Assembly: GCA_002633005.1 (NCBI GenBank)
Contig: NMRA01000148.1
Span: 186,001-250,000 of the forward strand
Direction of reading: 5' to 3'
Length of the DNA: 64,000 bases
Source of the DNA: Phoronis australis
Taxonomy: Eukaryota; Animalia; Phoronida
Part shown: in pieces, positions 1-64,000 of the stretch
Position numbering within the stretch: position 1 is the stretch's first letter
Layout of the letters: every line of letters starts with the position of its first letter
Position numbers and translations under genes: made by a program
The notes under the pieces: generated by a model
Seen by the model: only the letters and a program-made list of their open reading frames with translations
What the model was told of the DNA's origin: nothing
The model's database searches: none

Positions 1-180
1 TATGAATCTTATCTGCCTTTTCGGAGACATGATGTTCCAAAGTCAGCCAAATTTGTAAATTTTTCTAGCCAGGTTCTTACATAACCTCAACTCAGTTCTT
101 GCAAATATAAATCCATCTCCCTGGTTGTTAGCTCGCGTAAATGCTGAAGCCCCATGATCAAGAATTTTGTTATTAAATGC

Positions 181-447
181 CAGTGGCGGATTTAGAGGGG
201 GGCCAAGGGGCCATGCCCCCCCCTAAAATTATCCCAGATTCCATTTGGCATTAGCATATGTGGTGCTCGGGGGCAAATGCACAATGTATAGGCCTTGAAT
301 AAACAGTTTTTAGTGATAAGTTCCACAAACCCAAAAATTTGAGACCCCCCACATCCCCACATTTTGAGCTGGGCGTGCGCTTAAAGTGAAATTCTGTTTA
401 TCTCTGTGCCCTGGCCCCCCTAACTCAAAATCCTGGATCAGCCCCTG
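181..447 (+). mobile_element. hAT-like MITE, 5-bp TSD AATGC
   Basis: TIR CAGTGGCGGAT.../...GGATCAGCCCCTG; AATGC at 176-180 and 448-452. Confidence 0.8.
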
Positions 448-812
448 AATGCCTACACTCAACTGTATGTACACCACTTAATTCTTCTAGTTCTCAAAAT
501 ACAGAAATATGATTGGGCAGGCGATTGTCTTACCAGCAGGGGATGGGAAATCATTAACCACCAGAAATGCTTGCCGTTCCTTGCATTAAAGTTCATTTAA
601 ATTTCATCAAATGCTCTCGAAGTGAAAGCTCTCAGATACAGTGCTCCTGTAATTATCTGTTTTAGTGATATTTTGGTATGTTCATGATTGTGCTATTGCA
701 ATTTATTAATGACTTTTCCTATCTTTGTCAAGGTCATCGTTATTATCACTATAATGTTACTATTATAATTATTATTAGAATAATAAGTGACATGATTACT
801 ACCATGACTTAC

Positions 813-899
813 GTGGCATAAAAGAACACTGTGTTTCCAGGATTTCTGGTTTTGTAGTGGACTACCTTTTCATGGTCTGCTTTTATAGCCTCAACCTTC
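813..899 (-). CDS. MALT1: MALT1 caspase-like domain exon 3
   Basis: KVEAIKADHEKVVHYKTRNPGNTVFFYAT, matching ANIVFGYAT of human MALT1; phase 2-2; tag/gtaagt sites. Confidence 0.85.
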
Positions 900-3800
900 C
901 TAGAAGTAAGAGACAGTTAATTAGGCACCAATAGGTCATTGGATGACAACCAATTTAATGCTTAAGGTACAGTACAAGGCTAAAGTATTCTGACAAAATG
1001 ACCCAGAATTCCCTGTCATGATGGCTGGGTAGACGCTGAATTCATCATAACAGCTGTCTTCCCTCATGATCGAGAATGACAGGAAAGTTAGTAAGGTGGC
1101 TAAGCTATTCTGTAATAAGGATTTTGCCATCCTAACAGTTATCACTTGTCATTTTGCGGCCACGATAGAAAAACGATGTTTTGTTTGATTACTTTTGTCT
1201 TGAACTGTAACTATTGCTTTGAGGAGAGTTGCTAGGCTTTCCAATTTCAAAATTTTGAGTTCAAATCTCACCAGTGCTAAATCTCATAACTCACTTTGTA
1301 TGCTTCAATACGCACTTACTGTTACTGAGTACTGTTACTGAGTACAGTTACTGAGTACTGTTACTGAGTACTGTTACTGAGTACTGTTACTGAATACTGT
1401 TCTTATTTCACGTAATCTTGTACTGCATGTCCAGAACTCATCTCTCCTCTTTTGCAAGGTAGAAAACGCATAATGCAATTGACCTACTTTTCTAAACGTT
1501 AGGTTGCTTAATATACACAGTTGTCATTAATGCTTATGTAATACGTAAATGTATACGTATACCTATTGCAACAGTAAAACAATAAATATAGATTATTACA
1601 TGGCGAAGTCGTTATCCTCCGTTATCTAGAGCCCAGGTGGATTTTGGAGAATTGTCGCCCGAGGGTGATAATTCTCCAAAATTCTCGAGGGCTCTAGATA
1701 AGGGGGATAACGGATGAGAACATGTAATAATCTATTTATACCACATACTAAACGAGAAACATTGCAATGAATTGATTTACCTTTTCTGACTCTCCACGGC
1801 TTTGTAACTAATTTCTATGTCAGAGGCTCGGGGTCGGAGGTCATGACCTTTTAAGAAAAGCCGGGCTATTTTTGTCAAATAATGCTTTTACTCAAAACCA
1901 ATTGAAAACTTAAATATAATAGAAATAAATTGAATTTATAAATTAAGGTTTACTAACTATTATAGCTTAAAACAGTCACGTTTTTTTCACGCTAAGCTTC
2001 GACCAGGAAATTAATATAATTCTCAAGTCAAAGATCCTGACGACACGATACCCGCATTCAAACTAGATCGGTGATTTCCAAGTAAGAGGACATGAGAGAA
2101 AATTTTCACTGAATTAAGGTATCATTTTTATGGAAATTACGTGTCTTTTTTTTGTAACGTATAAGTACAGTACAATGCAGTTTGTTGTACGTGCGATTGT
2201 TGCGCGTGCTCATTTAAGTATTCTATTTTCACTCTTGATGACGTCAGCTGCTGCATGGTGTAGTGGTAAAGTCGGCGATCAGCAATTTTAGGGTCCCGGA
2301 TTCGACTCCGTCCTTGGTTTCCTGCCAAATCGTTATCTCACTAGTGAGATAACTTTATGGGTTATTACACGGTTGTATCTGCCATTCGAGGCTAATACTG
2401 TGGTATAACTAACATTATCATGAAAATGTTAAAAAAAGAGATAATTTCCAAATTATAGTAATATTCACATATTGTAAAACCTGATATCTTTATTTTTCAC
2501 CACTATTTACCAACATTTCTTTAAAACCATTCATTACTTACGTCATAAGTCAATTATTCATGACAACTTCTGTGCCTAGGGATTTCAATTATGGGGAAAA
2601 TTCTTTATCGGCCATTTACAGGCCTCTTGATTTTCTACTCTTTTCAACAATTTTTGTCTGAAGTGGGTGGGTCACTTTGCATGAAATGTTGCATGATTTA
2701 TGTGTACATGGTGGCTGGGGGAGGAGCACCTCAAATTTTACCCTCGAACAACATAGACATCGGCTGTTAAAAATAAAAACTTAGGACATTGTTTTAAAAC
2801 ACATTGTTGAGTGACATCTACATTGTACGATCATGGTAAACCAACACTCTTAGTAGACACAATTCTTTGTGTATTACTATTCTCAGTGTTGACATGAAGT
2901 TGCCTTGAGTTTGTATTGGAAATTCTTGCTCAAAGCATTTCATCAAATTCATCTGAAAATAAGAAAGTGTCATCGCCTCTTTAACAGAAACCTATCTGAC
3001 AAATGTTAGGAAAATCCATCAAGGAACTCCAAAGATACCGGGCAAAACGTATAAAAATAAAATTGCAACTAGGGTGCACAGCAGTAGTCAGATCCAAGTC
3101 GTCGGCAGAGTGGTTTGGTCAAGAGAGAGGTGGACATCGAAAAATAGACTCAAAAACAGTAAAAATAGCCACCACATGGCGCAAAGTACCTTGAATCCCT
3201 TCTATAACAGGAAGGTATCGTCTACCTAATAGATACCTATTTGCCAAATTTTATGAAATCCGTTAAAAAATAAAAATGTCACTGGGGGGGCACACCGATA
3301 GTTGGATCCATTCGAAAATTTGCTCCAGCTATCCTATCCATGGTAGAAATATATCTGCAAAATTTCATGAGCATCCATCCAGGGGTTTTGGAGTAATTGG
3401 AGATACAGCAGCGAACTCTGAACAGACGTAACGTGTAAGCATAAACAAGACAGACCATTGGTTATTCCTCGAGACCAGTATAAAACGACATGCCGTGTCA
3501 TGCCAACTTATTGAGCCTGGTCTCAAACAAAAAAATATCTGAGTCACTTTTCATCACGTCAAGACCAATTTAAAATTGAAAGAGGTTAGAATGAAAAGTT
3601 TGCCATTTTGGCAGGATCTATGGTACTTATAGGCCTAACTCTTAAAAATAACTTACTCCATACGGCAGTTATCTAGAATGAAAACAATGAGAGATGGTTT
3701 CTTGGCTTGCATGTCCCTAAGAACTTTCTCCGCACAGATGCTGTCAGACACTTTGAAGCCATGGTGTGCATCAACGGCCATCAGATAGGTCTGTCTCTGC

Positions 3801-6800
3801 AGAGAGAATCCATGTCCACCAAAATAGAACACCCCTGTTAAGAGAAATCGTGTTTTGGTCATGTGTGCGTCAGTCTTTACGCAAGACCTGAGAGAACATG
3901 GAAAAACATTTTGTGGTTTGAGTTCTTACTAATTGCTAACAATTTACTGTAAAGCCTCCTCAATGTGATAAGGCACAAAAATATTTGAGATAAGACACAC
4001 TTATGTTTAATGGTGGACAATACAGAGTGCCTTAGTAAAACCCTCAGAGGATAAAATAAACTCAGAAAATTATACTTTTTCATGGATTTTATACATAAAA
4101 AACAACCAGCTGGCTAAACAAGTGCCTCAGCCAATGTCAAGTCTTTCACGCAGTAGTGCACTTTTTAAACCATTTAACTACAAACTAAGAGACTTGTAAG
4201 GATTGCTCGTTACTCTTATAGATTTGCCTTAAGGTTTTAACTCAATAGACCATCTTCCTTCAATTTAAGCATTAAGGACGACTGTACTCACCATAAACAC
4301 CTTCCATGAGAAGATCGCAGAAGAATTCAATACAAAATTCCATCTCAGCCAAGGACAGGTTGATGAGTGCTACAACCTTGAAGCCAAGCTCTGTGAACAT
4401 CTTTGACAACTGCTCAATGTCCGTGGGCACACCATCCAGGTTACTATTATTTGTGTATTTGCTGTTGCCAATCAGAAGAGCCACTTTGTCGGTGGCCTTA
4501 AAACAGGGTTGGGATACTTGATTTTCTACAAATAATCATTTCTAATTAAAGTGGTCCGAACAGCTTCACATGCATTGCTTTTTGCAAGTAACCACAAGTA
4601 TCAATATTTAGAGAAATATTGGAAACAAGCTGTGAAATAATCATTAGCGTCAATGCAATGCACTATAATTTCGCTACAGTAGATGAGGGGGTCCAAAGAG
4701 GTATGCTCACCTCACATACTATGACAATCTGACCACAGAGACCATTTAGTAGAAATAAACTCCAGTAAACCACACTTCGGACAAAAATTATTGCCGAGAC
4801 TGATCTTTGGCAATTTCCAGAACATATATACATGTAACATCATTGTGAAAGCCACAGTTGCTCAACAAACAGATTCTTGCATAATATATTGCTGGCAAAA
4901 ATCTCTTGGGACAGAATTTCTCTTTGAATAGAATGAATAAAGCAACATAACGTGGTACAATGTCTCCTTTCTATCTTTCTGCTGCAGAGATGCAACAACA
5001 GCAGCAGGGGCCTGTTTCATTTATTTTTTTTGCACAGTGTCTAAACAGAGACTTGTAACCCATTGCTAAGTTTGGGTGCAAGGCTCCATTCAGACTCTGT
5101 GAAAAAAATGCCGTAAAGTTATGACATTTTAGTGAAACATTCCAAAGTACTCTATCTAAAGCTTACCAATGGACAAATTAGCACTTCTGGTCTGGCATCG
5201 TCCAAACATGTTTGTAACCACGCAATAGTACACACCACCAAACGACGCACTTGCTTTGGGAATCTAGAGAGTAAAGAGAGTAATAGATGCATGCAGTACT
5301 TAGGCTAATACTCAAAGAGTGAGCACATAGGCGGATTTAGGGTCCCCCCCCTTTGGCTGCCGCAAAAAATAAAACAGCAAGAGCGTAGGAAAAGTTTATT
5401 AATTAAAATCGGTAATTAAAATTATACGGGTGAAACAAGAGTTAAATGTGTGCAGTTTTAGTGTTTGGGGGGGGGGGCTCAGATCCAATTTCAAATGTTA
5501 AATTCGGAACACGGTGCATTCGTAACGGAGCTATGGCTAAGTATAGGCTCTCCCGCGATATCCCAGGCGACCGGCAGTGGCGCTGCGCACTACGACTCCG
5601 TTTCCGTCGTCTGCTTCACTGTGCAATGAAGAAAATTTACTTCATTTTTTAAAGAAAATGGAACCTGAGTGACGATGAAAAAACAGAAGCTGCTGATAAG
5701 ATGTGAATTTTAATCGAAGCCTCAGTGAATCACTCAGAAACTCATAATTCTCTCTTTCTCAAACCTTAACTTAAGATGATTTCCAAAGCAATCCCGTCAT
5801 TATTGCCAACACGAAAAACGGATTTGGTCTTTTGGGCATTTGAAGACTATTTTAAATACAACAAATTTGTTAAGAACCGATTGCACAAAATATAAAACAT
5901 GTAATAAGCATTACAAAAAGAAGTAGGTTTCGCACGCAAACGCTGTGGACCATAAACAAGTAGGTCTCTTGTTATAAGGTTCGTAGCTAAGTCGTGGTGG
6001 TGTAGTGGTAAAGCACGCGCGCTCTATCCGTCAGGTCGTGAGTTTGAGTCTCTGGTACTTGCAGGTTTTCCTGTATGATTCGTTCTCCTTCTTTTTTGCC
6101 TGTTTTTCTTGGATAATACTTCAGGAACCAAGGAAAATGCTTGATTTTTAGAAGAAAAAACAGAAAAATTTCCTGGGCGGGAGGGGAGCCCCCTCCCGAC
6201 CTCCCCCCATTCCGTGCTATGCGCATCTACAATCGTGGTTTGCGCAAATGCTTATAGCCGGACAAAATGTTGGGCCCCCCCTTGTGATATCCTAGATCCG
6301 CCACTGGAGCATACTACATCTCTAGATTTAAAGTGACCGAAAAACCTCGTGGAATATACTTTTCTGAATGTTGGCTCTTGACCTTTGTTTTAGGCCATAA
6401 TTAATGGCGCATACACCAAATTATACTAGAAGAACTAAATGGGACTAAGCAATCATGGAAAGCGAACCTAGGAAAACAATAACGACAAAGCTCATTATAT
6501 GATACAACACATTTCACCCGAATATAATGACAAGCCCAGGCATTTCATTTCAATTCGGAGATAAAAATGCAGCACTAACAAATAAAACTTGAATAAGATC
6601 ATATTCTAGGGTGGCAATCAAACACATGCCGCAGAACTTTTACCACCGTGAGAAAACTTTACCATCTGAGAGGATCACTTAGGACTCTCGACAAAACACT
6701 TAGCACAAAATGCAAGAACTTTAGCTGCACACAAAAAGCTTTACCATGGGAACTGAACTACGACCTCACATAGGCACAATTGTCATGCATCACAAAGTTC

Positions 6801-9800
6801 TGCACTGAAAATCCTGCATGGTAAAAGCTCCTTGTTGTGGTTAGTTTTGGTGGTACACATTACAAGTTTTGTAAAGAATAGTAAGGGTTCTGCTGCTGTG
6901 GTAATGTCACTACTCCAGGGTAAGTATTCAACTTCAAGTGGTAAGGGTTATATTACCAATCGGGACCATTCTATTCATAGTGCTCATGAAATTCTACATT
7001 GATTGATATCTGCAATGATGCAAATTCATTCCTCAAGTAAAAAATTAAAGTAAAATTATACTCAAAATTGATAATGGATAAACGTCCCAAGAGATAGTAA
7101 GACAACAATAATTGCACTTGATTGACTTTGGCAGTTCCACCGGGTTGGCTAAGACATTTGATTGGTTCTCGACAACAACTTGTGGTTTACAGCCTAGCTA
7201 TAGACGTCTTAGTCAGTTTACTTGGTGGGTGAAACCATTCTCAATTCAGAAAGATTGGAGTAATCACCTCTCTATTAATTAAGAAATTATTGTTTAAACT
7301 GGGGTAATAAAAGAATTAGACCAGAACTAACCCACCCTTGCGGAAAGGCTCTCACGACATTTGGGAGGAAAATCTGAAACATTACCATTTTGCTAATTTG
7401 TTTGTAAAAATTTAAAATTTAGAAAATAACGTACAAAGTAATCTGGACCAGTGGCACCATCTACTGGCTGGTTATTGAGATACCATTGATAACGAGGCTC
7501 AGGTCTGGCAAAGGCGGAGCAGGATAACTTGACGGGCTGATTTGGTAAGACAATTGTGTCACTTGGTTCGCTCAATATCCTGGGGATGAAACCTGAAAGA
7601 ATAAAAGGCTTGATCATTGTGTATTGTCAGAGAACATTACTTACAGAGCCATGTGGAACTGATCACTGCAAGCATCCAAAGTGTGACTGTTGCGATACAT
7701 TACAGACAGAACTACACATAACAGAGTACTGTTACAGTAATAAATTGAAATTTAATGTGTAATCAGACATACATTAAGCAAGCATTCCCCCTGAGATCCT
7801 TTAGGACAGATTGCCTCACAATAGGGACATACATTTAGCAAGCACTCCCCCTGAGAACCTTTAGGACAGATTGCCTCACAATAGGGACATACATTTAGCA
7901 AGCACTTCCCCTGAGAACCTTTAGGACAGATTGCCTCACAATAGGGACATAACGGATTACACAGTAACACTCAAACTTTGCTGTATTTACCAACAATGTC
8001 GCAATTTCTGTCTAGTACTACCGTAGCCTAATTTTCATGCCATTCAAGTTCTACATGGTCTTTGTTTTAATTTTATTCTTCACATCAAGTTTTTCTCGGT
8101 CACATCACTCTATTCATCCTTTCAATGCTAACAATGAATTACTGCTGTGCTACTCTCTGCAACTCCAACGAGGAAAATATCTGTGGATGGATGATGATAA
8201 GTTGATCACCTTTCTGACAAGAAAATGCAGAGAGAGTTTGACGGATTAAGTTTGAACCAAACAGAGAAACCCTTTCCTGAAGTGACCTTTCAATTTCTAT
8301 TTTTAAACAACTGAAATCAGGAACATCCACATTCATACACCTTGACAGTTTCCAACATGACATGTGAAAATATGCCTGACATTTTAGAATGTGGTCAATG
8401 AAAATAACACGCTTTCTTACCTCAGGGACAAAGGAGAGTTCTACTGCTGTGTAATCAGGGATGACCCTATTGCAGAGCTTGATTGACTTCTCAGGTTGAC
8501 ATTTTAAAATGTGGTCAATGAAAATAACACGCTTTCATACCTCAGGGACAAAGGAGAGTTCTACTGCTGTGTAATCAGGGATGACCCTATTGCAGCGCTT
8601 GATTGACTTCTCAGGTTTCACCGGGTCAAGCGGCAATGACATCCGCTTGGTCTGAAAGTTGGAAGTCGCCATAGAAACCAATCAGATGTATTAGGCAGTT
8701 GACCTGGAGGAACTGGTGAAGTCAGTCAAGCAGAGCCAATGAAATGCATGGAGGTAATTAATCTTACCTGGTTTTGGATCTACAATGACTAGGCACTTGT
8801 CCGTGAATCTCACAGAGGACACGTTGCCATTATAAATCCTGCAACAATAACGGCCACTGTTTTCCACCCTGAAATAAATGACATCATTTCTAATGAGAAA
8901 CCCACACAAAAAGTTTGGCCACTCCTCATTCATGAAAACATTATGTTGTGATATGTGCACTGCCAGGCAAAACTTAGTAAGAACTGTTCAATACCTCCTT
9001 AACTACCAGAGTACTGATAACACAGATGTTGATTCACTAACAGACAAATGCAGTTTACCTTCCCATGGAAAAATAACATTCTAATTCCTACAAAATAACA
9101 CAAAAATCCACTGTTTCCTTTTTGACAAATTACAACATACCAGTTGCATGCATAATAAAAATTATCAAAATTCTTATGCTCACAGAATTCATTGGCCAAG
9201 TGTGAGTAAATACACGACATGGACTGCTATGTCACAAATATGGAATCCAATGTTCCGTGTCAAAAACACTAATTTTTTGAATAAGACAATAAAACCTGTT
9301 CATTGTAGACTCTGATAAGATCTCTGTGATTTCTGAAAAATTTGTTGTTGCTGAAGATTTAACTTCAGGAGACAGTGTGGCTCATGGGTTTGAGCTAGGG
9401 ACTTCTGTTTGGGAGACCTGGCTTCAAATCCCGGCTTCACTGGCTGACAATCAAGCATTGCACAAAGATGTCTCCTATTCCTCTCAGCTTGGTATTAGCA
9501 GTGAATGTGTGCAAGGGAGTGAATGAGAACTAGATATAATGTGAAAGCGATTTCTGGGTCTGTGCTTATATTATTATTATTACTGAACTCAATAAGGTTA
9601 ACATTATGTGTCTCTCTTTTATACGCTCAAAGCAGCTAATTCCATGACCAAACACAAGACGGAGCTACTAGTAGTGACTTCAACGGATTGTTTTTCTTTT
9701 TTGTTTATAACTTTTGAAGACAACACAAGAACTATTAGACTGATATTCAGCCACAAGTGAAAACAGTACTACATAGAACATAATATGGCAGAATAGTGGA

Positions 9801-12800
9801 ATGCTTTACTTTGTCAAAATTTTCAACAAAAACAATCAGGAAGAAAAGTGCTCAGTATTTGTACAATTACTTATATTCAACAGTTTTGTCATCAATGAAC
9901 ATGTGATGAAACTGCGGCCATTTCAGCAATGTTGTGAGGTTTTGAAAAATGACAACTTTAGCAATTAATTTTGTTCGAATTAGGGGAAATTTTAAAGTTA
10001 CTCATCTTATGTTTTGGAGCACTGCTTCAAGTTCAAAAGGTCAAACACCGCACCTATCTTTCGGAAACTCACTTGGTATTCCGAATAACTAACACCTTGT
10101 CTACGGCGTTTGGAACTTCGTTATTCTCACAAAACCACTGGAAGTGCGGGAACGGAAACCCGGTGGCGTTGCATTCCAGCCGCAGTTCGTCACCTTCTGA
10201 GATCTGTGCCTGGGGTGCAGGGTGCTTCGTGATTTGTGCAGGACCTGAAGAGTGGAGCAAGTTATTACAACAAGAAATTGAATTGCTTATTCACAAAGAA
10301 GTTGATATTTCCCAACAACAGATTACCTGTTAGAACCCATTCATACTAACTAAACTACTGTATGAGAGGAGCATCGACATAAACTGCGAAGTTAGTCAAA
10401 AATTTCATACCACCTTCAGCAGTTAACGGACATCAAATTTAACAGTAGGTGACGCTGTCATCATCGAAATAATAGCAAGATAGTACTGTTGCATTAGATG
10501 ACCTTGACCTAATCTTTCTATACAGCATCAGTGTCAAGCAAATTTCCACTTCACACTATTATTTCCTTACCTGACCTTTTTAATGTGAGGGCTGTTCCAG
10601 TAAAATCTGTATGGGAGGGGGGAAGGCACCTTTTTTCGCACCCACCACCCATATTTTTCATTTATTTCTTCAGCCTACCACCCGTAATTTTTTATACGTT
10701 TGAAATGCAACCACCCGTAATTTATTTTTGTTCTTGTGGTTGACTGCACAGGCGCTTGAGTTTATCTGTTCCTCCATCACCACTAACGTCATTCATTACT
10801 AAGAAAACATATGTTTCTTATATATGGTGATTAGCCATCGAGAAATTCGAGCACCTGTGGTTAAATGGTGTTATGGGCATGCCAATGAGGAGATCGGAGG
10901 GAGTGAAAAAGTCGGAGCTTTTTCTCCATGATAGCAAGTAACAGCATATGTTCACGAAAACAACAACGGATTTAAAACTTGACATGTTTCGGTGTCATTT
11001 ATTAAACACCATCCTCAGAAGTCATAATACAGTGGCCACCTAGCTAGGCCCAGCAACAAGTAATGAAGCACAGATACAGTCAGTTACAGGGAGTGACAAT
11101 GAACTATACCAACAATGACAACCTGTGGTGTGTCAGTTGCCTATTGAGATTGGGCTTGCACCAACTGATATGTAAAGCCTCACGAATTTTAAGCTCCTTT
11201 GTTGTTACTGCCTGGTCTATTATTGCAAAGTCATTGAAAGAGCACTGCTGATAACAATGANCTTCACAAGTTTTTCTCGGTCACATCACTCTATTCATCC
11301 TTTCAATGCTAACAATGAATTACTGCTGTGCTACTCTCTGCAACTCCAACGAGGAAAATATCCGTGGATGCATGATGATAAGTTTATCACCTTTCTGACA
11401 AGAAAATACAGAGAGAGTGGATAAACCAAGTTTGACGGATTAATTTTGAACCAAACAGAGAAACCCTTTCCTGAAGCTACCTTTCAATTTCTATTTTTAA
11501 ACAACTGAAATCAGGAACATCCACATTCATACACCTTTGACAGTTTCCAACATGACATGTGAAAATATGCCTGACATTTTAAAATGTGGCCAATGAAAAT
11601 AACACGCTTTCTTACCTCAGGGACAAAGGAGAGTTCTACTGCTGTGTAATCAGGGATGGCCCTATTGCAGCCCATGATTGACTTCACAGGTTTCACCGGG
11701 TCAAGCGGCAATGACATCTGATTGGTCTGAAAGTTGGAAGTCGCAATAGAAACCAATCAGATGTATTAGGCAGTTGAGCTGGAGGAACTGGCGAAGTCAG
11801 TCAAGCACAGCCAATGAAATGCGTGGAGGTAATTAATCTTACCTGGTTTTGGATCTACAATGACTAGGCACTTGTCCGTGAATCTCACAGAGGACACGTT
11901 GCCATTATAAATCCTGCAACAATAACGGCCACTGTTTTCCACCCTGAAATAAATGACATCATTTCTAATGAGAAACCCACACAAAAAGTTTGGCCACTCC
12001 TCATTCATGAAAATATTATGTTGTGATATGTGCACTGCCAGGCAAAACTTAGTAAGAACTGTTCAATACCTCCTTAACTACCAGAGTACTGATAACACAG
12101 ATGTTGATTCACTAACAGACAAATGCAGTTTACCTTCCCATGGAAAAATAACATTCTAATTCCTACAAAATAACACAAAAATCCACTGTTTCCTTTTTGA
12201 CAAATTACAACATACCAGTTGCATGCATAATAAAAATTATCAAAATTCTTATGCTCACAGAATTCATTGGCCAAGTGTGAGTAAATACACGACATGGACT
12301 GCTATGTCACAAATATGGAATCCAATGTTCCGTGTCAAAAACACTAATTTTTTGAATAAGACAATAAAACCTGTTCATTGCAGGCTCTGATAAGATCTCT
12401 GTGAATTCTGAAAAATTTGTTGTTGCTGAAGATTTAACTTCAGGAGACAGTGTGGCTCATGGGTTTGAGCTAGGGACTTCTGTTTGGGAGACCTGGCTTC
12501 AAATCCCGGCTTCACTGGCTGACAATCAAGCATTGTACAAAGCTGTCTCCTATTCCTCTCAGCTTGGTATTAGCAGTGAGTGTGTGCAAGGGAGTGAATG
12601 AGAACTAGATATAATGTGAAAGCTATTTCTGGGTCTGTGCTTAAATTATTATTACTGAACTCAATAAGGTTGACATCATGTGTCTCTGTTTTATACGCTC
12701 AAAGCAGCTAGTTCCATGACCAAACACAGGACAGAGCTACTAGTAGTGAATTCAACGGATTGTTTGTCTTTTTTGTTTAGAACTTTTGAAGACAACACAA

Positions 12801-15800
12801 GAACAATTAGACTGATATTCAGCCACAAGTGAAAACAGTACTACATAGAACACAATATGGCAGAATAGTGGAATGCTTTACTTTGTCAAAATTTTCAACA
12901 AAAACAATCAGGAAGAAAAGTGCTCAGTATTTGTACAATTACTTATATTCAACAGTTTTGTCATCAACGAACACGTGATGAAACTGCGGCCATTTTAGCA
13001 ATGTTGTGAGGATTTGAAAAATGACAATTTTAGCAATTACTTTTGTTCGAATTAGGGGAAATTTTAAAGTTACTCATTATCTTACATTTTGGAGCACTGC
13101 TTCAAGTTCAAAAGGTCAAACACCGCACCAATCTTTTGGAAACTCACTTGGTATTCCGAATAACTAACACCTTGTCTACGGCGTTTGGAACTTCGTTATT
13201 CTCACAAAACCACTGGAAGTGCGGGAAAGGAAACCCGGTGGCGTTGCATTCCAGCCGCAGTTCGTCACCCTCTGAGATCTGTGCCTGGGGTGCAGGGTGC
13301 TTCGTGATTTGTGCAGGACCTGAAGAGTGGAGCGAGTTATTACAAGAAGAAATTGAATTGCTTATTCAAAAAGAAGTTGATATTTCCCAACAACAGATTA
13401 CCTGTTAGAACCCATTCATACTAACTAAACTACTGTATGAGAGGAGCATCGACATAAACTGCGAAGTTAGTCAAAAATTTCATACCACCTTCAGCAGTTA
13501 ACGAACATCAAATTTAACGGTAGGTGACCCTATCATCATCGAAATAATAGCAAGATAGCACTGTTGCATTAGATGACCTTGACCTAATCTTTCTATACAG
13601 CATCAGTGTCAAGCAAATTTCCACTTCACACTATTATTTCATTACCTAACCTTTTTAATGTGACAAGTTGATAATGTAATGAGACATAAAACTTATTTTT
13701 TTATTGAACTGGTGGTTATTTGTGTAAAGTATCAGCGACTATGCTGTCCTTTGTAGACTATAGCAGTGGCGCCTGCAGATAACTTTGACGAGACTTAACT
13801 TGACCGCTCATACAGCGCCGCAGCGTCGATGCTCGGCCATTCATTGGAGTGACTAAAATTTGGGAACTATTTCTACAAATATGCTGCTTCTCAAACTGAG
13901 AAACCATTTTGGAAGGAACTATTTAACTTTCTGTACATGATTTTTCTAATATAATAGATCGGGAGGAAATACCATATCACCTAATTTGGTATAACACTAA
14001 TGTATTGATTGGTGGAGAAACTGTTTTTTGGAGAAGATGGTTTGAAAAGGGTGTTTATTATATCTTAGACCTATGAGACGAGCATGAATCTTTGTTATCT
14101 TTTGAAGCTTTTTGCAAAAAGTTCAATTTTAGACCAATGTTTTTGAATTTTTATGGGCTCAAAGAGGCTGTTTGTCAAAAATGGAAAATCTCAAAAAGAG
14201 ACAAGTTTTCCTTCTACGCACTCTTTATCCCAATTTTTGTGAAATTATTACTTGCAGACAAAAAGGGCTCAAAACATATATACAACACTTTTGTTCCAAA
14301 CAAATATTCTAGGCCAAGGTCTGAGATGAGGTGGCAGGCAGAACTTGCTGTACCAGACACTAATGAATGGTGGAAAAATGCATACCTTGTGAACTTTACA
14401 CTTGATATGAAATTTCGTTGGTTTCAATTTAGACTGTTACATAGGATAATCAGCTGTAACTCTTATCTTGTCAAAATTGGGGTCAGTAACTCCCCCTTGT
14501 GTACGTTTTGTAAGAGTGAAACTGAGACTTTGCTTCACTTATATTGGCAATGTGATGTTGTTCAAAATTTTTGGAACAATGTTGAAGATTCTGTTAGAAA
14601 AAAACCCAATATTTCCCTAGGTACAAATGTGCTTACAGTTTTCTTTGGAAACAGATGCAGAAGGCAGCCAATTCAAACTTTAATCTTGTGTCTCTGCAAG
14701 TTCCATTTATATAAGCAACGTCTCAAGGGTAAACATCCAAATTTAATTATATTAACAAAAGAAATTGACAGCTATTACTCCTGTGAAAAATGTATTTATT
14801 CAAAATATTTACAAATGGAAAAATTTACAAACAGGTGGTCTCAGATGCATAATTTAATAGCAATGTAAGGATATTTTTATCATACCAAAATACTATCTCC
14901 CCTTTTCAGAGCCTTATACTGCTACACTGTTTTGTATGTTTTTTTTTTCTTTAAATAAAAAATGTATTTCTAAAATCCGGTTCAAGTATACATTTAACTT
15001 AATAAACTTTAATTTCATTGAATTGTAAAGTAAGGCAAGGGAACCCCAGACCTTTGTCCTGGCTTATGTTGAATTTGTAAAATAAAAAAATAAAAAAACA
15101 TATAGGACATAATCTTTTAAACAGGAAGTAGGTCTAAACAAAAATCTATACTCTCACATACTATGAGTCAGGAACAACTTCAAAGCCTCTTCATGCTCCA
15201 TTGTTCTTAAGTAGGACACCAAATGTTCAACAGTCTTTCCTCTTGATCCCAAGTCATACAATACTTTCTCAGTCGGACTTTGCCGGCAATGGTATAATGA
15301 GGCAAACTGCTCCACTTGGAAAAAACTGAAACATAAGTAGATCTCATCTGAATAATCTAAATGATAAACTGACATAGAAATATAGATCACAAATATTTTT
15401 AAGTCTAGTCCGGAAACCACCTGTTAGCCACATCATGTGAGCTAATGAATATAAGTCTGAAAAGTTTGAGTCCTGGTCGCGGCAGAAATCTTTTCAGAGT
15501 TGCATTCACAAGCCGGTCATATGATGTGGCCAACAGGTGGTGTGCATGCCAGATTTTAAAATGTTTGTGAAGAAGTAGACTTTGCAAGGCCTTAGTTTAA
15601 GCAAAGGCATAGAAGTAAGATTAGAATCCAATTACATTGAACAAGACCAATGCAAAGCACTGATATGCACCCACAGTTCTTTCCAAACGGTAAGCAATTC
15701 TAGGAGTCATATTAGGTGTGTTAGCAGACAACAATAATTTCACCACAGTGTAGCTACAACAGTCAGAACTGACAAACAGTTCCAGTATCACACCCTTCAA

Positions 15801-16931
15801 ACTAACAACAAAACGGAAAAGTTAAAAAATGATCAGCATTCAATATTTTTTTTAAAAGAAATACAAAATATGTGGATGGCGTTAACGCAACAGTTGCCAC
15901 AGTTATTTTCACTAATTCTTGTTTGTTCTTTAGATGGATTCGCCTACTCAAATCAGTGCTAATACCGTGTCCAGTTAATTGTTATTGAAGTCCCTGAGAT
16001 TGCACTGCCGTCATTTTATGTTATGGCCTAATTATGAGTACCAGATGAGTTGACATGCCACATACAGTACAGTCAAGGACAAGTACTGCTAATAAAAGGA
16101 CAGTAATACATCCCAGTTCTTTTGTATTTGGTACCAATATTGAAAAATTGTTGATATTAAATTTCCAGAATCGGTATTGGTATTGCACCAGTTTCCAATT
16201 ACCATCAGTGGTACCCATCCCTGTAACTGACATAGAGTCGAATAGCTAACGATACTACACATAGCTACTCCGATGTCCTCAGCTCAACTCATGACCCTTC
16301 AATTTAGAAACTGACTCCCAATTAGTCAGAATATTACCATTACCTAATATTAGGCACTCACTGTAATGACTGTAAACTACTGACATCTAGTGAGAAAAAC
16401 AAGGCAACCATCCTGAATAGGTCATGTTTGGTTGAGCAGATACGTCCCCTTATATCCATTCAACATGACAGAGACAAAAAGCATCAGAATATATCCCATA
16501 ATGAATTGCAGATATCATGAGCAGAAGAGAAAAATAGAATAAGCTGATCATCTTAGTAAAAGTCCAAGTTCAGCCAAAAGCTTACTCTACAACTTTCCAA
16601 AGTTTCACTTTCAAATCCCACACCCTGAGATTGGCAGTTAGAGTAAATGCCCACCCCAACTTTTCAAAAAGCTGTGTTTAGTATTAAAACTGCCCATGCT
16701 CTGCTTGACACGCCCACCCAGATTTTGCAAATATTCAGTTTGAATGTCCTGAACATCAACACAGATGAATACACCAATACGACACCTGTAGGATGGGTTT
16801 GGCATAGCTTGGATTAGAGCTCTCCAGTTCTTTGTGGGCACACCATTGTCCAGAAGTTCTTGCAGTCGAAAGAAAATCATTGGAGGCATGTCGTTAATAT
16901 TTGTCTCCTTTGGAATGATATACTGATCCAT
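813..16931 (-). CDS. MALT1: MALT1-like type-1 paracaspase (DD-Ig-Ig-caspase-like); multi-exon, 3' end outside window
   Basis: Phase-consistent GT-AG exons: 16931-16786, 15325-15162, 13319-13148 (dup 10244-10073), 11943-11843 (dup 8868-8768), 7592-7435, 5263-5167, 4525-4292, 3834-3657, 899-813. Translation has DKVALLIGN, FGGHG (catalytic His), ILDNCR (catalytic Cys) and GNTVFFYAT, collinear with human MALT1 as recalled. Confidence 0.95.
1317..1401. repeat. 13-bp minisatellite (TACTGTTACTGAG)n, about 6 units
   Basis: Visible periodicity. Confidence 0.9.
1585..2408. mobile_element. Non-autonomous element with a long 5' hairpin and split inverted repeats (Crypton-like by inference)
   Basis: ATAGATTATTACATG/CATGTAATAATCTAT and TTATCTAGAGCCC/GGGCTCTAGATAA inverted pairs; TTATACCAC (about 1736) inverted at GTGGTATAA (about 2400). 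Confidence 0.5.
3066..3486. mobile_element. HINE-like non-autonomous element
   Basis: Starts AACTAG in an A-tract; ends with ACAGAC motifs and a short hairpin before GTATAAAA. Confidence 0.4.
3657..3834 (-). CDS. MALT1: MALT1 catalytic exon (His and Cys)
   Basis: VFYFGGHGFS...VFILDNCRM; cag/gtaagt sites. Confidence 0.95.
4292..4525 (-). CDS. MALT1: MALT1 caspase-like domain exon 1
   Basis: ...ATDKVALLIGNSKY...LGFKVVALINLS...EGVY; gtgagt donor. Confidence 0.92.
5167..5263 (-). CDS. MALT1: MALT1 Ig2 exon b
   Basis: IPKASASFGGVYYCVVTNMFGRCQTRSANLSI (Ig G-x-Y-x-C motif); ctag/gtaagc sites; not in ORF track. Confidence 0.88.
5326..6306. mobile_element. hAT-like non-autonomous element, 5-bp TSD GAGCA
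   Basis: TIR CATAGGCGGATTTAG/CTAGATCCGCCACTG; GAGCA on both flanks. Confidence 0.8.
7435..7592 (-). CDS. MALT1: MALT1 Ig2 exon a
   Basis: FIPRILSEPSDTIVLPNQPVKLSCSAFARPEPRYQWYLNNQPVDGATGPDYF. Confidence 0.9.
7766..7951. repeat. 60-bp tandem repeat x3
   Basis: TTAGGACAGATTGCCTCACAATAGGGACAT at 7801, 7861, 7921. Confidence 0.92.
8377..8617. repeat. 120-bp tandem duplication (single copy in the other duplicate, about 11572-11690)
   Basis: AAAATAACACGCTTTC at 8401 and 8521. Confidence 0.85.
8768..8868 (-). CDS. MALT1: MALT1 Ig1 exon b (copy B, duplicate or allele)
   Basis: Same sequence as 11843-11943; splice sites intact. Confidence 0.8.
9368..9585 (+). mobile_element. tRNA-derived SINE with L2-like tail (duplicate at about 12443-12655)
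   Basis: A box GTGGCTCATGGG, B box GCTTCAAATCC, TGTGAAAGCG...(ATT)n tail. Confidence 0.55.
10073..10244 (-). CDS. MALT1: MALT1 Ig1 exon a (copy B, duplicate or allele)
   Basis: Same translation as 13148-13319, synonymous differences only; splice sites intact. Confidence 0.8.
10589..10940. mobile_element. DNA-transposon-like insertion present only in duplicate copy B
   Basis: Similarity to copy A stops abruptly at TAATGTGA; the sequence continues GGGCTGTTCCAG with repeated CCACCC motifs. Confidence 0.5.
10940..11260 (-). mobile_element. Penelope-like element 3' end (GIY-YIG C-terminus), cut by the gap
   Basis: Minus frame 11259-11104: HCYQQCSFNDFAIIDQAVTTKELKIREALHISWCKPNLNRQLTHHRLSLLV*, the typical PLE endonuclease tail; hammerhead motif downstream. 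Confidence 0.8.
10977..11022 (-). ncRNA. Minimal type-I hammerhead ribozyme (Penelope-associated)
   Basis: ACTT-CTGAGGA-TGGTGT(loop)ACACC-GAAAC-ATGTC-AAGT: CUGANGA and GAAA cores, stem II GGTGT/ACACC, stem I ACTT/AAGT, palindromic ACATGT at stem III, GUC cleavage triplet. Confidence 0.75.
11843..11943 (-). CDS. MALT1: MALT1 Ig1 exon b (copy A)
   Basis: VENSGRYCCRIYNGNVSSVRFTDKCLVIVDPKP; cag/gtaag sites. Confidence 0.9.
13148..13319 (-). CDS. MALT1: MALT1 Ig1 exon a (copy A)
   Basis: PAQITKHPAPQAQISEGDELRLECNATGFPFPHFQWF...; cag/gtgagt sites. Confidence 0.9.
13408..13835 (-). mobile_element. Same Harbinger-like MITE family, truncated by the LINE (partial allele at 10333-10588)
   Basis: Reverse-complement similarity to 56570-56632 and 54285-54345. 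Confidence 0.55.
13840..15098 (+). mobile_element. 5'-truncated L1/Tx1-type LINE (RT C-terminal zinc-binding region, 3' UTR, A-rich tail)
   Basis: ORF 14092-14868 with FQFRLLHRII and CTFCKSETETLLHLYWQC (zf-RVT); AATAAA and A-rich tail at about 15081-15098; stop upstream of the ORF. Confidence 0.88.
15162..15325 (-). CDS. MALT1: MALT1 exon (death domain C-half)
   Basis: FFQVEQFASLYHCRQSPTEKVLYDLGSRGKTVEHLVSYLRTMEHEEALKLF; ttcag acceptor, gtatgt donor. Confidence 0.9.
16786..16931 (-). CDS. MALT1: MALT1 first coding exon (death domain N-half)
   Basis: ATG at 16931, acceptor at 16940-16941; MDQYIIPKETNINDMPPMIFFRLQELLDNGVPTKNWRALIQAMPNPSY; donor AG|GTGTC. Confidence 0.85.
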
Positions 16932-17529
16932 AGTGATATCTGTAATGTAATATGTTATAGTCAGATCACAAGGTGACTTAGAATAAAAAACAATGATAAA
17001 TGAACACTTTAGATTTCTCCCAAAAATGTTAACAAAAATATTCAGAAGTATCTCAGAAGAGCACATACTGGAAAACGGATTTACCAGGACTTACTTTTTT
17101 GTATTCCAGGAATCTCTAAATTTCTTTTCCATGGCACAGAAGTTAGGTAAAGTAATGCCACAATTAGTCTACGACCCACTACCAAACTATTTGTATATCA
17201 CACGGTGTCAGTGTAAATCTGAGTGAAATGAAAAGGGGAGATTAATGGTTAAATACTAATAATAAACAGTTTTAAAACTCACTGTAGCTTTATTTTTAAG
17301 AAAGCCTTTAGTCTTTATCATCAAAAAACAACAACTGGTTCCTACTGAAATGTTTCACATAAAGGTTCATGACTGTACGTCATCAATAGATTTGTACACA
17401 TATCACAGTAGACAGAACCCTTTGATAACACCAACACTGGTTGAGCGTCTTTTGTGTGGAACAAGACAATTACCACATTAGGGATTACTTCATAGCAATA
17501 AAAACGTGACATCATATCCCGTTTGTTGA

Positions 17530-17750
17530 TTTTATCAGTGTGAGTCAAAATTTGCTGAAAAGCTTCCGGCGTATGGAGGGCCTATGAGATGCCCACCGTC
17601 TCTACTGCCAGTTGAGACAGTGGTACTGTCTACTCAGTCTACTGACTATGGACAGTACCACAGACCCAGTAGAGATGGTGGTCATCCCATAGGCCCTTCA
17701 TAAGCCGGAAGCTTATCAGCAAATTATGACAAACACTAATTAAACCGTCA
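17530..17750. repeat. Imperfect inverted repeat of the same family
   Basis: AAGCTTCCGGCGTATGGAGGGCCTATG vs CATAGGCCCTTCATAAGCCGGAAGCTT. Confidence 0.8.
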
Positions 17751-18419
17751 AAGTCATGGAACTACATTAGCATATTTTTCGCACAGAGGGACATCTTAGG
17801 AGGCAGTTGATATCTTTAACTCTTCCCAGCTCAAACAAATACTCCCGCAATCAAAACTTTTTTTCAAACAGTCCATAATTCAGTTGCCCAAACTTACAAC
17901 TGGACATTTTGACATTGCTCGCAGCAGGAGTATTTGTACTCACACCAACATGACTTTGATGGCTTAATCAGTGTGAGGCATAACTGGCAAAAATCTTCCG
18001 ACACATGGAGGGCCTTCGGGAAGGTCGCCATCTCTACTGGGCCAGTTGAGATGGAGGTACTGTCTATACTACTACTGCAGTAAAGTCAAAATAGATACCA
18101 GAAGAATTTACCACCAGATTACAGTAAATCGTAAGCTGAGATTAGCACACAAAGTATAAATTATAGCACTTCTGCTGGAAGTTTCGAAAGCAATGTCAGA
18201 GGGATGTGTCAGTTGTCTACGAATACCCTCAAATTCTATGCTAACACATACTGACAACCTGTTACTGTCACGCATGAACACTACTCACTAGCTAAGTTTG
18301 ACAGTGTCATATGACATATTTGATATTATGACACTGTCATGTTAGATCAGTTGACCAGTCGACAAAGGAACGAGACATATTGGTCAAACGACCTTCCGGC
18401 AATGACGAGAACAACTCAC

Positions 18420-18800
18420 CAGTTTTCTCTATTTAACATTATACAAGTTGAGAAACATGAAATGGACATATCGAACATCTAGCAGTCTAGTATGTCTTTC
18501 GAAAACACATTTCGAAACTCCGTCGCAATCTGGACCAGGAAATAAAATGTTATGACAGCTAAGAGATGGCGCTATTAATCTTTTGTCAGCGCCCTCTGAA
18601 GTCACAAAATCGAAATTAGGAACTTCATGCGCATGTGCACAGTTTCAGTGCGGGAAGAGAAATGCTTTGACATTCGTCATTTGGTACTAGGACGGTCGCT
18701 GCGCCGCGTGTTTTAACTTTCTTCTTTTCAGGTTTCCATTAGAAGACTTTTAGTCCCCGAAGAAACATTATAAGCCCATTGTTTTTGTGCAACTTAGGTA
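18420..18800. promoter_or_regulatory. Putative bidirectional promoter and first non-coding exons of MALT1 (-) and LRWD1 (+)
   Basis: Minus-strand donor CTG|GTGAGT at about 18420 and plus-strand donor TAG|GTAAT at about 18798; CpG-enriched; NRF1-like TGCGCATGTGCA at about 18628; AGATGGCGC and CAGCGCCCTCTG motifs. Confidence 0.5.
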
Positions 18801-18995
18801 ATTCTCATGGTTATACATGGTTTTGTCTACCCAACTTTGGCCGTGCAATGCATTTCTTCGTGTTCAGCCGGTTTTCGCTGTTCTAGAGATGGTGGTCACT
18901 GTCTATTCTGAACTGTGACTGTCGCCTGTCAGTTTCTGATTCCACATTGTAGACTTCTATTTGTTTAGTCCCGAGTGAGGAAGGTGGCGATAAGC

Positions 18996-19132
18996 CAAAA
19001 TAGCATGTTAGTCGAGAATATGACTGTCTACAAAATAGCATGTTTGTCGAGAATATGACTGTCTACAAAATAGCATGTTTGTCGAGAATATGACTGTCTA
19101 CAAAATAGCATGTTTGTCGAGAATATGACTGT
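18996..19132. repeat. 35-bp minisatellite x about 4
   Basis: CAAAATAGCATGTTTGTCGAGAATATGACTGTCTA units at 18996, 19031, 19066, 19101. Confidence 0.92.
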
Positions 19133-19134
19133 GA

Positions 19135-19695
19135 CCATCTCTAGCTGACTCAGTAGAGCACCTATAGGCACTTCATACACCGGAAGCTTTTTGACGAATT
19201 ATGACTCCCTGCGACTAAAACATCTTTTCGTTATAAATACCTCATGTGCATAGAGGGACACCTTACGAGGCCGTCGATGTATTCATTCCTTCCAACTCAC
19301 TACAAACAATACTCCTGTTACTCAACTTTGACTTTGAGCAGTCCCTCGTTCAGTTCCCTAAATCGGTAACTGGCCATTTTTAGACTGCGCATGCCAGGGT
19401 ATATGACGTCATGCCACCTGCCGTGCAGAGTGTTAAAGAAGGCCAGTTACCGATTTTGGGAACTGGACTAAGGACTGCCCTAAGAAAAAAAATTGATAAT
19501 TGAAGTATTTGTTCAAGTGGAATGGAATTAAATACATCAACGGCCTCCTTAGGTGTCCTATCCACATAAGGTATTTATAACAAGGTGACTTTGTTGTTTT
19601 AGTTGTGTGAGGCATAATTCGCCGAAAGACTTCAATCATATAAAATGTCTATAGGAGCTACACTGTTTCTACTGAGCCAGCTAAAGATGGTGGTT
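19135..19695. repeat. Long imperfect inverted repeat (about 560 bp palindrome)
   Basis: CAGTTCCCTAAATCGGTAACTGGCC vs GGCCAGTTACCGATTTTGGGAACTG; GTTATAAATACCT vs AGGTATTTATAAC; outer CCATCT/AGATGG. Confidence 0.8.
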
Positions 19696-20308
19696 ACTGT
19701 GTACACCCCAGGGTCCCTCCATTAGTTAAAAACTACACATCATAAGTGAACAAAAGATATTGGATTCATTGATCTCCATCCTGGTGATCACAGATTTCAA
19801 GTAGGACGTTGCATTCTCTTGATATCTGGACTTTTTTGTTTTGGGGGAGGCTAAGTGAAGCATGTGTCTTTTAGGTTTGTGAAAATGGGGGTAATTGTGA
19901 ACAGTACTTTTCTGGTGTAGATTGCCAACTTTAGAGGTAATGGGTGTCTTTAAATCCTTTCAACTCTAAAGTACTGATACTCCAGCAGTTGCAATTCTTT
20001 CAGACAGTTTTCTACTGTCAGCACTGAAATCGACAGGGAATCACCATTATTTTCTGTATTTTAGGGGTCAAACGGAAGTCTACAGAGGACCTTGGGGTGG
20101 GGGAATTGGTGGCTTGTACACATTACATGGGACTCTAGTTGCAGGCTCATTTGGTAACAATTCACAACGAGATGAGATTGGCAATGTTTAGAAGGTGAAG
20201 ATTCCACATTGACAGCTAAACTGCAGTGAATTGCTTCTTGTAATCTAGCGTTGTCTTTTCTATTCAGGTTCAGAGATCAATAATACCCTGTTGTCTTCTT
20301 CTTCAGGT

Positions 20309-20391
20309 ATGGCAGATAAGCAAGATATCACCGAGGAGTTCCTTTTGCAATGCTCTGGTTGTGCTAAGCTTTCTGATATCACCCAACTGAG
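20309..20391 (+). CDS. LRWD1: LRWD1 coding exon 1
   Basis: MADKQDITEEFLLQCSGCAKLSDITQL; donor AG|GTAGG; in frame with next exon. Confidence 0.8.
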
Positions 20392-23300
20392 GTAGGCCAT
20401 GCCCCTGACTTCAAACATTCACATTGCTATGACAGTGTCTACTACTTGTCCCACAAATTCTATTCAGTTGTTCCACTGTTCTTGCACATGTGGGTTAAAA
20501 TCCCAGTCCACAAAATTCCATCTGCATTGTAAGTAAAATTAGTCTTTGTGTTCGTTGTGCACTGTCACAACAAACTCATGAGTGAAGTCATTTGCTTTGA
20601 AGAGTTTAATTTTAAACTAAAAAGATACTCACTAAAAAGTTACAGAAAAGAATGTCTAAAGGAAATATATTGGTAACAATTATTTAGAGAACTATATTTT
20701 TTGAAAAATTCTAATTTTCCTCAGGTGGAGCCCAGTTGCGCATTTAATTTCCTCATAATTAACTCATGTGGGTTATCCCACGTGGGTGTTCGTGTTATCT
20801 TTTTGTGTTGCAATTAATTTCATTGTTATCAGTGTTCTCCACTACCTGCGTTGAGTTTGTCATGACGAGTTTTGGCTGACTTGCGATGTGTTCAAAAATT
20901 GATGCTAGTATAAAGTTTGGTATTAAGTTATTTGGTATGGCTTAAAGAAATTCGTACATTTTGGACTTTCGGTAATAGTTCAGTGCTTTTACACTCACTT
21001 CCCATAGTACGGACATGGAGTTTCGATCACACACTTGAATTTTGTAATTTCAGTCTAATTTGAATTTTCTTTTGTCCTTATGAATTCTTTAAGACCAGTA
21101 AAATAGGTTATCAGTGTTCTCTACAATAGCAAATCTAAACTGGACTGCAATTACAAAATTCATGTCTGTGCTGTGGGGTTTTGTACTAGTGTGCATGTAA
21201 AGCATTGCAGTCAGTGTAGTGAACTGGTGCCAGAAATTCAATATGTAGGTGCTTATTTTTTGCCAAGTTTACAAAACTATAAAGTTTAACTTTCGTAAGT
21301 GGCCTATTTTTGATAGCCCTCAGTCAAAAGTGGATTATTTTTAAAAGAATTCCTAACAGCGTTTCAAAGAACAGTACGCTGAGTGTAGTACCGTCAGAGG
21401 TCCTGAAGTCGTGAGTGCCCTAAAGTCGTGAATGATCTTGTTTCCTCTTCTGCGCGGTCCCGAGATATCTGGCGTTGAAGTTTCCAGCGTTCGTCTGCTT
21501 ACGAACGTCAAACGAATACCCGGACGTGTTGGTATTCACAATATGATAATAAACAGTGAGTGAGTGGCTTGTTTCTTCAAATGTGTCTTAAAAATGGCAT
21601 ATTTCACTAATCTACTTTTTGTGCATTTTCGTGATATATTTTCGAAAATAGTCATCGTTCGGATTTACTCAAACACGCGCTCCCAGGATAGCTTGAACAA
21701 TGTATCAAAATGTCCCTGGGTCGATCAAGTTTTGTAAGGCCAAAGCAGTAATAGAGAGAGATAATTGATGCTGGGTTCTTAGCGTTTTACGTGAACAACC
21801 TCGTTGAAAACGTCTGTGCACATCAAAGTTGGGTGCAAAACACATAAAAATTTATTTCAGTTGAAACTGAATTAATAAACAATGCAATGCGTTTTTATGT
21901 CGTCTAGAGTAACTAAGCACTGTAGTTGACTTGTGTGGTCTCACATTGTGCATTTCCATCTAAACGAAACGGTCACGACTTTAGGGCCTCATTCAAAATG
22001 ACCGGCGACATTAGCGACCATTTCAAAACTCTGCTTACGGAGACAAACAAGGATTAAGATTGGTAAAACACGTATATTTGTGAAGGCTGAGATATGTCTA
22101 TGACATCACATTCATAGTAGTTGCTAACGAACATCGGGTAGTATGGCCATCAGCTGCTGATCATGCTTATGTTCACGACTTCAGGGCACTGGTGTCTATA
22201 TGAAAGTTGAGTCCAATTGGTCATTGTTGAAATCTTGACCTTCCAAGGTTATTCAAATTTGAAAATTTTCCTACATGACATGAAGTTCATATAAATATGT
22301 AAATCTTGAACTGGCGTGGAAATTTAGATCAAAAACCCAGGAGCAGAAATCTTTTCTGACTTATGATTATAAGGTCACGTGATGTGGCCTGCAGGTCGCG
22401 AGCAGGCCAGATTTAAAAATTTGGGATAACCTGAAGTTATAACTAACCTTTCAAATGCTCTAACCCGATGCTTATTTTTTCAAACTGGACGCAAGATAGA
22501 GCTGTCACGATGAAGTGCAAACTCTTTTCGTCAATACAGGGTTATACTTAGCCACTCGCCCAGTCGCCAATGCGAGTAAAAATGGTGCTGGGCGAGTAGA
22601 AGTCGACTTGTTGGTCGCCCAGGTGGCGAGCGAATTTTCAGAGTGCAAAAACACTATATCGTTTCCCAGACGAACATGAATAAATTTTCTCCTCGTGTTG
22701 TTTTTATCATGAATTTAAGGTTCAGTTTGGTCAGTGTGTCAATGCTCCAGCAGTAAAAAACATCAGCGCAGTGCGATCCTACAGATTCAGTAGATTTCAC
22801 CTGTTACGCGATTCGTCTAGACAAAAGATGACGGTGTGTGGTGGTGCACAAAGGAATTTGTGGACTAGTGTGAAACGAAGAAAAGGGGGGATATGCAGAA
22901 GACCTGTCCATGTGCTCACAGCAAGTGAAATACCATATTTCTTGGAATTGATTTCTTATTGTAATGTACAATGTCATTTTAGCCAAAATTATTTAATAAA
23001 TAATAACATTCGTCCTAACTAAGCGCCCATGCCCTGCCCCCCACTCGTTTTCAGACTTCGCTAAAATAAGCGCCCAGTCCATGAACGTGTACATATGCGA
23101 AAAACGCCTTACCTGCTGTTCTAAAATTCTACAGTAATGTCTTCAATTTATCAATAATATCCGACAGTCCTGAAAAATCATCTAGACCACGAGCCTCGCC
23201 GCTATGTCAGTATTTAGCCGTGGCTGTACACTTCAAACTTCCACAGTGCTTCAAAAAGAACACCAAAGTTTTGCTGATCTTGCGAGGAAGGTGTCCCACT

Positions 23301-26300
23301 GTGATCAGGCCTTTCAGAACATACGCAGCATACTTGTCAACGGGATTTCATTGTATCTTTCCTGCACAAATCTCCCTCAACAGGAATCCAGTTTATTTTG
23401 TACACGTGAAAACCACAAATCGGAAGTTGACCAGTGTTAATGAGCACGTAGCCAAGAAGCGTGCGCTAGGGCCTACTTATATGTGGGCCTGCTACTCTGG
23501 CAAATGAACTCTGATGACACGCATGAAACCTGGGTATATCCCTGCAATAAGTTCAAACACATGGAGAACACAAGGTCTGATTTCCCGAAGTTTGTCCATT
23601 TCTGTTACCGCGGATATTCAGCGTGACTTTAACACACGCTTACGCAAATGGTGCGTTACGATGCATTGTGTGATGTGTTGATCATTTTTGCTTGTGCCTC
23701 CCTTCATTCTGTTTCTCTTGATGTTTGTAGCCTGGTAGACATGGGCCTAACCAGCATCCCTCACACCCTCCTCTCACAGCTAACTAGCCTGCAAACGTTA
23801 GACCTCTCTGGGAACCAGCTCTCGGTGTTACCGCACAATCTGTGTCTGGTGCAGGTACGAACACTCACCGTCGAGGGCAACAAGTTTAAAGACGTTGAGT
23901 TTCTCCGCAGTTTCCCAGCATTGGAAGAGCTGTACATGGAGAACAATGAATTGACGGTATGTGCTGTTCTCAATCTTTATTCTTCACATTTTCTGAAGTT
24001 TGATTTTGAAAGCAGTCACGCAGTTGGAAATTGTGCATGAGCTGGGCTTAGTTACATGTTCAAATTACACATACTGTATTTCTTACTGGTTTGACAGAAA
24101 GTATCAATTGCATCCCTCTGCCCTGATCTGTTTGGTTAATGTAGTTGACAGGGGAGTATTCTCTTGGGTCTTCAACTATTAATGTTCTTGTCTACACACT
24201 CCTATTGTATAGAATTTCCAAAAACAACTAATCATGGTACTTAGGTATGTAACCTAACATGATTTTTTTAGGTTGAATATCTTGTATAACTTGTCATTTG
24301 AGAATGGAAGACGTTCGTCTTTCCTCCAACTTGTGTTTGACTTAAGAGATTGCTGGCCAATCACGGAGTGTTTTTTGTGACTCAAGGCTTAGTGAGATAG
24401 TCTGAATTGATCACTCGAGGTATCAAGACACCAACACTAAGCCAATCGCTAAGTGCTCCCATTCCCAATAATCCAGGAGTATCATCAGTTCAATACAAAA
24501 ATTGGACCTCCGTTATCACCATTAATTGATTCGCTTCAAGCAATCATCCGTTTGCACTTTCTGCACATAATTGTAACTTTATTTTCCTTGGATTTGTGTA
24601 TCGTATCTTATTGATTTTATTCACTTCACATGCCTTTCAATGTATTATGGTTGCTTTTTGCAGGCAGCTGACAAGTTGATAGCTGTCTCTTTGTGTCCCA
24701 AACTTCAAAGTATTAACAAGAGTCGAGCAGTGGCAGCGTATAAACTAGCCAACAACATCAAAGCTAAGTTAAAGCCTTTGGTATGTATTTTTTTGGTTTA
24801 GATGCAAGCTCTGTGTTGTCAAATGTATTTGCTCTTCAATTCTTGCTCTGATATATTCTCTTGAAATTTGTTACATGTGACAATTTTTGTGTAATTGAAA
24901 CAATCTGATAATACGTTTATTTTAAAGCGTTTGTTAAAACAAAAGTCAGAATTCAAAGTTTGCTGAAAATTTACTGCCTAATCTTGGGATAAGTTCTGTG
25001 TGCGTTTTAGTATAATCTTTTGAAAATCAACGTTTTCTTTTATGTTTATGTTTGGGACTCTGTGGTTTTTGTTTTATTATACAGACCATTAAACGTAATA
25101 AGACTGTGTACTGTTAGTTCAATGATTGCTTCAATGGAAAGATTTATAGCCGCTTACTTATGTTTGAAGTTTTCATTTCCAGCTTGACCTTATTAGTGTT
25201 ACGGTTTGTGCGGAATGATCACTCTAACTCACTTTGTTTTTAAAATATAACTTTAATGAAACTAATAAATCATGTTAAACTTGTTTAAATGAGAGTTCTT
25301 TATAAAGTTCCTGAAGCACCACACTGAACTAAATGTCAATGTCCCGACTCAAGTTAATTGAATTTAAAATTACTAGGCCCATGCTATACGATTACGAAAT
25401 GGTTCCACTTTCCACTCGTGATTTGTCCTCTGAAACTGAAGTTGTTACACTGTTCACAGTCCGTCGAACTCGTACGGTGTCGCACAACAGTTTTTAAAGC
25501 CTTTTATTTCATAACAGCTGAGTTGACTGTCCTTCTCACACCACAAATCCACCGGACAATATTCCTGACAAACAAAATTGTGATTTCTTCTTGCGTCTTG
25601 TGCGTCTCCTTTTCTTTTCTGTGCGTGCGACTTCCCAGAAGTTTTACCAGCGCCACCTGGTTAATATCGTTTGCTACAGCGCCACCACTCTCCTACGCAG
25701 CGAGTTAATGTTCACCAAATCCGATTCCTGACAATAAGTCCTGTGTGCAAGTTCTGGTTCCCATTTTGTCAAGGGCCATACTCTCAGTTGTAGCTATTTT
25801 TCACCATAATTTTGACTGATTCACACTTCCTTAAACTGCTTCATGAACATGAGTCTTCATAGGGAATGTGGATAGCTGTTCAATTCCTGTTTGTCTTGGT
25901 GTTATAAAAGGCAAGATCATCCTTACAGTTACTAGTCGCAGTCTGGACATATCAGCATTAACATCATGGACCTTTGGTGGAGTTATTCCTGTCATACTTT
26001 CTACTGTTTTTAAAAGTATCACTGCACATAGGAAGGCTGGAAAACATAATGTTTTCCGCATGTTTTCAGATCTTGAAAATCTGGGATGGGAAGTACACAG
26101 AAACATTCAAGCAAGGTCGAAGCCAACAAGAAGAGTCTAAATGCCTTGATCTGTTTGTGGAGGAAATCAACAAATTGTCTGCTGTCAGCGTCAATGAGGG
26201 GCTTTTTAAATATAGGGATTTTCTGGTGAGGAACAAATGATGCATTGGTTTTATGTGTGATCAGACTACAGTAATCTTACTTAGCATACAATGTTATCGA

Positions 26301-29300
26301 TAAGTAAAATTTTATTTTGTCAAATTTCTTCACAAAAGTAGAGATTACGGAAATTTTAGCCCATTACTATTATGGTTTGCAGTGTGTAGATGTCATAAAA
26401 TAACATTAGATAAATAAAAGTTTCCTTAACAGGTAACAAGTCTTTGGAAAATGGAAAATAACAATTTTGGCAAATACGTTTTGTGTGAAATAAGTTGGGA
26501 ATTATTGCAACAAGGCAAACAAAGTTCTGACAGTATTAAAACGATCATCTGATGAATGTATGCTCTTTTTAGATGTCGAGACGTACATATTAGCAGAATA
26601 TCATGGGGAGATAACTGCTATCAGTTAATTGCAAAGGAACTAGCCTGTACTGAGCGACTTGAACTTTACTTGGTGGTGTTAGTGTGACAACAGTCTTACC
26701 TGTAGAAATGCATGGAGTGAGACTGGCATTTGGAAAACAATTCTCCATTAGTACATTGAGCCAAAATAGTTTCACTTCTGCTTTGCTGGTACTCCTTCAA
26801 TTTATAAAATGTTAATACCAGGTTAAAAGATTGGTTTTTGCACCTCCCAGGTGACTCAATTCATTGAAAAAAAGAGGGCCTCCCCGGTGAACCCATCTCC
26901 AGCTAAGAAACTAAAGCCAAATCAAGACAATGGCGCAAAAGGCCGAGTGAAAAAGAAAGCAGCTCATAAACTGTCGAAGAAGAATGCTAAGGAGACCAGT
27001 GATGAAGAGATGGAAAATAAAGAGGAGTTGTCGGACGAAGCCATCGCGAGACTGGTGAGTGTATCCTGGCTCGTACCATCTGGAAAAGGCGTGGGAATCA
27101 TGGAAAAACCCAATGTACAAATTTGACCACTTTTGGCATGTCATGTCACTTAAATTGGTGATTGGATTCGTGTGAAATTTTAGAGATTTCATGCTCTATT
27201 CAAACCCCTGTTAGGAATTCTTTTTAAAGTGTTCCATTTTTATGCGATTTACATGAAAAAACTCTGAAGAGTGAAACGAAAATGAATGGATAATTCTGAA
27301 AAATAGCAACTCTTTTTGAGGTTTCTTCTAACATGAAAAATTTAGTCATGTTATTGGTTCCATTGTTTTGTGATGAAAGTGCTACCCACTTTTGTGCTAA
27401 ATTAAAGACACAGTCACGTGACGTAAAGTATTAATTCTTCTAGTAAATTTTTGTAGGTCAAAAGTGTCTGTCAAAGTCGTTGTCATCATCAGTATTGCAG
27501 AGAATTAGAAGAAGGGTCATAGTAGTACTTGTTTCATGATTGATCTGTGTTGAGTGCTTTTAGTGTCGTGGAAATGTCTTGGAATCTTGGCTTTGTTGTT
27601 AAACCTGTATATTACTGTATACTTGTATAATTGTTATTTACTGGGGCCCTAGATGTGCACCCCTTTGTTTCATATTTACGTAAAAATATTAAGCCAGTTT
27701 ATAATACTTAGTTCAGTCTTTCAAAAAAGAAAATCCACCTGAGACCTTCAGAAATAAACCAGGATTTTTACCCCATCACTTGACACGTCACGGCGTTTCC
27801 AGCTTTGTTTACCATTGTTTCCATCCCTGTGTATGAAATTTGTTTGAAATTGATACTGGCGGACATTTTTTGTTCTTTTAGTCAGTAAGCACCATTCTCA
27901 AAATAAATCAGGTGAAGACCAGTACCAGCTTGCTTAAGAAGTGTTCCCTTGGCAGTTATGATGTATGAAACATTAGTCATGTGACATTGTGTAACTGTCA
28001 GTATTGTACACCTTGTTCCAGTCTTATCAACATGCTCGATATTGAAGGCAATGGTAGGACTGGCCATTTTTTTCAAATACCGTACAAGGCAAAATTAAAA
28101 GGACAAAATACTGTACCTCATGACAGCTAAATCTGTTGAAAATTACTGATGATGATTATTTAGGTGGCAAAATTGTAATTACTGGATGGCTTAGCTGCCA
28201 TACCAACTTTCATGTAAATTCCCCTAATTCCCCTTCATTCTCAGTCATCAGGGGAGACTACTCTGACGGTGAAGTCGGCTTCCGCCCAGCCATCGTGATG
28301 GGAAATTACAGTCGTTTTCTCCGAATACTTTTGGCTTGTAGTGTAAATGTTACTCCAATCGGCTTCTGCCCTGCCGATGTGACCGGGAATTCAGGTCATT
28401 TTGTCTGCATACTTTTGGCTTGTACTGTACATGTCTCTCCAATGACCTATTTCCTTGACTGAGTGCTCTTACACTAACTTATTTCGTCAAATGAACATTC
28501 ATCTTTGACCTACTTACTCAATAACAATTGTTGCTGTGACGTTGAATGAATGTAACTGCAGTGACATATTTCATCAAATTAATGTTAGCGGAATTGACTT
28601 CTTTGCTCAAGTAGCCATCTTTCTTAGTTGCTCAAAATTTCTCATTTTACAGGCTCCTCTCCCCGATTACGAACCGTTCCTGTTTCTGCGGTGTCACTCA
28701 AAGGACAACGACCCCGGCGACTGTGACACGAAAGTGTGGCGGGCAGAATTCGAGCCGAGCACGGAGCGGCCAGGAGAGACCACTTCCATTGTAGCCACAT
28801 GCGGCGGCGACTGCCTATGCCTGATTGACTGCAACACGGGCAAACTGATGAAGCGGTATAGGCAGCCAGGAGATGTGAGTAGGCGCAGTGAATGTTGTGT
28901 ACAACCCTAGAAAAATGCACGAATTAGACTTGAGTTGGAATATCGTCTTTATGAAACAGCTGATCAGTTTCGTATGAAACTTTCACTGTTCTCCAAAACG
29001 ATCTATGGAATTGTTTTTATAAAGTGTTCCATTTTTACATGAGGGAGTGTCAAAAGGCTGACAGTTATAATCTATAGTTTTGACTTAATGCACAGACTTG
29101 TCTATAAGGTTCTACATAATTTCAAGGCAAGTTTGAATGATAGGATTCTGACCAAACTTCGCATTCCAATATCCCGTCTCTGTAATCACCTTGGGTAGAG
29201 ATTACTGTAAAAAAATTTTAATTCGGGATCAAAAATAATTGTCTTATTTTCCACAGTTACTTTTGCTCATGTTGTTACAACACAGGAATATTACAATGTA

Positions 29301-32300
29301 GGATTACAGTGAATTAAACATTTATTTTTTTATTGAGTTTCATTGAGACATTACCCAAAGTAGAATTCTGCATTTCTGTTGTACTGCTTTTGAAACTAGA
29401 GAATTTTTATTGTTATGAAATTCTTGTTACTAAGCCTAAAAGCTGTGATCAGATCTTCAACTGGTGCTGGCAAGGATTGCAAACCATAGTGAACGCGGGC
29501 CTGCTGTGGTATCAAGGTCAAAGAATTAAAACTTTTACTCTCTAACATCATCAGGTGTTTATATGTAATTGCGTTGTTATAACTGAGATCTTTTCAGACT
29601 TAACGTTAGGTCACATGATTTGACCAACATATAGCCAGTATGAATACTCATAATCCTGTCCTGGAACTGCTAATTAATAGCATAATATTGTCATGTAAAT
29701 ATAGTTTTAGGATCATAACTTTTGTTTCCTTAATTTTGATCTGTTGCCTGAAAGGTGTTGATTTAAAAATCACTTTCTGTAAGTTGATTGGGTTTTCTGT
29801 TGAGATGTAGCCAAGGTTAAGCTAAAATGAAAAATATTCACATGTTGAGATGTGGCCAATGTTAAGCTGATATGAAAATGTTCACATGTTGAGATGTGGC
29901 CAATGTTAAGCTGATATGAAAAATGTTCACCTGTTGAGATGTAGCCAAAGTTACATTTGATCTAGCCAATGTTAAGCTGACCTGAAAATATTCAGTTGTT
30001 GAGATGTACCCAATATAAGGTGGGACGCTACGCTGATTTTTCAAATTTTCGTTAAATAAAAACCGATAAAGATAATTCTTTGATCTGAAAAGTATTTACC
30101 AATTTGGTGTATCGTTACAGCAATTTTATGTGGTCGCGTGGACAACAGTAAAAGTTAAAAGTGAAACTGGGTCTGTCTCAGCAAACATTTTAGCAACAGC
30201 AGGTACGTGGCACAAACATGAAATATAAATACTGTTATTTCAATGGCTGCGCTTGATTGATTTTTCTGGTTCCGCCGGGTCAAGCAACTAAGACATCTGA
30301 TGTGTTTGTAAGCCACATGTTGTCAAAAACCAATCAGATGTCTTAATGTGCTGACGCGGCAGAACTGATAAAGTCAATCTGGTGTATCCATTTACAGTCA
30401 CTTAAGGCTGAATGAGTTAAGATTCACTGTTTCATAAAGCTCCTCCCCCTAGCAACCATCATGCTCCTGTTGCTGTCTAGTTACTTCTCACCTGCTCTTT
30501 ACCTATCTAGGTGAGACAGGCACCATCTATCTGATCCACCCATCACAGTGTGTGTGCTATGCCCAGCTCAAGAAGGGCGGACACAGTAAAGAGGTGGCTA
30601 GCCTGATGTTCCACCCACAGGAGAAGACTCTGCTTTTCAGTAAGTCTAGTAATACCGTGGCCGGAGACTGGGGTTAGTATCGTGTGACTAAACCAACAGT
30701 AGACGACAAACGCAATTGAACAAAATGTCGTTTCCGCATCACAAAGGGTATTAAGGATAACTCGTCACTTCCAGCAACTCTAATTGTGGATTCTACTTGT
30801 GCTCAGCTATTGTGATGGGGGAGTTGCACCTTCGTTCAGTCATTTGTAATGTTAGTTCCTTGGCATTTTGTCCAGTTAGTTTTTTTAGTGCTTGGGTTGT
30901 ACTCCTGAAGGATCATGCACTGGGAAGTTGAGAAGACAGCATTATTCGCTCCTTTAAATTGTCACCATGTAACCAAATCTAGAAGTCTATACTTTTATTT
31001 GAATCACTTAAAGATCACAAGAAATGAGATAAAATAAAACACAAAGTACATTTCACTTGTCTACAATATTTTGTCTGAAGTTGGTGAAATTTTTGTGTCA
31101 CATTTTTGTGTTGCCCTGCTAGGTGGCGCTTCAGACAGGCAGATAATTCTATGGGACATAGACACACCGTCATTTCCTGATTACAAGACCAATTATAGGT
31201 AAGCCACTGATTCCAGTTTACGGTAGAGTGTATGTAGTATCTGTGACTTGATTGGAAGTCTCAAAGTTTTTAAAATATTTTACATGTCCTGTGGTATAAC
31301 CTTTGCAACTCGAAATTGTGTTTGACATATCCCATTCTACTTTTTGCAATCTCAAAGTGTATATTATTCTGTACTCTAGTATAGTATGGTTTACATGGAT
31401 GATTGTTTAATCCGAGTTGCACCCCAGCATTAATGCTGTAAGTTTGAGTCTGAAATAGCAATTTTAATTTCTTACTCGAAATCTGTAGTTTTTTCTCACG
31501 TTAGTTTCTCAAATTTAGGGGTCATCAAGTGCAAACTTGGATTAGATTGGACACTCGTCTGCATTAACCTAAATATATTCGAGCACAGAATAAAAGACAA
31601 TTATTTTTAGTTTGGATTGAAATTGAATAGGCATGTGAATGATAATTTTGGTTTTAAGTACAAAGATTAGACTCCCAGTCCTTGGAGTTTTCTTTTAATT
31701 TTTATATTTTCTAAATGTCTGTGTTAAAAGGCCATTAATATGTTTTTCTTGTCTTCTCCGTCTGTAGAGTTCTCATGAAATTCCGTAGCCCGGGCGGTGA
31801 CATTCTCAATATGATCTTCAACACTGAAAACAACTGCCTTCTAGCTGGGTGTAGTGGAGGCTGTTTTGCCTGGAATCTCGCTGAGATATCCAAAGTCAAG
31901 CAGGCAAGGTTAGTGTCTCGTGTGTAAATCGACTTCGGTTGTAGTCACTTACAGGTGTTCCACATTTTGAGAACCAGTTTTCTCCACTGAATAACCAGCT
32001 GGTTATCAAAATCTGTGGTTATTAATGTCTGGGAGACTTGTGACTATTGCCTGATATTCACAAACTGGTGGCAATGAATAAAGATCCTCCTTTTGGCTTC
32101 TGAATAGATAGAGAGCAACCAAAAGTAGTTGGTTAGCAAGGTGGTATTCATATAACAAGGGACCCACGTGATGTACCTGATGTAGACATTTCTATGGAAG
32201 GGTCTCTTGCTTCTCTTACGACACATAGTGATGTTCAAGTTCCCCATCCTTCAGTGAATTATGCCCTGCCAGTTATTAAAAATCCAATAAAATATTTTCC

Positions 32301-35300
32301 TTGGAAATTTGCACAAATTCAAGTAGTATCCAAACCATATGGATTAATGCTGTCATGCCTTTGTCATAGATTGCTAGTGGTGAAAATCTTATCTCTGGCA
32401 AGTTTCATTAGAAATACCACTTTAACCTTTGGAATTTAGCCGAAACTAGTGTCTGGTCATGTTCTTTGTGTAATGAAGATGTGGGACAGCTTGCTTGATA
32501 ACAAATTCAAAATGGATGCCTTGTATAGCATTTGTTCATCGTACAAAGGACATTTGCTCCTTGTTTATTCTTTTCAATGCGCTTTGATAGAAAAAATGTC
32601 CAAACTCTTTTTATGATAAAAAAATAATTGCAGGCGGTCTGATACACGTTGTACCAGGCATGCGCAGGCCTCGCATGTGGGACCATTGCACTGATCACCT
32701 GGAAATATTTTTATGCTTTATTGATATATGGTTTAAACCGAGCTGAGGAGCTAGATACCTGGCTCACGGGTTTAGCAGTGTGACCCGGTGGGACTTGAAC
32801 CCACGACCTCGAGTAAAGAAAGCGGGCACTTATCAACCAGGCCACACTGCCTCCTCTTTCAAACTCTTTCCTTATATGTATGAATTTTAGACTGGTAACT
32901 CATGTGTTTGGGTCACTGGTATAATGTTTGACAATTTAAAATGGTGCTGAATAAACTATTTATGTTACAGCACACCAGACTGTGAAGTGGTGTTGTCAGA
33001 CAAAAGTCGAGTCGTAGACGGCCTAATACAAATCACAGATGATATTGTGGGTAGGTCATTTTTCAAGTTCGTTGTATTGGAATGATGATGCTATTTTTGT
33101 CATTTTATAATTTAGCTGCAGTACGCTTCGAAAAGTGTGCAGTTTGAAATTTTTGCCAATCATTTATGGAGTAAATTGTCCGCTTCTTGCCACAGAACAA
33201 CTTACAGAATGACCATGTTTTATTAATTTTGGATTGTAAGGTCGACCCATCATTTTGGAGAAGGCATCCACTCTTATAACTACATATTGTTAACTGATTT
33301 CTCATTGAGTTGTCCCTAAAATAATTGGATGATGAATCCTATGTTTTGCATTAGTTTGCATCCTAGCCAATCCTAGATGGAACAAATGTATGCAGTGCTC
33401 CTTTTGTACTAAGTTTGGTTTTACAGAAGGCCCTACATTAGGATTCGCAAAAAATTTGCAACTGATGACTTATCACATTTGGCACACTTAGATTTCATCA
33501 ATATATAGACGCTGAGGTTGGCCAATAGTGAAATATATCAAATAAACACAGAAATTCTGTGTTTATTTGATATATTTCACTATTAGCCAACCTCAGTATT
33601 TATATATTTACTATATCTTCTTAACACATACTGGTAAATTGCTAATTATATAATTGTCCCAATCTCGTGTGAAAAAGGCAAATCTCCGCTCATGGGATGT
33701 ATGACAACAGTTGGCTGCAAACAGTAATTGCACAGATATCGGGTCCTCAGTAGCTCAACGGTAAGAGCACTAGACCGGCAATCTAATTTGGGGTTCCTGA
33801 TATTTCTGTGTTTATTTGATTTCATCAATGATAGCCAAATTTCTTCTTTCAGCGAGCAAAGTCATTGAAGAAGGCACCATTTTATTATGGAGCGTCGGTA
33901 AGACACTAGCAAATGTGAAGAAGAGGCGCTCGAGAGCAGTGCCCATCGTGCGGCTGTTATGGAAACAAACAGAGGAAATCTACCTCAACCTCGGCCATTT
34001 TATGAGTAAGTTTCCAATAACTGGGTATTTTTTAGTAACTGTACCATAAACATGTAAATTTTCTTCTCTGTGCATATCTTGTAAAAGTAATTAATTTATG
34101 AATTTTTCATCGGTTTTATTCCTTTTTACCAATTGACATGATCATCTGAAGTGTCAGTGTTTCTTTTATGAATTTCCCTGTTAATATGTTATAAAACAGG
34201 GAAAATAAATTTTTTTGATTGAGGCTAAATTTCACCAATTGGGACACAATATGGCCAACATGTGAAATTTCATTTTTTCATTTTATCATAAAAGATAAAT
34301 AGTACCAAATGCATGCTATAAAGTAATTTTAAAGGTCTATACCATAGCGTCCCTCTGGCAATGATTGTGACCCATTGTGGGCATTCATAACAGTATTAGA
34401 AGCGTTTGAAAAAAAGCAATTTTGGCAATTGTTTTTGTCCGAAATGGGTGAGATTTTACCCTAGGTGCCTGATTGTCTGGAGTTTTCAAGGTAGTAACTG
34501 TTACAGCTCTTTACAATTCTGCCATGTGCCTTCAGTTAATGTGCTACTCCATCACTCTCACGGGTAGTCATGGTCGTTTGGGCCTGAAAGTTGCCTGTGA
34601 TTTAATATTAAAAACACCATGTTCCAAGCATTGCGCTAAATTTACTATTAAAAGTGCTATGCCAAGAAGGATTCACTGAATAAAAATCTGTTAGAAACAT
34701 GTTAGATTTTAGGTATAAATAAGTGAAAAGTGCCAGCCATTGTGAAGGGTGTATTTGTTACCAGCCATCACATTGTCTCGGTTTTGTAAATGAGCACAGA
34801 GGGGAACATCTTACTGACTTGTCTTTAGTCCAACATGTAAAATGGATCTTGTGGTGTCTTGCTTTAGTTCAATTGTAGTATCACAAACCTGAATCAAAAT
34901 GTTTTAACTTTGTCCCTTGCTAGATTCTGGAGTTCTAGTCTGTGGCGGAGACGACGGAGAAATCTACATGTACAATGTCAAGCAGTTCTTGAAGAAAAGT
35001 GAAAAGTCTATTGTGCATATTTACGAACCCTCCCAGGTAGATAGTTCGCTTGCTTGGAAAAATTGAAAAGCCAGCATCAGTCAAACCATGCGTTGGGTTT
35101 TGTTGTTTGAATTTCCCGTCAGCATTTCCTATGAGTTTCGTGATTTTCTGTCTGGATTTCCTGCGAGTTTCAAACCTCCTTCAACTAAAGCTTTGTGTGT
35201 TCATGAGGGGTGGTTGTCTAACCACAGATTATTCAAAGGCTGCGAATGACAACTATAGACTGTCCACAAAGTAGTATCTAGATGTTTGCCCTAGTTGCTG

Positions 35301-38300
35301 TTATTACCGTCCAATCTTCCCTCTGTTCTCTAAGATTTGTTCTGAATGCAAACCTACAGATGCTATACCTCGACATCAGCGAACATCGAGCTATAATCCT
35401 TGAGATGTTTTAATTTACATCAGCTCTGTGAATTGAAGTCCATATTGTAGTACATATTATTCATCCTTACAACAGCATTAATGGAGTGCTGTCTGAATAA
35501 ATGTCCAAGGATAATGAAATTATGCTGCATTGTTTATGCATTGATTAAACAAAGCTTGCACTGCTGCTCTCGAGAACTAAATGATTTGTCATTTTTCACA
35601 GATCTTGGATTGGCCAAACTGCAAACTGAGTGGGCCTGAAGAGAAAGATCTTGCTATCTCAGAAACGCTCCAGAAGAAAGATGTGAGTTGACTACAGTCA
35701 TGAACATGGGGATGGGACTTGCGTCTACTCAGAGTTAGTGCAAACTGAAACTACTGGATGGGACAATGCAACAGTTTTGTGCAATACAAAATGTTCAATT
35801 TCCTTTGAGTTGTTTGTAAAAATGGTTCTCAAAATTATGTGTGCGTAAGCATACAGACAGCAAGTCCCAAAAATGATTATTTTATGATTGTATTCATGTA
35901 GAGATTAATAATCCTGGGACCTCGGATTTTCTTTGGCTAATTTCACTCTCATGTCTTGAATCCTTGTCAGTCCATGTTGACGTTATTTGGCTGAAACTCT
36001 GTACGATAATCCTGAGGTCTGTTCAGTAGAGCGTGCACCCATATAAAGTGAGAGCTCACTATGGAATGAGAGCTTGCGCTGGCTTCGGAAAGCAAAGAGA
36101 GGTCCCTACATTAAATATAAAGCAAGCTTACGCCATTTTATAAAATTTCTTATTTCTGTATCAAATTTATGTTACTATTACCACCAACAATCTTGTCATG
36201 AATATGGTGGTGTGCTTCCAAAGTGTACCACTTAGAATCATTGTTGTTACTCAAAGTAATCACCTTGAAACTCGTGTCACATCTTAAACCGTCTTGGATT
36301 TCTAAGCAAACTAGCTATAGAGATTGATTGCCAGCACTTGCTAAAAGTTTTTCATGAAATGAGCGCCTCCTTATTGATCATGTTTCTCGTCTACTCAAGT
36401 TCACAAACGTGTGCCTGGGATTTGTCCAAGAGCTTTAAGCCCGAGAACTTGGTTTCCAAACATAATGAAGATGGACGTTCTGCAATAAAGTCTGAAGTGT
36501 TCATTTTTGGCAGGTCAGATCTCTGGCTAATTGACCTCAAAGATAACTGGACAGTGTGCTTTTGTAGCTTGTTGCTCTTGTGAAAATGTTCACTTTATTC
36601 TGTGGATGTTACGGCAATCTCTTGTTAAAAAAAATTTCCAGAAAAGCATGTCTTACACATCTGCCATTATCATTGTCCTGTTTTTGTGCACATGATCAGT
36701 CGCTTTGCTCTGACACCAAGGATTTTTATACGCCCACATATTTATATGTGGACGCATTATGCCGTCATCTCCGTCCGTACGGGCGGCGTCCGTCCGGCGT
36801 CTGGCGTCCGCTGCTCTATCTCCANNNNNNNNNNNNNNNNNNNNNNNNNNNNNNNNNNNNNNNNNNNNNNNNNNNNNNNNNNNNNNNNNNNNNNNNNNNN
36901 NNNNNNNNNNNNNNNNNNNNNNNNNNNNNNNNNNNNNNNNNNNNNNNNNNNNNNNNNNNNNNNNNNNNNNNNNNNNNNNNNNNNNNNNNNNNNNNNNNNN
37001 NNNNNNNNNNNNNNNNNNNNNNNNNNNNNNNNNNNNNNNNNNNNNNNNNNNNNNNNNNNNNNNNNNNNNNNNNNNNNNNNNNNNNNNNNNNNNNNNNNNN
37101 NNNNNNNNNNNNNNNNNNNNNNNNNNNNNNNNNNNNNNNNNNNNNNNNNNNNNNNNNNNNNNNNNNNNNNNNNNNNNNNNNNNNNNNNNNNNNNNNNNNN
37201 NNNNNNNNNNNNNNNNNNNNNNNNNNNNNNNNNNNNNNNNNNNNNNNNNNNNNNNNNNNNNNNNNNNNNNNNNNNNNNNNNNNNNNNNNNNNNNNNNNNN
37301 NNNNNNNNNNNNNNNNNNNNNNNNNNNNNNNNNNNNNNNNNNNNNNNNNNNNNNNNNNNNNNNNNNNNNNNNNNNNNNNNNNNNNNNNNNNNNNNNNNNN
37401 NNNNNNNNNNNNNNNNNNNNNNNNNNNNNNNNNNNNNNNNNNNNNNNNNNNNNNNNNNNNNNNNNNNNNNNNNNNNNNNNNNNNNNNNNNNNNNNNNNNN
37501 NNNNNNNNNNNNNNNNNNNNNNNNNNNNNNNNNNNNNNNNNNNNNNNNNNNNNNNNNNNNNNNNNNNNNNNNNNNNNNNNNNNNNNNNNNNNNNNNNNNN
37601 NNNNNNNNNNNNNNNNNNNNGACGCTGAGGTTGGCCAATAGTGAAATATATCAAATAAACACAGAAATTCTGTGTTTATTTGATATATTTCACTATTGGC
37701 CAACCTCAGTATTTATATATTTACTATATCTTCTTTATAACACATACTGGTAAATTGCTAATTATATAATTGTCCCAATCTCGTGTGCAAAAGGCAAATC
37801 TCCGCTCATGGGATGTATGACAACACAGATATCTGGTCCTCAGTAGCTCAACGGTAAGAGCACTAGACTGGCAATCTAATTTGGGGTTCCTGATATTTCT
37901 GTGTTTATTTGATAGATTTCATCAATGATAGCCTAATTTCTTCTTTCAGCGAGCAAAGTCATTGAAGAAGGCACCATTTTATTATGGAGCGTCGGTAAGA
38001 CGCTAGCAAATGTGAAGAAGAGACGCTCGAGGGCAGTGCCCATCGTGCGGCTGTTATGGAAACAAACGGAGGAAATCTACCTCAACCTCGGCCATTTTAT
38101 GAGTAAGTTTGCAATAACTGGGTATTCTTAGTAACTGAACCATAAACATGTAAATTTTCTTCTCTGTGCATATCTTGTAAAAGTAATTAATTGATGAATT
38201 TTTCATCGGTTTTATTCTTTTTTACCAATTGACATGATCATCTGAAGTGTCAGTGTTTCTTTTATGAATTTCTCTGTTGTTATGTTATAAAACAGGTGAA

Positions 38301-40999
38301 AATAAATTTTTTTTGATTGAGGCAAAATTTCACCAATTGGGACGCAATATGGCCAACATGTGAAATTTCATTTTTTCATTTTATCATAAAAGATAAATAG
38401 TACCAAATGCATGCTATAAAGTAATTTTAAATGTCTATACCATAGTGTCCCTCTGGCAATGATTGTGACCAATTGTGGGCATTCATAACAGTATTAGAAG
38501 CATTTGAAAAAAGAAAAAAAAGCAATTTTGGCAATTGTTTTTGTCCGAAATGGGTTAGATTTTACCCTAGGTGCCTGATTGTCCTGAGTTTTCAAGGTAG
38601 TAACTGTTACAGCTCTTTCCAATTCTGCCATGGGCCTTCAGTTAATGTGCTACTCCATCACTGTCACGGGTAGTCATGGTCGTTTGGGCCTGAAAGTTGC
38701 CTGTGATTTAATATTAAAAACACCATGTTCCAAGCATTGCGCTAAATTTACTATTAAAGTGCTATGCCAAGAAGGATTCACTGAATAAAAATCTGTTAGA
38801 AACATGTTAGATTTTTATAGGTATAAATAAGTGAAAAGTGCCAGCCATTGTGAAGGGTGTATTTGTTACCAGCCATCACATTGTCTCGGTTTTGTAAATG
38901 AGCACAGAGGGGAACATCTTACTGACTTGTCTTTAGTCCAACATGTAAAATGGGTCTTGTTGTGTCTTGCTTTAGTTCAATTGTAGTATCACAAACCTGT
39001 AATCAAAATGTTTAACTTTGTCCCTTGCTAGATTCTGGAGTTCTAGTCTGCGGTGGAGACGACGGAGAAATCTACATGTACAATGTCAAGCAGTTCTTGA
39101 AGAAAAGTGAAAAGTCTCTCGTGCATATTTACGAACCCTCCCAGGTAGAAAATTCGCTTGCTTGGAAAAATTGAAATGCCAGCTTCAGTCAAACCATGCG
39201 TTGGGTTTTGTTGTTTGAATTTCCTGTCAGCATTTCCTATGAGTTTCATGATTTTCTGTCTGGATTTCCTGTGAGTTTCAAACCTCCTTCAACAAATTTA
39301 AAGCTTTGTGTGTTAATGAGGGATGGTTGACTAACCACAGATTATTCAAAGACTGCGAATGACAACTACAGACTGTCCACAAAGTAGTATATAGATGTTT
39401 GCGCCAGTTGCTGTTATTACCGTCCAATCTTCCCTCTGTTCTCTAAGATTTGTTCATGCAAACCTTCAGATGCTATACCTCGACATCAGCGAACATCGAG
39501 CTATAATCCTTGAGATGTTTTAATTTACATCAGCTCTGTGAATTGAAGTCCATATTGTAGTACATATTATTCATCCTTACAACAGCATTAATGGAGTGCT
39601 GTCTGAATAAATGTCTAAGGATAATGAAATTGTGCTGCATTGTTTATGCATTGATTAAACAAAGCTTGCACTGCTGCTCTCGAGGACTAAATGATTGTCA
39701 TTTTTGACAGATCTTGGATTGGCCGAACTGCAAACTGAGTGGGCCTGAAGAGAAGGATCTTGCTATCTCAGAAACGCTCCAGAAGAAAGATGTGAGTTGA
39801 CTACAGTCATGAACATGGGGATGGGACTTGTGTCTACTCAGAGTTATGGCAAACTGAAACTACTGGATGGGACAATGCAACAGTTTTGTGCAATACAAAA
39901 TGTTCAATTTCCTTTGAGCTGTTTGTAAAAATGGTTCTCAAAATTATGTGTGCGTAAGCATACAGACAGCAAGTCCCAAAAATGATTATTTTATGATTGT
40001 GTTCATGTAGAGATTAGTAATCCTGGGACCTCGGATTTTCATTGGCTAATTTCACTCTCATGTCTTGAATCCTTGTCAGTCCATGTTGACGTTATTTGGC
40101 TGAAACTCTATACGATAATCCTGAGGTCTGTTCAGTAGAGCTTGCACCCATATAAAGTGAGAGCTCACTATGGAATGAGAGCTTGCGCTGGCTTCGGAAA
40201 GCAAAGAGAGGTCCCTACATTCAATATAAAGCAAGCTTACGCCATTTTATAAAATTTCTTATTTCTGTATCAAATTTATGTCACTACTACCACCAACAAT
40301 CTTGTCATGAATATGGTGGTGTGCTTCCAAAGTGTACCACTTAGAATCATTGTTGTTACTCAAAGCAATCACCTTGAAACTCGTGTCACGTCTTAAACTG
40401 TCTTGGACTTCTAAGCAAACTAGCTATAGAGAGTGATTGCCAGCACTTGCTAAAAGTTTTTCATGAAATGAGCGCCTTCTTATTGATCATGTTTCTGGTC
40501 TACTCAAGTTCACAAACGTGTGCCTGGGATTTGTCCAAGAGCTTTAAGCCCAAGAACTTGGTTTCCAAACATAATGAAGATGGACGTTTTGCAATAAAGT
40601 CTGAAGTGTTCATTTTTGGCAGGTCAGATCTCTGGCTAATTGACCTCAAAGATAACTGGACAGCGTGCTTTTGTAGCTTATTGCTCTTGTGAAAATGTTC
40701 ACTTTATTCTGTGGATGTTACGGCAATCTCTTGTTAAAAAATTTCCAGAAAAGCATGTCTTACACATCTGCAATTATCATTGTCCTGATTTTGTGCACAT
40801 GATCAGTTGCTTTGCTCTGACACCAAGAATTTTTAAAATATTTGGTTTTATAGGTTAAAAACTTGAGTATTTTTTGTCTGTTATTTTTCAGTGTCTGATC
40901 ATCAATGGTCTCGGTCTGAATTGGAACCAAGAATACATGGTGGCAGGCACTGACAATAACTTGGTGTGTATCTGGAGGCGGGCTGACCATGGTGATTGA
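20309..40999 (+). CDS. LRWD1: Leucine-rich repeat and WD repeat-containing protein 1 (ORCA), about 656 aa
   Basis: 15 phase-consistent exons: 20309-20391, 23731-23956, 24664-24780, 26070-26225, 26851-27054, 28653-28874, 30121-30202, 30511-30639, 31123-31198, 31768-31908, 32971-33050, 33853-34005, 34924-35036, 35602-35682, 40892-40999 (1971 nt). N-terminal LRRs, FLRCHSKDND..VATCGG motif, WD40 repeats and terminal TDNNLVCIW resemble human LRWD1. Confidence 0.93.
21389..22195. mobile_element. Tc1/mariner(pogo)-like non-autonomous element
   Basis: TACCGT start; repeated CCT(G/A)AAGTCGTGA motifs, inverted as TCACGACTT(T/C)AGGG at about 21974 and 22173. Confidence 0.45.
22537..23544. mobile_element. 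hAT-like non-autonomous element, 5-bp TSD CAATA
   Basis: TIR CAGGGTTATAC/GTATATCCCTG; CAATA on both flanks. Confidence 0.7.
23731..23956 (+). CDS. LRWD1: LRWD1 LRR exon
   Basis: LTSLQTLDLSGNQLSVLP...FPALEELYMENN LRR consensus. Confidence 0.92.
24664..24780 (+). CDS. LRWD1: LRWD1 exon (LRR cap)
   Basis: AADKLIAVSLCPKLQSINK...; cag/gtatgt sites. Confidence 0.85.
26070..26225 (+). CDS. LRWD1: LRWD1 exon
   Basis: ILKIWDGKYTETFKQG...KYRDFL; cag/gtgagg sites. Confidence 0.8.
26851..27054 (+). CDS. LRWD1: LRWD1 basic/acidic linker exon
   Basis: KKRASPVNPSPAKKLK NLS-like linker; cag/gtgagt sites. Confidence 0.8.
28653..28874 (+). CDS. LRWD1: LRWD1 exon (start of WD40 domain)
   Basis: EPFLFLRCHSKDNDPGDCDTKVWRAEFEP...VATCGGDCLCLIDCNTGK. 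Confidence 0.95.
29798..30015. repeat. Degenerate tandem repeat of about 44 bp
   Basis: Recurrent TGTTGAGATGT(G/A)GCCAA.GTTAAGCT. Confidence 0.8.
30121..30202 (+). CDS. LRWD1: LRWD1 WD40 exon
   Basis: QFYVVAWTTV...ILATAG. Confidence 0.85.
30511..30639 (+). CDS. LRWD1: LRWD1 WD40 exon
   Basis: ETGTIYLIHP...GHSKEVASLMFHPQEKTLLF. Confidence 0.9.
31123..31198 (+). CDS. LRWD1: LRWD1 WD40 exon
   Basis: GASDRQIILWDIDTPSFPDY. Confidence 0.9.
31768..31908 (+). CDS. LRWD1: LRWD1 WD40 exon
   Basis: ...CLLAGCSGGCFAWNL... Confidence 0.88.
32720..32855 (-). mobile_element. tRNA-derived SINE head
   Basis: Minus strand GGCAGTGTGGCCTGGTTGATAAG...GGGTTCAAGTCCCACCGGGTCAC (A and B boxes). Confidence 0.55.
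32971..33050 (+). CDS. LRWD1: LRWD1 WD40 exon
   Basis: PDCEVVLSDKSRVVDGLIQITDDIV. Confidence 0.85.
33512..33596. repeat. Near-perfect palindrome of about 85 bp (perfect arms in copy 2, 37625-37709)
   Basis: CTGAGGTTGGCCAATAGTGAAATATATCAAATAAACACAGAA-A-TTCTGTGTTTATTTGATATATTTCACTATT(A/G)GCCAACCTCAG. Confidence 0.9.
33853..34005 (+). CDS. LRWD1: LRWD1 WD40 exon (copy 1)
   Basis: ASKVIEEGTILLWS...RLLWKQTEEIYLNL. Confidence 0.85.
34924..35036 (+). CDS. LRWD1: LRWD1 WD40 exon (copy 1)
   Basis: SGVLVCGGDDGEIYMYNVKQFL...EPSQ. Confidence 0.85.
35602..35682 (+). CDS. LRWD1: LRWD1 exon (copy 1)
   Basis: ILDWPNCKLSGPEEKDLAISETLQKKD. Confidence 0.82.
36722..36824 (+). mobile_element. Helentron-associated (HINE/DINE-1-like) element 5' end, running into the gap
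   Basis: TTTTTATACGCCC, then hairpin CCACATAT..ATATGTGG, then (CGTC)n-like microsatellite; site is empty in duplicate copy 2 (about 40830). Confidence 0.6.
36825..37620. other. Assembly gap
   Basis: N run. Confidence 1.
37950..38102 (+). CDS. LRWD1: LRWD1 WD40 exon (copy 2 of 33853-34005)
   Basis: Near-identical duplicate after N gap. Confidence 0.75.
39032..39144 (+). CDS. LRWD1: LRWD1 WD40 exon (copy 2 of 34924-35036)
   Basis: Near-identical duplicate, one Ile>Leu change. Confidence 0.75.
39711..39791 (+). CDS. LRWD1: LRWD1 exon (copy 2 of 35602-35682)
   Basis: Near-identical duplicate, synonymous changes. Confidence 0.75.
40892..40999 (+). CDS. LRWD1: LRWD1 last coding exon
   Basis: CLIINGLGLNWNQEYMVAGTDNNLVCIWRRADHGD*; ttttcag acceptor. 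Confidence 0.88.
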   Translation, partial: CLIINGLGLNWNQEYMVAGTDNNLVCIWRRADHGD

Positions 41000-42800
41000 C
41001 AGCTGTCAGTGGGAGGGGCTAGCAGTGGAGTCTGGTGCAGTGCTCATGATGTGATGCAAGCTGGTAAAGAGGTGTACCTTAGGTGGTTAAAATCTGTTGT
41101 GTCACTCTGCGATATTGTTTCCCTCCTTATCCCATTTTGTCAGGTGTATTACTGTTGGAAACTGATGATTCACAATGCAACTGAGGGATCATTCACAAAT
41201 ATCGCCATTTTCATGGGTCTACAAAATGTATGGTTTTCCTAAAACTCAGAAAGTGATGTAGAACAAAAAATATTGATACTTTTGTAAACTAGTATTTATT
41301 GAAATAACCTGGATGTATGTGGTAAACCTTAATGCTTGTTTTTGTCTGTAAGATAAGATAAAATAGTTAACGATTCTGGATACACTAATGTCTTAAAAAA
41401 GTAAAAAAACAAGGCATTGAAATAAGTCTTTTCGCGTTGGCCATTAATGACATCAGAAGCAAGCTCTACCCTGTCCCACTCTTTTCCTTTGTAAAGCATA
41501 CGTTTTGTATTCTTGGAGGACATGGCAACAATTGTGGATGGTTTCTTATATGAATTGAACTGGTAAAACAAGGTGAACAGATTTTACACTTTTGAATTTA
41601 AGGTTCTACTCTATGGAATTAGTGCGGTGTGTCAGATAATGGGATCTTCAATTTTTGTAGCAAATGTACGAGTTTTTTTTGTGCATTTTTTACCTGAAAG
41701 TAAAACTGTTGTAATGAAATATCAGGTTATGTCAACAATAATGTAAGCCAACTGTTTTGTTTGTTTTTGTTTTACTAATTATGAAGTAATTCTTTGAAAT
41801 TTTTAACAAAACCGAATCGTAAATGAAGCTGTTACCTGGTTTTACTGGAAGTGTTCTCTGTATTCATTTTAGCACCTTAACAGTCGTGGTGTTCCAGGGT
41901 TCATTTTACATTGGTTAAAACCAAGTTTCTGGGTAGATGTTCAAGTGTTGGGTACAGGACTGGTGTAAACTGTATCCCCTGCAGATGGACTGCTCAATTT
42001 CAAATTTTAGCTGTTGTTCGTTTTAAAGTGGCATTTGTAACTGTATAATAACTTAATAGATAATAAGTCTAATGCTCTAACTTGGCTGATTGTAAAAGGG
42101 AAAGTGAGTTTTGTCGATGTAGGTATGTTAACTTGTGGTTCACTGTACTGACTAGTTGTTTTATATTACACGTAACATGTCGATCAAAAAACACATTTAC
42201 CATTTGTATGAAATTTTGTCAAGGCATCAGTGTCCTGGTGCAAAATACATCAATTTGATCCATGTTTCATATGCAAGGGCTTTTTAAGATGGTAGCAAAC
42301 AAGTTTGACCTCCAGCTCACCGACACGAGTGGAAAATTTTTGTGCCATGATGAAGGTCTGAAAACAATTGTTTACATTTTGCTTGGGTGACCTATCAATA
42401 CAGTTTCAGTTGATAACTCGGCACTTCAACTTGTGTTTTTACCATTAAGATTTTTATTTCAGTGCTCTTTGTCACATCTGCAGTTTTAGCAAAAGCAGTA
42501 GAATTATTATCAAGTAAAAATTGTATACGACTTCCAATTTCCTACAAATTGGTAATGATTTACATTCTATTAAAAGAATATGCCTGTGTGTCATACTCAG
42601 AAACATAACCACATTGAGCCAGTGATAGTGGTTTAGGTCAGGCCACGTGGTAACATATAACGTAGCTTGAATAAGTGTAATTCACTGGCTTTTTCATGGG
42701 CATTTTCAGACCAGTGGTCACTCTGGGAATGATTTTGAGCTGTTGTGGTTCAGACTTGTACAAAACTATTTGTAATCTCAAAATGCTGGCACCTTTTTCA

Positions 42801-42806
42801 AATAAA
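42801..42806 (+). terminator. Candidate poly(A) signal for LRWD1
   Basis: AATAAA followed by U-rich sequence about 1.8 kb after the stop. Confidence 0.35.
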
Positions 42807-44456
42807 TACTTAAAATTTACTCATTGCATTTGTTTTGAAATTATTCTCAAAATTTAAATGTGGATGTCTTGATTGATTTAACAAACATTCAAGAAGACAT
42901 CACAGGTTGAAGAACACACTTTATTAAAGCAGCAAGTTTTTATAAGGTGTGTTGGCCTTGGTTAACAAATTAAAACTGAATAGAACCATCCCGGATTACA
43001 CAACGATACTCTAATCTTGCTGTATTTACTCCACTATGCTGTAAATGCCCGTCAGGCACATTTGCCACTGGTGTTTCACATGTTATTTGTTGTTGTTTGA
43101 TTCTTACAAGTGTTTCTCCACTGCATCACTTTATTTATCCAATGCCACTACTGTGCTGTGTACTGCATCTCCGATGTGAGAAAGTTTGATAAACTGGACA
43201 AAACCCATGGATGCATGATCTGAAATTCTTTGCCTTCCTGACATCAAGGAGAGGCACCAAAATGAGGTCACGCGCTTTCCTGTCTCTGGGACAAAGGACA
43301 GTTCTATCGCCATGTACTCTGGGACAGCCCTATTGCATGAAACTGTTTAAGATACTTTTTTGCCTACAAGCAATATCCACCAAGTCACAAGGGTCCCGAA
43401 GTTGGAGAACCAGTTTGATACCTGTTAGACAGTGTGGTTTTCAAAATCCAGGACCCTGTAGGCACTATTGCCTAATATTTCAACATAAAAGCAGACAAGC
43501 AATTGATAAAAGTGAGTGATTGTCCCTAGCAAAACTGCAACACTGACTGAAGCTCCAGCCATAATGTACAGGTAGTATACCTTTCCCAACATAACATAGT
43601 CCAGTCAAACTGCGTTATTACGATCCTGGCTGGCTATTATCTAGCCACAGAGTTGTACAAAAGGAACGGAGAAAATAAAGAACGAAATATTTTAGGTAAC
43701 ACAAATTCTTTGTTTTGTACAATTGAAAAAATAACATGGTTCGACTGAATTAGATATCCATTCTGCAAGACAATTTGTAAATCAAAGTAAATGATTTAGA
43801 TGGCATCAGAAGGTATTTAAGTTTCTGAGACATGGTTTCTGTTATGGCAGTACTCTCACTCCAATATTCATGTAATTCTATGAAATTCAATTTTTATGTG
43901 GGAAATGTTAGTAGCATATAAACACAAAATAGTGACATAGCTCAGTTGCACTAGTATCTTACACTAACCACTGTAGTAATACTGAAAATAGGTTCATGGC
44001 ACAAGAATCATAATTGCTCTGCACCTACTTTGTAAGCAGTGTTGACCGGTGAGGGAGCTTTCACATACTACATCATGCACTCTGCTACTTTTAACCCCTC
44101 CCCATCTAGCCCCCTATTACGTCATCAGAGCCAACCCTCCCCCGTTTAAGCAATGATGGAGTGGGTCTGTTGTTTATGTACATGTTTATGAGATAAGCCA
44201 AGTGAAACATTATCAAATCTTGGAAGTGGTGCGTCCTGGTTTTGGAGATTAATCAATTCCAAGTGAATGTGAGCCAGTTTCCCAATGATGTGTACTGCGA
44301 TGTAGATATTCTAATAAACTACGAGTCTAACCCCCCCTCCCCGTCACAAGTCATCAGCTTTTCCAAACCCCTGTCCTCTAGTGATGACGTAACATGTGAA
44401 TGCTACCTTACACTGAGAAGTTCTACCAATAAACTGTAGGTCCAACTTAGGTACTT

Positions 44457-44654
44457 CAGGGCTTGGAATTTTCCTCTTTTAACAGGGTTTTCTCTTTTTC
44501 AGTTTTGATTTCCTCTTATTTAATTTCTAGTTTCCTCTATTTTATCATTGACTTTACAACACAAAAAATATTTCCATCACACAAGACTATTTGTGCAATG
44601 ATACATCATCTGGAAAATTTTCCTCTTTTTTGTCATTAGTCATTCCAAGCCCTG
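44457..44654. mobile_element. hAT-like MITE, 6-bp TSD GTACTT
   Basis: TIR CAGGGCTTGGAAT/ATTCCAAGCCCTG; GTACTT on both flanks. Confidence 0.8.
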
Positions 44655-45894
44655 GTACTTGATACCAAAAGAGAATAGTCAGTATACCTTAGATAATGGA
44701 ATGTTAGCTTACACACCCCCAGAAGCTTCGAAAGATGTAATGATAAGTTTGTCTGTATGCTTGATGTGAAAGAAATACAATGTTACATACTTGGCACCTT
44801 ATCACCCAAAGCAAACATGTATCCTCTTGATAATGAAATCCACACTAGACAATGTTTTAGACATGCAGCTACAATGTATTCTGCTACATTACAGTTGGAT
44901 TCTGAAGATCTTTATAATACCACCAAGAACATTCATCTTCAAATTAGGCAGAAATGCAATATCTTGTGATACTCAAATGTTACATCCAAGACACAACCAC
45001 CCATGCCAATCACTACACTGCACTTTTATGAATGTCATTGTGATGAAAGTATTTCAACGTAAATTAATGGTGACCTCAGCAAAGCACTTATGAATATAGT
45101 ACAAAGATTGTTCTGCAGCAACATGGAATAAAATCATCCTATCCGTGGAATTTAGCAAAAATTCTTCACTTAAGGCCACAGCACGGTAGAAAAAAGACAA
45201 AAAAATTGTATCTTGATGCAATAGCCAAACAACATCTCTAAAAGTTTGACCATTTGCAGCAATGATGAAAGACACTGAAACACAGCAAAATGACAAGAAT
45301 AGCCACCACTTATGTCCCAGACTGAAGTATCTTTACCACTCATTGCAAAACGCACAATATGGCACAGCAAACGGATCAGTTACAACAACACTGCCACCTC
45401 TTGGATTACTTTGAACAAGAGGAATACAAATAGTTACTTCAAGACTTTCAAAAATAAATTGCGTTTTCTCTCCTTTCTTAATTCACCCCATTATGAATGA
45501 ACTGTTCCCCTTCACTTGTTCAGTAAGCCCCCTGGGGTGGAGAGGTCTTCCACACTCTCATTTCAATTCACTCGGTATTAAAAAGCTGTTATCTAATACC
45601 AAACGAATACGTAATTACTAAACATTGCCACCTGGTGACATCCCAGTAAACCACATATTGCGAATTTATGATCCAGGAGGAACGCATAACCTTCGTTTCA
45701 TGAAAATATGATACAAAAAGGGCTGATCAAGGCTTGAACAACGAAAATTTCATAAAACATTCAGTTTTCTGCAAAACTTAAAAATTCACTGTCAAAATTT
45801 TGAGGCTGATCCCGTACGTGTTTACATAATTTATGAACCAAGTTGTAAACAAACATTATTTAACGTATTTGGTGACTGAGCGAGACCTCCACCA

Positions 45895-45900
45895 TTTATT
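45895..45900 (-). terminator. Candidate poly(A) signal AATAAA for the C19orf53/DOK transcript
   Basis: First AATAAA downstream of the C19orf53 stop, 10 nt after the DOK stop. Confidence 0.55.
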
Positions 45901-45910
45901 ATCCAATATC

Positions 45911-46564
45911 TCAGTAAGAATGCTTCGTCAATTCTTCGGTGGCCGTAAACACACGCTTTTGAATCAGCTCTGCTTCATATGTGTTCAAGATGAACGTTCC
46001 CTCGCCTGTCTCACACGATCTACCACACTCGAAGGTGAATCTGGTGTTATCTCCGCCAAATCGCCTCAGCGATGTCAGCGGCCAACTTGCCACTTTCTTA
46101 GAGTTGAAGTCCTTCAGAATAATTTCAGCACTCGATACCTCCAGTTTGCTCTCCCCACTGTGATGGAGCAGACAATTCGGTACCAGAGACACGTGAAATA
46201 CGTTGTGTAGTCGTTTATCCCCGTGTAACGTACGTCCCTCATCTTGCCATCGTAGACGCCGTAACAACTGTACCCACTGACTAGCCTCCTCATTTGTCTC
46301 ACAGATGAAAGCTCTGTTCTCATTGCTCTTCAAACTAACAACAAATTTTTTAGTCGAGGAATCCATTGAGACATTTAACACATCTTTCATGGGTGTAATT
46401 TTACCATTCATCTGATAGGCTGCTGTTGTTTCATCCATGTACCTCTCTAAGCGGTTAGGTCCCCGGCTGCTCGCTTGACACAATACGAGCCAGTTTTTTT
46501 TCAGTCTTCCTAGTTTTTTAACAAAAACGCACCCTTCATTGAGGATGTCTGTAAAGTCAGCCAT
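45911..46564 (-). CDS. DOK4/5/6-like docking protein (PH + IRS-type PTB), intronless, 217 aa
   Basis: WLVLCQASSRGPNRLERY and WPLTSLRRFG..TRFTFECGRSCETGEGTF match DOK4-6 motifs (WLVFKKASSKGPKRLEKF; WPLSALRRYG..FTFEAGRMCETGEGLF). ATG at 46564 with in-frame upstream stops. Confidence 0.92.
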   Translation of the reverse strand: MADFTDILNEGCVFVKKLGRLKKNWLVLCQASSRGPNRLERYMDETTAAYQMNGKITPMKDVLNVSMDSSTKKFVVSLKSNENRAFICETNEEASQWVQLLRRLRWQDEGRTLHGDKRLHNVFHVSLVPNCLLHHSGESKLEVSSAEIILKDFNSKKVASWPLTSLRRFGGDNTRFTFECGRSCETGEGTFILNTYEAELIQKRVFTATEELTKHSY

Positions 46565-46606
46565 TCTCACTGTGAACGACACAGATTCTCAGTAAGTGGC
46601 AAAACT

Positions 46607-46720
46607 TTACTTCTTGTCCGAAGGTTGAGATTTGATTACACTGAAGGATTTAGCTTCCACGCCGCTGGCTATTGATGTCAGCTCTGACTCAATGTTGGTT
46701 TTGATGGCTCTCTCCAGGGA
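46607..46720 (-). CDS. C19orf53: C19orf53 exon 3 (coding part)
   Basis: ctttctcaactgcag acceptor; TAA at 46609-46607. Confidence 0.85.
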   Translation of the reverse strand, partial: SLERAIKTNIESELTSIASGVEAKSFSVIKSQPSDKK

Positions 46721-49700
46721 CTGCAGTTGAGAAAGGCAAGTGTTCTTAGTAGATGGCATGTCACAATTTGAAATAATGACTATCACATAATAGCAGGCTC
46801 AAAACAACCAACTTACAGGGTGCTTTATTTCACTGTACAGTAGCTTTATGAAAAAGAGCACCCACGACTGCACTGCAAATGGTGCGCTTCTGGAAGTGTA
46901 CTTGTATCATAACAAAATCGCAATTAGATGACACAGAATATATTGAACCGTTGTCTCTCAATATTATTTCCCAAATTTCATAAAAACCCATCAAAGAACT
47001 CCAAAGATACAAAGGCAAATTGCCATTGGGAACCATGGCAGTGGTCAAATCAGTCCATCTGCTGTCAAGTTAATAAGAATATAATTACAAAATTTCAAAA
47101 ACATCTTGCGAGGTGTTTAGAAGATACAACATTACTTTTGCATTACTTATCCTTCAGGGAAAAAGTTAAAAATTAAATTTCAATTGTCCGCCATAATTGT
47201 GTCGTCACTTGTTGAGATTTTACTGCAGTACCGTAGTGCATTATGTTATAGACAGGCTGATGAACACAATGCAATGTAAAAAATTAAAATTTCCTTTAGA
47301 AGGCACAGCAGTAGATCTATATATGTGGCCCATCTGATACATGATCAAGATCATGTGGCAGGTAGTATTACAAAAGTAGTCCTGCACTTTTCTCATCTGC
47401 ACACGTCATTGGGTTCGTAAAACATAGAACAGAATCAAACGGCATTCTGCCCCGCCACTGATTACGTCATAGCCCTGGTACGTAAATCATGGTTTTAACT
47501 GTGTTAAACCTTGATACTATGAATTAACATAAATCGTTAGTTGTGCAGTGTAAAATCTGTCACTAAAAGCAGCATAAATGGAAGTTGTCCACCTATTAAT
47601 CCAGATTATAACTTATCCAGTTATAGGTTTCATTCCATCACTATAGCTCACATTGAGACCTAAACTACCCTGCCAGAGAGTTACTACCGCGGTAGATAGA
47701 CTTACTACAATCAAGTGGTTATCATATTTTAAACCAATTGCTTCCATGTGAACTGTATGAAATCAATACATCTTACCTGTTTCACTTTATTGGCTTCAAC
47801 AAGCTTGGCCTTCTTTGGTACAATATGCCTCTCTGGAAAATATGTAAAACTTTGATATACAGGAGTACAGCGCACCGACAGTGAGTTATGTGTTCTTGCC
47901 TTCACCCGAGTGGCGACTGCACTGTGGACTGACTGAACTACACTACGGGGCAAAAGAAAACTTGCTAAATACCGTTTCCGAGTTAAGCAATCAATTCCAC
48001 CTTCAGATTTCATTCCACCGTACAAGCAGTAATACTGCCTACGAGTAAGTGTAGTGTCCAAGACCATCCAATCTATACCCATGCCCATGGCTCTTGGAAA
48101 TGGTCATCATTCATCAAGCCTTCAACTCAGTCAAGGCATGGCGTAGCCTTGGTACAAAACTGTATATAAATATACAGCTTTGCACCGATGTGGGTAAAAA
48201 AGTGGTAAGATAAATTCTGACACAAAATTAGGGTCATTAAAAACTAGTCTTCCTTGAATGAACTAAATTATTTAACAGTGTTGTAAAAAATGGCGTTCTA
48301 CCATTATTCTGCTGCTTAAGTTGTGGAGCGATCTTTAGCGACGGCTTTCGGCACCATGAAATATTGCGTCACCTATTATCCACTTTCTTTTTCACGAGGT
48401 TGCGTACATGTCACAACAAATTATCGGAACTGGTTTCAATTCATTATAAGTATTTAGAATTTTGATACCAAAAAAAACAAATTTAAGAAGAAATTTTGCT
48501 GCTGCCAAGCTATCATCATCTTCCGAATGATGCCGCAAAAATTTAGGAAATGGCGCGTGCGTGTGTCACGAGCGTACTGTTTTCAGTACGACGACATAAC
48601 ATTTATTTGTTACAAAAGGCGGAGGATTACGCAAGAAAATGACGTTTATTAGATTGTTTTCTACTTAAATGGCTGTAACGGGCAAGGTGAGTGTCGTTTG
48701 ATTCCCAGATTTTGCATGCACCCCGTCCGGTCCTTAGCTCTACTTGTTGATACAGGTTTCACGGCCAGTTGACGAGCACAACTACCCTGGCTATGTGCAA
48801 TTTCGGAATCTATGAAAGAAAAGCACACAGTGGTACCTAGCTGTATTTTGACGAAAGTCTTCATACAGCTAGCTGGCTGGCTAGGCATGGCGTAGGCAAT
48901 AACATCACCCTGGATGCCGCAGGCATAGAAGGGGCGATGGTACATCCCCACAAAAAGTTACGAATTTCAAAATACAGGAAATAAAATCAAATGAAACATG
49001 CATACATGCACATGGAGTTATAAAGAACTCATACCATAAGTCTGGAGATGATTCAATCAGAAAATTTGAACAAATCAATGAAAATCTGTTGCGGTTTGCT
49101 CAAGTTTCTCTTACCGGGTGCCATGTTGAGGAAGTTACGTGAAATCACGCATGTTGACGAATAAAAAGTTCAAGGGACACAAATCTTACAAATTTCATCT
49201 GATACCTTCTCATGCTATTTTGCAAGTGTCACGCGCTTCGCTCAGTCTCGCGCTAGCCTTTGCCTAACTCATGTGACTCAGTAGACATACTTTGTGGTTA
49301 TTGCGCACATGGTGAAAAAGTTAACAGCAACCATGAAGTGGAGTTGGAATTCTTCGCCAAAGTCACTTTAATTCTCAAAACTAAACTTCATCGAAGATAT
49401 GTCAGTATAGAAGTAGAAAGAACCAATGATGAAAGTTTACAAGCGCTTTTTTAAATGGTAGTTTTACGTGTGGAATGTATAAAATTTTTAACGAGGTGAA
49501 TACTCAAAATCGGTGGCCGGATTTGGCCTGTAGCCCGTTTAAAATACATGTAATGAAATGTGTACAGAAAGCAAATGGAAGTATTGTAGCCCCTAAATGG
49601 CCAACCGAGGGGCTACGTGTTGCCTAGCCTTTGCCTAACTCACATGACTCAGTTGACATACTTAGTGGTTATCGCGCGCATGATGAAAAAGTTAACGGTA

Positions 49701-51787
49701 ACCAAAAAAGTGGAGTTTGGAATTCTACATCAAAATCATCTTAAGTCTCACAACTAAGCCTCATCGGAAATATGTGTAGAAGTAGAAAGGTCCAAATGAA
49801 GAAAGTAAGCGCTTTTTTAAGTGATAATTTTAACCCCTATCCTGCGCTAGGCGAGGTCAGCCGACATGCCAATTATCCTATTAAAATGCATTGGGTGTAC
49901 TCAATCGACTATAATAAGTTACAGCTGGGCTGCACTAGGAGAGTGCACTCACCCCAGGACACTTGTGATTTTCATTCAGAAATTGTAAGAGCCCTGGAAT
50001 GTTGTTTAGATATGTGACCATGAGTATTCCATACTTCACAACTTCCTCTACTGTTCTCCAATTTAAACCATATGGCTGTGATTACTAGTTTNNNNNNNNN
50101 NNNNNNNNNNNNNNNNNNNNNNNNNNNNNNNNNNNNNNNNNNNNNNNNNNNNNNNNNNNNNNNNNNNNNNNNNNNNNNNNNNNNNNNNNNNNNNNNNNNN
50201 NNNNNNNNNNNNNNNNNNNNNNNNNNNNNNNNNNNNNNNNNNNNNNNNNNNNNNNNNNNNNNNNNNNNNNNNNNNNNNNNNNNNNNNNNNNNNNNNNNNN
50301 NNNNNNNNNNNNNNNNNNNNNNNNNNNNNNNNNNNNNNNNNNNNNNNNNNNNNNNNNNNNNNNNNNNNNNNNNNNNNNNNNNNNNNNNNNNNNNNNNNNN
50401 NNNNNNNNNNNNNNNNNNNNNNNNNNNNNNNNNNNNNNNNNNNNNNNNNNNNNNNNNNNNNNNNNNNNNNNNNNNNNNNNNNNNNNNNNNNNNNNNNNNN
50501 NNNNNNNNNNNNNNNNNNNNNNNNNNNNNNNNNNNNNNNNNNNNNNNNNNNNNNNNNNNNNNNNNNNNNNNNNNNNNNNNNNNNNNNNNNNNNNNNNNNN
50601 NNNNNNNNNNNNNNNNNNNNNNNNNNNNNNNNNNNNNNNNNNNNNNNNNNNNNNNNNNNNNNNNNNNNNNNNNNNNNNNNNNNNNNNNNNNNNNNNNNNN
50701 NNNNNNNNNNNNNNNNNNNNNNNNNNNNNNNNNNNNNNNNNNNNNNNNNNNNNNNNNNNNNNNNNNNNNNNNNNNNNNNNNNNNNNNNNNNNNNNNNNNN
50801 NNNNNNNNNNNNNNNNNNNNNNNNNNNNNNNNNNNNNNNNNNNNNNNNNNNNNNNNNNNNNNNNNNNNNNNNNNNNNNNNNNNNNNNNNNNNNNNNNNNN
50901 NNNNNNNNNNNNNNNNNNNNNNNNNNNNNNNNNNNNNNNNNNNNNNNNNNNNNNNNNNNNNGGCATTTTGGAAACGAACATTTGACTGACAAGACCGCAA
51001 TGGCTCACCTTTGGCCTATTTAAAAATTATTGAGGTTATGGAGTCACATCACCTAGCGAGCGCGGTAAAAGTTGGAGCGTGCGCAGTACAAAAATTTTGA
51101 TTTCACGATTTTGGGAACTGAAATAGGGACTGATCGAAGAAAAAGTTTCATAACGGGAGTATTTGTTCGAGTTGGAAGGACTTAAACACATCGACAACCT
51201 CCTAAGGTGTTCCTCTATGCGCAAAAGGTATTTATAACAACGTGACTTTGATGGTTTAGTCGGTGCGAGGCATAATTCGCCGAAAAGCTTCCGGCGTACA
51301 GAGCGCCTATAGCCTCTACATCGCCTCTGGTTCGGGCCAACAGAGGCGATGGTCATTGCCTATCTGAATAGATTAGAGGCTCAGCAGGATAAGGGTTAAG
51401 TGTGAAATGTATTTTTGAAGAGGTGAAAACTCAAAATCGGTGGCCGGATTTTATCTACTGCCTGTTTAAAATATATGAAACTAGTATAGAAAGCGATGGG
51501 AAGTACTGTAGTCCCTAACCGGTCAATCGAGGGGTTACGTGTTGCAAAGGCATGGCGATGATGGCTGATGGCTTGCGGATGATGACAGATGAAGTTTGGA
51601 ACTTCCTGGTTCTGAACCCATCTTCTCTAAATACCTGTCGACTTGTCTTCGTTTTAAAATTTACCCCATTCTATACTAATTTACACAACTGCTTACGTCC
51701 AGGTTTAGCTCCTTTTTTCTTCTTATCGTGCTTTGGCTTCAATTTCGGTACTTTAGAGGCTTTTACCTTGAGCTTTCCTTGTGCCAT
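46607..51787 (-). CDS. C19orf53: C19orf53/LYDG10 (UPF0390) small basic protein, 86 aa, 3 exons
   Basis: Exons 51787-51697 (MAQGKLKVKASKVPKLKPKHDKKKKGAKPG), 47832-47777 (QRHIVPKKAKLVEANKVKQ), 46720-46607 (SLERAIKTNIESELTSIASGVEAKSFSVIKSQPSDKK*). Canonical phase-matched splice sites; resembles human MAQGQRK...RVIAPKKARVV...NLEVGIRKKIE. Confidence 0.88.
47777..47832 (-). CDS. C19orf53: C19orf53 exon 2
   Basis: ttttccag acceptor; IVPKKAKLV; CAG|GTAAGA donor. Confidence 0.85.
49834..51395. mobile_element. piggyBac-like non-autonomous element spanning the N gap
   Basis: TTAA-CCCCTATCCTGC...GCAGGATAAGGG-TTAA; interrupts the second unit of a tandem repeat. Confidence 0.7.
50092..50961. other. Assembly gap
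   Basis: N run. Confidence 1.
51697..51787 (-). CDS. C19orf53: C19orf53 exon 1
   Basis: caaaATGG start; GGAC|GTAAGC donor. Confidence 0.85.
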
Positions 51788-53432
51788 TTTGTTCAGGGAA
51801 TGACGGGTAATAATCCAACTTGGAATAACTCATTCACTTAAAGGGGTCGCAAGTCTCCATTTTTCAAATATCAATCATGCTTGCTAGTTATTTTTTGTTA
51901 GACTCTATCAGAAAATTATAAAATTGTTACTAGAGTCAACATGTACTTTGCAGCAAACTATAAATAAAATAGTCTAGGTTACTATATATAGCCATAATCT
52001 ACTCACCCCCAGTGGTGGAATCGGTAACAAAAGAGAGTGCTTCGCTGCTGGTAAGTCGGATTATTCTTTCCTCAAAAATTGATTTTGTAGTTGTAGAATT
52101 GACTGGTAACGTGTTTTACAAAATTTGCTAACTTGTGTATCTCTGGACTGAGGGACATTTGACTCATCTGTTGCCAACCATCAGGGCAGAAGTATCCGAA
52201 GGGTCCGTGAGGCTTGAGAGGAGTGGTACCCGGCCGTACCGTGCCTTGGGAGGCGACTGAGTTACCCAGCTAGCATATCATCACGACCTCGGCTTTTGTC
52301 TCTAGACCAAGATGGTTTGTTGATATAGGAACTATTTGACGTAGGCCTCACCAAGATTCTAGTCGAGTCATGGTCGAGTTTAATGCAATATCTGATGGTG
52401 AAACGAAATTTCTCCAAGTATATATATTGTTGCTTTGTTTTTTTTTTTGAAGTTGTTTTGTTTAGTTCAGGTAGCTGGTTGCATTTTTTGTCCAATGAAT
52501 GGGAAAATAATTCACAACATGTACCTGGTTAAGAATTCAATGCCTATATTGTTTTGAGGCAAAATCAGGCAATAGGTGGCGCTGTAGCAACCATTTTTTA
52601 AACTTTTCGTGGAGCTCAACGCTCTTCAGCTCCGAAGGATTCATCTGATATTTGGTGTGCAGATAAAATCTCATCGAGGGCTATCAGGAAGGAGTGTGTT
52701 GTCATTCTCGGTTTGAGTTAACGGCCATTCTCAAGTTATTCGAGATTTCCCGACGACTGTTCTTTTTGTTATGATTGATTGTCTTTTCACGCGCTTGGCC
52801 CAAATACATTTTCTGGCTTCAGAGCGTTTGTTTGTATGCATGGTAGAGGTAACAGTTTTCATCCCATTGACATAAAGTTCACACACACACACATCATGTA
52901 CTATATGTTTTGTCAAACTCTGTGGCACTGTGACAGCCTCTTTTCGATTTTGTTGCTTTGCAGAGCTCTATAGCTCTGTGGTCCTTCGAAAGACATTCTT
53001 CACTGAGAAATTTGGTATGTAGATAGATCGAGATCAAGCACTCTCGTGGCTGATTCTTCGGTTTCTCGCTTTGATTTACTGTTTTCAACTTATTGGAGAT
53101 TGAATGATGACTGAGATCTGTTCCTGGTACATTATTCAGACTGCAGCACAATCATAGTATCCATCTCAGGGTTTAAGATCAACACAGTTACGGTACTATA
53201 CCAGCTGTCCTGTCATTCGCACAACCAATTGATGTGAAATTTACAAATAGCATGTAGCTCTTAACTAATTCAATCTTTTAGTGCTTTCACATCCATTTCT
53301 CGATTGTTGCAGTTTGTGGAACTGTAACTTCGCGGTCTCCAAAACGATTCTTCTGAACATGGTATGTGGATAGATCTGGTCAATTGCTGTCTTTGTTCTG
53401 CCGGTTTCTTACTATGACTTGTAAAGTCAGTT

Positions 53433-53593
53433 CACGGGCGGATCCAGGATTTTGAGTTAAGGGGAGGGCCAGGGCAGAATATTAGCCAGGATTTTGCTTA
53501 TATGACATTGGCACTCCCGAATTGCCCGATGGAATCTTGGAGAATTTTAGGGGGGGCCATAGCCCCCTTGGCCGCCCTCTAAATCCGCCAATG
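53433..53593 (-). mobile_element. hAT-like MITE (internally deleted relative of 181-447), 5-bp TSD CAGTT
   Basis: Reverse-complement similarity to both ends of 181-447; CAGTT on both flanks. Confidence 0.8.
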
Positions 53594-54154
53594 CAGTTCT
53601 CAAGTTCTTTGAGATTTTCTGATAAAGATGACAACTCTTTTATTGACTGATTCCTCAGTGATCTGTTGTTGGTAAATGAGGTTGATGCTATACGTGTCAG
53701 GGTGGTGGTCATTGTTGTTCTTGCTTTTGTCGTTGAACTCGCTTTTCAGTTTTTCGTTCGATTTCATCAAGTGTCATTCTTCGGAGCTCTTTCATTTCAG
53801 ATTCAGATGGGTGCCTAAAGCTAATCCAATGTGATAGCAGTTGCCAAATCTAAGGAAATTTTTTGACATCTATTATGCATTTTGATTTTTGTTTGCAGTA
53901 TGTGGTCTTGTCCAGCTCCTTTGTTTGACACATTAAGGGTTTCCTGTTGTCCTTTGGTGGTGCGGACACCAATGCCTGCCATTGGTGCAGGTTGGTGGTC
54001 ATGATGGGGAACATGCCAAATAACAGTTTTCATTAGAAGCTGCCGATAACTTTTGAGTAAAAGTATACCGAAAACCTGAAAGCCCAACAAAATCATACTT
54101 GCCTGTCAATAAACTTCAGCATTTTTTTGATTATCTTTGATCCTTTACTCTTTA

Positions 54155-54620
54155 GGCCCTTTCATGCTAATGTCAATGCGTTGATGTTTTGCGGAGTTGC
54201 GGTCTGTGTGAACGGCTAACTTCGGTCCTGGTTCGAAGTTAACCGCTCCAGTTAACTTCACAGTAAATAGGTGGATTTTGCAGTAGAGTGTCGATGCTGC
54301 GGTGCGCTATGAACAGTCTTGTTAGTTATTGCCAGGGACCAGTGTTATCATCAACAATTTAAGGTCAGTGTTGTCACTAACCATAGCTTACATTTGCTCT
54401 AAAATAAATTTCATGTCAATCAGCACATGTAAATCTTCTAAATTGTCACATTTAAAATCTTAGCTTGCATGGGATACATCAGCACTACCTTGCGACATGG
54501 TCACCTACAGTCTACTTCGATGCTGTTAAATTGGGAAGGTGGCACAATGATTATGGTAAATTGTTTGCAGTTAACGTCAACGCTCCGCTCATAACAGAGT
54601 TAATTTAGTATGAAAGGGCC
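54155..54620 (+). mobile_element. PIF/Harbinger-like MITE
   Basis: TIR GGCCCTTTCAT.CT/AGTATGAAAGGGCC, TTA on the left flank; homologous to 56095-56632. Confidence 0.65.
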
Positions 54621-56094
54621 TTTTTAATTAAGTTAAATTCAATCATGTTACTAGTGGCCACATCTTATTAAAAATCGTAAGTCAGTTTACAGCTATGTTT
54701 TCCTATGGTAAGGTCACAACTTTTTTAGTCAAGTGAATCTGCATATTTAGGATCAGAAAAGTGAAAGGAAGATCATGCAGTTTTGGCAATGTTCAGAAGT
54801 AATTGCTTTCACATACTTCAGAGTGTACTGGTAATTTATTTTTTCAATCAAAAAGTAAATGTTTTGAGCTGTTCTATTACGGGTCATCGCCTGTATGCCT
54901 GCAGCATCCACTGTCAATATATTGTTCATTAGCCTGGCTGCAGCCACAGGGATACTCAACTGTTTGTAGGGAGAGCACTGGGAGGCTTGAAAGTCATGAG
55001 GTCTGCCTTTGTAGCAAGTGGATGTGCTCTGAAACAAATCCGAATCGAATCTTTATTGGAATGGCTTCATTCTTAATGGCTTCTGGCCCGCACTAGTATA
55101 ACTGGACTTTCTGAGGATGTGTCAAGGATTTATGTTTAATTGTTACAGTGGAAGTGCTTTTTTGATGTTTCATATAGGGCAAGATTCAAATTTATCAAAA
55201 CTATTTGAAACTTCCTATTCAATTGATTCTTCAAGATTCTAACAAGTCTGCAAAAATACGAGACACATTATCTATTTTGTCATCACGCATATATACTGTA
55301 TAATACAGCATGTGGTTCACATTAAGCAAAAAAATGTGTATTTGAAAGGTAACCTTCATTTTGCCTGAAGTTCAATACAGGCCGCTGCCATGTATAGAGT
55401 CCCTGAAGGGTTAACCGTTAAGTTTGGTGAAAAATATGTGGAAACTTGAAATCATGCATTTTTACTGATGTTACAAACAGTGTATGATTCAAATATATCA
55501 ACATTGTTTTATTTTCAGTTATTTGTACTAATTTTACAGCCCATGCTATGCCATTTAATTTGGTGAACAACACCAAGTAACCATGTCCATGGAGAAGAAC
55601 ATTTATCCAGAAATAAGTAAACATGTCTGCATTGCCTTATTAACATTTGATGACATCCTCTTAAAACATCATTCATTCTACCTATCATAGTAGTTCCATA
55701 TTGGAATGCTATTAAGAAGTACTCATCCCTTCTACCTGACTATCACAGTAGGTCCATATTAGAATGCTATTAAGAAGTACACCAGTGATGTTGTTCATAG
55801 AATCATAGACCAGGCCCTTGACAAATTTCAAATATCAGTAACATGACATTTTTAAGTGTTTGTGATTGAAACTATAGAAGATTTTTTTAATCGCTTGAAC
55901 ATGTAACAAATTTTAATTATTCATATTCTGTTTATTCAATTTAACATGTTGAAATATATTCTTATATGGAGCATCTGTTATGGAATTCCAGTACAGGAAT
56001 GTACCTAACTGGAATGTTCTGAGGTCCCGAAACAGATCCATAAAATGCGTCCCATTTGTAATTTTAAAGCTTTCCTGCAAAAAGTCATTCTTTA

Positions 56095-56632
56095 GGCCCT
56101 TTCATACTAATGTGGATGCATCAATATTTTGAGGAGTTGCAGTCAGTATGAATTGTAAACTTCACTCCTGGATCAAAGTTAACAGTGCCAATTAAGTATG
56201 CGGTAAACACGTCAATTTAATAGCGGAGCGTCAACGTTGGGGTTTGTTATGAACAGTCAACTTCGGTCTCATCCAACTTATTGCCAGGGGCCACTGCTAT
56301 CGTCAACAATTAAAGGGTGGTTTCGTCTCTAATATTTTCTAATTACATTTCTTGAATAATCACCAATCGCAATAGAAATAAGGTTATGTCAATTATCACA
56401 TGTAAATGTTCATAAATTGTCACGTTAAAAAAATGTTAGCACACACGAAACGAAAAACTCGCCATTTCTGAGTCTGCCTCAAAGGTTATCTTAGGCATCG
56501 GCTCTGCCTTGCAATTACTTCGATGACAGCAGCGTCACGTACCGTTTACTTCAACCAAAGAACGGTTCAATGAACTTCGCAGTTTACATCTACGCTCTGC
56601 TCATACCAGGGTTAAGTTAGTATGAAAGGCTC
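56095..56632 (+). mobile_element. PIF/Harbinger-like MITE, TTA TSD (a more degenerate copy follows at about 56643-57130)
   Basis: TIR GGCCCTTTCATACTAA/TTAGTATGAAAGGCTC flanked by TTA. Confidence 0.65.
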
Positions 56633-59600
56633 TTATATATTAGGCCTTTCCCACTGACTCTAAAGCTTCAGAGTTACCGAAGTTATGGTCAATGGAAACA
56701 CTTAACTTTGATCTTGGATCAAAGTTAACAACCTGAGTTAACTTCTGAGTAAACAGATGGATTTAACAGCTGTGTTGGCGCTTCCTTCGCTACTATAAGA
56801 AACCTTCAGTTAACTTTCATGCCATCAGACTTATTGGCAAGGGTCACTGCATTTATTATTTTGGCAGTATAAGTACGTATTCTGTTTCAATTTGCCCGGT
56901 ATTTGCTGGATTCTGTACATAAAGAAATCACTGAACATATATGTACGTAAAATGAGTTCTCGACATATCCCACACTGCCTTGTTCGGTGAAGGTCATATT
57001 AGCGTCACCTTGCGATAACTTCACTGTACAAGTTTTTTTGACTTACTTCGAAGGTGATGGTTGGTAACACTTAACTTTACAGTTAACATCGAATCTTTGA
57101 TAGTTGCCGAGTTAACTGTATGTTAAAGGAACTTTTCATATAGTTTTGTGGTGACCAATTGGCAGTGAAATTTTTACAGCATGTCTAAGCAACGTTTTTA
57201 TATCTGCTGTTTGTGAGTCATAATGGAGTGCAGGTTGTTTCAAATGGTGGAGATTTTCCTTATTCCAGTGGTGGTACTGCACTCTGCAGACATCTATGAA
57301 CCATGATATGGAAATTGCCTGTCACGTTATTTGACAAACACAAACAGAAAATGTGCCTTGAATTTTTATGTGCTGAATTATTTGATTGAATGTATGTGGT
57401 ACCTCAATAAAAATTAATTGTTAAAGACATGTTGCTGCAATATAAATTCAACAGTGATCAGTGTATTACATGAATAGTTGGGTTGACAGTGACAGCTTCT
57501 TCCCCCAATAGATACATTTTTAATGAAGCGCTAATACCAGTATGTCAATCTGGCAATATTGACTTACCCTCCTTAGTGTGTTACAGTACAATTCAGTGCT
57601 ATAGGATTACCAGTATGTATTGTATGTTAGCAAACTAGCTCTGAGGTCTGAGTCAGACAGCTTCTCAACTATTTACGACTAGCTGAGCTGCACTCAGGTT
57701 GGACCAGAAAGCCTTGTGTTTATTAACAGTTACTGTAATAGTTCTTTGCAATTTATAATGTGGTTGCCATTACAAAAATAGTAACATGTTCAGTTAATAT
57801 AGGGGATGTGTGGAAACAGTTATTATGCAGGTTAAAAACATGTTAACCACAGGGCTGATGATTGTTTCTATGGTGACTGCAGAGTACTCAATACATTCTG
57901 GTTGAGTTGGCTTTGGGCTGTGCAGGCTCCAATGCTAGTTATGAATGCCTTACAATGGCTTTGAAATGTTCAAGATGCAGTAAACATGTTAGAATACTTA
58001 ATTTACAGGTTTTCCCAGCCAGTGTGATAGTTGCTAAGGTAAATTTTCTCTTAATCTGTTCAGTTCTCATGTAAATACAACCAGTTCTGTAAAATGCTAT
58101 CTACTGAAATTAAAACAACATATTCATTGGTTACTACAGTGAATTATTTATGATTATAGTGACATGTCTCATGATAAGATGTTAGGCTGTAAAATGTCAG
58201 CAGATAAAACCCAGGTATTTGGGGTGCTGTGCCAATGGGCAGTTCAATACTCTTTAATTTACTTTAAGTCATGCTAATAAAAAATGTCCTCGTTTTTGAC
58301 ATCTGAATCAGTTGAGACCAGTTCATCACCATAGGGGTGATTGTGAGATCAGGGACCCATGTGACTTCCTGACTGGATGTATTTGTACAGGAAGGAACCT
58401 TGCTTCGCTTGCGACACTTTGTGACGTTTTCAAGTTCACGATTCAAAATAGAAGCAAAAATTGCTTGGGATTAAATTTTTCAACGATGTACATCTCTTGC
58501 AGCAACAATTTTCTAGTTCTTTCCAAGTCTAGAAACCACTGATCCCAGTATGGTGTGAACTGACTCCAACTTTATGGTGATAATTAGTCAAAAGACATTT
58601 TGACACATTTTAAAATATTTCTTGTCTTTTTCTTGGAAATAGTTTAAAGCAACCGGTATATTGAGCACAGGTGAGATGTCTATTACCCGAGGGTATCCCA
58701 TTTCACACTATGCCCTGTGTTACGTGTTTTGATTTTGTTAAAGGTTTAAAACATTTCTCGTTAGATGGTTTTATGCTGTAGTCAGAATGGAGCTCAGGTG
58801 TTATTTTTGGCTTGACCATTCCATTCCCTTATTTTTACTTTGAAGTTGGCTATTTTTGACCCGCCAATGAAGTACTTAGTATAACTTACCAGTGTCTCAT
58901 CACTCTGTGTTTGGTCTTGTGCTCAGGACATGAGAACAAAACTGTTACAAGTGTGCTAGTATGTAGTTAAAGGATAACTGCATTTATTTGAATTCAAAAC
59001 TATATAATATTCCAATGGACAAAGAGAAAGGATTGAGTAAAACAGAATAATTATGCTGAGATGAAGAATTTCTTACACATGCTGAAAATTTAATTATTGA
59101 GATATTCTCTTTTTGAAAAATAGAATAGTGCAAATATTTTATAGCAAGTTTTTGTGTGAAAGAACTAAATATGGAATTAGTATCATACCCATCCAGTGTT
59201 TGCCCAAAGACTGACTGTTTTACATTATTTGAGGCATACAGGCTTAAAGGTGTGCATATTCATCGTAATTTTGGTAAGTTTTATGAAATAACACTGAAGA
59301 AATGAGTACCGTCATTTTTGTTTCTGGTTTACCGTCTCATATTTTCCGTTCCCCATTATCTGCCTCATTTTCCAAAGTTTAATCATTTCTGGATTATTTA
59401 CATGGATTCTAGAAAAATGGATCTTGGACATTTTGGAAGGTGGGTCCACTAAAACCGAGTCTTTAGAAGTGTAGAGCGATCACTCTCTCAAAGTTTTATG
59501 CTCACAACTTGGCTAATAAGCATGTCTGTGCCCAGACAGATCAATTTCAATGAGACTGTTTTAGATACAGTAGTACAACTTTATATCTCTCCCATGTATG

Positions 59601-62600
59601 TATTTAAAAACACACGGAGGGTTCTTGCTAAATGGTGTTACTGCAGTTGGCTTGCTCTGTTGTAAATCTGTTTAAACTTGTATTACAGTCATGTGCTTGT
59701 GATTTTTGGTGGGGCTAAATTTTCTACCCTCTCTTTACTGTGATTTGCCATGAAATATTCCCATTTACGTAGCTCAAATTTGATTTTTTTCAAGGGTAAA
59801 CAGTTTAACCCAATTTTGGATTGAAGAGTGTAGCTTATTTGAAACACTTGGCTATGTGACCTATTGACATGAAAAATGTGTAGGGATTGTCCATAAATAA
59901 TGGCATTTTCAAAATCAGAAAACCATACCATACTTTGGTTTGCCATATCCCCTTCTCTCATCATAAAGGATATATCTAAAAATGCTGATTTTTCTCTATT
60001 TCCTCTCTGATACTTTTAGAAAATTCAAAAAGCCTGTGGCTCCGTAGGATTACCTTTCCCTCATCATGCGTTTTCTAAGCTTTTGCAAGTGGCGGTTATG
60101 AAAAATACCATCGCAAGGCAAACATTTCTTGTCTTATGCTTTTCCACTCAAAAACTGGCGCACAGTAAAAATTCATGAATTTGGGCCATTTTTCTGTTTT
60201 TTCTTAGGCTTACTAAATCAGTACAAGTTCTAAAAAAATGTGTTGAACGCTGTTTGGTGAACGCGATACCATTCAAACCATGTGAAAAAGTAAACAAATT
60301 TTCCTGAAAAGTTAGTTTGTTGAGAAATTTGACAAATTAAATTTCAATTCTATTCGCCAAAACGATTTTTTACCATGTCTTTAGCTCTATATCCCCAAAT
60401 GTTAGGTGACTGACATTACCCCTCACCCCTCATCCAGTCATCATGGAAGCCAGTGCATGAAGTTAGACCTGTAAAATATGTGCTGGAAGAAATGACATTT
60501 TCTTTTTTTCAAGTCTTGGCACATGTGCCCTGTGCAATTTGAGAATGCCACTGCTTGTATGCAGATTGCCTGGAGTTTCAGTCTAGTTGGTTAGGTGGCT
60601 AATTTTTCACACCATGAAGGTAGTCGTTAATTAGCAGAGCATGCCAATGCAGTCATGATCTAAGATAATTAACAGTTGCATCCTGTTTACCATTAATAGC
60701 AGAATGTAAAATTGCTATACAATCAATAATCCACCCGTAGTCTCTCTTGCCACATCAGTGTCTTCAGAAAATTGAAATTTTCTAAATCAGATGGTAATCT
60801 TGTGGGTCATCTCTTGCCAGAATTGACTGAATCTGACATTTTACTTATCCCGCGATATTTGTCAGCCAAAAATCGGTGTTAAGCTAAAAGTATATAAACT
60901 TGCCATGTTTCAGCTAAATTATTGGAGTATAGTTGCTGCGTGATTATGTGTTCAATGTCTGCACTGCAGTCAAGTCTACTGCTCGGCATGGGGCAGCACG
61001 GTGTTGTTTGCAAAATTCCATTCATCAAACGCTATTCCGAGAGTAGAAGAATCTGTTGTTGGAAATATCTGGTATTATTAAAGGACAGTTGTTATTTGTT
61101 CACCATTTAGCGACATTCAGAATAATCTTGATCAGCGTGTCCGTGTCGCCAGGGGCACTGAAAAAGGGTATTTTCAAGCACTATGTACCCTTTTTGTTCA
61201 AGTTTTGTGTATTGTCTACACAGAGTGAAATGTGTAAAATCATCAGTTTTTGTTGGATCTCTGTATTTAAAGGGTTTATTTATAAGTGTATCCCACAACA
61301 TATGTGGCCATCTTAGAAATATGGTCGGTTAACATCAATCCGCCTAGGTTCGTGTGCCTAGTATATGTATATATTACCTGTACCAGATGTGTTTAGTTAA
61401 GTGACTGTTGGCTGGAATCTTTCTTTGGAATGATCAGTAACTGCAATAGCTGTGTAAAACTAGAGCTAACCAATTTGTGGAGGTATGTAAGTCAGGCTTT
61501 AAGCCATCAGCTGCTGATAAAGAGGCTGTGTACCAAAGCATGTGGTGAACTTAATTCGGTCCAAGACTCAGTTTTTATTCAACATTCATACTATATGCAC
61601 ATGTAGTTAGGCTCCTGTGCCCTCATTTGAAATCATGCGTTTTTCCTCACAAATGTTTTGTGTAAGTGTTGATAACCTGCATTCGGTTGTGAACATTGTA
61701 TAAATACTAAATTGAGTTGAGTTTTTCTCAGTTGTGTATAATTTTGGGGGGTACTTTTCAGTCAAACATTTTCTATGGTTTTTGTAGCTGTTGGGTTACT
61801 CTCCCGTGATTATTGTATTTCATTAAACGTCCCTCTGATATGAACATCTGTTCCTTCTACAGAGAGTGTGCAATGTAAAAAATCTATTCAAGATATTCAT
61901 TGGCGTTGTTTGAGTATCTGGTCAATTTGGTATCGGTCAATTTGGCATCAAACGGAATTGTATCGGGCATAACCATGGATGCTAATGAGGGCAAAGTCTG
62001 AAAAGTAGGTTTAATTAACTTATCTCTCTGTATTGTCATACCTAATCCACCTTGAACAAATTGCATTTGGCTGAGACTAATTCTCATGCAGTCATGGGGC
62101 CATAGCCAAATTATTCTCAGTTGAAGTTGTAAAATATATGAACATGGCAATTTGATAAGTTACACCATAATCATTAAGTGATCTTTAATATTTTCTCTTC
62201 TTTCTTTTGTTTAAGCATAAGCAACAATATCATTCCTTCCATAGGTTGACCTACTTGAATAGCAAAGTCATGCTATAAACTCAATACAACTGTGGGTGTA
62301 TCTTTTTATTGAAAGGCAGTTTTGAAATCTGGCAATGTCATCCATGCTAAGTGGTTGTTTTGTTGTTTACAGGCATGCTCTAATGCAAGCTAAGTATTGC
62401 AGTTTGTTCCACCAGTTTGTTTACAAAAGTCGCACATGGACATTCCAGCTTAGACACCTAACCACCTCACACCTGAGTGTGTGGTAGGCCTCTCATGGGG
62501 GTTCACTGGCAATGGAATTGCAGTCTTACGTTCATAAACAGCTGTGTACATGTTTGGCATATGGTTTGTTTGATGTACCATGAGTAATTTTCTTATGGCC

Positions 62601-64000
62601 TGCTAATTAGTGGTTATACATTCAGGTAAATATTAAATACAAGAAAATCTTTCCATGGTGAGTCATCTGCATGGAAGTGTTGTCATCAATAGGAATTTCA
62701 TAAATCATAGTCTTTATCTCACATCTGTGCTTTTCTGAAAAAGTGTTGTGTTTTGCAATTTGATGACATCGGTATTTTATACGCTTTGTAATTTTTAGGA
62801 AAACTATATTACCTAAGGATTTTCAAGCACAAACAGGAACATTCTATGGAAATGAAACCCATTATAATTTGGATACAGGTGAATTTCTGTTTTTGAGTGA
62901 TTCACAGGTTTGGCTTGTGAACATGACTAGTGCACACATGCCTAAGTATAGTTGCCACAGCTATAAATAGTTGGTCGGAAATGGTTGAGTGTTGCATGAC
63001 TACTTGATAGTAGGAGGGCTGACTGTGTACATGGTGCTCCATTCTCACCTCATTTCCTTTTCATGTAGTGTGACAAATGTTCAAGAAAATTCGACCATCA
63101 TCTAGCCTAACTTCAGTTGGTGATGTTATTTCAGTGTCTTGAAGCTCAGGTTTGCTCAGCACTCAACAGTTAGTATTCCCAGAGGTTGTGGTCCTGTCTC
63201 TTCAAACACGTTCTCTGAGTCGCCGATTGTGACGACTTTGGTAAATATAGGTAGTTAAAGCGCAACACTATCTATGGGTCTCTAACTCAGACTTAGTTTG
63301 TAGTTTACACTTAGTTGGGTCCCGATTGGTTTTTTCTTCATACTAAGAACTACTATGGTGAGACAGGGCTCTAAAATTCTATACCTGTGTAGGTCCCTCG
63401 AAAAATGTATAAAAATTTGGCTAACTTCGCAACATCGTATCTCAGAAAGGGTTGCTCTGAATCATAAAGTTTCAGATACGGTTTGTACACTGTTCTCCAA
63501 AACGCAGTGTTAGGGATAGTTTTTAAAATGTGCCTTTTTTGCATGAGGGGCTGTAAAAATAGGACTTACATGATTTTCATGAAAAAATCTAGTTCATAAA
63601 GTGAAACAATATTTTAGTAAAATGTAACAATGTTTTTGAGATCTCTTCTTGAACATTTAAACAAAATAAAATTTGATCATGTTATTAATACCATTGTTTC
63701 GTTAATGTACCTTTTACGTTAAATTTTCGTATAAAGACTGGGTCGGTTAATGCAATTAATGGCAAAATGGTAAAAAGTCAAAAATCAAATTGTACAAACT
63801 TTCTACTTTCACCACATAAATACTTTTGTAGAGTTAAAATTTGTAGTTTTGCAGATATTTATCTTAATACAAAGATTTGTCAATAAGGTCCTACATAACT
63901 GGACCTTGCTAGTATTGCAACAGTAAGCAGAGTCTTGTTGCCCTTTGGTTCATGGTGCGGTGGTGTAACATTGAAAAAAAGCCATGTTGCCTTGATATTT

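Follow-up and report, generated by a model that had tools for sequence, protein, structure and literature searches.

On the minus strand of a 64,000-nucleotide stretch of Phoronis australis DNA (the window; contig NMRA01000148.1, positions 186,001 to 250,000), a small gene of the C19orf53/DUF2462 family is followed after 42 nt by an intronless frame of the DOK4/5/6 type, and both frames very probably lie on one spliced RNA. The DOK protein sequence is under selection, and its frame probably arose long ago as a retrocopy inserted into the last exon of C19orf53. The reading that we favour, with a probability of about one half, is that this retrocopy is carried behind C19orf53 on the same mRNA and translated by leaky scanning. 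The locus represents a bicistronic gene supported by RNA and by selection in a non-model animal, and a compact one: 86 codons, 42 nt and one hairpin.

Expression was assessed in three stranded raw-read runs from one study (X2, X3 and X4; 18-19% of each run sampled) and in a set of assembled contigs presumed to derive from RNA (X1). The features of the locus are as follows.

51697..51787, minus strand: C19orf53/DUF2462 exon 1, coding part (DUF2462 profile match 1-29)
47833..51696, minus strand: intron 1, GT-AG, repeat-rich, with an 870-base N gap at 50092-50961
47777..47832, minus strand: C19orf53 exon 2, 56 nt (DUF2462 profile 29-47; stranded depth; joint with exon 3)
46721..47776, minus strand: intron 2, 1056 nt, GT-AG (joint in an X1 contig and in X2-X4 reads)
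46607..46720, minus strand: C19orf53 exon 3, coding part, with the TAA stop at 46609-46607 (Atlas match to DUF2462, 0.92; depth 12-20)
from 46720, minus strand: exon 3 as the start of the last exon, common to C19orf53 and DOK
46565..46606, minus strand: spacer, 42 nt, free of ATG, with a second in-frame stop (TGA) and three read differences
46551..46610, minus strand: predicted 23-bp hairpin (folding: -24.4 kcal/mol, z -3.7)
46570..46571, minus strand: acceptor-like AG, 5 nt upstream of the DOK ATG, reached by none of the joints listed
45911..46564, minus strand: intronless DOK4/5/6-type frame, 217 aa, PH and PTB domains, no C-terminal tail
45895..45900, minus strand: AATAAA, 10 nt past the DOK stop, at most partly used
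45300..45910, minus strand: 3' untranslated region, at least to 45300 (stranded depth)

C19orf53 consists of three exons and 86 codons (86 aa), both introns being GT-AG, while the DOK frame opens at ATG 46564 and runs for 217 codons to the TGA at 45913-45911; these are two intact, non-overlapping frames on the same strand, the second in frame with the first (303 nt). The exons, stops, 42-nt spacer, DOK ATG and AATAAA had been placed correctly by the original prediction, as recomputation of every coordinate confirmed, and its observation that the spacer and DOK frame hold neither AATAAA nor ATTAAA, with an AATAAA 10 nt after the DOK stop, was reproduced. As an argument for a single transcript, however, the missing signal has no force, given that 38% of 706-nt minus-strand windows lack both hexamers too, which is chance level. 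A variant hexamer, AGTAAA, on which that prediction was silent, overlaps the C19orf53 stop, and the canonical poly(A) signals further downstream lie at 44524 and then 43135. An Rfam search of 42000-53000 gave no match at E 1. Short repeat fragments in intron 2 (about 46860-47200) draw reads from elsewhere, and an extra exon proposed at 46900-47059 from stranded depth was rejected because at fine scale it consists of such fragments, with many unlike flanks.

The exon 2-3 joint was found in an X1 contig and in 13 (X2), 16 (X3) and 20 (X4) reads, and loose ends behind exon 2, in 21 (X3) and 44 (X4) reads, read as the end of exon 1. The pooled X2-X4 depth is unbroken from there on, rising from 47 in exon 3 (46670) through 52 and 59 in the spacer (46600 and 46577) to 72 and 83 in the DOK frame (46550 and 46442); no antisense reads were found over exon 3, spacer and DOK in the pooled runs, and intron 2 beside exon 3 (46761-46810) has depths of 3, 0 and 0. 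Compared just upstream of the spacer AG and just inside DOK, depths are 23/27, 14/12 and 22/33 in X2, X3 and X4, the pooled spacer depth being 82% of that at the DOK start. None of the four joints listed falls at this AG, no pile-ups of read beginnings or ends are listed, and the X1 contig, of a kind that drops rare forms, runs through the AG and on past the DOK ATG without a branch. The exon 2-3 junction lies 156 nt from the DOK ATG and the reads are 151 nt long, so that no single read holds both; from the joints and the depth together we infer that single molecules carry both frames.

The original prediction of one transcript of about 1 kb is thereby upheld as far as the two frames very probably lie on one spliced RNA, and fails in its length, since RNA extends past the AATAAA by 600 nt or more. 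Across this signal the depth falls by about 40% in three runs, yet it continues to 45300, the edge of the region examined, and the AATAAA therefore does not account for every 3' end. Beside the two-frame RNA there may be a minor one that carries DOK alone or a fusion, because depth is about twofold higher in DOK than in exon 3 in X2 and X4 (not in X3) and the loose ends listed are the best 24 of 119.

The assignment of the upstream gene to C19orf53/LYDG10 was borne out. Scanned one by one, exons 1 and 2 fall on neighbouring segments of the PF09495 profile (DUF2462; positions 1-29 and 29-47) at E 0.02 each, singly below the curated cut-off, and the best Atlas match of exon 3 is a DUF2462 cluster (0.92), so the small basic product agrees with the family exon by exon. 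All three read differences listed in C19orf53 are synonymous. A search for longer proteins containing the exon 3 stretch found nothing.

The downstream frame encodes an IRS-type PTB domain (Pfam E 1.5e-17) preceded by a weak PH domain (E 0.006), the domain order of DOK4/5/6 and closest to DOK5. Its structural model has a pLDDT of 91.6, with a PTB domain that superposes on that of DOK5 (PDB 1j0w) at 1.1-1.2 A, and its best named matches are amphioxus and chiton 'docking protein 5-like' sequences, 42% identical. In a quick tree it falls within a 43-row group containing named DOK5/6 proteins (SH-aLRT 99), on a long branch (1.08) with no supported sister. The C-terminal tail of DOK4/5/6 adaptors carries tyrosine docking motifs. 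The Phoronis frame shares PH and IRS-type PTB domains with these adaptors but has no coding introns and stops right after the PTB, a few residues past its helix; other short DOK5-like proteins exist, of 238 aa (Alosa) and 230 aa (Argopecten).

Neutral evolution of the DOK frame, which the original prediction had named as counting against it, is contradicted by the read differences. All nine listed are synonymous (P 1e-6 to 2e-5), and for this reason the protein is held to be under selection; the complete X1 contig set, covering 552 nt of the frame, likewise gives 7 synonymous differences out of 7 (P 2e-5 to 2e-4). With regard to origin, a retrocopy is likely because relatives carry introns: the genomic DOK loci of two distant clades have splice donors at two positions in common, after a C[DE]S motif in five of 33 loci (L007, L008, L011, L029, L032) and at an FExGR motif in six (L007, L010, L014, L022, L028, L029), and neither is found here. 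Intron loss in place may have occurred instead, and no A-tract of the searched pattern, as a poly(A) remnant, was found in 42000-45910. Upstream of DOK, C19orf53 was found in none of 33 distant metagenome DOK loci (best tblastn E 2.0), a weak test given that the loci are distant and often short and that C19orf53 diverges fast; no DUF2462-like stretch was found among 153 DOK relatives.

For translation of the second frame, the favoured reading is that ribosomes slip past the C19orf53 start codon: most would make C19orf53, and a minority would reach the DOK AUG across 300 bases without an AUG, so that the tail-less PH-PTB adaptor would be supplied broadly but at a low level. There is no ATG between the two starts in 300 nt, a stretch with P 0.01 against dinucleotide shuffles and matched by 0.2% of genomic windows; with the Met-free protein held fixed, however, it is unremarkable (P 0.5), which counts against a leaky-scanning signal. 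The C19orf53 start context also counts against this route, being strong (A at -3, G at +4) where a weak one is expected, and a hairpin of -24 kcal/mol predicted over the DOK AUG could hinder scanning. Reinitiation is usually poor after a frame such as C19orf53, because 86 codons exceed a limit cited as about 55 codons in the available part of PMC4705651, and in that of PMC11892635 leaky scanning accompanied by a depletion of AUGs is described in algal bicistrons as well as in stoned and Snapin of Drosophila. The locus suggests a route by which a retrocopy could be expressed without a promoter of its own, by inserting immediately downstream of a housekeeping frame that is short and AUG-free, and annotation pipelines would likely report one of the two frames and drop the other.

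The spacer hairpin is new with respect to the original prediction. Its 5' arm starts at the C19orf53 stop, and its 3' arm covers the cryptic AG and the beginning of the DOK frame, from within the start codon to codon 5. Found post hoc in a window centred by hand, it is matched in folding (-24.4 kcal/mol, z -3.7) by 0 of 200 shuffles and by 2 of 1733 GC-matched windows, and all three read alleles retain it (-20.2, -20.3 and -25.7). The opposite strand scores alike (z -3.8), an equally strong hairpin of higher GC lies within the DOK frame (46087-46018), and the minus strand has 43 hairpin clusters at -22 or better. One of its read differences disrupts a G-C pair, compensatory changes are absent, and an ungapped inverted-repeat finder does not list it. 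By hiding the variant poly(A) hexamer and the cryptic splice acceptor, the hairpin may help to keep the RNA whole; against this masking, X4 combines the strongest hairpin allele with the lowest spacer-to-DOK ratio (22/33).

On the same bicistronic mRNA, DOK could instead be made by hairpin-gated reinitiation, whereby a ribosome terminating at the C19orf53 stop would melt the 5' arm and free the DOK AUG, and the small subunit would scan 42 nt and restart. The calicivirus reinitiation motif, TGGGA, was not found in exon 3 and the spacer. Such gating would suit a stem running from the stop codon to five codons into DOK, its fold strength and retention in three alleles, the strong context of the first AUG, and the distance of 39-42 nt preferred in one mRNA, that of p53 after a premature stop (PMC10275272, available part). 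It is opposed by the post hoc nature of the hairpin, its counterparts on the opposite strand, within DOK and in the 43 clusters, the uncompensated broken pair, the silence of the inverted-repeat finder and the 86 codons of the first frame, and we regard it as unlikely. A quite unlikely extension is that the DOK retrocopy survives solely as a second frame, with the stop-to-start hairpin coupling both frames and hiding hexamer, acceptor and AUG until C19orf53 terminates. If the hairpin did couple the frames, an animal nuclear mRNA would show translational coupling of the bacterial style, and hairpin gating of a second start, if real, is a cellular mechanism that our literature search did not find described; without it, the locus is a case of moderate interest within a well-known class.

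Alternatively, the long RNA would be mainly C19orf53 mRNA with DOK in its 3' UTR, and the DOK protein would come from a minor RNA spliced onto the AG 5 nt before its ATG, whether in cis (exon 1 or an unseen exon) or in trans (a leader); joined to exon 1, it would be an in-frame fusion of 30 basic residues with DOK. The pyrimidines before the AG (9/15, against 11/15 at both real acceptors), the step in X4 depth from 22 to 33 across it and the preserved frame are compatible with this, and exon 1 lies outside both read-mapping stretches, so that such reads would appear as loose ends, of which those with fewer than 20 (X2), 17 (X3) or 28 (X4) reads may fall outside the best 24 of 119. The depth upstream of the AG argues otherwise, as do the unbranched X1 contig, with the proviso on rare forms, and the joints listed, which include none from exon 2 to the AG, a join that meets a stop at once; chance alone would moreover place such an AG in 23% of 42-nt stretches. 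This origin of the protein is improbable in our estimation. Two separate mRNAs, abutting or overlapping, with C19orf53 ending at AGTAAA and DOK driven by a promoter of its own within exon 3 or the spacer, are very unlikely: the hexamer does overlap the C19orf53 stop, X1 contigs break between 46603 and 46619, and X1 word depth is 68 on C19orf53 against 21-35 on DOK, but contigs also break elsewhere within single-exon sequence, no raw-read run dips in the spacer, pile-ups of ends are absent from the listings, and DOK is covered at least as deeply as exon 3. Hardly credible are a DOK frame that lies in the 3' UTR as a retro-pseudogene without translation and one that ribosomes enter solely by reading through the stop codon. 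The frame is intronless, on a long branch (1.08) and in frame with C19orf53 (303 nt), yet its nine listed differences are all synonymous and its PH-PTB fold is intact; a readthrough fusion was rejected, as two stops, TAA and TGA, would have to be passed.

Leaky scanning on a common C19orf53-DOK mRNA, the preferred reading, can be set beside several known arrangements. In the trans-spliced operons of nematodes and tunicates, close same-strand genes have an AG just before the downstream start, and the precursors are cut into single-gene mRNAs. Here, in contrast, 82% of DOK-start depth is present upstream of the AG and the RNA is not resolved by a leader, although a minor trans-spliced share may exist.

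Bicistronic mRNAs had been called rare in animals by the original prediction. This does not hold for invertebrates, where such pairs are not rare: 159 dicistronic pairs are given for Drosophila in the available part of PMC4528330. Among these, CG9960-Snapin (18 nt apart), CG31917-Tfb5 (54 nt) and CG17344-CG43731 (40 nt) resemble the Phoronis locus in that a single processed mRNA bears two unrelated frames some tens of bases apart, and leaky scanning is reported for Drosophila stoned and Snapin (PMC11892635, in part); the Phoronis locus differs from these pairs in the strong context of its first AUG and in the hairpin across its spacer. Part 1 of 6 of File S1 of PMC4528330 has no row with 'Dok' or 'chico'. 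The original prediction knew of no description of the pairing, and a search of literature other than subscription journals and bioRxiv supplements found no C19orf53-DOK bicistron; among the matches listed, no title deals with a cellular bicistron derived from a retrocopy or coupled by a hairpin; the class, bicistronic mRNA in flies and mammals, is already known, and this pair was not found in print.

Green-algal bicistrons, as described in the available part of PMC11892635, likewise have no AUG before the second frame and a short spacer, but in the algae the first frame begins in a weak context behind a short leader and is conserved between species, whereas the C19orf53 start context is strong. 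In the human RPP14/HTD2 bicistronic mRNA (PMC4705651 and PMC6825209, available parts), for which leaky scanning and/or reinitiation is the mechanism considered, a small housekeeping frame (124 aa) also comes first and a longer unrelated frame (168 aa) lies in its 3' UTR. The genes are others and the HTD2 protein is documented, while selection on its sequence makes translation of DOK likely; the second frame in Phoronis encodes a signalling adaptor and probably originated as a retrocopy.

Both reading frames lie on the minus strand, and the coordinates of the original prediction, which had described a three-exon C19orf53/LYDG10 frame ending at a TAA (46609-46607), a 42-nt spacer and an intronless DOK frame opening at ATG 46564, were confirmed in the sequence. 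The features are as follows.

51787-51697, 47832-47777 and 46720-46607, minus strand: three coding exons of the first frame, GT-AG introns, 86 codons
46609-46607, minus strand: TAA, stop of the first frame
42 nt between this TAA and the DOK ATG, minus strand: spacer
46610-46551, minus strand: hairpin with a 23-bp stem, predicted by folding the spacer
ATG 46564 to TGA 45913-45911, minus strand: DOK frame, 217 codons, 42 nt after the C19orf53 stop
10 nt past the DOK stop, minus strand: AATAAA

A contig set taken as RNA by guess (X1) and three stranded raw-read RNA runs from one study (X2-X4, 18-19% of each run read) were mapped to the locus in two rounds. These sources mismatch a few percent of the window's sites and so, judging by sequence, derive from other individuals or from a very close relative. 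The joint of exons 2 and 3 is present in all four (13, 16 and 20 reads; in X4 listed four bases off), and loose ends behind exon 2 match the end of exon 1 in 21 reads of X3 and 44 of X4, among the 24 of 119 loose ends listed, which do not include the X2 row. Depth in X2, X3 and X4 is 18, 14 and 15 in exon 3 (46670), 24, 12 and 16 at 46600 and 23, 14 and 22 at 46577 in the spacer, and 27, 12 and 33 at 46550 and 30, 16 and 37 at 46442 in DOK, all on a single strand. Intron 2 beside exon 3 has a depth of 3, 0 and 0, and therefore exon 3 RNA arrives spliced. An X1 contig (46423-46603) spans, without branching, the DOK ATG and an acceptor-like AG 5 nt before it (46570-46571). A single 151-nt read cannot contain both the exon 2-3 junction and the DOK ATG, 156 nt apart. 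With stranded depth unbroken, no joint in the spacer among the four rows of the joint table and no pile-up of molecule starts or ends listed, DOK very probably sits in the terminal exon of C19orf53, as proposed; in the most economical interpretation this single exon carries the last part of C19orf53, the spacer and the whole of DOK.

Depth falls by about 40% across the AATAAA, yet continues to 45300 (14, 15 and 56), so that the RNA measures at least 1.5 kb, counting coding parts alone upstream, rather than the proposed 1 kb or so. The first AATAAA is indeed the one just past the DOK stop; the absence of AATAAA/ATTAAA upstream, which had been used as an argument, means little because 38% of windows equal in size to the two-frame span lack both. 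Relative to exon 3, exon 2 (47777-47832) is covered about 2.5 times as deeply in run X4, and 1.6 times as deeply in X3; a bias of coverage towards the 5' end could account for this, as could an alternative exon that escaped detection. Within intron 2, reads on the sense strand reach a depth of 5 at 47211-47610, essentially in X4 only and declining away from exon 3, and reflect either a retained intron or another RNA form, and dispersed repeats in intron 1 (48000-50080) attract reads on both strands.

In the first frame, exons 1 and 2 match adjoining portions of the Pfam DUF2462 profile (E 0.02 each) and the top cluster for exon 3 in the Atlas protein cluster collection is DUF2462 (score 0.92), a family which we take to be C19orf53/LYDG10. 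The read differences listed in it are synonymous (3/3). Upstream, within 51788-51880 (minus), a 26-codon ORF in another frame begins with an ATG 46 nt ahead of the C19orf53 start and runs into the coding sequence, and a TCATTC, presumably initiator-like, lies 16 nt before that start; the relevance of each depends on the transcription start position.

In Pfam the second frame matches an IRS-type PTB domain and, weakly, a PH domain; it terminates just past the PTB domain. Of the solved structures, the DOK5 PTB gives the top sequence match (E 4e-18), and the predicted model (pLDDT 91.6) superposes on that domain at 1.1-1.2 Å. Among named proteins the best relatives, at 42% identity, are DOK5-like proteins of amphioxus and chiton. 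Short DOK5-like proteins of 230-257 aa occur among the scallop, oyster, cephalopod-cluster and herring relatives (P0031, P0098, P0150, P0001). A second strong hairpin lies within the frame (46018-46087, minus; -25.7 kcal/mol, GC 0.53). Against the neutral evolution named as a refuting outcome, all nine read differences among those listed (40 of 938 rows in the first mapping, 40 of 89 in the second) are synonymous, a count from which differences private to X2-X4 within 45911-46360 may be missing. The unbiased part is X1, for which every difference is listed: 7/7 are synonymous over 552 nt (P 2e-5 to 2e-4, given 22-29% synonymous sites). Because the listed differences are synonymous, DOK is very probably translated somewhere.

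Among 33 distant DOK-bearing metagenome loci, those with interrupted matches have splice donors after a C[DE]S motif (5 loci) or at an FExGR motif (6), both sites occurring in vertebrate-group-like and non-chordate-group-like loci. The window copy has neither, and retroposition would therefore fit; no poly(A) remnant was found at 42000-45910. A quick tree places the copy among DOK4/5/6; its branch is long, and no sister to it has support. In none of the 33 loci was C19orf53 seen upstream of DOK, a weak test, and the pairing is probably lineage-specific.

Elsewhere in the window, minus-strand caspase-domain exons (3656-3925, 4275-4535), Ig-domain exons (7396-7626, 10072-10290) and an exon without Pfam match (16638-17090) form a layout within 3656-17090 that suggests what we take to be a MALT1-like paracaspase. 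Near-identical frames about 3.07 kb apart (9962-10333, overlapping an opposite-strand Ig exon, and 13034-13408) are either a tandem duplication of the Ig-exon region or an assembly artefact. The plus strand carries LRWD1 exons (23633-28910; LRR_LRWD1 and WD_LRWD1 matches) and a non-LTR retroelement remnant (14077-14868, a zf-RVT domain in a 263-codon fragment).

As to how DOK would be translated, stop-codon readthrough was rejected: although the two frames are in phase, ribosomes reading on from C19orf53 would meet two stops before the DOK ATG. Leaky scanning, by which ribosomes would pass the first AUG and start at the DOK AUG, is favoured with a probability of roughly 0.5, because an AUG-free interval is characteristic of bicistrons known to use leaky scanning, both algal ones and stoned and Snapin of Drosophila (portions of PMC11892635), and because reinitiation is said to fail past about 55 codons (an excerpt of PMC4705651). 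The 300 nt from the C19orf53 start to the DOK start contain no ATG, as do 1% of shuffles and 0.2% of genomic windows, but the chance rises to one half when the Met-free protein sequence is kept constant; the strong context of the C19orf53 AUG counts against leaky scanning. Alternatively, DOK protein could come from a minor spliced isoform entering at 46569, since exon 1 joined to the AG would give an in-frame fusion, depth roughly doubles from exon 3 to DOK in X2 and X4, and only 24 of 119 loose ends are listed. Yet just upstream of the AG the pooled depth is already 82% of that just inside DOK, exon 3 depth is 57-65% of DOK depth, and this route is judged improbable.

Reinitiation after C19orf53, gated by the spacer hairpin, is about as unlikely. 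The 5' arm starts at the C19orf53 stop codon and spans a variant AGTAAA, and the 3' arm takes in the AG together with DOK from its start to codon 5; the fold (-24.4 kcal/mol, z -3.7, in a hand-centred folding window) persists when 600 nt of sequence are folded, and each of the three read alleles retains it. Set against this, the opposite strand folds with a similar score, DOK itself contains a comparable hairpin, 43 clusters on the minus strand fold to -22 or better, and one read difference disrupts a pair, with none compensatory. The three read differences in the spacer neither create an ATG nor abolish a stop. Coupling of DOK to the first frame by the hairpin is more doubtful still; the structure may also shield the RNA from being cleaved or spliced, or be an insertion relic or chance. 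Leaky scanning remains the preferred mechanism.

The locus is real, expressed and under selection, and it belongs to a bicistronic class already known. A title-level search found no paper on the C19orf53/DOK pairing, and part 1 of 6 of File S1, the table of Drosophila dicistronic pairs in PMC4528330, has no row with 'Dok'. The view that such mRNAs are rare in animals does not sit with the 159 Drosophila dicistronic pairs, 45 of them exclusively dicistronic and most encoding unrelated proteins, reported in sections of PMC4528330, where spacers of similar size are included in File S1. Human RPP14/HTD2, as described in passages of PMC4705651 and PMC6825209, has the same layout as C19orf53-DOK.
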